A stretch of 64,000 bases of DNA from Nannocystis radixulma (GCF_028369095.1 NZ_JAQNDN010000024.1:89350-153349), one strand, 5' to 3'; shown: positions 1 through 64,000, counted from the first letter of the stretch. Notes: a model not told the origin generated them from the letters alone. Numbers and translations: made by a program.

Positions 1-147
1 CGCGGCCAATCATCGCGGTCGCGCCGGGCGATTCGTAGGATGGGACCCGTCGCGCCGGTCCCGGTCGCGCTGCTCGACAACGTCCGGTGGGATTGCGAGG
101 TTCCCATCCCGAACGAGGTCAACGACTGCGGCGTGCAGCCGATGTGA
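1..147 (+). CDS. 3' end of a paralog of the downstream Cys-rich-repeat lipoprotein (partial, start outside window)
   Basis: Frame 1 reads to TGA at 145-147 and encodes ...DCEVPIPNEVNDCGVQPM*. This parallels the C-terminus ...DCEGCIPSEVDDCGVQPM* of the 347..2089 protein, so the two are tandem paralogs. Confidence 0.5.
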   Translation, partial: RGQSSRSRRAIRRMGPVAPVPVALLDNVRWDCEVPIPNEVNDCGVQPM

Positions 148-346
148 GTCTTGTGGCATGAGGCGCGGGTCGCTCCGGCGAGGTGGCCCGCATCGATGTT
201 TTCGCGGGTGAAATTTGTTGGCACGACGACGCGCGTCGCGGACTTGTACGCTTGATCGATCGCTCGCGATCCGAAACGCTACGGTCGACTCCGTTGGTTC
301 GCGCACGCGTGCGTGGGCGGGCCGCGATCCTTAGACCCGAGGACCC

Positions 347-2089
347 ATGACCATGAAGACTCCCATCGTACGACTGCTCTCCACCGGCCTCTGTGCCACC
401 GCGCTGGTCGCCTGCGGCGACAGCGTGGACAACGTCACCGGCGTGAACCAGACCGAAGGAGACGCCTCGACGAACATCACCACCAACAACCCGACGCCCG
501 GCAGCAACTCGGACAGCGCGACCGGACCGACGACGACGACGACGCCGACGACGGGCGTGAGCATGGGGGAGACCCAGGGCACGACCGACGGCACGACGAC
601 GACGGCGGCGGACACGGAAGGCGATACCGCCGTGACGCCGGAGTGCGGCAACGGCATGCAAGAGGGCACCGAGGAGTGCGACGACGGCAACGACGTGCCC
701 GGCGACGGCTGCGAGCCGACCTGCAACGTCACGGCGGTGTGCGGCAACATGAACGTCGAGCAGGGCGAGGCGTGCGACGACGGGAACACCGAGGACGGCG
801 ACGAGTGCAGCGCCGACTGCCTCACGGCGACGCCGACGCAGGACTGCGGCAACGGCATGACCGAGAACCCCGAGGCGTGCGACGACGGCAACGACGTGCC
901 GGGGGACGGTTGCGAGCCCGACTGCACGCTGACGCCGGCGATGTGCGGCAACGGCATCAAGGAGCGCGGCGAGGAGTGCGACGACGGTAACCCGGTCGAC
1001 GGGGGCCCCGGCGACTTCTGCCTCAACAACTGCACCACGTTCTTCCCGGCGAACTGCCAGGCCCCGGCCAACTACGTCGTGTGCGACGACGCGCCCGACG
1101 TGATCAGCAACAAGGGCGACAAGAACAACATGCTCAAGGCGATCGGTATCTGCAACGATACGCTCGCCAACTCGGTCGTCACGACCAACTTCCAGCACTC
1201 GAACCCGGTCGACGTCAGCTGGCAGGTGACGAAGGGCTACGGCAACTACACGTACGACCACGACAACGACGCGAACACGCCGCCGCAGCGCCTCTACAGC
1301 CCGCGCGAGGGCAGCACGTTCCTGATCATCTCGAACGGCGAGATCGCGCCGCCGAACGGCGAGGGCGTCGTCATCGAGGCGCCCAACAACCAGGGCACCA
1401 CCGACAACGGTAACCCCGACGACATGCCGCTGCCCCCGCCGTTCAAGGCCGTCAACGGCAGCAACAACGGCGCCGGCGGCACGCCGTTCATGAACTGCGA
1501 CAACGGGGTCGGCGACAACGACTGCTCCGACACCATCCAGGCGCAGTGGGAGATGACCGACGCCGACGGCAACGACCGCATCTACTTCAGCTTCAAGACC
1601 GTCGTGCCGCCCGGGACCTTCGGCTACACCTTCGAGTTCGCGTTCTGCTCGGCCGAGTGGCCGACGTGGGTCGACTCGTCGTTCAACGACCTGCTGATCG
1701 CCTACCAGGTCGACCCGACGCCCGACAACCCGAACGCGAACCCGCCGGTCGACCCGTACAGCGGCAACGTCACCTTCATCCCCGACCCGAACGACCCGAC
1801 CAAGGGCCTGCCGATCACCATCACGGCGCTCGATCCGTACTTCATCGCGCAGGGCTACACCTACAACGAGCCGCAGCTGTCCGGCACCGGCTTCGAGAGC
1901 CACGCGTGCTCCGACTGGTTCACCGCCAAGGGCGGCGTGCAGCCGGGCGCCGAGATCACCGTCGGCTTCTTCCTCGCCGACATGTCCGACCAGTACCTGT
2001 CGACCGCGGCGCTGATCGACAACTTCCGCTGGGACTGCGAGGGCTGCATCCCCAGCGAGGTCGACGACTGCGGCGTCCAGCCGATGTGA
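347..2089 (+). CDS. Secreted lipoprotein with 4 Myxococcus cysteine-rich repeats (CGNG..EeCDDGN..PGDGCxxxC) plus a ~390-aa C-terminal domain of unknown function
   Basis: 580-aa ORF. Signal peptide with lipobox (LVAC|GDS) and a Thr/Gly-rich linker. Four copies of the TIGR02232-type Myxo Cys-rich repeat: CGNGMQEGTEECDDGNDVPGDGCEPTC and three more. Confidence 0.8.
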   Translation: MTMKTPIVRLLSTGLCATALVACGDSVDNVTGVNQTEGDASTNITTNNPTPGSNSDSATGPTTTTTPTTGVSMGETQGTTDGTTTTAADTEGDTAVTPECGNGMQEGTEECDDGNDVPGDGCEPTCNVTAVCGNMNVEQGEACDDGNTEDGDECSADCLTATPTQDCGNGMTENPEACDDGNDVPGDGCEPDCTLTPAMCGNGIKERGEECDDGNPVDGGPGDFCLNNCTTFFPANCQAPANYVVCDDAPDVISNKGDKNNMLKAIGICNDTLANSVVTTNFQHSNPVDVSWQVTKGYGNYTYDHDNDANTPPQRLYSPREGSTFLIISNGEIAPPNGEGVVIEAPNNQGTTDNGNPDDMPLPPPFKAVNGSNNGAGGTPFMNCDNGVGDNDCSDTIQAQWEMTDADGNDRIYFSFKTVVPPGTFGYTFEFAFCSAEWPTWVDSSFNDLLIAYQVDPTPDNPNANPPVDPYSGNVTFIPDPNDPTKGLPITITALDPYFIAQGYTYNEPQLSGTGFESHACSDWFTAKGGVQPGAEITVGFFLADMSDQYLSTAALIDNFRWDCEGCIPSEVDDCGVQPM

Positions 2090-2164
2090 GCACCACGGCG
2101 TGACGCGGTCTCCGGGCACCCGCCCGGGGCCCTCGTGGCCGCGAGCCAAAAATGACGTGTGGGC

Positions 2165-2187
2165 GCGATGCGGGTGCACCGCATCGC
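2165..2187. terminator. Perfect 9-bp-stem hairpin (GCGATGCGG-gtgca-CCGCATCGC) in convergent intergenic region
   Basis: Read directly. Lies about 75 bp after the stop of 347..2089 and about 180 bp after the stop of the minus-strand giant repeat gene. Followed by a lower-GC stretch. Confidence 0.35.
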
Positions 2188-2364
2188 GCCCACGCGTCGT
2201 CTGTGCATTGTCATCCTCCTTGCATTCGCAAGGAATCACGGCTCGCCCCGGGCACGTCGCGGCCAGCCATGTCGACGGGTCGCGGGACGAACGGACGCAC
2301 CACAGGCGCACCCGTCGTCTTCACCGGCCCGTCGACATCCGCGCGAGACCGTGGCCGGCGCCGA

Positions 2365-5300
2365 TCAGGGCTTGGGCTGCGCGGGCTCGACCGGGGCCAG
2401 GGCCTTGGGCGCGGCGGGAGTCTGGGCCTTGAGGCGCTTGCGTCGCGGCTCCCACACGGCCTTGGGCCGCAGGGGGATCCGGCCGCCGAACAGCGAGAAG
2501 TAGCGCTGCGCGCCGTCGTTGCCGCCGCCGATGAGGCCGAACAGGGCGCGCCAGTGGAGGCCCTTCTTGACGCCGATGCCGTCGCCCTTGGCGTCGCTGA
2601 TCGCCTGCTCGGTGCGCCACCACCAGCCGAGGCCGGGGCCGATGACCTGGGTCTCGCGGCCGCGGCCGCGCTGACGGGCCCAGATGGCCGGCACGACCTG
2701 CGTGACGCGGCCCTTGCGGCGGATGTCCCACCACAGGAAGGCGCCGAAGGTGCCCGAGTTCTCGCCGCGCTCGATGTGCCAGATCAACGGGAACTGGACC
2801 CAGTCGTTGTCCTGGCCGCGCCGGCGCTGGAACACCAGGGCCGGGAAGACGCTGGTGAAGCTGGTGTCCTTGGCCCAGTTGTTGTCGCGCAGGAACAGCG
2901 GCAAGAGCCAGGTCATGCGCCGCTCGGCGTAGCTGTGCGCGGTGTAGAAGAGCGGCGGCGCGACCACGGTGGTCACCTTGTGCGGTCGGCGGAAGTTCCA
3001 GACCATCAGCCCGGCCTGGAACCACCGGTAGTCCTCGCGGTGGGCGCCGACGAACAGCGGCGGCAGCACGACGGTAGTGCTGCGATCCTTGGTGCGGTAG
3101 GCCTTGCGGAAGAACAGCGGGAAGAAGACGGTGGTCTTGAACTGCCGCGTGGTCGTGTGGCCGAAGTTGAGCGCGTACCAGGTGAGGCGCTCGCCGGGCC
3201 GCACGTTGGCGCCGCCCAGCAAGGTGAGGAACCGGCGGCCGCCCGGGTCCTTGTCGAAGTAGTAGAGCATCAGCGCGCCGTGGCTGGTGCGGCCCTTGCC
3301 GTCCTTGCCGTAGAGGAAGAACGGCCACGAGCCCCACAGCGTGTAGCGGCAACGATCGTCGTCCTCCTCGCGGAAGCCGCACTTCTGGTAGCGGAACGCG
3401 AACGGGACCACGCCGGTGAAGCGGTAGTTCTTGTGCAGGCGGAAGAAGTCGAAGAAGATCGGCGGAGCCAGGCTGAAGCGCGTGAAGTTGAACTGACCCT
3501 TGACGCCGACGACGAACGGGAACGCGACCCACGAGCGGCGACCGTTGGCCCGCTGACGGTCGAACCAGAACGGCACGGCGATGGTGGTGTGCTCGTTCTT
3601 CCCCTTGTCGGCCTGGTGGAAGATGAGCGGCAGCGAGATCAGGCGCCGCTTCTCCGCCGAGTCCATCCACCAGTAGACCGGGACCACACCGGCGTTGAGC
3701 GAGGTGCGGGTGAGGCGGTGGAACGCCGGGCCGGCGATGAGCGTGTGCGTGCGCCGGACCTTGTCGCGGCTGTAGAAGAACGGCAGCAGCAGGCCGGCGT
3801 CGACGTCGATGCCCTCGGGCTGGCGCTGGCGGAAGTAGAACGGGACGACCGCGAGGTTCTTGCGCGGCTTCTCGCCGCGCGTGGCGGTCCGCCAGACCAG
3901 CGGCGACCACATGTCGAGGTCCTCGCTCGGCGCGCGGTGGCGGGCGAACAGCGGCGCGATGACGAGGTTGCTGGCGACGCCGCCCTCGACCTTGCGCCGA
4001 TCGTAGAACACCAGCGGGATCAGGCCGAAGCCGCGGCGGACCGGATCCTTGTAGCCGCGGAAGCCGTAGAGGAGCGCCGCGGCCGACCAGGTGCGCTGCT
4101 CCGGCGTGCGGTAGGCGCCGCCCAGCGGGGTGAGGGTGAGCGTCTTGCCGTCCTTCTGGCGCCGGTAGAAGAGGGGGAACAGCGCGGTGTGGCGCTCGTC
4201 GCCGGCGCGCTTCACGTCCCAGAACAGGTTGAGCACGCCGATCGTGCGGTGGTCGGGGCCCTTGCTGCGGGCGAACAGCGGCGACACCGTCAGCGCGCGC
4301 TGGGCCTCGACGTCGTGGACATGTCCGAAGAGCAAGGGCGGGACGATGCCGTAGCGGTACTTGTCGTCGCGGCCGGCGAACACCAGCGGGGCGAGGCCGC
4401 CGTGACCGCCGGACTTGACCTTCTTGGCGTAGATCGGGCCGAGCACCCACAGGTCGCTCGGCTTGGCCGGGTCGGTGTCGCGGCGGTGCCAGAACAGCGG
4501 GGTGATGGTCTGGTACGAGCGGGTGCCGTCGCGGCCGACGAACGCGAGCGGGGCGAGGCCGGCGTCCCAGCGCTCGCCGCGGCGGCGGTAGAAGCCGAGC
4601 ACGCCGGCCGACAGCGTGCGCGAGCCCTTGCCGTCGTAGGCGCTCGGATCGTGCGAGTGGCCGAACAGCGGCGTGACGACCTGGAAGCTCTTGCCGCCCG
4701 GCTCGTTGCGCACGAACGTCAGCAGCGGGGTGATGCCGAAGCCCCAGCGGCCGTCCTTGCCGGCGCGACCGCCTCCGAGCAGGGTGTAGACCCGCGTGTC
4801 CTGCGGGCTCTTGCGCGCGTACAGCAGCGGGACGAACACGCTGCTGGTGACGCCGGCCTTCACGTCGCCGAACTGCCAGAACAGCGGGAACAGCACCCGG
4901 TTGCGCTGCTCCGGGTCGCGGTAGCTGACCCATGGGAACGCCGACCAGGCGACGCTGCCGCGGTCGCGGTTCTCGGAGCGCCACACCAGCGGCGTGGCCG
5001 AGAACAGCTTGCGCGTCGGGGTCTGGTGCGAGAACGTGAGGAGCGGCGGGACGGCCCACGCGCGCAGGCTGCGGGCCTTGTCGCTGCGCTGCACGTACAG
5101 CAGCGTCCACAGGTCCTTGCGGTTGCCGTACTCGCTCGACTGCCAGTGCACGAGCGGCAGCACCGTGTGCCACTTGACCCCGCGGGCCTTGTTCTGCCCG
5201 CCGATGTAGAGCGGGACGCCGACGTTGACGGTGCTCGGGCCGCGGGTCACGCGGTAGAACAGCGGGAAGCCGACGAAGTAGCGCAGGTCGTTGAGCGGGT

Positions 5301-6414
5301 CCTTGTCGGTGGTGTTCTTGTGGCCGTACCAGAACAGCACCGCCGAGAAGCCGCGCATGCTGTCGGGCGTCTTCTGGTGGTAGTGGAAGGGGACGACGAT
5401 CAGGTTCTTGACCGACTTGTTGCCCCACCGCCACACGAACGGGAACTGGCCGAAGCTGAACTGCTCGCCGACCCGCTTGTAGCCCATCAGCAGCGCGACC
5501 GCGCCCCAGCCGCTGGTGCGCTCGCTGAACGAGCCGAAGAACAGGATCGCCGGCGACAACCACCGCCGCTTGGCCGTGCGCTGGCTGTACCAACCTGTCG
5601 TCAAGGACAGGTTGAAGTGGAACAGCTTCTCGGGGTGGGTCGCGGTGCCGCGGCGGTCGAAGAACAGCGGCGGCAGCGTCAGCGCGCGCGTGCGGTGCGT
5701 CGTGTAGGTGCGGTCGATCCAGAACGGCGGGACGCTCTTGCCCTTGAGGAAGCGCGGGACCTCGTCGGCCGGGTCGGGCTTCTCCGGCTCGGGCACCAGC
5801 ACCGTCACCGGCGGGGCGTTGTCGTTGGTCGGCTCCGGCGCCGGCGCGACTTCCTCGTCGCCGGCCTGGAGATCGTCGCCGCTCGGCGCCGGCGCGAGGT
5901 TCGGGGTCGGCCGCGTCAGCGGGCTGCCCGTGGGGCCAGGTCCCGAAGGCCCTGGCTGAGCGGGCATGTCCTCGGGGACAGGCTCGACCGGCGCGGCCGT
6001 CTCGCTCGCGGGCGGCTCGCTCGCGGGCGGCTCGCCGGCGGGCGGCTCGGCCTGGCCGCCGGGCAGGCGCCGCGGGGTGGTGCGCGGCGGGGCGAGCAGC
6101 AGCGGCGCGCCGAGGCCGGCGACCAGGTCGGCGGGGCGCAGCCCGGGCGCGGCGTGCAGGGCCGGCCAGGTCGGCGCGCCGGTCGAGGCGATCATGCCGA
6201 GCTGCGGGACGGGGCCCGCGGCGTGGCTGTCCCGAGGGACAAGTCCGATCAGACAGGCGCCGATCAGGCAGGCCGACACTGTGGCGACGCGCGTGTGGAT
6301 GACGGCGCCGACGACCGGGACGTCGCCGGGCGCGTCGAGCTGGGGACTCGCGTCGGCGCCTCCGAGGCGCACAGTGGGCTCAGAGGCGACCAAGGGCCGG
6401 GAGGCAATAGCCAA
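2365..6414 (-). CDS. Giant (~1350 aa) tandem-repeat protein with ~50 copies of a 20-24-aa unit around a P-L-F / P-L-(L/V)-x-W core; probable N-terminal signal-anchor and Pro-rich linker; no confident family
   Basis: Uninterrupted ORF with protein-like Y/F/W/K/R-rich repeats such as ...TPLFWHRRDTD, ...APLVFAGRDDKY, ...PLFYRRQKDG. N-terminus has a hydrophobic segment VATVSACLIGACLIGLV then P/E/A-rich spacer. The true start may be downstream of 6414, since the 5966-6414 region contains GGACA-family repeats. Confidence 0.7.
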   Translation of the reverse strand: MAIASRPLVASEPTVRLGGADASPQLDAPGDVPVVGAVIHTRVATVSACLIGACLIGLVPRDSHAAGPVPQLGMIASTGAPTWPALHAAPGLRPADLVAGLGAPLLLAPPRTTPRRLPGGQAEPPAGEPPASEPPASETAAPVEPVPEDMPAQPGPSGPGPTGSPLTRPTPNLAPAPSGDDLQAGDEEVAPAPEPTNDNAPPVTVLVPEPEKPDPADEVPRFLKGKSVPPFWIDRTYTTHRTRALTLPPLFFDRRGTATHPEKLFHFNLSLTTGWYSQRTAKRRWLSPAILFFGSFSERTSGWGAVALLMGYKRVGEQFSFGQFPFVWRWGNKSVKNLIVVPFHYHQKTPDSMRGFSAVLFWYGHKNTTDKDPLNDLRYFVGFPLFYRVTRGPSTVNVGVPLYIGGQNKARGVKWHTVLPLVHWQSSEYGNRKDLWTLLYVQRSDKARSLRAWAVPPLLTFSHQTPTRKLFSATPLVWRSENRDRGSVAWSAFPWVSYRDPEQRNRVLFPLFWQFGDVKAGVTSSVFVPLLYARKSPQDTRVYTLLGGGRAGKDGRWGFGITPLLTFVRNEPGGKSFQVVTPLFGHSHDPSAYDGKGSRTLSAGVLGFYRRRGERWDAGLAPLAFVGRDGTRSYQTITPLFWHRRDTDPAKPSDLWVLGPIYAKKVKSGGHGGLAPLVFAGRDDKYRYGIVPPLLFGHVHDVEAQRALTVSPLFARSKGPDHRTIGVLNLFWDVKRAGDERHTALFPLFYRRQKDGKTLTLTPLGGAYRTPEQRTWSAAALLYGFRGYKDPVRRGFGLIPLVFYDRRKVEGGVASNLVIAPLFARHRAPSEDLDMWSPLVWRTATRGEKPRKNLAVVPFYFRQRQPEGIDVDAGLLLPFFYSRDKVRRTHTLIAGPAFHRLTRTSLNAGVVPVYWWMDSAEKRRLISLPLIFHQADKGKNEHTTIAVPFWFDRQRANGRRSWVAFPFVVGVKGQFNFTRFSLAPPIFFDFFRLHKNYRFTGVVPFAFRYQKCGFREEDDDRCRYTLWGSWPFFLYGKDGKGRTSHGALMLYYFDKDPGGRRFLTLLGGANVRPGERLTWYALNFGHTTTRQFKTTVFFPLFFRKAYRTKDRSTTVVLPPLFVGAHREDYRWFQAGLMVWNFRRPHKVTTVVAPPLFYTAHSYAERRMTWLLPLFLRDNNWAKDTSFTSVFPALVFQRRRGQDNDWVQFPLIWHIERGENSGTFGAFLWWDIRRKGRVTQVVPAIWARQRGRGRETQVIGPGLGWWWRTEQAISDAKGDGIGVKKGLHWRALFGLIGGGNDGAQRYFSLFGGRIPLRPKAVWEPRRKRLKAQTPAAPKALAPVEPAQPKP

Positions 6415-6430
6415 TCCACGTTTGCCGTGT

Positions 6431-6484
6431 CAACAGAAGGATCCAGAAGGATCCGGGGCTGGCGGGGAATGGATCCGGGCTGGC
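6431..6484. repeat. Short tandem direct repeats (gaaggatcc x2; ggatccgg(g)gctggcgg x2) in yceD upstream region
   Basis: Read directly: agaaggatccagaaggatccggggctggcggggaatggatccgggctggcggcgg. Confidence 0.5.
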
Positions 6485-6490
6485 GGCGGT

Positions 6491-6519
6491 TTGACAGCCC
6501 TGGCGCCACGCGCTACATG
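6491..6519 (+). promoter_or_regulatory. Candidate sigma70-type promoter for yceD (TTGACA-17nt-TACATG) predicting a leaderless transcript
   Basis: Perfect -35 TTGACA at 6491-6496. 17-nt spacer. TAcAtg at 6514-6519 ends 7 nt before the ATG at 6527. Confidence 0.3.
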
Positions 6520-6526
6520 CGGCCGG

Positions 6527-7444
6527 ATGAAGGCCACGACCCGCGACGACGGCACGCAGCTCCCGCCGGAGCTTGACCTCGATCTCGTGGCCCTGGCCCG
6601 CTCGGGGCCGGGCCCGTACGACATCCAGGCGGAGCTTCCGGCGCCGTGGATGGCGACGGTGCTGGCGCACACCGACGCGGAGGTCACGAGTGCCGGATCC
6701 ACCAAGCTCGAGGTCACGCCGATCGGCGAGGGCAGCAGCTACCTGGTCCGCGGCTCGATCCAGGGCGGCTACAGCGTCCCCTGCGCCCGTTGCCTGGCGC
6801 CGGCCGCGGTCTCGGCCGGCGGCGAGATTTGTGTGCACTTCGTCCGCGATCGCGTCGGCGACGCCGACGACGAGGAGACCGAGACCGAGTCGCCCGACGA
6901 GCGCAGCTTCTCCGGCACGCGCATCGACCTGCGGCCGCTGATCACCGAGCAGGTGCTACTGTCGTATCCGATCCGGGCGCTGTGCGCGTACGGCGAGGTG
7001 TGCCGCGGCCTGTGCATGCGCTGCGGCGCCGAGCTGAACGGTCAGCCGCTGGGGCCGTGCGCGGCGTGCGGGGCGGTCGACGCCCAGGTGCCGATCGCCG
7101 CCGACGCCGACCTCGAGGAGCCGGCCAAGCCCACGAGCTCGTGGCAAGCGGCCCTGAGGCAGCTCGCCGACTCCGGCGTGGGCGATGACGACGACGGCAC
7201 CGGGGCCGACAACCTGGAGTTTGCCGGTCCTATTCCTGGCGTCGACGATTTCGATCCCGGGTTCGAGCCGGAGCCCGAGCCGATCCCCAAGTCGTCGGGC
7301 AAGCCGGCCGGGAGATCGGCGGCCAAACCGACGGCCAAGTCGGCCGCGGGCAAGCCGGCGGCCAAGTCGTCCGCCGGCAAGTCGCCCGCCGGCAAGTCGG
7401 CGAGCAAGTCGTCCAAGAAGCCTCCCAGCAAGAAGAAGCAGTGA
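6527..7444 (+). CDS. yceD: YceD/DUF177 family protein (large-subunit rRNA accumulation protein) with ~120-aa C-terminal acidic then Lys/Ala/Ser-rich tail
   Basis: Conserved position immediately upstream of rpmF-plsX-fab. DUF177 Cys pairs (CARCL...CMRCG...CAACG). C-terminus ...[35 protein letters not shown]. Confidence 0.8.
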
Positions 7445-7565
7445 TCTTCGCCTCGAGGGCTTGAGTTATCTCAGGTCCCCGGGGCGCCCTACCGCCCCCT
7501 GCGCCGATTGTGGCGCCGGGAAAAGCGCTAGACTCCCGCCCCCGCTTCCAAGGCGGTTTTGTGCC

Positions 7566-7751
7566 ATGGCTGTCCCCAAGAAGAAGAAGTCCCAGTCCCG
7601 CCGCGACATGCGGCGCGCCCACCACGACAAGCGCTCGGCGCCGACCCTCGTCGCCTGCCCGAACTGCCAGGAGCGCGTGCGTAGCCACCACGTGTGCCCG
7701 GCCTGCGGCCACTACAAGGGCCGTGAGGTGATCACGATCGCGCAAGAGTAA
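7566..7751 (+). CDS. rpmF: 50S ribosomal protein L32
   Basis: [55 protein letters not shown]. Typical L32 with CxxC..CxxC. Confidence 0.95.
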
Positions 7752-7758
7752 GTAAGAG

Positions 7759-8820
7759 GTGGCGGCGACGAGGAAGATCGCGCTCGACGCCTTCGGCGGT
7801 GATCACTGTCCCTTCGTCGAGGTCGAGGCCGCAGTCCTCGCCGCGCGCGCCGGGCAAGAGGTGATCCTCGTCGGTGATCGGGCACGGCTCATGCCGCAGC
7901 TCGCGCTCCTCGGGGTCACTCGCTACGACGGCGAGGACGGCATCACCGTCCATCACGCGTCGGAGGTGATCACCATGGAGGACACGCCCTCCAAGGTGGT
8001 GCGCTCCAAGCCCGACGCGTCGATGCTGGTGTGCTTCGACCTGGTCCGGCGCGGCCAGGCCGCGGCCGTGGTCTCGTCCGGTAATTCCGGCGCGATGCTG
8101 GCGTGCGGGCTGTTCCGCTTCGGCCGGCTCAAGGGCATCGACCGTCCGGCGATCGTCTCGAGCTTTCCGCGGCCGAAGGGCGGCCCGTGCGTGCTCATCG
8201 ACATGGGCGCGAACGTCGACTGCAAGCCGATCAACCTCGTGCAGTTCGCGGTGATGGGGGCGATCTTCTCCCGCACCGTGCACGGGGTCACGCCGCGCGT
8301 CGGCGTGCTGTCGAACGGCAGCGAGGAGGGCAAGGGCACGGATCTCACGCGCGCGGCTCACCGCCTGCTGTCCGCCCACCCGAGCCCCGCGTTTTCGTTC
8401 CACGGCTACGTCGAGGGCAAGGACTTCTTTAAAGACACGGTCGACGTCATCGTCACCGACGGGTTCACGGGCAACGTCGCGCTCAAGGTGATGGAGGGGA
8501 CCGCCGGCGGCATCGTCGGGTTCCTGCGCGCCGCGGTGATGAAGACCGCGCGCACCCGCCTCGGCGGGCTGATCCTGCGCCCGGCCTTCCGCAGCCTCGG
8601 CGAGCAGCTCGACCCCGACACCTACGGTGGCGCGCCCCTGCTCGGCGTCGACGGGGTGGCGATCATCTGTCACGGCGGCGCCGGGCCGAAGGCGCTCGCC
8701 CGCGGGATCCGGATCGCCGCCGACTACGCGGCGCGCGACCTCACGCCGGCGCTGCGTGCCGCGATCGGCGATCACCGCGAGCTGTTCGCCGCCGCCAAGC
8801 GCGAGGATTCACCTGCATGA
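7759..8820 (+). CDS. plsX: Phosphate acyltransferase PlsX
   Basis: 353 aa. Begins MAATRKIALDAFGGDH... Contains ...VSSGNSGAM...ITDGFTGNVALK. Canonical position after rpmF. Confidence 0.95.
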   Translation: MAATRKIALDAFGGDHCPFVEVEAAVLAARAGQEVILVGDRARLMPQLALLGVTRYDGEDGITVHHASEVITMEDTPSKVVRSKPDASMLVCFDLVRRGQAAAVVSSGNSGAMLACGLFRFGRLKGIDRPAIVSSFPRPKGGPCVLIDMGANVDCKPINLVQFAVMGAIFSRTVHGVTPRVGVLSNGSEEGKGTDLTRAAHRLLSAHPSPAFSFHGYVEGKDFFKDTVDVIVTDGFTGNVALKVMEGTAGGIVGFLRAAVMKTARTRLGGLILRPAFRSLGEQLDPDTYGGAPLLGVDGVAIICHGGAGPKALARGIRIAADYAARDLTPALRAAIGDHRELFAAAKREDSPA

Positions 8821-9800
8821 ACGAACATGTCTCTTCAGACAGCTCCTCGGCTGGGGTCGCCCGGCCGCTCGCGTTCCTGTTCCCCGGCCAGGGCAGCCAG
8901 GAGCCCGGGATGGGCAAGGCGCTGGCCGAGGCGTTCCCGGCCGCGCGGCGCGTGTTCGCCGAGGCCGACGACGCGCTCGGCGAGTCGCTGTCGCGGCTGT
9001 GCTTCGAGGGTCCGGCCGAGGCGCTGGCACAGACCGCCAACACCCAGCCGGCGATCCTCACCTGCAGCATCGCGGTGTGGACGGTGGTCACGAGCGAGCT
9101 CGGGCTGCAGCCGGCCGCGCTGCTCGGTCACAGCCTCGGCGAGTTCTCGGCGCTGGTCGCCGCGGGCGCGCTGACGTTCGTCGACGCGGTCAAGCTGGTG
9201 CGCCTGCGCGGGCTCGCCATGCAAGAGGCCGTGCCCGCGGGCGTGGGCGCGATGGCGGCGGTGATCGGTGCCGATCCGCTCGCGCTCGAGCAGTGGTGCG
9301 AAGAAGCGAGCACCGGGGGCGAGGTCGTGAGCCCCGCGAACGAGAACGGCGGCGGACAGATCGTGATCGCCGGGCACGCGGCGGCGGTCGAGCGGGTGGT
9401 CGCGCGCGCCAAGGAGAACAAGGCGCGAGCGATGAAGCTCAACGTGTCGGCGCCGTTCCACTGCGCGCTGATGCAGCCCGCGGCCGAGCGGGTGGCCGAG
9501 GCGTTGGCGACGATGGACATCGCCGCGCCGCGTGCGCCCGTGATTGCGAACGTCGATGCCGAGCCGTATCCGACGAGCGGCGGGGCGCAGGACGTCCGCG
9601 ATCGACTCGTTCGTCAGATCACCGGCCGCGTCCGCTGGGAGGCGTCCGTGCGAACGGTAATACGCATGGATATCTCTCGCGGGCTCGAGCTCGGGCACGG
9701 CAAAGTGCTCTGCAACTTGATTAAACGCATCGACAAGGGCTTCTCGCTCGCCGCCGTCGGTTCCCCGGCGGACCTCGATGTGCTAAAGCTCGGCACCTAG
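8817..9800 (+). CDS. fabD: Malonyl CoA-ACP transacylase FabD
   Basis: Contains [14 protein letters not shown] and [20 protein letters not shown] overlap with the plsX stop. The first codons are encoded by a GGACA-family repeat copy. Confidence 0.95.
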
Positions 9801-10597
9801 TGTCGGGCCACGAAGCCAATACCCAGCCCCGGGCGCTGCCGCCGTCGCTCGCGCTCACCGGGCGCGTCGCGCTCGTGACCGGCGCGTCGCGAGGGATCGG
9901 GCGGGCCATCGCCAAGCTGCTCGCGCAGCGCGGGGCGAGCGTCGCCGTCAACTACGCCGCCCGCGAGGATGCCGCCCGCGAGCTGTGCGACGAGATCGTC
10001 GCCGAGGGCGGCGCGGCCCGGCCGTATGGGTTCGACGTCGCCGACGCAGCCGCGGTCGAGGCCGGCGTGCAGCGCATCGCCGCCGAGCTCGGCGGCCTGC
10101 ACATCCTCGTCAACAACGCCGGGATCTCGATCGACGCTCTGCTGATGCGCGCCTCCGCGGCCGACTTCCAGCGCGTCCTCGACGTGAACCTCAAGGGCGC
10201 GTTCTTCTGCGCCAAGGCGGCCGCTCGCCAGCTGCTCAAGGCCAAGGCCGACGGCCGCATCATCAACATCAGCAGCGTGATCGGCGAGCAGGGCAACGCC
10301 GGCCAGGCGATGTACGCCGCCGCCAAGGCCGGCATGCTCGGCCTGACCCGCTCGCTCGCCCGCGAGTTCGCCAGCCGCGGCGTCACCGTCAACGCCGTCA
10401 CGCCCGGCTTCTTCGAGACCGACATGACGGCCGCCAGCGTCCACGGCGAGGCCCGCGAGGCGCTGCTCAAGCAGATCCCGCTGGGCCGGATCGGTCGACC
10501 CGAAGAGGTCGCCGAGGCCGTGGCCTACCTGGCCGCGCCGGCCGCCGCCTACATCACGGGGCAAGTCCTCGCGATCAACGGCGGCCTGCGCATGTGA
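9800..10597 (+). CDS. fabG: 3-oxoacyl-ACP reductase FabG
   Basis: Contains [13 protein letters not shown] and NAG...Y..AK. SDR family. GTG start overlaps the fabD stop (TAGTG). Confidence 0.95.
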
Positions 10598-10651
10598 AGC
10601 CTTCGTATTTAGTGCGCCGCTTGTGACCCGTCCTGAGAGGGAACTACCACC

Positions 10652-10897
10652 ATGACGACATCCGACATCGAGAAGCAGGTCATCGAAATCGTGCGCGAGC
10701 AGCTCGACGTGAAGCCCGAGGACTGCACGCTGGACAAGATCTTCACCGACGATCTCGGCGCCGACTCGCTGGCGATCGTCGAGCTCGTCCTCGCGTTCGA
10801 GGAGCACTTCGAGATCAAGATCCCCGACGAAGAGGTCGAGAACATCAAGACCGTCGGTGACGCGGTGAGCTACATCCGCGCGCGCCGCAAGGCCTGA
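10652..10897 (+). CDS. acpP: Acyl carrier protein
   Basis: 81 aa with the [13 protein letters not shown] phosphopantetheine site. GAGAGGGAA ribosome-binding site 6-14 nt upstream. Confidence 0.95.
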
Positions 10898-10904
10898 GGT
10901 CGTT

Positions 10905-12143
10905 GTGACGGGGCGCAGGGTCGCGATCACGGGAGTGGGGCTCATCAGCCCGCTGGGCGTCGGCAACGACGACAACTGGCGGAGCTTGTGCGCAGGGCAG
11001 TCGGGGATCGGGCCGATCACGCGGTTCGACGCCAGCAACTTGTCGACGCGGATCGCGGGTGAGGTCCGGAACTTCGAGCCGACCCGCTGGATCGCCAAGA
11101 AGGAGGTCCGGCAGATGGACCTCTTCATCCAGTACGCGATCGCGGCCGCGGCGATGGCCGTCGAGGACGCGCAGCTCGGTTCGCCCGACGACCCCGAGCG
11201 CTTCGGCGTCTACGTCGGCGCCGGCCTCGGCGGTCTGCCGGTCCTCGAGGCCACGCACGACTCGCTGCGCGAGAAGGGCCCGCGCCTCGGCATCAGCCCG
11301 TACTTCGTGCCGGCGATCATCGTCAACCTCGCGCCCGGGCAGATCTCGATCCGCCACAACTACCGTGGGCCGAACATGAGCCACGTGTCGGCCTGCTCGA
11401 CCGGTGCGCACAGCATCGGCGAGGCGTTCCACTTGATCGCCCGCGGTGGCGCCGACGTGATGATCGCCGGCGGCACCGAGGCCACCGTGACGCCGCTGTG
11501 CGTCGGCGGCTTCGCGTCGATGCGCGCGCTGTCGACCCGCAACGACGAGCCGACCCGAGCGTCGCGGCCGTTCACGCTCAGCCGCGACGGCTTCGTCCTC
11601 AGCGAGGGCTGCGGCCTCGTGGTCCTCGAGGAGTGGGAGCGCGCGAAGGCCCGCGGGGCCCGGATCTACGCCGAGATCGTCGGCTACGCTGCTACTTCGG
11701 ACGCGCATCATATCACCGCGCCGTCGCCCGACGGCGAGGGTGCGCAGCGGTGCATGCGGCTCGCGCTGCGCGACGCAGGCCTCGCCCCCGAGACGGTCGG
11801 TTACATCAACGCGCACGGCACCTCGACCAGCGCCGACGCGACCGAGACCGGCGCGATCAAGGCGGTGTTCGGCGAGCACGCGCGCAAGCTGGCGGTGTCG
11901 TCGACGAAGTCGATGCACGGCCACCTGCTCGGGGCCACCGGCGGGCTCGAGGCGGCGATCTGCGCCCTCGCGCTGCACCACAACGTGCTGCCGCCGACCA
12001 TCAACCTCGACGACCCCGACCCCGACTGCGACCTCGACTACGTGCCGCACGAGGCGCGCCGCGTCGCGGTCGACGTCGCCCTCTCCAACAGCTTCGGCTT
12101 CGGCGGCACCAACGCGTGCCTCGTGTTCAAGCGGGCAGGCTAG
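10905..12143 (+). CDS. fabF: 3-oxoacyl-ACP synthase II FabF
   Basis: 412 aa. Contains ...[11 protein letters not shown]... and ...[13 protein letters not shown]...[12 protein letters not shown]...[14 protein letters not shown]. Confidence 0.95.
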
Positions 12144-12150
12144 ACCGACC

Positions 12151-12591
12151 ATGCGCGTGCACCTCGGCAGCGACCACGCGGCGATCGACCTCCGGCGCGA
12201 GCTCGCGGCGGCCGTGGCCGCGTTCGGCCACGAGGTCGCCAGCGAGAGCGGGCCGGCCGCGGCCAGCGAGTCGGTCGACTACCCCGACGTCGCGGTCGAG
12301 GTCGCCCGCCACGTGCGCGCCGACCCGGGCTCGCTCGGCCTCCTGGTCTGTGGGACAGGTCAGGGCATGGCCATGGCCGCCAACAAGCAGGCGGGCATCC
12401 GCGCCGCGGTGGTGATGGATCCGTTCAGCGCGGCGATGGCCCGCGAACACAACGACGCCAACGTGCTCTGTCTGGGCGCGCGGGTCGTCGGCGTCGAACT
12501 GGCGAAGGTCCTGCTCAGGACCTTCCTCGACGCCCGCTTCGCCGGGGGGCGCCACGCCCGGCGAGTCGAGAAGCTGGAGCCCGGGGGGTAG
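12151..12591 (+). CDS. rpiB: Ribose-5-phosphate isomerase B (RpiB/LacAB family)
   Basis: Begins MRVHLGSDHAAIDLRREL... Contains ...LLVCGTGQGMAMAANK... Confidence 0.9.
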   Translation: MRVHLGSDHAAIDLRRELAAAVAAFGHEVASESGPAAASESVDYPDVAVEVARHVRADPGSLGLLVCGTGQGMAMAANKQAGIRAAVVMDPFSAAMAREHNDANVLCLGARVVGVELAKVLLRTFLDARFAGGRHARRVEKLEPGG

Positions 12592-12592
12592 G

Positions 12593-13210
12593 TTGCTCTG
12601 CCCGGTCTGCCGCAGCGGTAGCATCAAGGTCCTCGACTCGAGGGAGAGTCGGGACGGCGGTGCGATCCGGCGGCGCCGCGCGTGCCTCGACTGCAACCAC
12701 CGCTTCACCACCTACGAGCGTATCGAGACCACGCCGCCGATCGTGCTCAAGCGCGGCGGAGGCAAGCAGCTGTTCGATCGCAACAAGATCCGCGCCTCGC
12801 TGCAGGCGGTCTGCCGCAAGCGCCCCGTCGATGACGAGCAGATCGAGGCGCTGCTCGGCGTGGTCGAGCTGTGGGCCGCGACGCGCGGCGAGAAGGAGAT
12901 CCGCGCCGAGGAGATCGCCGACCGGATCCTCCGCCTGCTGCGCCCGCTCGACGCCGTCGCCTACGTGCGCTACGTCGCCATCCACGGCGAGTACCAGGCG
13001 GTCGACGAGTTCGTGCACCTGCTGAACGAGATGGAGAAGGCCGCGCACACCAGCCCGGAGGGCCAGCGCACGCTGTTCGAGATCGACGCCCGCGGGCAGA
13101 TCCAGCTCAGCGCGCCGACCCGGCTGGCGGCCTTCCCCGAGGGCGAGGACGAGGCTGACTCTGGGGACAGGTCCGCGCCGGCCGCGTCGCCGGAGAGCGA
13201 GGTCAATTGA
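12593..13210 (+). CDS. nrdR: Transcriptional repressor NrdR (Zn-ribbon + ATP-cone) with ~50-aa C-terminal extension
   Basis: TTG start 2 nt after the rpiB stop. MLCPVCRSGSIKVLDSRE...CLDCNHRFTTYE... The tail ...ADSGDRSAPAASPESEVN is encoded by a GGACA-family repeat copy. Confidence 0.9.
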   Translation: MLCPVCRSGSIKVLDSRESRDGGAIRRRRACLDCNHRFTTYERIETTPPIVLKRGGGKQLFDRNKIRASLQAVCRKRPVDDEQIEALLGVVELWAATRGEKEIRAEEIADRILRLLRPLDAVAYVRYVAIHGEYQAVDEFVHLLNEMEKAAHTSPEGQRTLFEIDARGQIQLSAPTRLAAFPEGEDEADSGDRSAPAASPESEVN

Positions 13211-14442
13211 TCCACCCCGAGCTCGTTGACCTGCTCGGCGGCGCGAGCGGGACCGCAGACGACGGCCCGAGGGCGATCGCGGCGGCGCTGGCGAGCGCGC
13301 CGGTCGCAGACGAGTCGCCGACGGCACGCGACGTGCGACTGATGGGCGCGGCCGTGGCGCTGGCCCGCTCGGGCACCGGCGCGACCTACCCGAACCCGTG
13401 CGTCGGCGCGATCGTCGTGCAGGGCGAGAAGGTCGTCGGCGCCGGACGCAGCGCGGTCACCGGGGGCCCGCACGCCGAGGTCGCCGCGCTGCAGCAGGCC
13501 GGCGAGGCCGCGCGCGGGGCGACGGTCTACGTCACGCTCGAGCCTTGCTCGCACTTCGGCCGCACGCCGCCGTGCACCGGGGCGCTGATCGCCGCCGGTG
13601 TCGCCGAGGTCGTGATCGGCAGCCTCGATCCCGCCGTGCACGCCGGCGGTCGCGGGATCGAACTGCTGCGCGCGGCCGGCCTCCGCGTGCGTGAGGGCGT
13701 GCTCGCGGGCGCGTGCGCGTCTGCGCACGAGCACTACCTGCACCACGAGAGGACGCGGCTGCCGTTCGTCACGCTGAAGATCGCGTCGTCGCTCGACGGC
13801 CAGATCGCGGCTGGCTCGGGCGACAGCAAGTGGATCACCGGCGAGCCGGCGCGGCGCCTCGGACACTGGTTGCGCGCCCGTCACCACGCGATCGCCGTGG
13901 GCGCCAACACGGTGCTGCGCGACGATCCCGCGCTGTCGGTGCGCATGGTGACCGGCGTCGACCCGCTGCCGGTCATCTTCGACAGCGGGCTGCGCGTGGC
14001 CGGGGCGGTGCGTCGGCCGACGTTGCTGCGGCCGGGCACCGTGGTGCTGCACACCAGCCGCGCTCCCGCCGCGGCGCAGCGGGCGGTCGAGGAGCTCGGC
14101 CTGCGGCGCATCGAGCTCGACGGCGATGCCGAGGGCCGGGTCGATGTCGCCGGCGCGTTGCAGGCGCTGGGCAAGCTGCCGCTACGTTCGCTGTTGGTCG
14201 AGGGCGGCGGGCGGATGATCGCCAGCTTCGTCGCCGCCGCCGCGTGGCAGCGGTTCTATTGGTTCCATGCGCCGATCGTGCTGGGTGACGGACGACCCGC
14301 CGCCGCCGGCCTCAAGGTCGCGGCGGTCGCCGACGCCACGCGGCTTCGTCCGCTGCTGCGCACCGACGTCGGGGTCGACGGCCTGACCGTCCTCGGCCCG
14401 CCGGCGGACGCCGCCGACGATCTCGCAGGACGCGAGATCTGA
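13207..14442 (+). CDS. ribD: Bifunctional riboflavin biosynthesis protein RibD (deaminase/reductase)
   Basis: CMP/dCMP deaminase motif HAEVAAL...TLEPCSHFGRTPPC plus a C-terminal RibD reductase domain. The start may instead be ATG at 13342 (MGAAVALARS). Confidence 0.85.
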   Translation: MIHPELVDLLGGASGTADDGPRAIAAALASAPVADESPTARDVRLMGAAVALARSGTGATYPNPCVGAIVVQGEKVVGAGRSAVTGGPHAEVAALQQAGEAARGATVYVTLEPCSHFGRTPPCTGALIAAGVAEVVIGSLDPAVHAGGRGIELLRAAGLRVREGVLAGACASAHEHYLHHERTRLPFVTLKIASSLDGQIAAGSGDSKWITGEPARRLGHWLRARHHAIAVGANTVLRDDPALSVRMVTGVDPLPVIFDSGLRVAGAVRRPTLLRPGTVVLHTSRAPAAAQRAVEELGLRRIELDGDAEGRVDVAGALQALGKLPLRSLLVEGGGRMIASFVAAAAWQRFYWFHAPIVLGDGRPAAAGLKVAAVADATRLRPLLRTDVGVDGLTVLGPPADAADDLAGREI

Positions 14443-14502
14443 CGCATCCGGCGGGCTTTGCGGGCCGTCGCACCGGCCGGTGATCTGTGCCATAACCCCC
14501 GC

Positions 14503-15267
14503 ATGTTCACCGGCCTCGTGCGCGGCGTCGGCACGGTCGAGCGCGTGATCCCTGGCGCGCAGCGACGCACCTTCGTGATCCGCTACGCGCTGTCGGAGGG
14601 CGATCGCAGCCTCGGCGCCAGCGTCGCGATCTCCGGCGTGTGTCTCACCGTGGTCGCCTCGACCGCCAGCGAATTCACCGTCGAGGCCGCGTTCGAGACG
14701 CTCGCAGTCACCACCCTGGGCGAGCTGCGGCCCGGCAGCCGCGTCAACCTCGAGCCGGCGCTGCGGCTCGGCGATGCGCTCGGCGGTCACCTCGTGTCCG
14801 GCCACGTCGACGGCCTGGCGCGCGTGCGCAGCCGGGTCGCCCGCGGCGACGCGGCCGAGATGTGGTTCGACGTCCCGGCCGAGCTGGCCCGCTACATCGC
14901 GGTCAAGGGCAGCGTGTGCGTCGACGGCGTCAGCCTCACCGTCAACGCCGTCGACCCGCGCGGGTTCGCCGTGGGCCTGATCCCGCACACGCTCACGGCC
15001 ACGACCCTGGCCGACCTGAAGGTGGGCGACGCGCTCAACCTCGAGGTCGACCTGCTGGCGCGCTACGTCGCCCGCCTGCTCGGCTCCGAGGCCGAGGCCG
15101 GCCGCGCTGCCGCGCCCGCGCTCACGCGCGAGGCCCTGGTCCGCGCCGGCTACGTCGACGCCGCGGCCGGCTACGCCGACAACGCCGCCGCGCCCGCCGT
15201 GAATGCTGACTCCGGGGACAGGTCCGAAGCGCCCTGTCCCGAAGTACCTGTCTCCAAGAACAGCTAA
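14503..15267 (+). CDS. ribE: Riboflavin synthase alpha subunit RibE, with ~50-aa C-terminal tail
   Basis: MFTGLVRGVGTV... Two lumazine-binding repeats (GASVAISGVCLTV / GSVCVDGVSLTV). Tail ...NADSGDRSEAPCPEVPVSKNS is encoded by GGACA-family repeat copies. Confidence 0.85.
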   Translation: MFTGLVRGVGTVERVIPGAQRRTFVIRYALSEGDRSLGASVAISGVCLTVVASTASEFTVEAAFETLAVTTLGELRPGSRVNLEPALRLGDALGGHLVSGHVDGLARVRSRVARGDAAEMWFDVPAELARYIAVKGSVCVDGVSLTVNAVDPRGFAVGLIPHTLTATTLADLKVGDALNLEVDLLARYVARLLGSEAEAGRAAAPALTREALVRAGYVDAAAGYADNAAAPAVNADSGDRSEAPCPEVPVSKNS

Positions 15268-15271
15268 AGAC

Positions 15272-16424
<1,153 letters not shown>

Positions 16425-16432
<8 letters not shown>

Positions 16433-17747
16433 GGCTGGCGCCACGGACATGTCCCAGGGGACACGTCCGCGGGGCCGTCGCGTCCTGCTGATCGTCAGCG
16501 GCGGGATCGCGGCCTACAAGGCGCCGGAATTGGTGCGGGCGTTCGTCGCCGCCGGCTGCGAGGTCCAGGTGGTGATGACGCCGGCCGCGGAGGCGTTCGT
16601 CAGCGCGCTGTCGCTGGCGACGGTCTCGACCCGGCCGGTGCGCACGCGCCTGCTCGACCCGGAGGAGGAGGGCCACGTCGGCCACATCGAGCTCGCCGAC
16701 TGGCCCGACCTGGTGGTCGTCGCGCCGGCCACCGCCGACCTGCTGGCGCGCGCGACCCACGGGCTGGCGAACGACCTCGCGGCGACGGTGCTGCTGGCCA
16801 CGCGCGCGCCGGTGCTGTGGGCGCCGGCGATGAACACCAACATGTGGCGCCACCCGGCCACGCAGGACAACCTGGCGACGCTGCGCGCCCGCGGGGCCGA
16901 GTTCGTCGGGCCCGATCGCGGGCAGCTGGCGTGCGGGTGGATCGGCGAGGGCCGCATGATCGATCCGCCGCTGATCGTCGCCGCCGCGCTGGCGCGGCTC
17001 GGCGTCGGCCCGGCGAGCCGCGGGCCGTGGGCCGGCAAGCGCGTGCTGGTGTCGGCCGGGCCGACGCGGACGTACATCGATCCGGTCCGCTTCGTCACCA
17101 ACGCGTCGACCGGGGCGATGGGCTTCGCGCTGGCCGACGCGGCCCAGCGCGCCGGCGCCTCGGTGACGCTCGTGGCCGGACCGGTCGAGCTGGTCACGCC
17201 GGCGGGCGTGCGCCGCGTCGACGTCGAGACCGCGGCCGAGATGCAGGCGGCGCTGGAGAACGAGCTGTCTCAAGGGCCATGTGATTGGGTGGCCATGGTG
17301 GCGGCGGTGCAGGACCTCGAGATCGACGGCGGTGCCGCGCGCAAGCTCGAGAAGGCGGAGCTGCTGGCGACGCTGCCGACGCTCGGCTGGCGGGCCGCGC
17401 CCGACATCCTCGCCGCGCTGACGGCCCGCTTCGGCCGCGGCGCGGCGCCGGGCGCCCCGCGCTCGCGCTTCCTCGGGTTCGCGGCGCAGACGGTCGAGGA
17501 TGGCCCCGAGGACAGGTTGCAGCAGGAGCTGATCCGGCTCGGCTCGGTCAAGCTGCGGGCCAAGGGCGCCGACGCGATCTTCGTCAACCGCGTCGGCGCG
17601 CCCGGGGTCGGCTTCGCGTCCGCGACCAACGCCGGCCTGTTGCTGGCGCGCGACGGCGACGCGATCGCCGTGCGCGCCTCGGGCCCGCCGATCGCCAAGG
17701 CGGCGCTGGCCGCCTGGCTGCTCGACGCGCTGGCCGCGACGAGCTGA
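16425..17747 (+). CDS. coaBC: Bifunctional phosphopantothenoylcysteine decarboxylase/phosphopantothenate-cysteine ligase CoaBC
   Basis: RVLLIVSGGIAAYKAPELVR flavoprotein domain plus C-terminal CoaB ligase domain. The likely start is ATG at 16449, inside a GGACATGTCC repeat. Confidence 0.9.
16445..16468. repeat. GGACA-family palindromic repeat pair (GGACATGTCC-cagg-GGACACGTCC) at the ribBA/coaBC junction
   Basis: Read directly. The internal ATG (16449) is the likely coaBC start. Confidence 0.8.
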
Positions 17748-17761
17748 CGGAGGATCTCGCA

Positions 17762-19198
17762 GTGGAAGGCGATCGACGCGACGCGACCCGGCGGCTGGCG
17801 GTTCAGTTCGCCGCCCACCTGCGTCACCTCCGGGAGTTCCGGGGTTTGGCGTACGTGTCCGCCGCGTCCTCTCCGCGTCGCGCCGGCGCGCCGAGTTCCG
17901 CGCCCGAGGAGCGATCGCCGGCTCCGGACAGCACCTGGTCGTCCGGACAGGTGACCGATCACGCCGCCGCGGACGCGCGCACACCGACATGGCCCGAAGA
18001 CCAGGCCAGATCCGCCCGCGATTCCGGGCCGCGAGCGCGCACACAACCGGGCCCGGCGGCCTCGGGGCCGCCGCCGCAGGAGATGAAGCGAGGGCGCGCG
18101 CAGCCGGGCCCTGCGGACTGGGAGCCGTCGCAGGAGACGACACGCGGTCGCGCGCAGGCGGGCCCCGAGGACTGGGAGCCGTCGCCGCAGCCGGACCCCG
18201 GGGACTGGGAGCCGTGGCCGCCGCAGGAGACGACACGCGGGCGCGCGCAGCCGGGCTCCGGGGACTGGGAGTCGTCGCAGCAGGAGACGACACGCGGGCG
18301 CGCGCAGCGGGAGTCGCCGCCGCAGGAGCCGACGCGAGGGCGCGCCCAGCGGGGCCCTGCAGAGTGGGAGTCGTCGCCGCCGCAAGAGGCACCGCGCTCA
18401 CGCGCCGCGACCCCGCCGTCCGCGGAGCCGCCGCGCGCTCGCACGGTCAACCAGCAGCCGGCCGAGCCGTCGCCGCGACCCCGGACGGTCAGCCTGCCGC
18501 TGGCGGATCAGGGCACACCGCCGCGTGCGGCCGAGGGCGCGCCGCGCCCGGCCGGCGATGCCTCGCTGCGCACGCAGGCTCAGGCGTGGACGCCGGCGCA
18601 GAAGCTCGAGTACTTACGGGCTCGTAACGTCGGCGACTGCACCCGCTGCAAGCTCTCGAAGACCCGCACGAACATTGTATTCGGCGTCGGCGACCCCAAC
18701 GCGCGGGTGATGTTCATCGGCGAGGCGCCCGGCGCGGACGAAGATCGGCGCGGCGAGCCGTTCGTCGGCGCTGCCGGCCGGCGGCTGACACAGTGGATCG
18801 AGCGCCTGGGCATGAAGCGCGAGCAGGTCTACATCGCCAACGTGCTGAAGTGCCGGCCGCCCGGCAACCGCGAACCGGCCGCCGACGAGATCGAGAAGTG
18901 CTCGCCGTTCCTGCGCGCCCAGATCCGGGCGATCCGCCCCGCGGTGATCGTGGCGCTCGGCAGGTACGCGGGGATGTTGCTGATCGGCACCGATCAGGAT
19001 CTGAAGTTGGCACAGATGCGCAACCGTCGTTGGACCTACGACGACCCAGGTGCAGGCCTGCAGATCCCACTTCACGTCACGTATCATCCGTCGTACGTGA
19101 TCCGACGCGAGGGTGAACTCCCTCCGGGGCAGCGAAACCCGGCCGACGACACGGTGATGTCGGACCTCGAGCGAGCGCTGCGCGTGCTGCGAAGTTGA
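17762..19198 (+). CDS. Family-4 (UdgA-type, Fe-S) uracil-DNA glycosylase with long N-terminal disordered tandem-repeat extension
   Basis: C-terminal ~200 aa: [52 protein letters not shown]...HPSY. GTG at 17762 is preceded by GGAGG at 17749-17753, just after the coaBC stop. The nearest in-frame ATG is at 18083, so at least ~165 aa of repeat region is translated. Confidence 0.7.
18075..18410. repeat. Tandem ~57-bp coding repeats (protein units ..[18 protein letters not shown]..) in the udg 5' region
   Basis: Read directly. Both strands show long ORFs here purely because of the repeat. Confidence 0.7.
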
Positions 19199-19364
19199 TC
19201 GCGTCATGCACATGCAATGCCCGGATGCGCGACGGATTTTCACGCGTGAAGAGCTGTGGAGAAGTGGGTCGCGCGCGCCGCTCGCGAGCGCGTAGTGAAA
19301 TTTCTGTAGTCCAGTTTTCAGCGATGATCGTCACGTCAGCTGCTGATGCTGTTCGGCAGTACAG

Positions 19365-19393
19365 TTGACGGTTCGCGTCGCCACTTCTACAGT
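19365..19393 (+). promoter_or_regulatory. Candidate promoter for the HU-like gene (TTGACG-17-TACAGT), embedded in a 10-bp perfect inverted repeat
   Basis: -35 at 19365-19370, -10 at 19388-19393. Arms GCGTCGCCAC (19375-19384) and GTGGCGACGC (19403-19412) bracket the -10 and abut the ATG at 19414. Confidence 0.3.
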
Positions 19394-19413
19394 CACGTTT
19401 CTGTGGCGACGCG

Positions 19414-20073
19414 ATGACGAAGGCTGAACTCATCGAAAAAATCGCACGCAACCGTGATCTGCCGCCGGACATCACGAAGAAGTGCGTGCAGCAGATCCTC
19501 GAGATCGCGTTCGGGGAGATGGCCGCCTACTTCGTCAAGGCGAGGGTGACGCGGGCCCAGAGCCCGCGCTTCACGTTCCCCGGCTTCGGCACCTTCACCA
19601 AGAAGAAGCGCTCGGCTCGCAAGGGCGTCAACCCGCGGACGCTCGAGCCGATGACGATCGATGCGGCCTTCACGATCGACTTCCGTCCGGGCGTCGAGCT
19701 GCGCGCCAGCCTCAACGCTCCGGCTGGCAAGTCCGCCCCCGCGGCTCGGAAGCGGCGCGCCAGCCCGGCCCAGCTCGAGCTCGAGCCGCCGAGCGCCGAT
19801 CCGACCGAGCTCGACGAGGTCGACGAGGAGGATGTCGGCGAGATGAGCGACGAGGCCGACGCGGCCGACGAGGCGCTGATCCTCCGCCGCCGCTTCACCG
19901 CCCGCGAGGACCTCGAGGAGGACGACGCCGACGACGAGTTCGACGAGGTCTCGCTCGACGTGCTGCGCCGCAGCCAGCCCGCCGACCCGCGGCTCGAGCT
20001 GCCGCCGGCGCCGATGCAGCGCGCCGACGTGCCGGGCCGCCGCGCCCACGTACGCACCGGCTCGCGCTCCTGA
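19414..20073 (+). CDS. HU/IHF-family DNA-binding protein with ~120-aa Asp/Glu-rich C-terminal tail
   Basis: MTKAELIEKIA...RFTFPGFGTFTKKKRSARKGVNPRT is the HU fold. The tail is ...DEVDEEDVGEMSDEADAADE...EEDDADDEFDE. Confidence 0.85.
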   Translation: MTKAELIEKIARNRDLPPDITKKCVQQILEIAFGEMAAYFVKARVTRAQSPRFTFPGFGTFTKKKRSARKGVNPRTLEPMTIDAAFTIDFRPGVELRASLNAPAGKSAPAARKRRASPAQLELEPPSADPTELDEVDEEDVGEMSDEADAADEALILRRRFTAREDLEEDDADDEFDEVSLDVLRRSQPADPRLELPPAPMQRADVPGRRAHVRTGSRS

Positions 20074-20180
20074 GAGCTGTCCCGGGGGACATGGCAGCAG
20101 CCGGCCGACCCGCGGCTCGAGCTGCCGCCGGCCGATGCAGCGCGCCGGCTCGCGCTTCTGAGAACTGTCCCCGCGGACAT
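19961..20180. repeat. Partial tandem duplication of the 3' end of the HU-like gene, ending in GGACA-family motifs
   Basis: gccgacccgcggctcgagctgccgccgg...gctcgcgct(c/t)ctgaga(g/a)ctgtccc..ggacatg occurs twice: 19975-20092 and 20093-20180, with internal deletions. Confidence 0.6.
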
Positions 20181-20218
20181 GAACGAAGGGCCATGACCTC
20201 ACGGTCATGGCCCTTCGT
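20181..20218. terminator. Perfect 17-bp-stem hairpin (AACGAAGGGCCATGACC-tcac-GGTCATGGCCCTTCGTT) between convergent genes
   Basis: Read directly. Lies between the HU-like gene stop (20073) and the minus-strand lipoprotein stop (20248). Confidence 0.6.
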
Positions 20219-20247
20219 TCACTGAGGGCGGACGAGCGGTCGCCGGC

Positions 20248-20802
20248 TCACTGCGGCGCGGCCAGCTTGGCCCCGTTCTTGGGCGGCTCGGTCGGCTTGG
20301 GGGTGCCGGTCAGGGTGGCGGGCTTGGTCGTCGGCGCAGCGCCGCCGTTGGAGATGGTGCTGGTCTTGGGCTTGGACTCGCCGGTGGTGAGGCTGAGGCC
20401 GGCCTTCTGCGTGCCGTCACGCGGGGTGGCCTGGGTCCCCGGATCGAGGCGGGCCGGCGTGGGGTCGGTGGCGCGGCCCGGCTTGGGATCGGTGGCGCGG
20501 CCCGGCTTGGGGTCGGTGGCGCGGCCCGGCGTGGGCTCTTCGGTCGGCTCCGGCGCGGGCTCGGGAGTGGTGGTGGCGGGCTCGGGCTCGGGGGCAGGCT
20601 TGGGGGCGGGCTTGGCAGCGGGAGCCGGAGCAGGTGTGCTCGACGTGTCGACCGCGGCCTGGCGCGCCGGCTTGCCCTTGCCGTTCTTCGTCCCGTTGGT
20701 GGTGCCTGGCGCCGTTCCGGAGCGGCTCGACGACGAATACGAGAAGGAGCAGGCGGGCAGCGAGAAGGCGATGGCCATGAAGACCGGAAGGAGCTTGCGC
20801 AT
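20248..20802 (-). CDS. Putative secreted/lipoprotein, Pro/Thr/Ala-rich low-complexity with GRATDPKP x3 repeats
   Basis: Signal peptide MRKLLPVFMAIAFSLPAC. The alternative plus-strand ORF lacks protein-like features. Confidence 0.55.
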   Translation of the reverse strand: MRKLLPVFMAIAFSLPACSFSYSSSSRSGTAPGTTNGTKNGKGKPARQAAVDTSSTPAPAPAAKPAPKPAPEPEPATTTPEPAPEPTEEPTPGRATDPKPGRATDPKPGRATDPTPARLDPGTQATPRDGTQKAGLSLTTGESKPKTSTISNGGAAPTTKPATLTGTPKPTEPPKNGAKLAAPQ

Positions 20803-21054
20803 AAAACCTCGGCGTCCAGGACGCGCGACTTAGTGTCTTATTCAGGAGGGGGTCGGGCCAAGGGGTAGCCTCGCGCGGGGCGGCATCGCCCGCCAGCAGC
20901 GAGCTCACGGCGACGGAGATCGACGCGTGCGAGGGCCGATACCGCCCGCGTACCGCACAAGGGCCGATCCGGCGGCCTGGCCACCTCTACGCGGCCGTTC
21001 GCGGCGAGAGGGCCATTATCACCCGTCGTCTGTGAGGGTGCGAGGCGGCTTTAC

Positions 21055-21070
21055 AGACCGGTGGGGGTCT
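21055..21070. promoter_or_regulatory. Imperfect palindrome AGACC-ggtggg-GGTCT upstream of the TetR gene (candidate operator)
   Basis: Read directly, about 57 bp upstream of the TetR ATG. Confidence 0.2.
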
Positions 21071-21126
21071 CCGTTAGCGTGGAGGCCGGGGGCGCTGGCC
21101 AGGCGCCGGGAGGGTGGGGAGCAGCG

Positions 21127-21720
21127 ATGACACGCCAGAAGATCGACGACCAGCGCAAGCAGCAGATCAGGGCTGCGGCGACGCGGTGCTTCGTGCGCCG
21201 CGGCTACTCCTCGACGCGGCTCCTGGACATTGCCCGCGACGCCGGCCTCAGCAAGGGCGGGGTTTACTTCCACTACAAGGCCAAAGAGTCGCTGTTCCAC
21301 GACATCCTGGACGCGCAGCTCCTGGCCCTGCAAGAGCGCTGGGCGGCGGACGTCCCGCCGGACCTGCCGGCCGACCGGGCGCTCGCGCAGGTGGCGGCCA
21401 ACCACCTCCGCCTGTTCGTGGAGCACGGCGACGAGGCCAAGCTCTGCAACTTGCTGGTGACGATGTCGGGCCAGATCCAGGAGTACCGCGAGAAGCTCGA
21501 GAAGACGTTCGCCGAGATGCGCACGGCCTACGCCGAGATCGTGCGCCGCGGCGTCGAGCAGGGCGTGCTGGCCGGGGACCCGCAGGTGGTGGCCCGCGGC
21601 ATCATCGCCGTGATCTACGGGCTGGCGGCCCAGGCGTCGGTCGACCCGCAGGGACGGATCCCGCTGACGGTGGAGCAGGCCGTCGAGCAGATCATGAGGC
21701 TCGCGGGCTCGCGGGCCTGA
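21127..21720 (+). CDS. TetR family transcriptional regulator
   Basis: IRAAATRCFVRRGYSSTRLLDIARDAGLSKGGVYFHYKAKESLF helix-turn-helix. GGGAGGGTGGGGAG ribosome-binding site upstream. Confidence 0.85.
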   Translation: MTRQKIDDQRKQQIRAAATRCFVRRGYSSTRLLDIARDAGLSKGGVYFHYKAKESLFHDILDAQLLALQERWAADVPPDLPADRALAQVAANHLRLFVEHGDEAKLCNLLVTMSGQIQEYREKLEKTFAEMRTAYAEIVRRGVEQGVLAGDPQVVARGIIAVIYGLAAQASVDPQGRIPLTVEQAVEQIMRLAGSRA

Positions 21721-22972
21721 AGTCGTCGTCGTCGCCGCTGTCGACGGGCCGCGTGAAGCGGACCCCGCCGAGGCCGACCCACCCGTCGTCGGGACCGACC
21801 GGGCGGCCGGACGCGTAGGCGACGAGGTCGGCCCCGTAGCCGACAGGGAACAGACGCGCAGCGGTGACGAGGGCCGCGGTGCCGCTCGGCGGGTCGAGGC
21901 CCGGGACGCCCTTGCAGCAGCGTTCCAGCTGCTCGGGCCGCGCGTCGGCCAGGGCGGCCAGGCAGGCCCGGTCGCGGGCCACCAGGGCGGCGGCCCGCTC
22001 CCTCGTCAGCGGCGCGCGCCCGTAGGCGGGCCCCTCGTGGCCGAGCTCGGCGGTCACCCACCAGAGCACGCGCCTGTCCTCGAGGACATGTTCCATGGTA
22101 GCGAGGAAGCTCTCGACCGGGCCGCCGTCGTCGAGCTCGATCGCCCCCGGGCCGCACAGCACCGGGAGTACCGGAGGACATGCTCCATCGTACAGGTGCT
22201 GAAGGACAGCCGCGGCGAGCTCGAGGCTCAGCGCCTCGCGGTGGCGGATCTCCTCGCGCCGGATCCACGGCAGGCGGCGGTCGAGCGCGCGGACCAGCGC
22301 CGGGTCGCTGGCCAGCTCGCCGCGCGGGGTGGCGTAGCGCTTGTCGGTGATGACGAACGGCTGCAGGCCGGGGTGGTAGTCGGTGCCGACGACGACGACG
22401 AGGTCGATGTCGCGGGCGCGCGGCAGGCCGCGCAGGACCTCGTCGCTCAGGCCGGCGGCGGCGTGGACGGCGGCGTCGGGCGGCGCGGCGCCGGTGCCCG
22501 GCAGCGGCTGGTGCGGCAGGAGCACGCCGAGGACGTCGCTGGCGTCGGCGAGCCTGGCCGAAGGGTCAGGTAGTGCGGCGGCCAGGGCGGCGCCGAGGGC
22601 CGTCGGGTCGTCGGGGTAGAGCAGGCCGGCCCAGCGCGGCCGCCTCACCGGGTTGGCCAGGAACTCGCGGTGGATGGCCTCCCAGCGGGCGCGGAAGGCG
22701 TCGTCGTCGAGGTAGCCGGCGCTCTCGAGGTCGCGCACCAGGGCCTCGAGGTCGGCGAGCGGGATGTCGATGATCCCGCGCATCGCCAGCGACTGGCGCA
22801 GCTGCGGCACGGTGCGCTGGCCGTCGAGCGCGTCGAGGATGACGGAGGCCTCCTGCGGGAAGGCGACCTGCTCGCTGAGTCCGGTCGGGTCGCGCAGGAC
22901 GAGCAACGCCTCGTCGCCGCGCTGCAGCGCGACGCGCTCGACTTTGCGGAGCCTGGGCTTGTCGGTGGCCAT
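21692..22972 (-). CDS. MEMO1/AmmeMemoRadiSam-protein-B-like protein with extra ~90-aa N-terminal domain
   Basis: MATDKPRLRKVERV...RRPRWAGLLYPDDP (cf. R..AG.WY)...LVVVVGTDYH...EEIRHREALSLE (cf. EHSIE). ATG lies 2 bp after the stop of the upstream gene. Confidence 0.7.
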   Translation of the reverse strand: MATDKPRLRKVERVALQRGDEALLVLRDPTGLSEQVAFPQEASVILDALDGQRTVPQLRQSLAMRGIIDIPLADLEALVRDLESAGYLDDDAFRARWEAIHREFLANPVRRPRWAGLLYPDDPTALGAALAAALPDPSARLADASDVLGVLLPHQPLPGTGAAPPDAAVHAAAGLSDEVLRGLPRARDIDLVVVVGTDYHPGLQPFVITDKRYATPRGELASDPALVRALDRRLPWIRREEIRHREALSLELAAAVLQHLYDGACPPVLPVLCGPGAIELDDGGPVESFLATMEHVLEDRRVLWWVTAELGHEGPAYGRAPLTRERAAALVARDRACLAALADARPEQLERCCKGVPGLDPPSGTAALVTAARLFPVGYGADLVAYASGRPVGPDDGWVGLGGVRFTRPVDSGDDDDFRPASPRAS

Positions 22973-22974
22973 CG

Positions 22975-24690
22975 TCAGTTGCTCGCGCAGGGATCGTCGA
23001 GGTCGGGGAACAGGCCGCGGACGGCCCGCTGGGCGCTCGTGGCCAGCTCCTCGCGCTTGCTCGCGGCGCACAGGGCCGCGCGCACGTCGTCGGACGGGGC
23101 CGCCTTGTCGTCGGCGTAGCGCTGCAGGGCGCGCACGAGGCGGAGCGCGACCGCGAGGTCGTCGGTGCTGCGCAGTACGGCGGCGACGACGTCGGCGCCG
23201 GCGCTGCCGTGGCGATCGACGAGCTGGCGCGCGGCCTCGGCCCGCCGGTCGACGTTCTGATCGGCGTCGACCACCACGGCCTGCAGCGCGGCGAAGGCGT
23301 CGGGACCACCGCAGCGGCCGAGCGCGGCGATGACCTCGCGCGCGACGGTGGCGTCGGTCTCGAAGGTGTTGCCCGAGGTGCTGGTGCCGTCGCGCAGCCG
23401 GCGGAGGAGGCCCGCGGAGCACGGGCCGTCGACGCGGGCGAGCGCGGCTGCGCGGACCTCGGGCCAGGCGTGGCGCTGGCTGACGTCGAGCCAGGCGCCA
23501 TCGGCCGGCAGGGTGGCGACGGCGAAGGCCGCGACGGCGACCCGCGGCGCGTCGGCGCCGGTGAGCTGCAGGCGGTCGACGACGGCGGCGGCAGGGCCGG
23601 GCTCGAGCCCGGCGAGGGCGAGGCTGCCGAGGATCTCGCTGCGCAGCTCGACGCGCTTGTCGGCGGGCAGGTGCTGCTCGGCGAGGCGCGCGAGCACCGT
23701 CTGCGCCGCGGGATCGCTGCGCCGCGCGACGAGCACGCGGAGCGCGGCGACGCGGGCGGCGAACTCGGCAGCGGCGTCCTCGGCGAGGGCGGCCGCGCGC
23801 TGGGTGAACACGCCGTCGTCCCTGCCGCCGATCGCAGCCCGCAGCAGCACGAGGCCGGGCAGGCGCGCCGGTTCGCGGGCCTCGATCGCGGCGTCGACGA
23901 CCTGCACGAGCTGGGCCCGCTCGCCGGCGGACGCGTGCGCGCGGCGGGCGATCGCCTGGCGCAGCGCGGCGCGCAGGCTCGGCGCGCCGAGGCCGACCAG
24001 CGCGACGAGCTCGGGCAGCTTGTCGGCCGGCGTGACGGCGACGAGGTCGGCGAGCAAGAGGCCACGCAGCTCCTCGCTGAACGACTTCTCGGCCACGAGC
24101 CCGGTGAGCGCGGGCGCGGCCGCGGGGCCCTGCGCGCGCAAGATCTCGCGCCATGGTTCGGCGGCCGGCAGCTCGATGCCCTGCTCCTGCGACTGCTTGG
24201 CCGCGGCGGCGACGTCGCGGCGCATGGCGTCGGCGAACAGCGGGACGTCCTCGGGGCGGGCGATGCCGCCGAGCAGCGCGAGCAGGCGGCGCTGCTCGAC
24301 CGCGGTGGGCGCGGGCGTGGCGGTCATGCGCGCGGTGACCAGCGGCGCGGCGACGGTCGGGTGCTGCTCGAGCCGCGCGCGGGCCTGCAGGTAGTCCTGG
24401 CCGCGGCCGGTGAGCACGAGCTCGATGTCGGCGCGGGCCTGCTCGGGGCCGTAGGCCGGCGGGATGGGGGCCGGAGCGGGCTCGGGGGCGGAGGCCTTGG
24501 CCTTGCCGCCGCGGGCCGGCGCGAGGGCCAGGAGCGGGCCTGGCCGTTCGGACATGCCCGAACGCACCTGGCCGCCAGGACCTGCGCCGAGGGACATGCT
24601 CGAACCGCCAGGTGCCGCGCCGGCGAGCGCGAGCCAGGCGATCAGCGAGAGGGCCGACAGGGGGGTCGCCACGGGGGACAAGACTGCCAC
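22975..24690 (-). CDS. Secreted all-alpha (HEAT/ARM-like) repeat protein
   Basis: 571 aa. Signal peptide MAVLSPVATPLSALSLIAWLALAGAA. Leu/Ala-rich helical repeats. The N-terminal region carries GGACA-family copies. Confidence 0.55.
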   Translation of the reverse strand: MAVLSPVATPLSALSLIAWLALAGAAPGGSSMSLGAGPGGQVRSGMSERPGPLLALAPARGGKAKASAPEPAPAPIPPAYGPEQARADIELVLTGRGQDYLQARARLEQHPTVAAPLVTARMTATPAPTAVEQRRLLALLGGIARPEDVPLFADAMRRDVAAAAKQSQEQGIELPAAEPWREILRAQGPAAAPALTGLVAEKSFSEELRGLLLADLVAVTPADKLPELVALVGLGAPSLRAALRQAIARRAHASAGERAQLVQVVDAAIEAREPARLPGLVLLRAAIGGRDDGVFTQRAAALAEDAAAEFAARVAALRVLVARRSDPAAQTVLARLAEQHLPADKRVELRSEILGSLALAGLEPGPAAAVVDRLQLTGADAPRVAVAAFAVATLPADGAWLDVSQRHAWPEVRAAALARVDGPCSAGLLRRLRDGTSTSGNTFETDATVAREVIAALGRCGGPDAFAALQAVVVDADQNVDRRAEAARQLVDRHGSAGADVVAAVLRSTDDLAVALRLVRALQRYADDKAAPSDDVRAALCAASKREELATSAQRAVRGLFPDLDDPCASN

Positions 24691-24700
24691 GCCTCGCCGC

Positions 24701-26065
24701 TCAGCGCAGCACGATCGTCTCGATCTGCCGGCGCGACATGACGTACGACAGGAGGAGCGCGCGCTTGTCCGTGGCTTGAGTCACGTCGAGCAGGCGCAGG
24801 AAGTCGGCGCTCTCGGAGTCGGCCTCGGCCTGGTTGGCGATCATCCGCTGGACGATCTCGACGAGCGCGCCGGCCTTGAGCGGGGTGTCGGTCGGCATGC
24901 GGAGGAAGAAGCCGAAGTACTCGTGGGCCACGCCGGCCATCTGCAGGCCCTCGGGGCGCGGCAGCAGCAGCTGGAGCAGCCCGCGGCGGCCCTTCGACAT
25001 GCCGCCGAAGCCGAGCTCGCGGACGGCGGCCTCGGTGGCGACGGCGAAGAAGCCGGCGTCGACCGGCACGCCGACGACGAGGCGGTCGACCTCGCGGGGC
25101 AGTGTGCGCTTGCCGCGGGCATAGTTGGCGGCGATCTCGTTCATGACGCCCGGCGGCGCGACGACCAGCTCGCCGCCGTCGAGCACGCGCAGCAGCACCT
25201 CGCCGCCGTGGTAGCGCAGCGGCGTGAGCGCATAGGCCCGCTCGCCGCGGGGGAGCAGGCGGCCGGCGGCGACCGCGGCCTCGAGCTTGGCGGCGAGGTC
25301 GGGGATCTCGATGATCGCGGCGGAGCGGGTGAAGTCGCCGTGCGCGAGGGCGAACGCGCCGCGGGTCCAGACCGCCGCGGTGTCGTCGCCGAGGGCGCGC
25401 GCGACCTGGCAGGTGGCGTCGGCGAACACCGGCTCGGGCCGGCGCGGGCGCCCCTCGGCCTCGGCCTGGGCGCGCCGCTTCTTGTACGCCTCGGTCCGCT
25501 TCTTCTCCTCGGCGACGACGTCGGACATGGCCTTTTGGACAGTCACACCTGTCTCTCGGGACTTGCGCTGGGCCTTGCGGAAGATCCGGACGTCGTCGAG
25601 CTGGTCGCGCACGTGCGGGTCGCAGGTCATGACGTACTCGGCGATCTCGTCGAGCTGCTTGGCCAGCGGCGCGGCCATGAGGCGCTGCATGTGGGCGTGG
25701 AAGACGACGTCGAAGTCCTTCGGCAGGAAGCGGGCGGTGTAGGGCAGGTGGCCGCGGCGGGTGTCGGTCTTGCCGGCGTCCCAGAAGCGGCGCAGCGCGG
25801 CCTTGAGGTCCTCGGGTCGATCCTCTTTCTCGTACAGCTTCACGAGGCGCAGGAGGCCGTCGGTGACCAGCTCGCGGCGATCGGTGCGCTCGTCGAGCAG
25901 CGCCTCGAAGTGCTCGATCGCGCAGTCGCGGCGTTCGATCTCCTCCATGCAGTGCACGCCCTTGCGGTGCAGGCGCTCGGCGCTCGACTCGCCGCCGCGG
26001 ACCGACGCGGGCGCCAGGGCGAGCAGGGCGAGGGAGGCGGCGGCGAGGAGCGTGCGGGCGGACAC
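24701..26065 (-). CDS. Hypothetical secreted protein (454 aa), first gene of a three-gene minus-strand operon
   Basis: Signal peptide MSARTLLAAASLALLALAPASVRG. Balanced composition. 10-bp gap to the next gene. Confidence 0.55.
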   Translation of the reverse strand: MSARTLLAAASLALLALAPASVRGGESSAERLHRKGVHCMEEIERRDCAIEHFEALLDERTDRRELVTDGLLRLVKLYEKEDRPEDLKAALRRFWDAGKTDTRRGHLPYTARFLPKDFDVVFHAHMQRLMAAPLAKQLDEIAEYVMTCDPHVRDQLDDVRIFRKAQRKSRETGVTVQKAMSDVVAEEKKRTEAYKKRRAQAEAEGRPRRPEPVFADATCQVARALGDDTAAVWTRGAFALAHGDFTRSAAIIEIPDLAAKLEAAVAAGRLLPRGERAYALTPLRYHGGEVLLRVLDGGELVVAPPGVMNEIAANYARGKRTLPREVDRLVVGVPVDAGFFAVATEAAVRELGFGGMSKGRRGLLQLLLPRPEGLQMAGVAHEYFGFFLRMPTDTPLKAGALVEIVQRMIANQAEADSESADFLRLLDVTQATDKRALLLSYVMSRRQIETIVLR

Positions 26066-26145
26066 TGCGGCGAGGATGGCACTGTCGCGCGGCGGGGACC
26101 ACTTGTGTGCGGCGGCAGGGGTGTGTCAAAACCCGCGCGCGAGCG

Positions 26146-27171
26146 ATGGGTCCCGAAGCCTACGACTACGTGTTACCGCCCGAGCAGATCGCCCAGACGC
26201 CGGCGGCGCGGCGCGGCGATGCCCGCATGCTGGTGCAGCGCGACGCGGGGGCGCCGGTCCACGCGCACGCGCGTGAGCTGCCGCGCTTCCTCGACGCGCG
26301 CGCGCTGGTCGTGGTCAACGACTCGCGGGTGGTGCCGGCGCGGCTGCGGGTGCAGCACAACGGGCGCGAGCTGGAGTTGCTGGTCTGCGATCCGCGGCCG
26401 GGGCTGTTGCCTGGGCAGACGTTCCGCGCGTGGGTCCGCGGGGCCAAGCGGCTGCGGGCCGGCGACGTGGTGCGCTGCGGCGAGTGGGTGGCCCGCTACG
26501 TCGAGCCCGACGTCGTCGACCCGCGGGCGCGGGTGTTCTGCGTCGAGGCCGGCGAGTGGATGGGCGCGCTCACGAGTCGCGGCGAGGTGCCGCTGCCGCC
26601 GTACATCCGCCGGCCCGCGGGGCCGACCGACGAGGACGCGTCGCGCTACCAGACGACCTACGCGGCGCAGCCGGGCTCGGTGGCCGCGCCGACGGCCGGG
26701 CTGCACTGGGAGCCCGAGGTGCTGGCGCAGCTCGACGTCGTGCGGGTGACGCTGCACGTCGGGCCGGGCACGTTCCTGCCGCTCGAGGCCGAGGATGTCC
26801 GCGAGCACAAGGTGGGCGCCGAGCGGGTCGAGCTCGACGCGACGGCCGCGAGCCGGATCGCGGCGGCGAAGGCCGAGGGCCGGCCGGTCGTGGCCGTCGG
26901 CACCACGGCCACGCGCGCGCTCGAGGCGGTCGCCCGCGCCGGCGAGATCGCGCCGTTCTCCGGCACGACCGACCTGGTGATCGCGCCCGGCTTCGAGTTC
27001 AAGGTGGTCGACGCGATCGTCACCAACTTCCACCTGCCGCGCAGCTCGCTGCTGATGCTGGTGTGCTGCCTCGGCGGGCGCGAGCGCGTGCTCGCGGCCT
27101 ACGCCGAGGCGGTGGCCGCCGGCTATCGCTTCTACTCGTACGGCGACTGCATGCTGCTCACGCGCCTCTGA
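26146..27171 (+). CDS. queA: S-adenosylmethionine:tRNA ribosyltransferase-isomerase QueA
   Basis: MGPEAYDYVLPPEQIAQTPAARRGDARMLV...GEVPLPPYI...APTAGLHW...AVGTTATRALE. Confidence 0.9.
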   Translation: MGPEAYDYVLPPEQIAQTPAARRGDARMLVQRDAGAPVHAHARELPRFLDARALVVVNDSRVVPARLRVQHNGRELELLVCDPRPGLLPGQTFRAWVRGAKRLRAGDVVRCGEWVARYVEPDVVDPRARVFCVEAGEWMGALTSRGEVPLPPYIRRPAGPTDEDASRYQTTYAAQPGSVAAPTAGLHWEPEVLAQLDVVRVTLHVGPGTFLPLEAEDVREHKVGAERVELDATAASRIAAAKAEGRPVVAVGTTATRALEAVARAGEIAPFSGTTDLVIAPGFEFKVVDAIVTNFHLPRSSLLMLVCCLGGRERVLAAYAEAVAAGYRFYSYGDCMLLTRL

Positions 27172-27595
27172 GTGCATAGGACATGCTCGGTGGAGCATGT
27201 CCTTGCGGACAGCCATCTCCGTCCGGGAGAGCATGTCCTCTTGGACATGGTACATGCGACACCGCCGCGCTCGCCGCCGCTCGATGAGCCGTCCCGCACG
27301 GCGACAAGCGGGGCCGGCGACGCTCTTCGCAGGCGGGCACGGAGCGGCGGAGTGGGACGCCGGCGGGAGGGGCCGCAGGCAACCGCGCGCAGGCGCCATC
27401 GTCCGCCAGGCACGAACGAACCTGTCCTCAACGACGGATCAACATCGAAGCCCACGGGCGCCGAGCACGTTGCCTGGGAGGGCCCCGCCGAAGCGAGCCG
27501 AAGCGAGGGACCTGCTCCGCCGCTCCGTGCCCGCCGTCACCCAGCTCTCCACGGCCCCGCGTCTTCGGTCGCGCGCTTGTCTCAGACAGGCCCCT

Positions 27596-28471
27596 CTAGC
27601 CGAGGGCGAGGACGGCGAGGCCGAGGACGACGAGGTAGGGCACGAAGGGGACCACGCCGACGCGGACGAGCAGGACCAGCAGCACGCGCAGGGTGGCGAC
27701 GCCGACGACGAAGCTGACGAAGAAGCCGACGACGAAGGCCAGCGGGTCGACGGCGGGCAGGCCCTCCTTCATCAGGTCGAGCGCCTCCTTGAGCGAGGCG
27801 CCGAGGATGGCGGGGATCGCCAGCAGGAACGAGAAGCGCGCGGCCGGCAGGCGGCCGAGGCCGAGGCCCATGGCGGCGGCGATCGTCGAGCCGCTGCGCG
27901 AGATGCCGGGCAGGATGGCGACGAGCTGGGCGAGGCCGATGAGCAGCGCCTGCAGCGGCCGCGGGACCTCCTGCGGGCGCCGGCGCTTGCGGGTCAGCCA
28001 CTCGGCCAGGCCCAGCATGGCCGCGGTGACGAGGAAGCAGGCGCCGATGGCCTTGGGGTGGTGCTCGGCGGCGATGACGAGGTTCTCGACCGGCGGGGCG
28101 AGGGCGGCGGCCAGCGGCAAGGTGCCGATGACGAGCGCGAGCAGCAGCGCCCGCGCGTCGGTCGGCGAGCTGCCCGAGGGGACATGTCCCTCCGAGCCTG
28201 GCGTATCGGGCATGCGCTCGGGGACATGTCCCGGACGCAGCACGGCGCGGGCCAGCGCGAGCAGGTCGTCGCGGTAGTGGATCAGGACGGCCAGCAGGGT
28301 GCCGGCGTGGACGACGATGTTGAACGAGTGGCCGCCGGCGCCGGCGTCGAGGCCGGCGACGCGTTGGGCCAGGGCGAGGTGGCCGGACGAGGAGATCGGC
28401 AGGAACTCGGCCACGCCCTGGAGGGCGCCGAGGAGGGCGGCGAGGCCGAGGTCGAGCTCGGGGGCGGACAT
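27596..28471 (-). CDS. uppP: Undecaprenyl-diphosphatase UppP/BacA, with ~25-aa loop insertion encoded by two GGGACATGTCCC copies
   Basis: ...GISRSGSTIAAAMGLG... Insertion RPGHVPERMPDTPGSEGHVPSGSS corresponds to nt 28178-28232. Confidence 0.9.
   Translation of the reverse strand: MSAPELDLGLAALLGALQGVAEFLPISSSGHLALAQRVAGLDAGAGGHSFNIVVHAGTLLAVLIHYRDDLLALARAVLRPGHVPERMPDTPGSEGHVPSGSSPTDARALLLALVIGTLPLAAALAPPVENLVIAAEHHPKAIGACFLVTAAMLGLAEWLTRKRRRPQEVPRPLQALLIGLAQLVAILPGISRSGSTIAAAMGLGLGRLPAARFSFLLAIPAILGASLKEALDLMKEGLPAVDPLAFVVGFFVSFVVGVATLRVLLVLLVRVGVVPFVPYLVVLGLAVLALG
28178..28232. repeat. Two GGGACATGTCCC copies inserted in frame in uppP
   Basis: Read directly. Confidence 0.8.
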
Positions 28472-30213
28472 CAGGGCTCTTCACCCGTGTACGTGGCCGC
28501 GCGCTCGATCATTCCGCGCTCCCACAGGTGAGTCTCGATGGCGTGCATGAGCGGGAAGGTGCTGCGGCGGTCGATGGCGCTGATGAAGAAGGCGTCGGGG
28601 CCGGCGTCCTCGCGGCGAGCGGCCAGCTCCTCCGGCGCGAGCAGGTCGCACTTGTTGAACACGACGAGGCGCGGGACCTTGCCGGCGCCGAGGTCGCCGA
28701 GGATCCCCTCGACGGCGGCGCGCTGCTGGTCGCGGTCGGGGTCGCTGGCGTCGACGACGAGCAGCAGCAGGTCGGCGTCGGCGACCTCCTCGAGGGTGGC
28801 GCTGAACGCCTGCAGCAGGGCCGGCGGGAGGTCGCGGATGAAGCCGACGGTGTCGAGCAGGACGACCTCGCGGTCCTCGGGGAAGCGGATCCGGCGGACG
28901 GTCGGGTCGAGGGTGGCGAACAGCTTGTTCTCGGCCAGCACCTCGCTCTGGGTCACCGTGTTGAGCAGGCTCGACTTGCCGGCGTTGGTGTAGCCGACGA
29001 TCGCTACGACCGGGACGTTGGTGCTGCGGCGCAGCGCGCGGCGCTGGTCGCGACGCTGGCGCAGCTCGTCGAGGCGGCGCGTCAAGGCGCTGATGCGCTC
29101 CTTGGCGCGGCGGCGATCGATCTCGAGCTTGGTCTCGCCGGGGCCGCGCCCGCCGATCCCGCCGGCCAGCCGCGACATCGCGGTGCCCTTGCCGACCATG
29201 CGCGGCAACATGTAGCGCAGCTGGGCCAGCTCGACCTGCAGCTTGCCGTCGGCGCTGCGGGCGTGCTGGGCGAAGATGTCGAGGATCAGCGTGGTGCGAT
29301 CGATGACCTTGAGCTCGGTCTCCTCGGCGATCGCGTGCGCCTGCGAGGGCGTGAGGTCGGGGTCGCAGATCAGGAGCTCGCAGTCCTGCTCGAGCGCGCG
29401 GACGATGACCTCGCGCAGCTTGCCGTGGCCGAAGAAGGTGCGCGGGTCGGGCTGCGGGCGCCGCTGGGTCACGAGGTCCATCAGCTGGATGCCGGCGGTT
29501 CGGCACAGCTCGCGCAGCTCGGAGATCCGCGCCGGGACCTCGGGGCCGCCGCCGTGTATCATCAGCGCGGTCGCCTTGGTGCCGCGCGCCTCGGCCCGCG
29601 CGTCGGTGGTCGCGGCGACCAGCTTGGCCTCGAGCTCGCGGATGAAGCCCGTGAAGTCGATCGGCAGGTCGGGCGCGTCGGCCGGCGGGGGCGTCTCCTC
29701 GTCGGGTCGCGTCGACAGGTCGCGGCTGAGCGTCGAGACAGGTACTCTCGGCCAGGTCCGCAGCGTGAACACCTCGGCGGCCCCGGGCGCGGCCGGGGTG
29801 AGGCTGGCGAGGTCGAGCTGGATGCCGGCGGGGCCGCGGTGCACGGCGGCGACGAGGTCGAGGCGCAGCTTGGCGAGGTCGGCCAACTCCTCGCGCGTGA
29901 GCGGGTCGGGCACGAGGTGCGTGACGATCAGGCGGATGCCGCGCAAGCGGCCGAGCGCGCCGCGGACGCGGGCGAACTCCGGCAGGCTGAGGCTGTGCGC
30001 GTCGCCGAGGATGACGCGCTCGACCTGACCGCGGCGGTCGATGAAGAGGCCGAGCTGACGCCCGAGCTGGTGCGAGAGGTCGAGCAGGTCGCGCGCGAGG
30101 GCGGCCGAGATGACGCGGTCGGCGGGGACGCGGCGCTCGCCGAGGCGCTGGAGGGCGCGCGACTGGCTGCTCTTCAGGTTGGCGGTGTCGCCGTGGATGC
30201 GGTCGGCGCTCAA
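28471..30213 (-). CDS. hflX: GTPase HflX with ~200-aa N-terminal extension
   Basis: HflX N-domain (..LICDPDLTPSQAHAIAEETELKVIDRTTLILDIF..). G-domain motifs IVGYTNAGKSSLLN, DTVGF, NKCD. 1-nt overlap with uppP. Confidence 0.85.
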   Translation of the reverse strand: MSADRIHGDTANLKSSQSRALQRLGERRVPADRVISAALARDLLDLSHQLGRQLGLFIDRRGQVERVILGDAHSLSLPEFARVRGALGRLRGIRLIVTHLVPDPLTREELADLAKLRLDLVAAVHRGPAGIQLDLASLTPAAPGAAEVFTLRTWPRVPVSTLSRDLSTRPDEETPPPADAPDLPIDFTGFIRELEAKLVAATTDARAEARGTKATALMIHGGGPEVPARISELRELCRTAGIQLMDLVTQRRPQPDPRTFFGHGKLREVIVRALEQDCELLICDPDLTPSQAHAIAEETELKVIDRTTLILDIFAQHARSADGKLQVELAQLRYMLPRMVGKGTAMSRLAGGIGGRGPGETKLEIDRRRAKERISALTRRLDELRQRRDQRRALRRSTNVPVVAIVGYTNAGKSSLLNTVTQSEVLAENKLFATLDPTVRRIRFPEDREVVLLDTVGFIRDLPPALLQAFSATLEEVADADLLLLVVDASDPDRDQQRAAVEGILGDLGAGKVPRLVVFNKCDLLAPEELAARREDAGPDAFFISAIDRRSTFPLMHAIETHLWERGMIERAATYTGEEP

Positions 30214-30247
30214 GCGATCGATCCTCGCAGATGACCTTCAGGATAGG

Positions 30248-32026
30248 TCAGGTCTGGTCGTCGTCTTCGAGCAGCTTGAGGCCGACGGCGAGCGCTTGCT
30301 GGGCGCGCTGGGCGGCGTCGCGGCGGCGGGCCAGCAGGGTCTCGGAGCGATCGAGCTGAGCGCCGAGCTCGTCGACCTGATGCTCGAGGCCGGCGATCCG
30401 ACGGTTGGCGTCGGCGGCCGCGTCCTCGGCCTGGGCGCGGCTGTCGGCGAGGGCACCTTGCAGCGCGCCGATCTCGCCGCGGGCGGTCTCCTCGGCCTGC
30501 GCCAGCGTCTGCTGCAGCTGCTGGATCTCCCGCCGCGCCGCCTCCTCGGTGGCGGCCAGCGTCTGGGTCAGCTGGCTGATCTGCAGGCGGGCGTTCTCCT
30601 CGGTCTCCATGATCGTCTGCGACACGCGCTCGCGCTCTTGTTGGGCCTGGTCGCGCAGGGTCGCGATCTGGCCGTGGAGCTGGTTGACGGTGGCGCGGTG
30701 GTCCTGCTCGTGGTCGTCGATCTCGGACTGGTGCTGGCGGGCCAGCGACTCGAGCGCGGCGACCCGCTCGATCTCCGCGTCGGCGAGGACGCGCTCCATC
30801 TCCTGGCGATGCTGCTCGAGCTGCGCCTCGAGGTCGGCGACGCTCTTGCGCGCGCCCTCGAAGCCGTCGACGAGGCTGGTGACCTGACCGCTGGACTCGA
30901 GCAGCTGCGCGTTCAGGCGCTCGCGCTCGGCCTCGAGCTCGGTGATGGCCACGGCCTGGCTCTCGACGCGCTGATGGGCCTCGGCGAGGGCGATGGCGGA
31001 TTTGTCGCGGTCCTGGGCGTTCTGGGCGCGGACGGCGGCGAACTCGGTCTCGGTGTCCTTGAGCTTCTTCTGCAGCACCTCGAGGCGGGTCTTGACGCCC
31101 TCCTCGCGCTTGAGCGCGGTCTGCTTGTCGCGCACGGAGGCCTCGACGGCCTCCCGCGACGACAGGATCTGCTCCTGGGCGGCGAGCACCTGGTTCTCGA
31201 GCTCGCTGATCTGGGCCTGCAGCTCGCGCTGGAGCTTCTTCGAGTCGAGGATGGTGCGCTCGCGCGACTCGAGCTCGTCCTTGAGGGTCAGGATCTCGCG
31301 GCTGCGCGCGTTGAGCTGGCTCTTGAGCTGCAGCACCTCGCGCTGGGCCTTGAAGCCGCCGGCGGCCATGGTGGCGTCGGACATCTCGGAGTCGGGCGGC
31401 GGGACGGCGCCAGAGCCCTCGCGCGGGAGGGCGCTCGAGGGCTCGTCCTGCAGGGCGCTGAAGCCACCCTCGAACTCCTGCTCGAACTGCTGCCGACTCT
31501 CGCCCGTGCGCGCGGGCGGGTCGCGCAGCTCGATCTCGAGGCGTTCTTTCGGGCGCGGGGAGCGGGCCGGCTTGGCGGGCGCGGCGGGCGGGTTCGCGCC
31601 CGAGCCGGGCCGCGCGCCGGGGCCGGGCGAGGCATCGGCGCCGGCTTTTGCCTCGCCGATCGGCAGGACGGGGCGGATCGCCGAGATCAGGCGGCCCTCG
31701 TCGAGCGGCAGGCGCAGGTAGTCGTCGGCGTGGGTCTTGAGGTTGCGGTGCTGCTCGAACACGTCCTCGCTGACGTTCGAGGAGTACATGATGAGCGGGA
31801 TCCGCTTGGTGTCCTCGTGGCGTCGCAGGCGGTTGCACACCGAGAAGCCGGAGGTCAGCGGCAGCTCGGCGCGCAAAAAGATGATGTCCGGCGCGGCCTG
31901 GCGCGCGACGTTGACAGCTTCAGGCCCGTTCTCGGTGATCGTGAACTCGAAGCCGTACGGGGCCAGGATGTTCTTGAGGGTGGCCGGGGTCTTGCCGTCC
32001 GCGTCGATGATCAGCGCTGAGTGCAC
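30248..32026 (-). CDS. FrzS/AglZ-like protein: N-terminal pseudo-receiver domain (Arg in place of the phospho-acceptor Asp) plus Pro-rich linker plus ~350-aa coiled coil
   Basis: ALIIDADGKT...PDIIFLRAELPLTSGF...IPLIMYSS. Then a long heptad-rich Q/E/A/L region. Start GTG at 32026 (alternative TTG at 32035); the long ORF to 32164 is probably overcalled. Confidence 0.7.
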   Translation of the reverse strand: MHSALIIDADGKTPATLKNILAPYGFEFTITENGPEAVNVARQAAPDIIFLRAELPLTSGFSVCNRLRRHEDTKRIPLIMYSSNVSEDVFEQHRNLKTHADDYLRLPLDEGRLISAIRPVLPIGEAKAGADASPGPGARPGSGANPPAAPAKPARSPRPKERLEIELRDPPARTGESRQQFEQEFEGGFSALQDEPSSALPREGSGAVPPPDSEMSDATMAAGGFKAQREVLQLKSQLNARSREILTLKDELESRERTILDSKKLQRELQAQISELENQVLAAQEQILSSREAVEASVRDKQTALKREEGVKTRLEVLQKKLKDTETEFAAVRAQNAQDRDKSAIALAEAHQRVESQAVAITELEAERERLNAQLLESSGQVTSLVDGFEGARKSVADLEAQLEQHRQEMERVLADAEIERVAALESLARQHQSEIDDHEQDHRATVNQLHGQIATLRDQAQQERERVSQTIMETEENARLQISQLTQTLAATEEAARREIQQLQQTLAQAEETARGEIGALQGALADSRAQAEDAAADANRRIAGLEHQVDELGAQLDRSETLLARRRDAAQRAQQALAVGLKLLEDDDQT

Positions 32027-32183
32027 GTGGCTCAAAATATCCGGCCTTGCTCGCTTCCACCAGGGGCGAGGGGCCGGTCCATGGGGCCCTGCATAACGAC
32101 GTTCGACGGGTCGGCGGCGCCGCCTGCGACGAGGCTCTTGCGACGACGATCGTCGCGCGGTCACCGCGAGGTGGGCGCCGGCT

Positions 32184-32561
32184 TCACGCGCTCACGGACA
32201 GGCACGCGGCGACGGCGGCGTGGACGCGGGCGGGGTCGAAGGGCACGTGCAAGTAGGCGGTGGCGCGGGTGCGCAGCTTGCTGTGGCCGTCGAAGACTTC
32301 GGGTGGGACCTCGGAGCCGTACAGGATGAGCGGGATCGCCCGGGTGTCGTCGTCGCGTCGCAGGCGGTTGCACACCGCGAAGCCGGAGGTGCCCGGCAGC
32401 TCGACGCGCAGCAGCACGAGCGCGGGCGCGTGGGCCCGCACCCACGCGACGGCCTCGCCGGGATCGACGAGCACCGCGGCCGGCAGCGAGCGGGCGGCGA
32501 GGATCGTCGCCAGGCGGATCGTCAGCCGCGCGTCGGCGTCGATGATGAGGGCGGACGCCAC
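32184..32561 (-). CDS. Stand-alone pseudo-receiver (CheY-like) domain protein, paralog of the FrzS-like N-terminus, also with Arg at the phospho-Asp position
   Basis: VASALIIDADARL...ALVLLRVELPGTSGFAVCNRLRRDDDTRAIPLILYGS. Start (GTG near 32561) is uncertain. The longer ORF to 32747 runs through a GGACA-repeat cluster. Confidence 0.5.
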   Translation of the reverse strand: MASALIIDADARLTIRLATILAARSLPAAVLVDPGEAVAWVRAHAPALVLLRVELPGTSGFAVCNRLRRDDDTRAIPLILYGSEVPPEVFDGHSKLRTRATAYLHVPFDPARVHAAVAACLSVSA

Positions 32562-32595
32562 CGCGCCGCACGGTACCACGCGACGCAGCGATCGA

Positions 32596-35145
32596 CTAGG
32601 CGCGCGAAGCCAGCAGGCACAGCGCGCCGTGGAGGTCGAGGTCGACCTCGACCTGCATGCCGGCGCGGATCTGGCCGCGCAGGATCGCGTCGGCCAGGAG
32701 CGCCTCGACGCTGCGCGTAAGGACATGTCGCAAGGGACGTGCCCCAAGAGACATGTCCTTTCCGCACAGCGAGACGACGTGGCGGGTGGCGGCCTCGGTG
32801 AGGCGGTAGCGGATGCCGCGCTCGCGCAGCAGGCGGTCGGAGGAGGCGCGGACCAGGCGGGCGCAGATCCGGGCCAGCTGCTCGCCGCCGAGCGGGTGGA
32901 GCACCAGCGGGGCCTCGATGCGGTTCCACAGCTCGACCGGGAAGGCGGCGCGGGCGGCCTCGAGCACGCGGGCCTCGTCGAGGCGGGCGTCGCCGGTGGC
33001 GTCGAGGCAGGTGGCGCCGAGGTTCGAGGTCATGATGATCGCGGCGTGGCGGAAGTCGATGGTGCGGCCGCGGCCGTCGGTGAGGCGGCCCTCGTCGAAC
33101 ACCTGCAGCAACAGCTGGTGGACGTCGCGGTGGGCCTTCTCGATCTCGTCGAGGAGGACGACGCAGTGCGGCTGCTTGAGCAGCGGGTCGGTCAGCGCGC
33201 CGCCCTGCTCGTGGCCGACGTAGCCGGGCGGGGCGCCGACGATCCGCGCGACCGCGTGGGCCTCGGCGTACTCGCTCATGTCGAGGCGGACGAACGCGTC
33301 GGGGCGGTCGAACAGGGCGCCGCACAGGGCCTTGGCGATCTCGGTCTTGCCGACGCCGCTGGGGCCGAGCAGGAGGACGGTGGCGATCGGGCGCTGCGAG
33401 CCGAAGCCGGCGCGGTTCCTGCGGATCAGCTGGGCGATGGCGGCGAGGGCGTGCTCGTGGCCGACGACCTTGCGCGCGAGCTCGGCCTCGAGCTCGAGCA
33501 TGTCCTGGTGGCCCTGGCCCTCGAGGCGCTCGCGCGGGACACCGCTGCGCTCGCAGACGATGTCGACCCAGGTGTCGCGCTGGACGGCGCCGCGGCCCTC
33601 GCGGGCGGTGCGGGCGCAGGCGAGGTCGAGCAGGTCGAGGCTGCGGCCGGGCTGGGCCAGGCCGGCGAGGAAGCGGTCGGACAGGCGCACGAGCTCGGCC
33701 AGGCGGCTACCTGACCCGAGAGACAGGCCGTGCTGGGCCAGCACCGCCGGCGCGGCGGCGGCCACGGCGGCGCGCAGGTCGTCGCCCTCGAGCGGCTGGA
33801 GGGTGACGAGGTCGAGGGCGGCGGTCAGGCCGGGGGCCCAGGCGCACAGGCGGGCCTGACCCTCGGGCGAGGCGACGGCGACGATCGGCGGCTGTCCCGA
33901 AGACCAGGCCTTGGCGAGGGCGCCGAGCAGCGCCGGCGGACCGTCGCCGCCGAGGCGGTCGAGGTCGTCGAGGATGGCGACGCCGCCCTGTTTGGCGATC
34001 GCAGCGAGGTCGGCGCGCAGGCCGTCCTCGTCCTCGTAGCGGGTCGCGGACAGGTAGAAGACCGGTTGGTGGAGCAGGCCGGCGAGGTGCTTGGCGACCA
34101 GCGTGCGGCCGCTGCCGGCCGGACCCACGAGCAGCGGCGGGCGCGGCGAGCGGCGCAGGACGGCGTCGGCGAGGCGCGCCAGCTCGCCCTCGCGGCCGTG
34201 CAGCGGCGGCAGGGCCGAGGGGTCGATCGGGCTCAGGCGGTGGCTGCGGGCCTCGGGCTGAGGCGCGGGGGCCGGGCGCGGCTCGGGCTCGCTGGCCGGC
34301 GCGACCTGGGCGTTGGGACCTGGCTTGAGGGACAGGGCCGACGGACGGCCGGGCTCGGGGCGGGCGGGCAGGCGCGGCTGGGTGCGGGTCGGGGCGCGCG
34401 TGAGCAGGCGCGGCGAATCGGACTGGTCTTCGGGCCAGGTGCGGGCGGCGTCGAGGCGGGCGCGGGCCGGATGGTCTTCGGGCCAGGTGCGGACGTCGGT
34501 CGGTCGAGGCGAGCGCGTGGCAGGCTGGCCTTCGGGCCAGGTGCGGGCGCCGCCGCGGGCGGGGCGGGGCTGGGCCTCGCTGGCGCCTGTCCGCGGGGAC
34601 ATGTCGCCCGTGCGACCGTCGGCGAGCGAGCGGCGGACGGGGCGCTCGCCGGCGGCGACGAGGGTGGACATGCGCTGGACGACGGGGCGCCGCGGCATGG
34701 CTGTCTCGGAGGACATGGCCGATGCGACATGGCGTGAGGGACCTGTCCCGGTGAGCGCGGCGGCCTCGAGCGCGCGCAGGCGGTCGATCAGCAGCTTGCG
34801 CAGGGTGCCGCAGGCGGCGCCGGCCCGCTCGAGCAGCTGGTAGGCGTGCGAGTCGGCGGAGCGGACGAGGGCGAGCAGGAGGTCGAGGTCGGGATCGGCG
34901 GCGCGACCCCCGCGCTGGGTGATCCGCAGGCGCCAGTCGGCCGGCTCGGTCTCGACCTCGGCGTGCAGCTCGTCGACGAGGGCGCGCAGGCGGGCGACGT
35001 CGAGGCCGTGCGCGGCCAGGACGCCCTGGACCGAGTCGGCGGCGCACAGCGAGAGCAGGAGCTCGCACGAGCAGCCGGCCCGCGGCCCGGCTTGCGAGGT
35101 TCGGCGCGAGCCGCTGCGCACGCCAGGCTCCGGGGATCCGATCAT
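32596..35145 (-). CDS. Atypical Clp/Hsp100-family AAA+ ATPase: single Clp-N repeat, ~250-aa disordered insert with RTWPED repeats, degenerate AAA-1, canonical AAA-2
   Basis: AAA-1 has Walker A GPAGSGRT and Walker B ILDDLD. AAA-2 has GPSGVGKTEIAKAL and VVLLDEIEKAH, and ...GARPLRHVL. Confidence 0.75.
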   Translation of the reverse strand: MIGSPEPGVRSGSRRTSQAGPRAGCSCELLLSLCAADSVQGVLAAHGLDVARLRALVDELHAEVETEPADWRLRITQRGGRAADPDLDLLLALVRSADSHAYQLLERAGAACGTLRKLLIDRLRALEAAALTGTGPSRHVASAMSSETAMPRRPVVQRMSTLVAAGERPVRRSLADGRTGDMSPRTGASEAQPRPARGGARTWPEGQPATRSPRPTDVRTWPEDHPARARLDAARTWPEDQSDSPRLLTRAPTRTQPRLPARPEPGRPSALSLKPGPNAQVAPASEPEPRPAPAPQPEARSHRLSPIDPSALPPLHGREGELARLADAVLRRSPRPPLLVGPAGSGRTLVAKHLAGLLHQPVFYLSATRYEDEDGLRADLAAIAKQGGVAILDDLDRLGGDGPPALLGALAKAWSSGQPPIVAVASPEGQARLCAWAPGLTAALDLVTLQPLEGDDLRAAVAAAAPAVLAQHGLSLGSGSRLAELVRLSDRFLAGLAQPGRSLDLLDLACARTAREGRGAVQRDTWVDIVCERSGVPRERLEGQGHQDMLELEAELARKVVGHEHALAAIAQLIRRNRAGFGSQRPIATVLLLGPSGVGKTEIAKALCGALFDRPDAFVRLDMSEYAEAHAVARIVGAPPGYVGHEQGGALTDPLLKQPHCVVLLDEIEKAHRDVHQLLLQVFDEGRLTDGRGRTIDFRHAAIIMTSNLGATCLDATGDARLDEARVLEAARAAFPVELWNRIEAPLVLHPLGGEQLARICARLVRASSDRLLRERGIRYRLTEAATRHVVSLCGKDMSLGARPLRHVLTRSVEALLADAILRGQIRAGMQVEVDLDLHGALCLLASRA

Positions 35146-35243
35146 GGAGCGAGACGCTACTCGCCGGACCGCGGACCGCCAAAAAACCGGCAGACGGGCG
35201 ACTTGCGGGGCCTGGGCGTTGTTCGCTACAAGGCCCGGGCGCC

Positions 35244-35579
35244 ATGCGAAGGTTTCAGATCCTCGTCTGCGACGGGCCGAGCTGCGGCATCACCCATGAG
35301 AGCGAGCGCCTGGTGACGCTGCTCAAGGCGGGGATCGCGGCCGACCCCGGGCTGAAGCCGCGCTGCCACGTGGTCGCCTACAACTGCTTCGGCCGCTGCA
35401 GCGAGGGGCCCAACGTGTTCGTGAGGCCGCTGGCCCCCGGCGAGAACGGGGACGTCGAGCCCCGCGACGTCAGCGGACGCGGGTTCTATCCGGGGGTGAC
35501 CGAGGAGAAGCTGCCGGTCATCCTCGAGCGCCACGCCGGCGAGGGCACGCCCGTGGCGGAGTGGGTCGAGGAGTACTGA
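35244..35579 (+). CDS. Thioredoxin-like [2Fe-2S] ferredoxin family protein
   Basis: MRRFQILVCDGPSCG...YNCFGRCSEGPNV Cys pattern. Confidence 0.65.
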   Translation: MRRFQILVCDGPSCGITHESERLVTLLKAGIAADPGLKPRCHVVAYNCFGRCSEGPNVFVRPLAPGENGDVEPRDVSGRGFYPGVTEEKLPVILERHAGEGTPVAEWVEEY

Positions 35580-35799
35580 GGCGCGCGAGAGCGCTCGTGG
35601 CGCGAGAACGCGCCAGGGCGACTTGGTCGCCAGCGCCAGCCGACGCTTCGGGCGGTGAGGGCGCGCGAGGCGCTGGCTGCTAGCGAGCGCGATCTTGCCG
35701 AGAATTGAGATGTTCTCATGGACATGTCTCATGAGACATCCGCGAGCGACCCGCCCGGGCTGGAGCCTCGGGCGGGCGATGCTCGGAGGCGAGGCGGGC

Positions 35800-36360
35800 T
35801 CAGCCGACGCTCTCGATCACCGGGGACCAGAACAGACAGTCGTCGCCTGGCTGCTCGCCGCGGGCCCAGCCGCCGAGCTTGCAGCTGTCGCCGCGGAGGA
35901 CGTCGATGGTGCGGACGAGGACGTCCATCGGCACGTCGCCCTCGGCGGTGATCGTGACGGTCGACTCGGCGGGGAACAGCTGCTTGAGATCGCGGGCGGC
36001 GGCGGCGAGGGCGGCGTAGTCGTAGTCGCCGCCGTTCAGGGGGATCGTGCCGGGGCCGGCGTCGGCACCGCCGGAGCGGGTGCGGAAGCCGTCGCGGCCG
36101 ATCGCCACCTTGAAGCCGAGCTCGGGCTGGCTGGGATCCTTCGGCCGCGCGGTCACGTCGCTGACGGTGCGCGGGACGGCGACCGAGATCTGGGCCATGC
36201 TGGCGAACTCCATCGCCAGGAGCAGGGCGGGGATCAGCAAGAACATGATGTTCATGACGGGCAGGAGGTCGGCTTGGACGGTGTCTTCCTCGGGCGGCTT
36301 GCGGGTGGGCACGGCGGGGTCCTCCGATGGCAGCGAATAGTCAGCTGGTGAAATGGACAT
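35800..36360 (-). CDS. ExbD/TolR-family biopolymer transport protein with C-terminal extension
   Basis: LLPVMNIMFLLIPALLLAMEF transmembrane motif typical of ExbD/TolR. Confidence 0.65.
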   Translation of the reverse strand: MSISPADYSLPSEDPAVPTRKPPEEDTVQADLLPVMNIMFLLIPALLLAMEFASMAQISVAVPRTVSDVTARPKDPSQPELGFKVAIGRDGFRTRSGGADAGPGTIPLNGGDYDYAALAAAARDLKQLFPAESTVTITAEGDVPMDVLVRTIDVLRGDSCKLGGWARGEQPGDDCLFWSPVIESVG

Positions 36361-36480
36361 GTCGCGACGGACATGTCGGCCGCCACCGGCCGCACGCGCG
36401 TCGCTCGGGAGCGGCAGACAGCGCCGCCCCGGCGAGGTTCCCGAGGAATATTCAGAGCCGTACGCGCGTGACCGCGAGCT

Positions 36481-36960
36481 TCAGGCGAGGCGGGCGATGA
36501 CGTCGGCGTGGGCCGGGTGGGCGCGGAGGAGCGCGTCGCGGTCGGCGAACTCGAGGTCGGCGAACTCGAAGCCCGGGGCGACGGTGCAGCCGACGAGCGC
36601 CCAGCCGCCCGGCCGCTCGACCTCGGCGCCGAACCACGCGCCGGCGGCCACCCACTGCTGCGGGGCCTCGCCGGCCGCGAGGTCGAGGCCGAGCCGCAGG
36701 ACGGCGTGACCCCGCGCGTCGAACACGTGGACCTGGAGCCCGTCGCCGGCGTGGAAGTGCCACAGCTCGTCGCTGCGGATCCGGTGCAGCCGCGAGCGCT
36801 CGCCGTGGCGCAGGAGGTAGTAGATCGCGGTCGAGGCGCTGCGCCGCTGGCCGTCGCGCTCGACGGCGAGCCCGGCCCGGTAGGTCTCGCGGTAGTGCCC
36901 GCCCTCCGGGTGCGGGACGAGGTGAAGCGCGTCGATCCAGTCCTGGGCGTCGTGCGGCAC
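36481..36960 (-). CDS. Cupin-fold protein (DUF985/cupin_5-like)
   Basis: ...LHLVPHPEGGHYRETYR... GTG start at 36960. The upstream part of the longer ORF is a GGACA-repeat cluster. Confidence 0.6.
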   Translation of the reverse strand: MPHDAQDWIDALHLVPHPEGGHYRETYRAGLAVERDGQRRSASTAIYYLLRHGERSRLHRIRSDELWHFHAGDGLQVHVFDARGHAVLRLGLDLAAGEAPQQWVAAGAWFGAEVERPGGWALVGCTVAPGFEFADLEFADRDALLRAHPAHADVIARLA

Positions 36961-37136
36961 GGACGGAGGGTAGCGCGTTTTGCCGCCGTCTCGGACGCAA
37001 AGCGAGCGGCTCGAGACGCGTGAGGCATCTTTGCCGGCCGAGCGGCGGGGGAGATGGCTTCGGTCGCTCAGGGCCAGCCGGGCGAGCCGGGTGGGCTGCG
37101 GTGGGGCGTCACGGCGGAGCAGGACGACCGCCGAAG

Positions 37137-37200
37137 CATGTCTTCGGGACATGTCCTTTCTACGCTGTCGCGGAAGTCATGTCCTCAAGAACATGTCCTC
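37137..37200. repeat. GGACA-family array (GCATGTCTTCGGGACATGTCC ... GTCATGTCCTCAAGAACATGTCC) in the ClC/cupin intergenic spacer
   Basis: Read directly. Confidence 0.8.
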
Positions 37201-39466
37201 AGGGTCGCATCGGCGGCGGCGTGACCGGCACGCCGGGATGGGTCGGGCCCATGCGCCGGGCGGCGAGGATCTGCTCGCGGGTGCCGACGATCGCCAGGAC
37301 GTCGTTGTGCTGCAGCGGGGCGTTGGGGTCGAGCGCCAGCGGGGCGTCGCCGCGCAGCCACTCGACCACGGTGGAGCCGGTCTGGGAGCGCAGGGCGAGG
37401 TCGGCGAGGGTGCGGCCGGCCCAGCGGCGGCCGACGACGATGTGATCGAGGATCATGCCCTTGCCGAGGCCGACCTCGTGGCCGTGGACGGCGCCGCCGG
37501 TGGTGTGCATGTGCACGGCCTCTTCCTGCTGGCCGAGCACCTTGTCGCTGTAGTGGGCGAGCAGGTCGCCGCGGCGGATGACGCCGACGAGCCGGCGCTC
37601 GTGGTCGACGACCGGCAGGACCTCGGTGGCGGCGCGCGCCGAGGCCAGCATCGCGCCGGCGAGGGTGTCGGTCGGGTAGAGGAGGGCGAGCTGGACGTCG
37701 GACATGAGGTCGCGCGCGGCGGCGTCGGCCGGGACGTCGCCGTGGAGGACGCGCTTGGCCAGCAGGTCGGCGTCGATGAAGCCGACCACGGCGCCGGTGT
37801 CGTCGACGACGAACGGCGAGCGGCCCTCGTCGAGGGCGACGCGCCGGACCTCGGCGGCGCCTGTCCCTTCGGACAGGGTGCGCGGGGGCGGGCGCATGAG
37901 GTCGGCGACGTGGCCGCGCTTCATGACCTCGACCTCGGCCTCGTGCCCGAGCACCACGCCCTGCTGGTGGAGGACCTCCTGGAACAGGCTGCGTGGCGAC
38001 ATGCGGCGGGCCACGAACACCGCGAGGATGCAGCCGAGCATCAGCGGGAGGATGAGCTGGTAGTCGCGGGTGAGCTCGAAGATCATCACGATCGGCGTCA
38101 GCGGGGCCTGCATCGTGGCGGCGAAGATCGCCCCCATGCCGACGAGCGCGTAGGCGGCGGTCGACTCGGCGGCGGGGCCGAGCGCGAAGTTGGCGAGCGC
38201 GCCGACGACGGTGCCGAGACAGGCGCCGATGTACAGCGAGGGCGTGAACACGCCGCCGAAGCCGCCGCTGCCGACGGTCAGCGCGGTGGCGACGATCTTG
38301 AGGCCGAGCAGCGCGAGCGCGAGCTGCCAGCCGAGATGCCCCTGCAGCGCCTCGTTGATGGTGGGGAGACCGCCGCCGAGGACGTCGTTGGAGACGACGG
38401 CGGCGAGCACACCGACGCCCAGGGCCCCGAGCGCCGGCTTGAGCAGGACGGGGGCCTTCAGCGTCTGGAACCACTTCGTCATGCCGATGACGGCCCGGCC
38501 CATGAGCGTGCCGAGCACCCCGGCGAGCGCGGCGAGGGCGACGAACAGGCCCATCTCGGCGAGCATGGCGTCGCCGTGCTGGACTGTCGCAAAGGTCAGG
38601 TGCTCGCCGCGGATCGCGTGCGAGGTGAAGGTGCCGGCGACCGCGGCGACGATCAGCGGCACGAACACCGACATGGTGCCGATGTTGCCGCCGATGGCGC
38701 CGCCGAACACGATCTCGACGGTGAACACGACGCCGGCCAGCGGGGCGTTGAAGGCCGCCGCGAGGCCGCCGGCGCAGCCGGCCCCGACCATCGCCAGGTG
38801 CCAGCGCATGCGCAGGCCGAAGAAGCGGGCCAGCACGCTGCCGACGGCGGCGCCGATGGCGACGCTCGGACCCTCGTGCCCGCACGAGCCGCCGCTGCCG
38901 ATCGTGATGCCGGTGCCGACGCCGGCGATGACGGCCTGGCGCCCGCGGATGGTGCCCTGCTTGCGCGCGATGGCCTCGATGACGGCGGGGATGCTCTGGA
39001 CCAGCGGTTGCTGGATGATCCGCCGCAGCACGAAGTGCAGGCCGCCGGCCGCGAGCCCGCCGAGCACCGGGACGCCGATGACCGCGGCCCAGCGGACCAG
39101 CGCGCTGCTCTCCTCGGGCCGCGGGAACAGGCGGAAGGCGTAGTCGATCCACGCCAGCAACGCACCGGCCGCGATCCCGCTGGTGGTGCCGACGACCGCG
39201 GCCATGACGATCAGGAACACGTGGTCGTCGCGCACGACCCGGGCCAGCTGCTGGCCCATGAGCAGGCCGAAGCGGGCCCACAGCCGCATCAGCACGGTGC
39301 CGTGCGGCAGCGCGTCGAAGAAGCCGGTCGCCTCGGCGCTGGCGATCCGGTGCGCGCCGGTCGGCCGCGTCGAGGTCGCACTGCCTGCCGCCGCGGCGGG
39401 GTCGGGGGGCGAACCTCGCGCGGCCTCTGAGGGCTCCGTCTCGGGCACGGAGGACGACGATAGCAA
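37199..39466 (-). CDS. ClC-family chloride channel/transporter with C-terminal CBS pair and TrkA-C-like domain
   Basis: GSGGSCGHEGP, GLAAAFNAPLAG, GGFGGVFTPSLYIGA signature segments. The true start may be internal (e.g. MRLWARFG near 39286). Confidence 0.85.
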   Translation of the reverse strand: MLSSSSVPETEPSEAARGSPPDPAAAAGSATSTRPTGAHRIASAEATGFFDALPHGTVLMRLWARFGLLMGQQLARVVRDDHVFLIVMAAVVGTTSGIAAGALLAWIDYAFRLFPRPEESSALVRWAAVIGVPVLGGLAAGGLHFVLRRIIQQPLVQSIPAVIEAIARKQGTIRGRQAVIAGVGTGITIGSGGSCGHEGPSVAIGAAVGSVLARFFGLRMRWHLAMVGAGCAGGLAAAFNAPLAGVVFTVEIVFGGAIGGNIGTMSVFVPLIVAAVAGTFTSHAIRGEHLTFATVQHGDAMLAEMGLFVALAALAGVLGTLMGRAVIGMTKWFQTLKAPVLLKPALGALGVGVLAAVVSNDVLGGGLPTINEALQGHLGWQLALALLGLKIVATALTVGSGGFGGVFTPSLYIGACLGTVVGALANFALGPAAESTAAYALVGMGAIFAATMQAPLTPIVMIFELTRDYQLILPLMLGCILAVFVARRMSPRSLFQEVLHQQGVVLGHEAEVEVMKRGHVADLMRPPPRTLSEGTGAAEVRRVALDEGRSPFVVDDTGAVVGFIDADLLAKRVLHGDVPADAAARDLMSDVQLALLYPTDTLAGAMLASARAATEVLPVVDHERRLVGVIRRGDLLAHYSDKVLGQQEEAVHMHTTGGAVHGHEVGLGKGMILDHIVVGRRWAGRTLADLALRSQTGSTVVEWLRGDAPLALDPNAPLQHNDVLAIVGTREQILAARRMGPTHPGVPVTPPPMRP

Positions 39467-39848
39467 AACCGTGCGCGAGCGGTGCGCCGGCTGGTCTTTG
39501 GGACAGGAGCGAAATGTGGGCCTGGCTCAAGGGGCAGGTCGCATCCGCGCGCGGAGGCGGCGAGAGGTCGCTCGAGGTCGATTCACCGCGGGGTGCTCCG
39601 CGGCAAGGAGTCGCTTAACGCCTGCACACGCTGCGGTCGATCCCGCCTCGCGGGCTCGACAATTCGGGAGACGCGAGGATGGTCGAGGCGATGGGCCGTG
39701 CCGCCGGCGCGAGCTTCGACCGCGCCGGGTCGCGCCGGTTGCAAGATCGGCAGGCGCTCACTTCGTGCGGCGCTGCGTGTGCGACAGCGACCCGTTCAGG
39801 CCGGGCGTGCCCGGCCAGGTCGCGTCGCTCGCGTCGCTCGGCAGGCGC

Positions 39849-41942
39849 TCACTTCTTGATCTGCTGGGTGTGCGACTGCAGGGCCTCGGTCAGGCCGGAT
39901 ACGCCGTCGGCGCCGGCCGGGACGGTGATGCTCGATCCGGTGAAGTCCTTGCCGATTGGCTCGACGCGGCCGCCGAGGCAGGCGCCGAGGAAGCCCTCGG
40001 CGACGGCGGTGAACGCCTTGTTGTTCTCCGGGCGGGCGAAGCCGTGGCCCTCGTCGGGGAACAGCACGTAGGTGACCGGGATCTTCTTGGCCTGCATGGC
40101 GGTGACGATCTGGTCGCTCTCGGCTTGACTGACGCGCGGGTCGTTGGCGCCCTGGGCGATCAGCAGCGGCTTCTTGATGCGGTCGACGCGGCTGATCGGT
40201 GAGCGCTCGAGCAGCTTCTTCTTGCCGTCCTCGGTGCGCGAGTCGCCGACGCGCCCGTACCACTGCTGCATGAAGCTGGCCCAGTAGGCCGGGAAGGTGG
40301 CGAACAGGGTGTTGAGGTTGGACGGGCCGACGACGTCGACGCCGCACTTGAAGGTGTCGGGCGTGAAGGTCAGGCCGACCAGGGTGGCGTAGCCGCCGTA
40401 GCTGGCGCCCATGATCGCGACCTGGTCCTCGGTGGTGACGCCCTGCTTGACGGCCCACTTGACGGCGTCGAGCAGGTCGTCGTGCATCTTGCCCGACCAC
40501 TCGTAGTTGGACTTGTTGACGAAGTCTTTGCCGAAGCCGGTCGAGCCGCGATAATTGACCTGCAGCACCGCGTAGCCGCGGTTGGCCAGCCACTGCGGCG
40601 AGGGGGCGTAGCCGTAGGTGTCGCGCCCCCACGGGCCGCCGTGGACGTAGAGCACCAGCGGGACGGCCGTGTTCGCCTTGCCGTCCTGGTCGGGGTCGGC
40701 CTGCAGCGGGAGGCTGAGGTAGCTGACCAGCGTGAGGCCGTCGCGCGACGGGATCTCCTGCGGCCACTGTTTCACCAGCGGCTTGCCGTCGAGCGCGGGG
40801 CGGGCCGAGAACAACTTCTGCGGCTCGCCGCCGCGGTCGTAGCGGTAGTAGATCGCGGGCGCCTCGGCGGCCGAGTAGGTGACGATCCAGGTCTTGTCGT
40901 CGAGCGTGCGCGCGCCGACGCTGATCACGCCGGGACCGAGCGCCTGCAGCTTCTCGAGGTCGGTTTCGATGCCGGGGTCGACCGCCTTCCACTCCTCGCG
41001 CAGGTAGTTGGCGGCGACCGCCTGCACCACGCCGGTCCTGGGGTCAGCCAGCACGCCGCTGATGTCGGCCCGCGGATCTTCGAACACGAGCTTCCGCTCG
41101 CGCGTGGCGAGGTCGACCGCGTAGAGGGCGATGGTGTTGCGGTTGCGCGACTCACGGAGGTAGACGGTCTTGCCGTCGGTGGTGAAGCCGCCGTAGCCGG
41201 TGCTCAGCGAGTCGTCGAACGGGATCTGCTCGAGCTCCTTCCAGCCGTTCTTGCCGTCGGGCTGGAGGACGTCGAAGCCGCCGTCTTCGCGCGCGCGCGT
41301 GGCGAGGCGCAGCTTGAAGTCGGAGTCGGTGATGTGGACGGCGATCTTGCTGTCGTTGCGGGCGAGCAGGGTCCGCTCGCCGGTGGCGAGGTCGACGCGG
41401 TAGAGGTCGTGCCACTGAGCGTCGCGGTCGTTCATCCTGACGAGCACGGATTCGGGGTGCAGGTGGCTGACGCCGTTGACCTGCGCGCGGGTCTTGGGGA
41501 ACGGCGAGAGGTCGCGGCTCTGGCCGCTCGTGAGGTCGACCGCGTAAAGGTGGAAGTCCTCGTCGCCGCCGGTGTCGCGCAGGTACAGCAGCGTGTCGGG
41601 CTTGAAGGTCCAGAAGTACTGGACGATGCCCCGCGCCTTGTCGCTGGTGACGGCGCGCGCCTTGGCGGGCTCGTTCGCCGGCGCGACGTGGACGTTGAGC
41701 ACGCCGTCGACCGGTGCGACCCAGCTGAGGTATTTGCCGTCGGGGCTGATCTGCACGTTGGCCCGCTCGGGGTTGCCGAACAGCGCCTCGCGCGGGATGA
41801 GCTCCGGCGCCGCCGCGGCGGCGGGCGGCGCGGCCTCCGGCGTGGGCTTGGCGGCGGCGGGCTTGGCCGGGGTGGATTCGGCGGGCTGGCCGCTACAGCC
41901 GGCGAGGGCGAGGCCGACGGTCAGGAGCAGAGGACGGCGCAT
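39849..41942 (-). CDS. S9-family serine peptidase (prolyl oligopeptidase/dipeptidyl aminopeptidase-like) lipoprotein
   Basis: MRRPLLLTVGLALAGCSG lipobox. Beta-propeller N-domain. GASYGGY nucleophile elbow. GGAG Shine-Dalgarno before the ATG. Confidence 0.85.
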   Translation of the reverse strand: MRRPLLLTVGLALAGCSGQPAESTPAKPAAAKPTPEAAPPAAAAAPELIPREALFGNPERANVQISPDGKYLSWVAPVDGVLNVHVAPANEPAKARAVTSDKARGIVQYFWTFKPDTLLYLRDTGGDEDFHLYAVDLTSGQSRDLSPFPKTRAQVNGVSHLHPESVLVRMNDRDAQWHDLYRVDLATGERTLLARNDSKIAVHITDSDFKLRLATRAREDGGFDVLQPDGKNGWKELEQIPFDDSLSTGYGGFTTDGKTVYLRESRNRNTIALYAVDLATRERKLVFEDPRADISGVLADPRTGVVQAVAANYLREEWKAVDPGIETDLEKLQALGPGVISVGARTLDDKTWIVTYSAAEAPAIYYRYDRGGEPQKLFSARPALDGKPLVKQWPQEIPSRDGLTLVSYLSLPLQADPDQDGKANTAVPLVLYVHGGPWGRDTYGYAPSPQWLANRGYAVLQVNYRGSTGFGKDFVNKSNYEWSGKMHDDLLDAVKWAVKQGVTTEDQVAIMGASYGGYATLVGLTFTPDTFKCGVDVVGPSNLNTLFATFPAYWASFMQQWYGRVGDSRTEDGKKKLLERSPISRVDRIKKPLLIAQGANDPRVSQAESDQIVTAMQAKKIPVTYVLFPDEGHGFARPENNKAFTAVAEGFLGACLGGRVEPIGKDFTGSSITVPAGADGVSGLTEALQSHTQQIKK

Positions 41943-42150
41943 GAGATTCTCCAGGGCTGAGGGTTCCAGGCTTGGAATGCGCTGACCGCGGGTTGGATTC
42001 ACCGGCTGGTGTGAAAGTTCGCCAATTATACATGGGCGAAAACGAGCATTATGCGTTTCGTCGGGCCGAATCCGGTATGTGCATTGTGTTTCGTGACGAT
42101 GGCGGCCTCCGGGCGAACATCACAGTGCGACCATTGCGGTCGCTCGCCCG

Positions 42151-43029
42151 TCAGCCCTTGACGCCGCCGGCGGTGAGGCCGGCGATGAGGTGGCGCTGGG
42201 CGATGTAGAAGAGGATCATCACCGGGATCGAGACGATCAGCGAGCCGGCGGCGAACTTGGGCCAGTCGGCGCTGAACTCGGAGATGTAGCGCTGCAGCAC
42301 CACCGGGACGGTGTACATCTCCTCGCGACCGAGCATGGTGTGGGCCAGCACGAACTCGTTGTAGGCGCTCATGAAGGCGAACAGCGCGGTGACGGCGATG
42401 GCGGGACGCGCGGCGGGCAGGACGACCTTGAGGAAGGCCTCGAAGCGGGTCGCGCCGTCGACCATCGCGGCCTCCTCGAGGTCGCGCGGGATGGTCTCGA
42501 AGGCGCCGCGCAGCTGGAAGATGGCGAACGGGACGGCGGTGGTGGCGTAGCAGAGGACCAGGCCCGAGCGGGTGCCGAGCAGGCCGAGGCCGTCGAGGAT
42601 GATGTAGAGGGGGATCGCGCTGGCGACCGCGGGGAACATCTGCGTGGCCAGCAGCGCGCGCACGCCCGAGTCCTTGCCGACGAACTCGAAGCGGGCCAGG
42701 GCGTAGGCGGTCGGCACGGCGATGACGACACCGACCAGCGCGGTAGCCAGGCTGATGACGATCGAGTTGGCGAGCTGCAGGCCGAACAACCATCGGTCGG
42801 GGCCGCCGGGCACCTCGAGGGTCGAGAAGGCGACGCCGCGCAGGTGCTCGAGGGTCGGCTCGATCGGGACCGGGATCACCCGCGCGGTCGGCTCGACGGC
42901 GCCGGAGAAGGCGAGCGAGATGACCCAAAGGACAGGATAGAGGGCGAACGCGACGGCGACGATCAGCAGCAGGTGGGCGCCGATCGACTCGGCGAGGCTG
43001 ACCCTGCGACCCTGCCCGGAGGCGCTCAT
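42151..43029 (-). CDS. malG: Carbohydrate ABC transporter permease (MalG-like)
   Basis: EAA loop ...EEAAMVDGATRFEAFLKVVLP... Six TM segments. Start ATG at 43029 (MSASGQG). Confidence 0.85.
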   Translation of the reverse strand: MSASGQGRRVSLAESIGAHLLLIVAVAFALYPVLWVISLAFSGAVEPTARVIPVPIEPTLEHLRGVAFSTLEVPGGPDRWLFGLQLANSIVISLATALVGVVIAVPTAYALARFEFVGKDSGVRALLATQMFPAVASAIPLYIILDGLGLLGTRSGLVLCYATTAVPFAIFQLRGAFETIPRDLEEAAMVDGATRFEAFLKVVLPAARPAIAVTALFAFMSAYNEFVLAHTMLGREEMYTVPVVLQRYISEFSADWPKFAAGSLIVSIPVMILFYIAQRHLIAGLTAGGVKG

Positions 43030-43174
43030 CGATCGACCTCGCTGGTGAACGTGGGGTGGATGGTCGTCACGGCATGTCGTGAGAGGCATGTCCCGGAGGA
43101 CATGGTCACGGGGGCATGCTCGAAGAGACCCGTGGCCAGGCGACGAGGGGCAGGGGCAGAGCGCTCGCGGTGGA

Positions 43175-45370
43175 TCATCGCGCGGCCTCCGGGCGACGGG
43201 CCAGCCAGGCCGGCAGGCGGGTGGTGACGAGCAGGAGCAGGAAGATCAGGACGGCGTAGGCGGCGGCGTAGCCGTACTGGGCCTCGCGGGTGAAGGCCCA
43301 GCGGTAGGCCTCGCTGACGAGGATGTCGGTCGCGCCGTCGGGGTCGCCGCCCGAGACGAGGAACACGACGTTGAACATGTTGAAGGTCCAGATCGCGCCG
43401 AGGGTGACGGCCGGGGCGAGGGCGGGGCGGATCATCGGCAGGGTGACGCGGGTGAGGCGTTGCCAGCGCGAGGCGCCGTCGACCTCGGCGGCCTCGAGCA
43501 CGTCGGTGGGCACGGCCGTGAGCGCGCCGAGGGTGACGACCATCATGAAGGGGAAGCCGAGCCACACGTTGGTGGCGACGTTGGCGGCGAAGGCGGTGGC
43601 GAAGCGCGAGAACCAGGCGATCGGCTCGATGCTGGTGCCGAACAGGTCGTTGACGGCGTGAATCAGGCCGGTGACGGCGCCGAACTGCTGGTGGAACATG
43701 CCCTTCCACGCCAGGGCGGTGACGTAGCTGGGGACGGCCCAGGGGATGATCAGGAGCACGCGGTAGAGCGCGCGCAGGCGCAGGGTCGGGCGCGACAGCA
43801 CGAGGCCGAGCGCGAGGCCGATGCCGAGGTGGAGGACGACGTTGACGGCCGTCCACAGGAAGGTGACGAGGAGGACGAACCAGAACGAGCCGGTGGCGAG
43901 CAAGGGGCCGCCGCGGGCGGTGAGGATCTCGAAGAAGTTGGCGAGGCCGACGTAGTAGCCCTCGCCGGGGCGGCCGGCGAACAGCGAGGTGGCGGCGCCG
44001 ACGATCAGCGGGACGAACACCAGGAGGCCGACGACGACGACGCTGTGGGCGACGTAGCGGTAGGCAGGCAGCGAGCGGCGCAGGGCCTGGCGCGCGTCGG
44101 GGTCGCGGGCGCGGCGGACCAGGTGGAACGCGACGAGCAGGAGGCCGAGGCCGAGCAGCAAGAGCGCGGGGGTCGGCGAGGCCGCGGCGGGAGGGGGACG
44201 GCGGACGTCGGCGAAGCGGTGCGCGGCCTCGGCGAGGGCCTCGGCGGGGTCGGCCTGGCCGCGCAGGACCTTGCGGATCGCGCGGAACGCCGGCTCCCAG
44301 GTCGAGCGCATCGCCGGGTCGGCCGACATCGGCTCGGCCAGCTCGGCCTGGGCGCGGAAGCCGGCGAGGACGGGGCTGTCCTCGGGGACAGGTACGTCTG
44401 TCCTCACGGACAGGGTGCCGGCCTGGCGCTGGCGCAGCTCGGCCGCGTCGGCGCTGCCGAGGGCGCGGGCCAGGGCCAGCGCTGCCGGCTTCTCGACCCC
44501 CTGCGGCGATAGCATGGCGGCCTCGACGGTCAGCGGCGGGCGCATCGGCAGGCCGGTCTCGGCGACGATCGGCAGCGGGACGACGCGCCAGGCGAAGCCG
44601 ACCTGCGCGAGGTCGCCGACCAGCCACGGGCCGCTGATGGCGAAGGCCGCTCGGCCGCTGCGGAACAGATCCGCGACCAGCGCCCCGTCGGCGTCGCGCG
44701 GGACGGCGCCGCGCTCGGCGAGCTCGCGCGCGAACGCCAGCGAGCGCTCGGCCGCCGGCCCGACGAAGCCGAAGGATCCGTCCTCGGCGAGCATGCGCCC
44801 GCCGAAGGCCGCCAGCAGCGGCATGTGGCCGTAGGCGCTCTGGGCCTCGTAGGCCAGCGGGTAGACGCCGGCGGGCAGCGACAGCGCGGCGATCTCCTCC
44901 AGGGTCTTCGGGACATGTCCGACGAGACCGGCGTTGACGAACAGCGCGACCGACTTGGCGCTCAGCGGCACGCCCCAGACGACGCCGTCCTGGGTGACCG
45001 CGGCCAGCGACTGCGCGGAGTAGACGTCGGGTGCGTCGAGCGCGGCAGTCGCCGGGCCGACGAGGGCGCGCTGGCGGTAGTCGCCGAGGCGCTCGTGCGA
45101 GTCGATGAAGACGTCGGGCCCCTGGCCGCGCGGGATGGTCGCCACCAGCTTGCTGGCGAAGCTCTCGTGGGCGACGGCCAGCAGCTCGACGCGGTGGCCG
45201 GTGGTCGCGCTGAAGCGCTCGACGACCTCGACCAGGGCGGCGGCCTCGGCGTCGCGGTAGGCATGCCACAGCCGCAGCTCGTCGGCCCGCGCGAGGGCGG
45301 GGGCGAGGGCGGCGAGCAGCGCGAACGCGGCGCAGAGGACATGTCCGGGAGAGCCTGTTCGCTGACGCAT
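43175..45370 (-). CDS. Fused maltose/maltodextrin-type periplasmic solute-binding protein plus MalF-like ABC permease
   Basis: N-terminal ~400 aa is a signal peptide plus SBP (..LRLWHAY..VFIDSHERLGDY..). C-terminal ~300 aa is a permease with EAA loop EAAEVDGASRWQRL. The ATG is supplied by a GGACATGCG repeat copy. Confidence 0.8.
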   Translation of the reverse strand: MRQRTGSPGHVLCAAFALLAALAPALARADELRLWHAYRDAEAAALVEVVERFSATTGHRVELLAVAHESFASKLVATIPRGQGPDVFIDSHERLGDYRQRALVGPATAALDAPDVYSAQSLAAVTQDGVVWGVPLSAKSVALFVNAGLVGHVPKTLEEIAALSLPAGVYPLAYEAQSAYGHMPLLAAFGGRMLAEDGSFGFVGPAAERSLAFARELAERGAVPRDADGALVADLFRSGRAAFAISGPWLVGDLAQVGFAWRVVPLPIVAETGLPMRPPLTVEAAMLSPQGVEKPAALALARALGSADAAELRQRQAGTLSVRTDVPVPEDSPVLAGFRAQAELAEPMSADPAMRSTWEPAFRAIRKVLRGQADPAEALAEAAHRFADVRRPPPAAASPTPALLLLGLGLLLVAFHLVRRARDPDARQALRRSLPAYRYVAHSVVVVGLLVFVPLIVGAATSLFAGRPGEGYYVGLANFFEILTARGGPLLATGSFWFVLLVTFLWTAVNVVLHLGIGLALGLVLSRPTLRLRALYRVLLIIPWAVPSYVTALAWKGMFHQQFGAVTGLIHAVNDLFGTSIEPIAWFSRFATAFAANVATNVWLGFPFMMVVTLGALTAVPTDVLEAAEVDGASRWQRLTRVTLPMIRPALAPAVTLGAIWTFNMFNVVFLVSGGDPDGATDILVSEAYRWAFTREAQYGYAAAYAVLIFLLLLVTTRLPAWLARRPEAAR

Positions 45371-45414
45371 GTCCGGGCGGACATGCGCGAATCGACAGGC
45401 TCTCGCGGACATGC

Positions 45415-45420
<6 letters not shown>
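45345..45420. repeat. GGACA-family array of 5 copies (GAGGACATGTCC..GCATGTCC..GGACATGCGC..GACAGGCTC..GGACATGCTC) at the malK / SBP-permease junction
   Basis: Read directly. Confidence 0.8.
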
Positions 45421-46488
<1,068 letters not shown>

Positions 46489-46494
46489 GAATCG

Positions 46495-48453
46495 TCAGAC
46501 GTCTTGCTGCGGGACCAGGAGCATGCCGGACACCGGCGGGAGGGTGAGGTCGAGCGCACCGCCGGCGCCGACGGTGTATTGCTTGTTGCCGCCGAGCACG
46601 TCGACCAGCACGGCCCCGGCCGGCGCGGAGGTGGTCATGGTGGTGCCGTCGAAGGCGGTGCGGCTGTCGTGGTTCTGGTTGGTGTTGAACACGACGAGCG
46701 CATAGTTGCCGCCGGCGTCGCCGCCGGCCCGCTCGAACGCGAAGATCCCGGCGTCGGACTCGTCGCCGGTCCGCGAGGTCGACCACACGACCGTGGTGTC
46801 GCCGCGGCGCAGGGCGGCCAGCTTCTTGCGCATCTCGATCAGCTTCTTGGTGAAGACGAAGGTCGGACCGGTGGTGTCGAACGCGGGCGGCGCGGCGGTG
46901 TCGCCCAAATAGGGGTAGGGCCGCCACATGTCCTCGCGGTTGCTCGGGTCGTTGCCGCCGCGGTACTCGAGCTCGGTGCCGTAATAGAGGCACGGGATGC
47001 CCTCGGCGGTCATGAGCATGAGGAGGGCGTTCTGCAGCATGGCGCGCAGGCGCAGCTCCTTGTCGCGCAGCGACTTGCCGGCGAACGCGGGGTCGTTGTC
47101 GACGCGCGCGCGGGCGAAGTAGAGGAAGCGGGCGACGTCGTGGTTGTCGATGAAGTTGACGAGGACCTTGTGCGGCGCGACGCCGGCGCTGGCGGCCGGG
47201 GCGACGGTGCCGTAATTGACGGTCTTGTTGGCCCACAAATTGGCGATCCGGTCGGTCGAGGCGGCGTCCTGGAACACGTCGCGGAACACCTGGTAGTGCT
47301 GCGGGAAGTAGAAGGCGCTGTCGAGCTGGTCGCCGGTGAGCTTGGGGCCGTCGTCGCACGAGTTCTCGCGCGCGAGCTCCTCGTCGCTCGGGAGGTCGTT
47401 CTTGGTGAAGGAGCCGACCAGATCGTCGCGGCCGTCGAAGGCCTCGCCGAACATGAAGAATTTGGTCTTGCCCTGGGCCGCCAGCCGCTGGCGCACGCGC
47501 TGGGTGAAGTAGCGCCAGAACTCGCGCTCGACGTGCTTGACGGTGTCGATGCGGAAGCCGTCGGCGTCGGTCAGCTCGATCCACCGCGCGTACGAGTCGA
47601 CGAACGCCTGCTTGACGTCGCAGCGGGTGGTGTTGACGTCCTTCAGGCCGCCGGGGAAATCACCGGTGAGGAGCTGCTGCGGGTCGTCGTAATTGAAGGT
47701 GCGACCCTTGCGGTTGTAGACGTCGGGGTTCTGGAAGATGGCCGGCATCGGGGTGACGTGGCCGCTCTTCGGATCGAAGGGAAAGATGATCGGCGCCGGG
47801 CCGGCGGGGCCCAGCGAGGTGAAGGCCTGGACGCCGCCGGGGTTGAAGTCGGGGTCGTACTCGGTGATGTGGGTGAAGCCGGATTGATCGAAGCCGGGCG
47901 GCACCGGGGTGCCCTGCGGGCGGGTGCCGGTGCCCTGCAGCAGGATGTCGGGCACGCCGTTGAGGTTCATGTCGTAGAAGAACAGCTGACCCATGTGATT
48001 GGCGACGATGTCGATCACGACCAGCATGTCGCGCTCGTGCGCGGCCTGGACGAGGCTGCGCAGGTCGTCGAGGTTGCCGAAGTGGGCGTTCGGCTGGGTC
48101 AGGTCGACGGCCCAGTAGCCGTGGTAGCCGTCGACGTTGGCGTCGGTCTCGATGTTCTTGATGACCGGCGAGATCCACAGGGTGTTGACCCCGAGCTCCT
48201 GGATGTAGTCGAGTCGGTTCTCGAGCCCGATCCAGTCGCCGCCGTGGTAGCGGGCCATGTTCTCGCGGTCGAGCAAGTAGTTGTTGCCGTCGTCGCCGTC
48301 GTCGAAGCGGTCGATGAGGACCTGGTAGATGACGGCCTCGCGCCAGTCCTTGGCGTGGGTGGCGACCTTGACCGGCTCCTCGAGGGTGTCGAAGTGCAGG
48401 CAGCCGGCGGCGGCGAGGAGCGCGGGGGCGAATGCGAGGAGTCGGAATTGCAT
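46495..48453 (-). CDS. GH13 alpha-amylase-family lipoprotein
   Basis: Signal peptide with AAAGC lipobox. DGYHGYW, GFRIDTVKH, catalytic-core motifs. Confidence 0.85.
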   Translation of the reverse strand: MQFRLLAFAPALLAAAGCLHFDTLEEPVKVATHAKDWREAVIYQVLIDRFDDGDDGNNYLLDRENMARYHGGDWIGLENRLDYIQELGVNTLWISPVIKNIETDANVDGYHGYWAVDLTQPNAHFGNLDDLRSLVQAAHERDMLVVIDIVANHMGQLFFYDMNLNGVPDILLQGTGTRPQGTPVPPGFDQSGFTHITEYDPDFNPGGVQAFTSLGPAGPAPIIFPFDPKSGHVTPMPAIFQNPDVYNRKGRTFNYDDPQQLLTGDFPGGLKDVNTTRCDVKQAFVDSYARWIELTDADGFRIDTVKHVEREFWRYFTQRVRQRLAAQGKTKFFMFGEAFDGRDDLVGSFTKNDLPSDEELARENSCDDGPKLTGDQLDSAFYFPQHYQVFRDVFQDAASTDRIANLWANKTVNYGTVAPAASAGVAPHKVLVNFIDNHDVARFLYFARARVDNDPAFAGKSLRDKELRLRAMLQNALLMLMTAEGIPCLYYGTELEYRGGNDPSNREDMWRPYPYLGDTAAPPAFDTTGPTFVFTKKLIEMRKKLAALRRGDTTVVWSTSRTGDESDAGIFAFERAGGDAGGNYALVVFNTNQNHDSRTAFDGTTMTTSAPAGAVLVDVLGGNKQYTVGAGGALDLTLPPVSGMLLVPQQDV

Positions 48454-48480
48454 GGGTGCCTCCGTTCGCGAAAGTCCGCG

Positions 48481-50115
48481 TCAGCGGAAATAACTGGTGG
48501 AGCCGAACCACCATTCGGCGCCGACGCCGATGAAGTGGTCGACGCCGCGGCGGGCGAACTTGTCGTCGGCCGGGTAGAACGAGCGCGCGCCGGCGTCGCG
48601 CACGGTGAGGAGATAGATCAGGCGGATGTGCGGGCGCTGGAACGCGCCGGGGCCGCCCGGGGTGATGAAGGGGATCAGGCCGAAGCGGCCCATCTGCGCG
48701 AACACGGGCTTGAACAGGTTGGGCTCGGCCTCGGTGGCGACGCCGCGCTGCTGGGCCTGATACGAGGCCTCGAGCGCGACGCCGGCGATCTTGGCGAACC
48801 ACACCTGCGGGCGGGCGATGACGATGCCCTCGTTGAGGTCGTCCCAGTCGAGCGAGCGGCTGGCGTTGCGGAACTGGCGATAATACGAGCCCATGAGCAG
48901 GCCGAACGGGCCGCGCTCCCAGTTGCCGCTGAGGGTGACGAGCAATTCGTAGGCGCCGGTGGTCAGGCGATCGGGGCGCAGCTGTCGGGGCGCATTGAGC
49001 TCGCCGTAGGCGGCCAGGCCGGAGGCGAAGCGCGCGGTGAGGTTGACGTAGGTGCTGCGCTTGCCGGTGAAGGCGCCGACCTGGGCGCCGCCGACGAAGC
49101 CCTTGTCCTTGGGGACCTGCTCGTAGACCTTGCTCTCGACCTCGCGCTGGCCCTCGGGCACGTAGTGCAGCTCGCCGTAGAGGATGCCCTTGATGCCGCC
49201 GCTCTCGCCGATCGGCCAGACGTGGCTGAGCTTGACGCTGCTGACCAGCTTCTGACGATCGAGGATCGCGACCTCGGCCTGCCCGAATTGATTGTAGGTG
49301 GGCGGGCGCAGGATGGTCTGGCGATAGTACGGATCGGTCGGCTGATTGAGGCCGGCGTGGAACTTGAGCTCGGTGCCGGTCTTGAAGGTGTAGCCGACGC
49401 CGCCGCCGATGGTGTTGAGGTTGTCGAGCGGCCAGAAGTCGAGCAGGTAGATGTCGTCGCCGCGGTACATGCGTGAACCTGCCCAAAAGGACAGGCCCTT
49501 GACGCCGGCGTTGCGGACCTCGAGGTAGAGGTTGCGGATCGCCAGCGAGGCGGCGAACTGGCCGTTGTAGTGGAAGATCGGGTTGGCGAACGCGGTGGTG
49601 GCGACGATCCGCGTGTAGGCGCCGGTCGACTTCCAGTAGTCCTCGCGGCGCAGCTCGAGCTCGGCGTAGTTGGCCTCGTCGAGCCGCGAGCCGCGGGCGA
49701 CGATGTCGCCGTTGCGCCCGGCCCGACCTGCCGCGTCACCGCCAGCGATGACGCGGCCGTAGGAGCCGAAGTGGAAGCCGTCGGCGAGGCCCGGGGGGCT
49801 ATTGGGATCGTGCGGGTGCGGGCCCTTGGCGGCCGGCTTCTTCTCCGGCTTGACGGCTGGCTCGGGCACGGGCGCGGGGGCAGGCTCCTCGCGCGGGGTG
49901 GCCTCGGCGGGCGCGGGCTCCGGCTCGGTGGCGACGTCCGTCGGGCTGTCCGCAGGGACAGCTTCGGTCGGTGCCGGGGTGACCGGCGGCGTCGAGGCGG
50001 TCGGCTGCGAGGTGGTCGGCGGCGCGGACGGGCTCTGGGCGGCGGCCGCAGGCGATACGGCGGCGCCGAGGAACGCGACGGCGAGGGACAGGACAGGACG
50101 AAGATCGCGGCGCAC
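48481..50115 (-). CDS. Secreted beta-rich protein, putative outer-membrane carbohydrate porin (maltoporin-like) with Pro-rich N-terminal linker
   Basis: Signal peptide MRRDLRPVLSLAVAFLGAAVSPAAAA. G/Y/N/F-rich alternating pattern. Position at the head of the maltodextrin locus. The function call is tentative. Confidence 0.45.
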   Translation of the reverse strand: MRRDLRPVLSLAVAFLGAAVSPAAAAQSPSAPPTTSQPTASTPPVTPAPTEAVPADSPTDVATEPEPAPAEATPREEPAPAPVPEPAVKPEKKPAAKGPHPHDPNSPPGLADGFHFGSYGRVIAGGDAAGRAGRNGDIVARGSRLDEANYAELELRREDYWKSTGAYTRIVATTAFANPIFHYNGQFAASLAIRNLYLEVRNAGVKGLSFWAGSRMYRGDDIYLLDFWPLDNLNTIGGGVGYTFKTGTELKFHAGLNQPTDPYYRQTILRPPTYNQFGQAEVAILDRQKLVSSVKLSHVWPIGESGGIKGILYGELHYVPEGQREVESKVYEQVPKDKGFVGGAQVGAFTGKRSTYVNLTARFASGLAAYGELNAPRQLRPDRLTTGAYELLVTLSGNWERGPFGLLMGSYYRQFRNASRSLDWDDLNEGIVIARPQVWFAKIAGVALEASYQAQQRGVATEAEPNLFKPVFAQMGRFGLIPFITPGGPGAFQRPHIRLIYLLTVRDAGARSFYPADDKFARRGVDHFIGVGAEWWFGSTSYFR

Positions 50116-50172
50116 GGCGTCGTCGCAAGTGGTACTCCGAAGCGACGACGGTTGTCGAGCGTGGATCGCGGG

Positions 50173-50481
50173 CTACGTCAGACGAGTCTTGCAGAGGCGC
50201 AGCATCTCGCGGTCGGCGGGGTCGTCCTGCTCGGCGACGAGGGCCTGGATCGGCCCGAGAGCGGCGTCGTGGGCGACCCGCATGGTCCGGGTGAACTGGG
50301 TCGGGGCACCCTGGGTGTAGACGAGTTGCCGCAGGGCGTGTCGCCGATCGTCGGCATTACCCTGGTTGAAGGCGGGGCTGCTGAACAGGTCGCGATAGCC
50401 CTGATAGGCGGCGTCGACGTCGCCGCGGCGGAAGTCCGAGGTGATCTGCGCGAGGGCCTGGATCATCTGTTGTGACTGCAT
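50173..50481 (-). CDS. Small hypothetical protein (102 aa)
   Basis: GGAG plus 7 nt plus ATG. MQSQQMIQALAQITSDFRRGDVDAAYQGYRDLF... The longer ORF upstream is a low-complexity artifact. Confidence 0.4.
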   Translation of the reverse strand: MQSQQMIQALAQITSDFRRGDVDAAYQGYRDLFSSPAFNQGNADDRRHALRQLVYTQGAPTQFTRTMRVAHDAALGPIQALVAEQDDPADREMLRLCKTRLT

Positions 50482-50607
50482 GAGTGGCTCCGTGAAACCC
50501 GTAGCACCACAAGGCAGACGCGCACGGGGCTGCACGCGGCGGCCGGCAGGAGAGCCCGGCGTGATACGCTGGGGCCGATGCGTGGGGGAGGTCGGCACGT
50601 CCGTGTG

Positions 50608-52716
50608 ATGGTCGCGGCGATCGCGGTCGGGCTCGCCGCTTGCGAGGATGCGGCGCCACCGCGGCGCGACTGCACGATGACGGTGTGGGCGCAGCCGCTG
50701 CGGGCCGGGGCGTCGCTCGAGATCGTGGGCTCGTGGAACGCGTGGTACGTGCCCGGAGTGCCGCTGCGGACCAGCGCCGAGGACCCGCAGTGGCAGGTGG
50801 CGCAGCTCGAGCTGCCGCCCGGCGAATACGGCTACCTGATCGTCGAGGACGGGGTCGATCGCGTCGACGAGCACAACCCGCTAACGACGTTCTGGCGCGA
50901 GCAGGAGGACCTCGAGGTGTCGCTGCTGCGGATCGCCGATTGTGCGCAGCCGGAGCTGGTGGTCGACGCGGTCGAGGCGACGCCGGCGGGGACGTGGTCG
51001 GCGTCGGCGCGGCTGCTGGCGGGCGCCGACGGCTCGCCGCTGCTGCGCGCGGAGGGCCGTGCGAGCGACGGGACGGTGGTGCCGGCGGTGATCGATCCGG
51101 CGAGCGGGTCGATCACGGTCGAGCGCGCGGGGCTGCCTCGCGGCAAGCACTCGCTCGAGCTGGTGGCGGTCGATCGCGCCGGTCGCGAGGCGCGGGCGCG
51201 GGCGGTCGGATGGGTCGAGCCGGCGGCGGCCCGGCCGCAGGAGGGCGTGCTCGTGCAGGTGATGATCGATCGCTTCCGCGGGCCCGGCGGGGCGACGCTG
51301 GCGCCGCCGGCGAGCCCGGGCGGGCGCGCGGGCGGGACGCTCGACGGGATCGAGGCGGAGCTCGAGTCGATCGTGGCGCTCGGGGCGACGGCGCTGTGGT
51401 TGTCGCCGGTGTACGTGAACCCGACCGAGGCCCGTGAGGGCCGCGGCGACGGGCACCTCTACGAGGGCTATCACGGTTACTGGCCGCTCGAGTCGCGCGC
51501 GGTCGATCCGCGGATCGGCGGGGAGGCGGCGCTGCGCTCGCTGGTGGCGGCGGCGCACGCCCGGGGAATCCGGGTGCTGCTCGACCTGGTGCCCAACCAC
51601 GTGTACGAGGCCAACGAGCGCTACATGACGCACGCGTCGGATGACCTGTGGAACAGGTCCGATCCGACATGTGTGTGCGGGCTCGGGAGCTGCGACTGGG
51701 GGCGCTACATCCAGACGTGCTGGTTCACGCCGTACCTGCCGGACCTGCGGCTCGAGCGGCCGGAGGCGCTGCGCTGGGCCTACGAGGACGCGGTGTGGTG
51801 GATGGAAGAATTCGACGTCGACGGGATGCGGATCGACGCGGTGCCGATGATGCCGCGGGCGGCGACGCGCCGGATCGCGGCGGAGGTGCGCGAGCGGCTG
51901 GCGCCGCGCGAGGCGAGCTTCTTCGTCGGCGAGGTGTTCACGGGGCCGGGGGCGGGCGGGATCGAGGTGATCCGTTACTACCTCGGTCCGGAAGGGCTCG
52001 ACAGCGTGTTCGACTTCCCGCTGATGTGGGCGCTGCGCGACGCGGTGGCCCACGAGTCGGCGGGGTTCGAGGCGGTCGAGACGTCGCTGCTCGCGGTCGA
52101 GGCCAAGACGGCCGGCAGCGGCGGGACGCTGGCGCGGATGATCGGGAACCATGACACGACGCGGTTCTTGTCGGAGGCTGCCGGCGGGACGGCACCTGAC
52201 CCTTGGGCCAGCCCGGAGCCGCAGCCGGTCGCGACGGAGCCGTACGAGCGCCAGGCGCTGGCGCTCGGGCTGGTGCTGACGCTGCCGGGGCTGCCGGTGA
52301 TCTACTACGGCGACGAGGTCGGACTGGCCGGCGGCAACGACCCCGACTGCCGGCGGGTGATGCCGGCGGCCGACGCGTTGATGGCGCCGCAAGCGAAGTT
52401 GCTGGCGACGACGCGCCGGCTCGGGCAGCTGCGCCGCTGCTCGCCGGCGCTGCTGCGCGGCGAACGGCGGGCGCTGGTGGCCGAGGGCGAGGCGTACGCG
52501 TTCGAGCGGGCGACGCCGGAGGGGCAGCGCGCGCTGGTGCTGGCGTGGCGCGCAGGGCAGGCGGGGACGATCGCGCTCGAGGACATGTCCTTCGCGCCAG
52601 GTCCGTACGTGGACGCGCTGACGGAGGAGCAGATCGAGGTGACGCCGGGCGCGGAGGTGGCGATGGCGCCGCGCTCGCTGCGGGTGCTGATGCCGGCCGG
52701 CGACCCGTGCCTGTGA
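50608..52716 (+). CDS. GH13 alpha-amylase-family lipoprotein with N-terminal CBM48/E-set-like domain
   Basis: MVAAIAVGLAAC lipobox. YHGYWP, GMRIDAVPMMP, NHDTTRF motifs. Confidence 0.85.
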   Translation: MVAAIAVGLAACEDAAPPRRDCTMTVWAQPLRAGASLEIVGSWNAWYVPGVPLRTSAEDPQWQVAQLELPPGEYGYLIVEDGVDRVDEHNPLTTFWREQEDLEVSLLRIADCAQPELVVDAVEATPAGTWSASARLLAGADGSPLLRAEGRASDGTVVPAVIDPASGSITVERAGLPRGKHSLELVAVDRAGREARARAVGWVEPAAARPQEGVLVQVMIDRFRGPGGATLAPPASPGGRAGGTLDGIEAELESIVALGATALWLSPVYVNPTEAREGRGDGHLYEGYHGYWPLESRAVDPRIGGEAALRSLVAAAHARGIRVLLDLVPNHVYEANERYMTHASDDLWNRSDPTCVCGLGSCDWGRYIQTCWFTPYLPDLRLERPEALRWAYEDAVWWMEEFDVDGMRIDAVPMMPRAATRRIAAEVRERLAPREASFFVGEVFTGPGAGGIEVIRYYLGPEGLDSVFDFPLMWALRDAVAHESAGFEAVETSLLAVEAKTAGSGGTLARMIGNHDTTRFLSEAAGGTAPDPWASPEPQPVATEPYERQALALGLVLTLPGLPVIYYGDEVGLAGGNDPDCRRVMPAADALMAPQAKLLATTRRLGQLRRCSPALLRGERRALVAEGEAYAFERATPEGQRALVLAWRAGQAGTIALEDMSFAPGPYVDALTEEQIEVTPGAEVAMAPRSLRVLMPAGDPCL

Positions 52717-52989
52717 GGAGCTGTCTCTCGGGACATGTCATGGTGACTTGGAGGACATGTCCTCCGGGGCATGCCGATGGCGATGAGGATGTGCTGTTCA
52801 CCTGGTCGACTGCGCGCGGGGCGAATTTGCGCGCGAAAATCGAGGCGATCGGACGCGACGGAAAGGGCGTAATGGCGGCTGGGGCTGGCGACGGGGCAGG
52901 AATGCTCGCCATCGCGCGAAGTGGCCTCTTGCCTGGAAATGAAACGCGTTCTAGATGTGTAGAACGCGTTTCACAGAGGACGAATCTCC

Positions 52990-54372
52990 GTGCTGCAAGC
53001 CCTGCTCGACCGTGTCTCGCCGCCGCCCATCGACTCGATCCCCACACCGTCGCGGTGGCCGGTGTTCGGCCACCTGCCGATGCTCACGCGCCACGGGCTG
53101 ATGCCGGTGGTCGAGGCGGCGCGGCAGAAGCACGGCGACTTCTTTCGCCTGTGCGTCGGCAAGCACTCGCTGTTCGTGGCGCTGCACCCGGACGCGGTCG
53201 AGCAGATCCTGCTGACGGACAAGGACTCGTACGGCAAGCGCGACACGTACGACTCGATCCGCGTGCTGGTCGGTGACGGGATCCTGACCAGCGAGGGCGA
53301 GCTGTGGCGGCGCGAGCGCCGGATCGCCCAGCCGAGTTTCAATAAAGGCAGCGTGGCGGCGCTGGCGGGCAAGATGACGCGGCTGACGGAGCGGACGCTG
53401 ACGGCGTGGACGCAGCGCTACAAGGTCGGCGACGAGTTCGACGTGTACAAGGAGCTGCTGGCGCTGGCGATGGAGATCATCGGCGAGACGCTCTTCAGCC
53501 TCGACCTGCGCGGGCGCGTGGGTGAATCGGCGGAGGCGTTCACGGTGGCGCTCGAGCAGGTGTCGGGCCGCGGCAACCAGATGCTGCAGCTGCCGCTGCA
53601 CTGGCCGACGCCGGGCAACCTGCGCCTGCGCAAGGCGCTGCGGACGCTCGACGAGGTGACGTTCGAGATCATCTCGCGCCGCCGGGCGGCAGGGACGCAC
53701 GGCGACGACCTGCTGGCGGCGTACCTGAACGCGCGCGACGAACAGGGGGCGCCGCTCGACCCACGGCTGGTGCGGGACGAGATCGTGACGTTCTTCCTGG
53801 CGGGCCACGAGACGACGGCGATCGCGCTGGCTTGGACGTTCTATCTGCTGGGGACCCATCCGGAGGTGTGGGACCGCTTGATCGCGGAGGTCGATGCGCT
53901 GGACGGACGGGTGCCGACCGCCGAGGACGTGCAGACGACGCTGATGTACACGAAGGCGGTGCTGCAAGAGTCGCTGCGGCTGTACCCGCCGACCTGGAGC
54001 GGAGGGCGCGACATCGTGGCCGAGACCGAACTCGCCGGCCACCGGGTCCACCCGGGCGATCGCGTGCTGTACGTGCCGTTCTTGATGCACCGCGACCCGC
54101 GCTTCTGGGACGAACCCGAGCGCTTCGAACCCGCGCGCTTTCTGCCAGGTCAGGCGCAAGGTCGGCACAAGCTGGCCTACATCCCGTTCAGCGCCGGTCC
54201 GCGAATGTGCATCGGCAATCATTTCACGCTGCTCGAAGGGACGCTGGTGCTGGCGATGATCGCCCAGCGCTTCCGCCTGTCGCTGAGCCCGCAGGCCCGG
54301 ATCGCGCAGGAATTCCAGATCACGATGCGGCCCCGCCACGGGGTCCTCGTTCGCGTCGAAGCGAAGCGTTGA
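52990..54372 (+). CDS. Cytochrome P450
   Basis: FFLAGHETTA, ESLRLYPP, heme loop FSAGPRMCIGNHF. Confidence 0.9.
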   Translation: MLQALLDRVSPPPIDSIPTPSRWPVFGHLPMLTRHGLMPVVEAARQKHGDFFRLCVGKHSLFVALHPDAVEQILLTDKDSYGKRDTYDSIRVLVGDGILTSEGELWRRERRIAQPSFNKGSVAALAGKMTRLTERTLTAWTQRYKVGDEFDVYKELLALAMEIIGETLFSLDLRGRVGESAEAFTVALEQVSGRGNQMLQLPLHWPTPGNLRLRKALRTLDEVTFEIISRRRAAGTHGDDLLAAYLNARDEQGAPLDPRLVRDEIVTFFLAGHETTAIALAWTFYLLGTHPEVWDRLIAEVDALDGRVPTAEDVQTTLMYTKAVLQESLRLYPPTWSGGRDIVAETELAGHRVHPGDRVLYVPFLMHRDPRFWDEPERFEPARFLPGQAQGRHKLAYIPFSAGPRMCIGNHFTLLEGTLVLAMIAQRFRLSLSPQARIAQEFQITMRPRHGVLVRVEAKR

Positions 54373-54405
54373 CGCGTGCCCCCGAGCCGCATACACCGGG
54401 GAGAC

Positions 54406-55167
54406 ATGACGGCTGCCCCGATCCCCGGCGAGCTCACCCTCGTCGACGACCGCGCCCGCCGAATCCTCGACGCGGCAGTCCGACTCGCCGAGTCCGGCGG
54501 GTTCTCGGCCGTGCGCCTGCGCGATGTGGCCCAGGCGTCCGGCGTGGCCCTGGGCACGGTCTACAAGCGCTTCCGCAGCAAGGAAGACCTGCTGGTCGGA
54601 GTGCTGTCGCTCGAGCTGGTGGCGCTGCGCGAGCGCTTCGGCGATGCACCACTCCCCGGCGCGACCCGCCTCGACCGCCTGATCGAGTGCTTCGCAGCGC
54701 TGACCGAGACGCTGTGCGCACGACCGCATCTGGGACGCGCGGTGATCCGCTCGGCGGCGACGGGAGAGAACGCGCTGGCCGAACGACTGCACCGCTTCCA
54801 CAGCGCGCTGATGGAGCTGATCGTGGGGGCGATCCGCGGCCGCGACGAGGGACCGGTGACGGCGACGGAGCTCGAGATGCTGGCTGTCCTGCAGGATGTA
54901 TGGTTCTCTCGCCTGGTCGGCTGGACGGCGGAACTGCACGGGCCGGAGACGGTGGTGGAGCAGGTGGCTCGGGCGGCTCGGTTGCTTTACGGGGCGATCG
55001 AGGGGGCAGGCTCGTCCGGGGAGATTCGCTCGGGGGGATCTGAGTCCGAGGAGATTCGCTCGTCCGGAGGGGCTGAGTCCGGAGAGCTTCGCTCGTCCGG
55101 AGGCGCGGGGGCTGAGTCCGGAGAGCTTCGCTCGTCCGGAGGCGCGGGGCATGGAAGAACTGGGTGA
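54406..55167 (+). CDS. TetR-family regulator with ~60-aa C-terminal tandem-repeat tail (SGEIRSGGSES / SGELRSSGGAG x4)
   Basis: ATG at 54406 preceded by GGGGAG. HTH ..FSAVRLRDVAQASGVALGTVYKRFRSKEDLL. The stop TGA lies inside the MITE-like element. Confidence 0.8.
   Translation: MTAAPIPGELTLVDDRARRILDAAVRLAESGGFSAVRLRDVAQASGVALGTVYKRFRSKEDLLVGVLSLELVALRERFGDAPLPGATRLDRLIECFAALTETLCARPHLGRAVIRSAATGENALAERLHRFHSALMELIVGAIRGRDEGPVTATELEMLAVLQDVWFSRLVGWTAELHGPETVVEQVARAARLLYGAIEGAGSSGEIRSGGSESEEIRSSGGAESGELRSSGGAGAESGELRSSGGAGHGRTG
55010..55150. repeat. Tandem ~33-bp minisatellite (gctgagtccggagagcttcgctcgtccggaggcgcggg, 2 perfect plus 2 degenerate copies) forming the TetR C-terminal tail
   Basis: Read directly. 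Confidence 0.8.
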
Positions 55168-55400
55168 CGGCGGGCACGGAGCGGCGGACTTGGGTCCCTC
55201 GCTCGGCGGGCCCCTACCGGTTCACGTGCTCGGCGCTGTCTCTTTGGACAGGATGGTCTTGAGGACAGGTTCGTCGAGTCGGCACAGGACGGGCGCCTGC
55301 GCGCGCTGAACCGCGTCTCCGTCCCACCGGCGTCCCAAATCCGCCGCTCCGTGCCCGCCTCTCGACGATCGTCGCGGGCCCCGCTCGTGGCGGGGCGGGG
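55153..55400. mobile_element. MITE-like ~250-bp element copy A with ~26-bp terminal inverted repeats GGCGGGCACGGAGCGGCGGA(C/T)TTGGG
   Basis: About 90% identical to 59745-60005. Left inverted repeat 55169-55194. Right inverted repeat ends 55359 (ccgccgctccgtgcccgcc). Contains GGACAGG motifs internally. Confidence 0.65.
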
Positions 55401-55528
55401 CGTGCGCCGTTGCTCGTTTGCGAGGCGCTGTTTCTTGGGACAGGGTGGTCTTGGGGACAGGTTGATGGCGTGGGTGGATTGGCTGTGCTGCGAGCTCGAT
55501 CGAACGCGGGGCGAGCGCGTTCGCGGGG

Positions 55529-56140
55529 TCATCGTCGGCGCCGGCGCAGCGCCAGGGCCAGCGACGCCAGGAGCATCAGCGCGGGCGTGCCGTCTTCGCT
55601 GGCGCGGCAGCCGTCGCAGCCGAGGGGCTTCGTCGGCGTGCCGCCGCTGCTCGCCGCCGAGTCGCCGGAGCTCGAGCTGGCGCCGCTCGAACCGCCGCTC
55701 GCGGTCGAGTCGCCGGAGCCGGAGCCCGTGACGGAGCTGCTGCCGGCGGTGTCGCTGGTCGTCGCGCTCTCCGAGACGCACAGCTTGAACATCTTGCACG
55801 TCCCCTTGGCGCAGGTGCCCCCCTCGCCGCACTCGCCGACGATGTCGTCGAGGAGGTCGCCGCCAGCGCTGGTCGTGAGGCCGCCGCCGCACTCGAAGGA
55901 CTGGGCGCACTTCTCGACCGCCTGGCACACCTTGCCTTCGGGACAGGTCGGGTCGTTGCTGCAATCCTGCGGGCTGCAGAACGGGCCGCTGTGACAGGCG
56001 TTCGGGGTCGCGCCGTCGGGGCAGCTCTCCGGCTCGACGACGACGTCGGCCCGGGCGAGGCCGCTCGTCGCGGCGAGGAGCGCGAGCAGGGCCGCCGCAC
56101 ACCACTTGCCCGCGAAGCGATAAGATGGAGCGATAAGCAT
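55529..56140 (-). CDS. Secreted Cys-rich protein with C-terminal MYXO-CTERM sorting domain
   Basis: Signal peptide. 20 Cys. Ser/Gly linker. Terminal ...GCDGCRASEDGTPALMLLASLALALRRRRR. Confidence 0.75.
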   Translation of the reverse strand: MLIAPSYRFAGKWCAAALLALLAATSGLARADVVVEPESCPDGATPNACHSGPFCSPQDCSNDPTCPEGKVCQAVEKCAQSFECGGGLTTSAGGDLLDDIVGECGEGGTCAKGTCKMFKLCVSESATTSDTAGSSSVTGSGSGDSTASGGSSGASSSSGDSAASSGGTPTKPLGCDGCRASEDGTPALMLLASLALALRRRRR

Positions 56141-56193
56141 CGTTCGATGCTACACGTCGCCGGCGGGGGCAGCAACGGCGGCTGCGCGGGCGG

Positions 56194-56853
56194 GTGCTCG
56201 CAGGCTATCATCGCACCGTGCATGTCGGCCGGCACCGCGTCCTGAGCGTCGTCCTGGCGGCGGCGCTGCCCGGCTGCGGCGAGCCGGTGAAGGCGGGCGC
56301 GGATCGGCCCCCGAGCCCGACGGCGGGCTGCCCCGAGAGCACTGTCGCCGATCCGTCGCGCGCTGCGACGTTGCTCGCCGGCGTGACGAACACCCGATCC
56401 GGGGCCCGCGCGCTGGCGCGGCTGGGGCTGCGCGACTACAGGATCTGCTTCGGCGGCCGGGAGCTCGGCAGCGTGCGTGCCGGAGGCGTGCTGGTGCTCG
56501 ATCGATCGGCGCCCGTGCAGGTCAGCGTGGCGCGTGTCGTGCACCTGCTCGAGCATGTGGCCGACGGCCTCGACCGCTTCCCCGCGCCGGGTGTCCCATG
56601 CTCGCAGCAGCTCGACGCGGTGATCGCCGGCGAGGCGCGAGCGATCGTGGCCGAGATCGAGGCGCGGGAGGAACTGGGCGTCGAGGCCGGCGGGCTGGCA
56701 GAGGTCGCCGAGCAACTCCGCGGCCTCGCTGCCGACGAGCGCCTCGCGCTGGTCGAGCGCCAGCTCCGCGCGGCCGAACCGCAACACTCGCCAGAGCTCG
56801 CCGAGCTGATGCGCAGCTACGCCGCGCGGTGCGAGCGGGCCGCGAGTCCGTGA
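56194..56853 (+). CDS. Hypothetical lipoprotein
   Basis: ...VLSVVLAAALPGCGEP lipobox. Start (GTG or ATG) uncertain. Confidence 0.45.
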   Translation: MLAGYHRTVHVGRHRVLSVVLAAALPGCGEPVKAGADRPPSPTAGCPESTVADPSRAATLLAGVTNTRSGARALARLGLRDYRICFGGRELGSVRAGGVLVLDRSAPVQVSVARVVHLLEHVADGLDRFPAPGVPCSQQLDAVIAGEARAIVAEIEAREELGVEAGGLAEVAEQLRGLAADERLALVERQLRAAEPQHSPELAELMRSYAARCERAASP

Positions 56854-56920
56854 ATCTCCGGCGACGCGGGCGCACGTCGATGCATGCGAGCTCCGCCGGC
56901 GGAGACGTGGAGAATATGAT

Positions 56921-57010
56921 TGTCTAGACATGTCTCATTGGGCATGCGCAGACGGCAAGGTCATGAGGCGCCCCGGGCGATCAGACATGTCGTCACAGAC
57001 ATGTCCGAAT
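56921..57010. repeat. GGACA-family array (AGACATGTCTC..GGCATGCGC..AGACATGTCGTCACAGACATGTCC) in a convergent intergenic region
   Basis: Read directly. Confidence 0.75.
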
Positions 57011-57026
57011 GAACATTCCCCTTTGG

Positions 57027-57632
57027 TCAGCCGGCGCGTGAGTCGGCGACCTCGGCCAGGGCGCACAGGGCCGAGTCGCAGTGTTGGCTGGCGATCGGGC
57101 TGCAGCCGTCGGGGAGGGCGTCGACGCGGGTGATCTGGGCCTGCTGGGCGGGGGAGCGCAGGAGGTAGACGAGGCCCTGGCGGGTGACGTAGTAGGTCTC
57201 GCGGGCGCGGGTCCAGAAGCCGGACAGGGAGCGCGGGGCGGTGTTGGCGGGCGGGGCGACGTCGATCATGACGAAGTCGTCGCCGTGGACGAGCGGCTCG
57301 ACGAGCGCCGGCGGGCTGACAGGGGTGAGGCGCTCGGGCGACGGGCGGCCGACGGCGACGAAGTGGCGCTCGTCGCGGAAGTCGGCGGGGGCGTAGAGCT
57401 TGGTGTGATGGTGGGTGATCAGGCGGAACAGCCCGGCGAACACGACGAACGGGAACACGACCACGAATCCGAGCAGGACGTCGCGCTGCCCGGGGGTGAG
57501 GTGGGCGACGGCGAGGCTGCCGAACATGTTGGCGACGCCGTACGAGAACACGAGGCACAGCGCGAGCAAGCCGAGCGGGCCGCGGGCCAGGACGGCGGCC
57601 GTACGCCCGAATCGTGCCGGATCGACGGTCAT
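57027..57632 (-). CDS. Hypothetical membrane protein (2 TM)
   Basis: Hydrophobic segments LGLLALCLVFSYGVANMF and LLGFVVVFPFVVFAGLF. Protein-like composition. Confidence 0.4.
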   Translation of the reverse strand: MTVDPARFGRTAAVLARGPLGLLALCLVFSYGVANMFGSLAVAHLTPGQRDVLLGFVVVFPFVVFAGLFRLITHHHTKLYAPADFRDERHFVAVGRPSPERLTPVSPPALVEPLVHGDDFVMIDVAPPANTAPRSLSGFWTRARETYYVTRQGLVYLLRSPAQQAQITRVDALPDGCSPIASQHCDSALCALAEVADSRAG

Positions 57633-57725
57633 GTCGAGGCGAAACTATCACGGAGGCGCCGTTACCGCCAAACTGCAAGTTTGGTGATCTGAATTACGAA
57701 AAGGGCATTGCTGCCGTGCGTGCGA

Positions 57726-57811
57726 CGTGACCCTTGGGACAGGTCCGTACGCGTTCGCCCGGGAACATGGGGAGCTTCGCCGTGTGGACCTGGCCATCAG
57801 GACATGTTCAT
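57726..57811. repeat. GGACA-family array (GGGACAGGTCC ... GGACATGTTCATGGGGACATGG) upstream of the membrane-protein gene
   Basis: Read directly. Confidence 0.75.
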
Positions 57812-58695
57812 GGGGACATGGTGCTGCGGGCGGCGGCGACGAGGAAGTCGACGACGGCGCGGACGCGCGGGGCGAGCAGGCGGCTCTGCGGGAACACGAG
57901 CTGGATCGGCAGGCCGGGCTCCTCGGGGGTGTCGGCGAAGAGCTGGCGCAGGGCGCCGCGCTTGAGGTCGGCGGCGATCGTGACGTCGGGCAGCCAGGCG
58001 ATGCCCATGCCGGCGAGCACGAGCTGGCGCAGGGCCTCGTTGCTGTCGCTGGCGACGGGGCCCTGCGGGGTGAGGTGGCCGCCGCCGGGCAGCTCCCAGG
58101 CGACGCGCCGGCCGGCGCGGAGGATGGCGAGCAGGCGGTGACCCGCGAGGGCCTCGGGGGTGCGCGGGACGCCGTGGGCCTTGAGGTAGGTCGGGGTGGC
58201 GCAGAAGCAGCGGCGCAGGCGACCGAGCCGCCGCTGGACCAGCCGGCCGTCGCCCTCGCCGCCGACGCGCAGGGCGAGGTCGAATTGCTCGGCGTGCAGG
58301 TCGACGAAGCGGTCGGCGAGCTCGAGCGCGACGGCGATCTGCGGGTGCGCGCGGTGAAGGGCAGGCAGGCGCGGGACGAGCCAGGCGTGGCCGAGCTCGA
58401 CCGGGGCGCTCATGCGGACCTGCCCGCGCGGGCCAGTGGCGCGGGCGGCCTCCTCGCAGGCGTCGGTGATGTCGTCGAATGCCCGCTGCACCCGCGCGAA
58501 CAGGGCCTCGCCCTCGGGAGTCGGCTGCAGACCCTGGCCGCTGCGCACGACCAGCGGTACGCCGAGCTTCTGCTCGAGCCGCGCGACCTGCTTGCTGAAG
58601 GCCGAGGGGGTGGTGCCGGCCTCGCGCGCGGCGGCGCTGAAGCTGCCCGCCCGCACGCTGCGGACGAACGCGTGGAGTTGCGGCGACAGGTCCAC
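57808..58695 (-). CDS. LysR-family transcriptional regulator
   Basis: N-terminal HTH (LHAFVRSVRAGSFSAAAREAGTTPSAFSKQVARLEQKLGVPLVVR) plus LysR substrate-binding domain. Confidence 0.9.
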   Translation of the reverse strand: MDLSPQLHAFVRSVRAGSFSAAAREAGTTPSAFSKQVARLEQKLGVPLVVRSGQGLQPTPEGEALFARVQRAFDDITDACEEAARATGPRGQVRMSAPVELGHAWLVPRLPALHRAHPQIAVALELADRFVDLHAEQFDLALRVGGEGDGRLVQRRLGRLRRCFCATPTYLKAHGVPRTPEALAGHRLLAILRAGRRVAWELPGGGHLTPQGPVASDSNEALRQLVLAGMGIAWLPDVTIAADLKRGALRQLFADTPEEPGLPIQLVFPQSRLLAPRVRAVVDFLVAAARSTMSP

Positions 58696-58787
58696 GGGGT
58701 TTGCCTTTCAGGCACAGGCGATGTGCCAGCAATCACACTACCATGCTGCGCAGGAACACACCATGCTCACGGCACAGGAGCAGCGAG

Positions 58788-59705
58788 ATGAAGCGTGCAT
58801 TCGTGACAGGTGTTTCCGGTTATATCGGCGGCTCGGTGGCGCGACGGCTGGTGCAGGACGGCTACGAGGTGATGGGCCTGGTCCGCGATCCGGCGAGCGC
58901 GGCGCGCGTGGAGGCGACGGGGGTGCGCCCGGTGATCGGCGGGCTCGACGATACGGAGCTGCTGGGGCGGCTGGCCGCCGAGGCCGACGTGGTGGTCAAC
59001 GCCGCCGACTCGGACCACCGCCCGGCGATCGAGGCGCTGGTCGAGGGGCTGCGCGGGACGGGCAAGACGCTGGTGCACACCAGCGGGTCGTCGATCGTCG
59101 CCGATGTCGGCACAGGCGCGCTGTCGGAGCAGGTGTTCACCGACGACACGCCGTTCACGCCGGTGGCGGCGAAGGCGGCGCGCGTGGCCATCGACCGCTT
59201 CGTCCGCGACGCGGCGAAGCTGGGGATCCGCAGCTTCGTGGTGTGCCCGACGATGATCTACGGCCGTGGCAGTGGCAGCAAGCGCGACTCGATCCAGGTG
59301 CCGATGCTGATCCGCGAGTCGCAGCAGCGCGGCGCCGGGGTGTACATCGGCGAAGGCCGCAACATCTGGTCGAACGTGCACATCGACGACCTCGTCGACC
59401 TGTACACGCTGGTGATCGACAAGGCCGAGCCCGGTAGCTTCTTCTTCGCCGAGAACGGCGAGACGTCGCTGCGCGAGGTGGCGCTGGCGATCGCGCACCT
59501 GCTCGGGTTCGGCGACCGCACGACGTCGTGGCCGCTGGCCGAGGCGATCGCGGCGCTCGGCGCGGAGGCTGCGGCCATGGGCCTGGCGTCCAACAGCCGG
59601 GTGCGAGCGACGCACGCGCGGGCACTCGGCTGGCGTCCGTCGCGGCCGGGGCTGGTCGAGGACATCGAGCGCGGCAGCTATCGCCAGGACTTCGGGCCGG
59701 GGTGA
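58788..59705 (+). CDS. NAD(P)-dependent epimerase/dehydratase (NmrA/SDR-like), divergent from the LysR gene
   Basis: MKRAFVTGVSGYIGGSVARRL Rossmann motif. Confidence 0.85.
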   Translation: MKRAFVTGVSGYIGGSVARRLVQDGYEVMGLVRDPASAARVEATGVRPVIGGLDDTELLGRLAAEADVVVNAADSDHRPAIEALVEGLRGTGKTLVHTSGSSIVADVGTGALSEQVFTDDTPFTPVAAKAARVAIDRFVRDAAKLGIRSFVVCPTMIYGRGSGSKRDSIQVPMLIRESQQRGAGVYIGEGRNIWSNVHIDDLVDLYTLVIDKAEPGSFFFAENGETSLREVALAIAHLLGFGDRTTSWPLAEAIAALGAEAAAMGLASNSRVRATHARALGWRPSRPGLVEDIERGSYRQDFGPG

Positions 59706-59744
59706 ACGCGCGCTTCATGGTGACGGCGAGTCCGAGGGCGCGGG

Positions 59745-60005
59745 GCCCGGAAGAACCGGGTGACGGCGGGCACGGAGCGGCGGATTTGGGCCCCTCGCTC
59801 GGCCTCGCTCGGCGGGCCCCTACCGGTTCACGTGCTCGGCGCCTGTCGCTGCGGACAAGATGCTCTTGAGGACATGTTCATCGCGCGCGCGCAGGACAGG
59901 GCGCCTGCGCGCGCTGAACCGCGTCTGGTGTCCCACCGGCGTCCCAAATCCGCCGCTCCGTGCCCGCCTGCAGCGAGCGTCGCGGGCCCCGCTCGTCGCC
60001 GGGCG
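59745..60005. mobile_element. MITE-like element copy B
   Basis: Aligns end to end with 55153-55400. Has the same terminal inverted repeats plus a 9-bp internal duplication (cctcgctcgg). Confidence 0.65.
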
Positions 60006-60211
60006 GAGGACGCTACGCCGAGCCAGCAGCGGGGCGAGTTCTGTATGATTGATGAGACATGTTCAAAGGGACATGTGGATGGCGTGACTGTGAGGCCTGG
60101 CCGGTCGGGGCCGGCGAGGAGCGTCGTCCGCGGCCCGAGGTCGGCGTGCGCGGGTCGGAGGCGGCCGGGCGCTTGACCGCGAGCCGGCCGAGGCGCCATC
60201 CTCGGGGCCGC

Positions 60212-62248
60212 GTGTCGCGCTCGCACCGGATCCTGCCTGTCCTTTCGATCTTGTGGGTCGGCTGCACCGATCCGCCGCTGATGTCGGAGACGACGGACTC
60301 GGTGACGATGCCGCCGAGCACGATGCCGTACGACCCGTCGCAGGGCGGGAACGTGACGGGCTACGCCACGGGAGGGCCCGAGCCGACCACCGGTGAGCCG
60401 ACCACCGGCGAGCCGCCGCCGCCGATGTGCGACGACGCGCTGAAGCGCTGCGACCACGAGTTCACGTACCCCGACAACGGCGAGACGTCGGTCGATGTGA
60501 TGGGGAGCTTCGCGCCCGACGGGTGGACGAAGGGCGCGGCGATGAAGAGCGACGGGACGACCTGGCGCGTGACCGTGACGGTCCCCTGGGACACCCCGGT
60601 GCAGTACAAGCTGCGCATCGACGGGTCGATGAGCTGGATCCCCGACCCGAACAACCCCGAGCAGATCGACGACGGGTTCGGCGGCTACAACTCGGTGCTC
60701 GAGCCGAAGACCTGCGACCCGTTCACCTGCGAGGCGGCCTCGTGCGGGGCGCCGCAGGAGGGTCAGTTCGACTGGCGCGACGCGGTGATCTACTTCGTGT
60801 TCGTCGACCGCTTCAACAACGGCGACCCGGGCAACGACGCGCTGATCGGGGTCGAGACGGCGGCCGACTGGCAGGGCGGCGACTGGGCGGGGGTGACGGC
60901 GAAGATCGAGGAGGGGTACTTCACCGAGCTCGGGATCAACACGCTGTGGTTGACGGTGCCGATGAACAACACGTCGGATGACGGCCTCGGCACCGACGGG
61001 CACCTGTACAGCGCGTACCACGGCTACTGGCCGACCGACCTGACGCAGACCGAGGAGCACTTCGGCACGCTGGCGGAGCTGCAGGCGCTGGTGGCGGCGG
61101 CCCACACGGCCGACCTCAAGGTGATCCTCGACTACGCGATGAACCACGTGCACATCAGCGCGCCGGTCTACGCCGACAACCCCGACTGGTTCAACCCCAA
61201 CGACAACGGGAGCGGCGGCAATTGCGTGTGCGGGGCCGGCTGCTCGTGGGACGGGGCCGACGGCGAGCGCTGCTGGTTCACCGACTACCTGCCCGACTTC
61301 AACTTCGGCAACCAGGCGGCCCGCGACTTCTCGGTCGACAACGCGATCCAGTGGATCATGGACACCGGCGCCGACGGGTTCCGCCTCGACGCGGTCAAGC
61401 ACATCAAGATCGAGTGGCTGACCGACCTGCGCGCGCGCGTGCAGGCCGACGTCGAGCCGATGTCGGGCCAGCACTTCTACATGGTCGGCGAGACGTTCAC
61501 GGGCGACAAGCCGACCATCAACAAGTACGTCGGCTGCGACAAGCTCGACGGCCAGTTCGATTTCCCGCTGCGCATGCAGATGGCCTACAACGTGCTGATG
61601 CGCCAGGGCTCGATGGGAGAGCTGGCCGACTTCTACGACGCCAACAACAATTATTACAACGGCGGGGCGGCGGTGATGAGCACGTTCATCGGCAACCACG
61701 ACATCCCGCGCGCGATCCACCTGGCCGAGGACTCGCCGCTGTGGAACAACCAGTGGGCCGACGGCAAGGACCGGGCGTGGGACAACAAGCCGGGGCTGCC
61801 GGGCGGCGCCGCGGCGTTCGAGCGCCTGGGGCTTTCGTTCACGATGCTCTACACGTCGCTCGGCGCGCCGCTGGTGTACTACGGCGACGAAGTCGGCATG
61901 CCCGGCGCCGGCGACCCCGACAACCGCCGCTTCATGCAGTGGGACGGCTACTCGGCGGGGCAGACCTGGCTCTTGGGTCATATCCAGGATCTGGGGGCGA
62001 TCCGCGCGGCTCACCCGGCGCTGCGCCGCGGCTCGTACACGCGCCTCGGCGCCGATGCCGACAGCTTCGCCTACTCGATGTCCGGCGAGGGCGAGACGGT
62101 GACGGTGGCCGTCAACCGCAGCGACGCCGACAAGTCGGTCGGCAACCTGCCGGCGATGACGCTGAAGGACGAGTTGACCGGCGAGATGGTCGAGGGGCCG
62201 ATGGTGACGGTGCCGGCCCGCTCGGCGCGGATCCTGGTCGCGCCCTGA
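60212..62248 (+). CDS. GH13 alpha-amylase-family lipoprotein with N-terminal CBM-like domain and Pro/Thr linker
   Basis: GTG start gives VSRSHRILPVLSILWVGC lipobox. GFRLDAVKH, FIGNHD, YYGDE motifs. Confidence 0.85.
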   Translation: MSRSHRILPVLSILWVGCTDPPLMSETTDSVTMPPSTMPYDPSQGGNVTGYATGGPEPTTGEPTTGEPPPPMCDDALKRCDHEFTYPDNGETSVDVMGSFAPDGWTKGAAMKSDGTTWRVTVTVPWDTPVQYKLRIDGSMSWIPDPNNPEQIDDGFGGYNSVLEPKTCDPFTCEAASCGAPQEGQFDWRDAVIYFVFVDRFNNGDPGNDALIGVETAADWQGGDWAGVTAKIEEGYFTELGINTLWLTVPMNNTSDDGLGTDGHLYSAYHGYWPTDLTQTEEHFGTLAELQALVAAAHTADLKVILDYAMNHVHISAPVYADNPDWFNPNDNGSGGNCVCGAGCSWDGADGERCWFTDYLPDFNFGNQAARDFSVDNAIQWIMDTGADGFRLDAVKHIKIEWLTDLRARVQADVEPMSGQHFYMVGETFTGDKPTINKYVGCDKLDGQFDFPLRMQMAYNVLMRQGSMGELADFYDANNNYYNGGAAVMSTFIGNHDIPRAIHLAEDSPLWNNQWADGKDRAWDNKPGLPGGAAAFERLGLSFTMLYTSLGAPLVYYGDEVGMPGAGDPDNRRFMQWDGYSAGQTWLLGHIQDLGAIRAAHPALRRGSYTRLGADADSFAYSMSGEGETVTVAVNRSDADKSVGNLPAMTLKDELTGEMVEGPMVTVPARSARILVAP

Positions 62249-62575
62249 CGACGCCTGTCCGTTCGGTCAGGCTCAGACGGCCGCACCTGAACCTTCACCG
62301 AGCCGGCGCCGGCCGCGGCGCCGACGGCCGCGAGGGGCGTTTCGGGGCCGCCTGCGCGCGGCTCGACGCGTCGGCCGCGAACCCGTCCGCCCGGCGGATC
62401 GCGGCGCGGGGGAGCGCGAATGTCCGTCGCGGCGGAGGTCTTCCCAGCTGTCTTCAAGGTCATGTCTGGTGATTGCCGGCGCGGCGGCCTCCGCGGCGGC
62501 GTGGGCCGCGACGAGCAGGCGGCGCGGTCACTGGCGCGGGCGCGGTCCTCGGCCATCGTGGGCGTATGCAGCCAC

Positions 62576-64000
62576 GCAGAGCTCAATTTTCGCGGATCTG
62601 GTTCGTCGCCCTCGGACTGCTGCTGGCTGGTGTGACCTACGCGGGGCTGGCCGCGGCGCCGAACGGGCCGAAGCCGGCGACGGAGGCGACGCGGCAGGCC
62701 AACGCGGCGCTGCTGCAGTCGCTGCCGTTCTCGGACCGCGCCGACTTCGAGGACGCCGAGCGCGGGCTCATCGCCCGCCCGCACACGCTGACCATCACCG
62801 ACGGCGACGGTAATGTGGTGTGGGACCTCGAGCCGTTCAAGAAGTTCATCCGCCGCGACGCGCCGGCGCCCGACACGGTCAATCCGAGCCTGTGGCGACA
62901 ATCGCAGCTCAACATGATCTACGGCCTGTTCAAGGTGACCGAGCGCGTTTATCAGGTGCGCGGCTTCGACCTGGCGAACATCACGTTCATCAAGGGCGAC
63001 CGCGGGTGGATCGTGATGGACCCGCTGCTCACCGTCGAGTCGGCGAGGGCCGCGCACGCGCTGGTGAAGCAGCACCTCGGCGACCGGCCGATCGTGGCCG
63101 TGATCTACAGCCATTCGCACCCCGATCATTACGGGGGCGTGCGCGGGCTGGTCGACGAGGCCGACGTGCGCGCGGGACGGGTGCGGATCATCGCGCCGGA
63201 GGGCTTTCTCGCCCACGCGGTGAGCGAGATGGTGCTCGCGGGCGCGGCGATGACCCGCCGGGCGGCGTACATGTACGGGACGTTCCTGCCGCGCGACCCC
63301 CAGGGCACGGTCGGTGTCGGACTCGGCATCGCGAACGCGATGGGCACGGTGTCGCTGATCGCGCCGACGCAGTCGATCACGAAGACCGGGCAGGAGCTGA
63401 ACATCGACGGGGTGAAGATGGTGTTCCAGCTGACGCCCAACACCGAGGCGCCGGCCGAGATGAACACGTACTTCCCGCAGTTCAGGGCGATGTGGATGGC
63501 CGAGAACGCGACGCACACGCTTCACAACATCCTGACGCTGCGCGGGGCCCAGGTGCGCGACGCGCTGGCGTGGGCCAAGTACCTCGACGAGACGATCGAG
63601 CTGTACGGCGACGCGACCGAGGTCAAGTTCCAGGCCCACCACTGGCCGATGTGGGGCAAGGCCAACGTGCGCTCGTACCTCGAGAAGCAGCGCGATCTTT
63701 ACAAGTACATCCACGATCAATCGGTGCACATGCTGAACTTCGGCTACATCGGGCCGGAGATCGCGGAGTACCTGCAATTGCCGCCCGACCTGGCGCAGTA
63801 CTGGCCGAACCGCGACTACTACGGGACGGTGCGCCACAACTCGCGCGCGGTGTACCAGCGCTACATGGGCTTCTACAGCGGCAACCCGTCGGACCTCAAC
63901 GTGCTGCCGCAGGAGCCGGCGGCCCGCAAGTACGTCGAGTACATGGGCGGCGAGGCGGCGGCGATCGAGCGGGCCCGCACCGACTTCGAGCGCGGGGAGT
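62576..64000 (+). CDS. Alkyl/aryl sulfatase of the metallo-beta-lactamase fold (BDS1/SdsA1-like), 3' partial
   Basis: Signal peptide MQPRRAQFSRIWFVALGLLLAGVTYAGLAAAP. HSHPDHYGG MBL motif. No stop before the window ends. Absent from the supplied ORF track because it has no in-window stop. Confidence 0.85.

Follow-up and report, generated by a model that had tools for sequence, protein, structure and literature searches.

Three repeat units in a sequence from Nannocystis radixulma are probably solo arms left from the ends of an insertion sequence (IS) of the IS1182 family, resident in the genus Nannocystis. The units, here called A, B and C, are approximately 270–330 bp long, lack coding capacity and lie within the 64,000-nucleotide stretch of DNA that was analysed (the window). 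Copies A (55134–55398) and B (59730–60006) align as one repeat block that is approximately 90% identical, in direct orientation, with the two copies 4.6 kb apart. The alignment confirms the pair reported in the first-pass annotation, and its description of the repeats as non-coding and non-autonomous holds. ORFs that overlap the repeats have poor codon-position GC and no Pfam domains were found in them. However, only two copies had been recognised. Copy C is a diverged third copy, 28 kb from A and B and on the opposite strand. The features referred to below are the following.

27263–27595, minus strand: copy C, a probable IS right arm plus approximately 31 bp of the transposase gene 3' end (27263–27293)
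27332–27357 and 27510–27535, minus strand: helix strands of copy C
27596–27599: CTAG target abutting copy C on its outer side, giving the uppP TAG stop codon on the minus strand
27596–28480, minus strand: uppP gene
54376–55167, plus strand: TetR-family gene (263 aa), an ORF running into copy A
55002–55149, plus strand: tandem 30/39-bp repeats at the outer end of copy A, translated as the TetR C-terminal tail
55121–55406, plus strand: copy A, probable solo IS arm, outer to inner (nhmmer E = 2e-82)
55169–55194, plus strand: copy A 26-nt helix, 5' strand (the left 'TIR' of the first-pass annotation)
55334–55359, plus strand: copy A 26-nt helix, 3' strand (the right 'TIR')
55428–55465, plus strand: second copy of the hairpin-apex motif (CTGTnTCTTnGGACAGGnTGGTCTTGnGGACAGGTT), immediately inward of copy A (69% identical over 58 nt)
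58788–59705: epimerase gene, with copy B directly after its stop codon
59718–60023, plus strand: copy B, probable solo IS arm (nhmmer E = 1e-86; the BLASTN match to the IS reaches 60023)
59765–59790, plus strand: copy B 26-nt helix, 5' strand
59943–59968, plus strand: copy B 26-nt helix, 3' strand

The probable parent insertion sequence

The link between these repeats and an IS was established in N. punicea, where two inverted full units flank a transposase ORF (locus L007, 4975–7055). This intact element is approximately 2.08 kb long, encodes a 459-aa DDE transposase and has 291-bp terminal inverted repeats, its two arms being 96.2% identical to each other. Two more intact copies are present in N. 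pusilla (L024 and L025). The Nannocystis transposase scores 360 bits against the NCBIfam IS1182 model (NF033551; cutoff 270) and matches the Pfam families DUF772, DDE_Tnp_1 and DDE_Tnp_1_6. A cognate transposase had been envisaged in the first-pass annotation, and the one now found belongs to the IS1182 family, which is related to IS5.

An arm has three components: a short repeat at the terminus (GAGCCTG...), a small GC-rich, tandem-prone subterminal segment and a hairpin module of approximately 240 nt. In seven IS copies the terminal repeat is perfect over 15–21 nt. CTAG is found on both sides of all full IS copies examined (7/7) and is single at one empty site, that of copy C in N. exedens. 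Because CTAG is palindromic, a 4-bp target duplication looks the same as a 2-bp one.

Like other members of the IS1182 family, such as ISPse1 of Paracoccus and ISPsy36 of Pseudomonas syringae, the Nannocystis IS encodes one NF033551 DDE transposase and has a short terminal repeat at its very ends. ISPse1 is associated with a 4-bp direct repeat (PMC3281130) and ISPsy36 with the target GGCC (PMC8027508). A 4-bp palindromic flank is common to ISPsy36 (GGCC) and the Nannocystis IS (CTAG). A relative that lacks the hairpin module (L032, approximately 1.65 kb) is the same size as ISPse1 and ISPsy36. In contrast, the terminal repeats are 16 bp in ISPse1 and 291 bp in the approximately 2.08-kb Nannocystis element. 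These long repeats appear to have arisen by copying of the structured 3' module to the other end. A literature search found nothing specific on IS1182 elements with long structured ends or on Nannocystis ISs or MITEs, and the literature that could be searched holds no description of a covarying hairpin of approximately 240 nt in the arms of this family.

The arms can themselves be targets. IS110/IS1111-family elements use IS ends in this way, as IS4321 and IS5075 do in Tn21-type repeats. At a locus of strain SCPEA4 (L023, outside the window) both arms are interrupted by an IS110-family element of 1378 bp. The two insertions are identical, occupy the same position within the arm and are accompanied by a CT duplication, an arrangement that resembles IS4321/IS5075 targeting.

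Probable solo arms at the ends of three genes

A tblastn search for the transposase in the window gave no match at E = 1e-3. A, B and C are therefore best read as solo arms, and the window, unlike IS1182 elements with their transposase, has orphan arms only. Copy C matches the N. punicea IS at 89.8% identity (BLASTN, IS positions 1775–2094; nhmmer E = 2e-78). Copy A is 75% identical to the N. punicea arm (BLASTN), and A and B are only approximately 75% identical to the characterised IS arms in general, forming a separate subfamily. No full IS with arms of the A/B type was found. A scan of metagenomes with an A/B-specific 26-mer produced no matches, and a metagenome scan with 20-mers revealed only a few additional C-type copies.

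The origin from a transposable element that the first-pass annotation proposed holds, and the repeats are insertion-polymorphic between species. The window is approximately 96% identical to strain SCPEA4, in which sites A and B are filled. N. punicea and Nannocystis sp. ILAH1 lack an element at either of these sites, and N. exedens lacks one at site C. Insertions thus took place beside three stop codons in this lineage, those of uppP (C), the TetR gene (A) and the epimerase gene (B). The transposase and the other arm would later have been deleted, leaving immobile single arms, and A and B would also have lost a recognisable terminal repeat. Intermediates in such a decay do exist. Internally deleted IS copies are present at L001 and L016, and solo right arms that keep approximately 31–85 bp of the transposase 3' end are found at copy C and at L019, L012 and L005. 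L019 also has one derivative with both termini. No second terminal repeat or target-site duplication was found beside A, B or C. At A and B no terminal repeat, CTAG or target-site duplication is recognisable, and CTAG is also absent from their orthologous empty sites. The near-identical boundaries of A and B are more easily explained by copying of a solo unit than by two independent IS decays.

A 2.03-kb block that is absent in ILAH1 (55004–57036) was considered as a possible decayed IS with cargo. It shows neither similarity to a transposase nor another arm, and all that it offers is a 9-nt terminal-repeat match (CATGCGCAG at approximately 56944) and a nearby CTAG.

It is clear that copies A and B sit at the 3' ends of genes (TetR and epimerase), as the first-pass annotation noticed. 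It was also correct that copy A supplies the TetR stop codon, a TGA (55165–55167) within the conserved GGGTGAC of the repeat. The TetR orthologue is 201 aa long in the insertion-free N. punicea and ILAH1 and 254 aa long in SCPEA4. Orthology stops at 54992–55004, and the Pfam TetR_N and TetR_C_20 matches end at residue 204. Copy A has replaced the last TetR codons and the stop, adding a repeat-encoded tail of approximately 60 residues. The tandem array that encodes the tail (by TRF, period 39, 2.1 copies, 100% identity, plus degenerate copies) is an amplified subterminal outer segment and is part of the copy A element. Its unit resembles the IS terminus GCCTGTCCAGGAAATCGCGCGTCCGAGGGCGCGGGGC when read by eye, and comparable outer-end arrays are present at L005, L016 and L012. 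At the other end of copy A, approximately 33 of the first 38 nt of the second apex motif are identical (count by eye).

At copy C, CTAG is present at the outer end only. The uppP gene of the element-free N. exedens ends identically (...CTCGGCTAG followed by CG, with GGCTAG at the junction), and there a 79-bp spacer separates it from queA. CTAG occurs only 8 times in the whole window and is approximately 20-fold depleted in the genome. This scarcity may be the reason that copy C and similar insertions fall on stop codons, with CTAG supplying the TAG. A and B, which have no CTAG, are not covered by this account of target choice.

Comparison with MITEs and other repeats

Bacterial MITEs and other IS-derived non-autonomous elements, such as MITEAba12 and the Correia elements, are short, non-coding, gene-adjacent and insertion-polymorphic, and a MITE carries both IS termini and target-site duplications. 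What if A and B were copies of a MITE of approximately 190–250 bp, ending in the 26-bp repeats and moved by an IS630/Tc1- or IS5-like transposase acting in trans? The perfect or near-perfect inverted repeat, the small size, the absence of coding capacity and the differences in presence between species all speak for this idea, which is essentially that of the first-pass annotation. The inverted arms are real. In A and B they have the sequence GGCGGGCACGGAGCGGCGGA(C/T)TTGGG, their complementarity is 96% in copy A and 100% in copy B, and none of 100 shuffled controls gave any match. However, they are not terminal. Conserved sequence continues approximately 35 bp past the left arm and approximately 40 bp past the right one, and homology of 35–40 bp past both repeats is shared by A, B, C and over 20 further copies. 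It is because of this that the MITE reading fails. In addition, the target-site duplications that were looked for do not flank the 26-bp repeats, intact elements hold these repeats approximately 60 bp inside their true termini with both in a single arm, and the repeat sequence changes between lineages while its pairing is kept. This makes a MITE of that kind very unlikely.

As solo arms, A, B and C still resemble MITEs in being short, non-coding, IS-derived, insertion-polymorphic and able to alter the end of a neighbouring ORF. They differ in that each is a single arm with an internal inverted repeat and no detectable duplication, whereas a standard MITE carries both ends of the IS. Their match to the cognate IS is likewise to one complete arm and not to a pair of ends. 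The derivative at L019 does have a two-termini MITE layout, so MITE formation occurs in the family, but not at A, B or C. Could the similarity of A and B have arisen with no mobile element at all, by local segmental duplication or by chance? Their direct orientation and their separation of only 4.6 kb might suggest it. A duplication with homologous flanks was what the first-pass annotation named as the threat to its own reading, but similarity collapses beyond the aligned block and the flanks are unrelated, which rules out a segmental duplication. The third copy lies 28 kb off on the other strand, at least four further Nannocystis genomes, as well as metagenomes, contain homologous units, and shuffles give zero matches. 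An origin of this sort is hardly conceivable.

Another proposed relationship was with short repeats containing GGACAGG or GGACATG, motifs that occur inside A and B. This link is not supported. The GGACAKG motif is enriched throughout the window (91 found, 17 expected) and is also present at orthologous empty sites without the element. These motifs are a separate genome-wide family. The ERIC/IRU and REP/BIME repeats offer another comparison. They are high-copy, imperfect-palindrome intergenic repeats that are not arms of an element with a DDE transposase. The Nannocystis arms are likewise long imperfect palindromes located 3' of genes and might plausibly act as structures at RNA 3' ends, but differ in their low copy number and documented IS origin.

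The hairpin module and its meaning

The 26-nt arms form the longest helix of the approximately 240-nt hairpin module. RNAalifold applied to the arm alignment predicts 53 pairs, 18 of which have compensatory changes. Pairing cells reach 96.5%, compared with 90.3% in shuffles (0/500 shuffles reach the observed value) and 32–49% in slid controls. The sequence of the 26-nt repeat varies between lineages with pairing retained, as expected for a structural helix. The module is absent from L032, present at the right end only in L026 and L030, and present at both ends in L031 and the Nannocystis copies. When restricted to the right end it follows the transposase stop codon and precedes the right terminal repeat. 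It is kept across relatives with transposases that are only approximately 70% identical. The module is an accessory part of an IS subgroup, kept by compensatory substitutions.

Rfam has no matches in the window at gathering thresholds, and an E-value scan of the full IS at L007 gave a single sub-threshold chance match. A scan for canonical promoters and terminators (54800–60400, covering A and B) found no terminator and nothing relevant, where a terminator means a GC-rich stem with a T/U tract, the U-tract-free terminators of GC-rich bacteria being outside the scope of the scan. Both strands of the module fold about equally well, with antisense single sequences doing slightly better. A count of G-U against A-C mismatches favoured the transposase-sense strand as the functional one, 29 to 7. 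This was rejected because the fold had been predicted on the transposase-sense strand, which biased the count, and the antisense strand folds as well.

The uneven distribution of the module among related IS copies (none, right end, both ends) raises the question of whether it is an entity of its own. It might be a selfish foldback or a structured-RNA gene that colonises IS1182-type ends and also spreads alone, in which case A and B would be copies of the module, not decayed ISs. The same boundaries in A and B, their lack of an IS terminal repeat and CTAG, and their status as a separate subfamily are consistent with this, as is the strong covariation, which shows that the fold is under selection. 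Nevertheless, the copies examined in detail attach to IS termini and/or transposase remnants, the exceptions being A, B and the diverged L015. Moreover, an exact 20-mer scan finds only a handful of copies per 13-Mb genome, no target-site duplication and no defined termini of the module were found, Rfam has no match, and the module-less L032 has its 3' region replaced rather than cleanly interrupted. An independent module is quite unlikely, and solo IS arms are the preferred reading of A and B.

If the module belongs to the IS, what might it do there? Our guess is that it folds in RNA or single-stranded DNA and thereby shields the element from transcription of the host. In this GC-rich genome most CTAG targets are located at the ends of genes, so transcription would, we guess, commonly read through into or out of the element. 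The solo arms may now act as 3'-end structures of host genes. It is conceivable, but unlikely, that the module is a functional structured nucleic acid needed by the IS1182 subgroup and kept by the host at the 3' ends of genes once the IS has decayed. It could then act as RNA, controlling transposase expression or protecting against host read-through, or as single-stranded or cruciform DNA that serves transposition in cis. Decayed copies would provide genes with termination or stabilisation and even with a stop codon, as for TetR.

For annotation, the repeats should be labelled IS1182-family remnants and not a new MITE family with 26-bp ends. They are the decay debris of an unusually built IS, and otherwise ordinary mobile DNA. 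The parent is unusual in its 291-bp terminal repeats, compared with approximately 16 bp in characterised IS1182 members. Its insertion is able to rewrite the C-terminus of a regulator, as in TetR, and the compensatory conservation of its hairpin across divergent relatives points to a function of the module in cis.

Repeat units in the window and their parent element

The 26-nt sequence GGCGGGCACGGAGCGGCGGA(C/T)TTGGG is present as inverted pairs at 55169-55194 / 55334-55359 (copy A, near a TetR gene) and 59765-59790 / 59943-59968 (copy B, near an epimerase gene), with zero matches in shuffles of the window. Copies A (~55134-55398) and B (~59730-60006) are ~90% identical, with no similarity outside this block. 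Both the inverted repeats and the A/B similarity had been described in the first-pass annotation and are found where it placed them. The same search turned up a third copy, C, near uppP.

27263-27595 (BLASTN to the insertion sequence, IS) or 27284-27583 (nhmmer), minus strand: copy C, the third and more diverged copy
27332-27357 and 27510-27535, minus strand: helix strands of copy C
55002-55149: tandem array before copy A, of 30/39-bp units; the unit is similar to the element's outer segment

A and B had been read as ~250-bp MITEs with 26-bp terminal inverted repeats. That they are non-autonomous transposon relics is correct. No transposase is present in the window, which makes A, B and C non-autonomous. 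However, their anatomy is not that of a MITE. Conservation in every copy continues ~35 bp beyond the left 26-nt repeat and ~40 bp beyond the right one. Therefore, the repeats are internal rather than terminal. A, B and C each consist of one IS arm. A scan of the whole window also picked up several other tandem or periodic repeats, at 18013-18387, 634-1037, 20449-20544 and 5973-6059, with periods of ~54-57, 96-105, 24 and 15 nt.

When a genome collection was scanned, paired matches to a 20-nt core came only from Nannocystis punicea and N. bainbridge. A profile search recovered 13 full units, plus fragments. At one N. punicea locus (L007), inverted full units (4975-5265 and 6765-7055) with 96.2% mutual identity over 291 bp lie either side of a 459-aa ORF. 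Its product matches NCBIfam NF033551 'IS1182 family transposase' at 360 bits (cutoff 270) and has the Pfam domains DUF772, DDE_Tnp_1 and DDE_Tnp_1_6. The cognate transposase that the first-pass annotation left to be sought is thus found in related genomes. N. pusilla has two further intact copies of ~2.09 kb with the same architecture, and one more is on a metagenome contig. The repeat unit originates as an IS arm: inverted ~290-bp units flank the transposase in the intact copies, so each such unit is a terminal arm in an IS of ~2.08 kb.

Elements at other loci represent successive degrees of decay. Two are internally deleted with both arms kept (L001, L016), and in L014 a left arm is joined to the 5' leader plus 28 codons. 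Solo right arms retain a remnant of the transposase 3' end, of ~31 bp in copy C, ~47 bp in L019, ~75 bp in L012 and ~85 bp in L005. L019 additionally has ~37 bp of the opposite terminus and then CTAG, and this gives it the true layout of a two-ended MITE. Solo arms would be left after deletion of the remainder of the element. The parent is an unusual IS1182-family variant with long structured arms, and A, B and C are its ordinary debris.

The CTAG target and copy C

Seven full IS copies, from Nannocystis and metagenomic relatives, have the form CTAG/GAGCCTG...CAGGCTC/CTAG. This picture of ends and target is in keeping with published features of the IS1182-family members ISPse1 (1653 bp, 16-bp inverted repeats, 4-bp direct repeat; PMC3281130) and ISPsy36 (1666 bp, GGCC target; PMC8027508).

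The outer end of copy C is adjoined by CTAG (27596-27599), which provides the TAG stop of uppP on the minus strand. The window's uppP matches that of N. radixulma at 100% identity. The uppP end of N. exedens is identical (...CTCGGCTAG/CG). There, 79 bp of spacer separate it from queA and the element is absent. N. exedens therefore has the empty target site for copy C. CTAG is the target of copy C and of the intact elements. From base composition, ~160 CTAG sites are expected in the 64-kb window but only 8 are present, one of them where copy C meets the uppP stop. Targets are thus few, and that of copy C is on a stop codon.

Copies A and B

Gene order: P450, TetR regulator (54376-55167), copy A, MYXO-CTERM protein gene (55529-56140, minus strand), LysR regulator, epimerase (58788-59705), copy B, alpha-amylase

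Syntenic loci for these sites were fetched via epimerase homologues. Nannocystis sp. SCPEA4 (96.3% DNA identity to the window) has both A and B at orthologous positions, and N. punicea and Nannocystis sp. ILAH1 have neither. The A, B and C sites are insertion-polymorphic.

Insertion of A altered the TetR ORF. The protein is 201 aa in genomes with an empty site, compared with 263 aa in the window and 254 aa in SCPEA4. TetR orthology ends at 54992-55004, and the ORF continues through the tandem repeats to a TGA in a conserved GGGTGAC. The junction at site B coincides with the epimerase stop codon, and the gene's last codon is not the same in genomes with copy B as in those without it. Within 54988-55167, the last ~60 TetR-family residues (roughly ...GSSGEIRSGGSESEEIRSSGG...) are encoded by the element's tandem repeats.

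How did A and B arise? No GAGCCTG terminus, CTAG or target duplication is recognisable at either copy, and CTAG is also missing from the orthologous empty sites. Identity of A and B to characterised IS arms is only ~75%, and the searches recovered no complete IS whose arms are of the A/B type. The boundaries common to A and B would also allow for copying of a solo unit. Decayed IS insertion is the best reading for both, but these missing features and the low identity make it less secure than for C.

The 2.03 kb at 55004-57036 contains copy A, the MYXO-CTERM sorting-domain protein gene and an ORF (56194-56853). ILAH1 has 74 bp instead and N. punicea an unrelated ~1.4 kb, which makes this a variable spot. 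Close to the right edge of the block are CTAG (56924) and 9 nt that match the IS terminal repeat.

Short motifs and the hairpin module

The first-pass annotation linked the element to a short repeat family through internal GGACAGG/GGACATG motifs. Indeed, GGACAKG is present in the hairpin apex and the transposase 5' leader. However, the element is not its source. GGACAKG occurs 91 times in the whole window against 17.4 expected (~5-fold enrichment; 0 shuffles reach 91), and some of its clusters lie apart from the element. Orthologous sites that are empty have it too: it lies upstream of the amylase gene (ILAH1, N. punicea) and in the uppP-queA spacer (N. exedens). Therefore, the IS carries a host-type motif. 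Clusters include 27172-27260, 37147-37198, 45337-45413, 52731-52762, 56926-57016, 57787-57820 and 60050-60078. In the regions examined they are intergenic, often as hairpin-forming pairs (GGACATG...CATGTCC), and other Nannocystis species keep them at the orthologous positions. They may act as operators, terminators or REP-like elements.

Each arm contains a ~240-nt hairpin module, of which the 26-nt 'TIR' is the longest helix. RNAalifold on a 15-arm alignment gives a single long hairpin of 53 pairs, with compensatory changes in 18. Pairing is possible in 96.5% of cells compared with 90.3% in column shuffles (0/500 match the observed values), and sliding the partners by 1-3 columns lowers it to 32-49%. 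Single-copy folds have z-scores of -3.1 and -4.9. The helix sequence is GGCGGGCACGGAGCGGCGGAG in Nannocystis and GGCGAGCGAGGGGCCGACG in a relative (L026), with pairing kept in both, and the apex varies in sequence and length. The hairpin structure is conserved.

The module itself varies among relatives with ~70% identical transposases. It is absent from L032 (~1.65 kb, 15-nt terminal repeats). L026 and L030 have a single module, which follows the transposase stop codon and precedes the right terminal repeat, and L031 and the Nannocystis elements have one at each end. It is thus an accessory part.

The outer subterminal segment of the arm is tandemly duplicated in L005, L016, L012 and copy A. 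Outer stretches of ~40-60 bp are duplicated 2-4 times with differing junctions at L005 4568-4665, L016 4513-4600 and 6008-6181, and L012 ~7472-7560. This suggests recurrent replication slippage beside a strong hairpin.

Nannocystis sp. SCPEA4 also has an IS1182-family copy (L023) whose two arms each contain an insertion at one shared internal site (GGGTCCCT/CTCGCG, CT duplicated). The two inserted elements (2307-3684 and 5457-6834) are 1378 bp and 100% identical, and each carries a gene for an RNA-guided transposase of the IS110 family (NF033542, 216 bits). The hairpin arm here seems to be the target of an IS110-type element.

No Rfam family or canonical terminator matches the module. Perhaps it insulates the IS from host transcription, and host genes whose transcription enters it may now use it as a 3'-end structure. 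These copies are of modest interest overall, and the role of the conserved hairpin module is the one point worth experiment.
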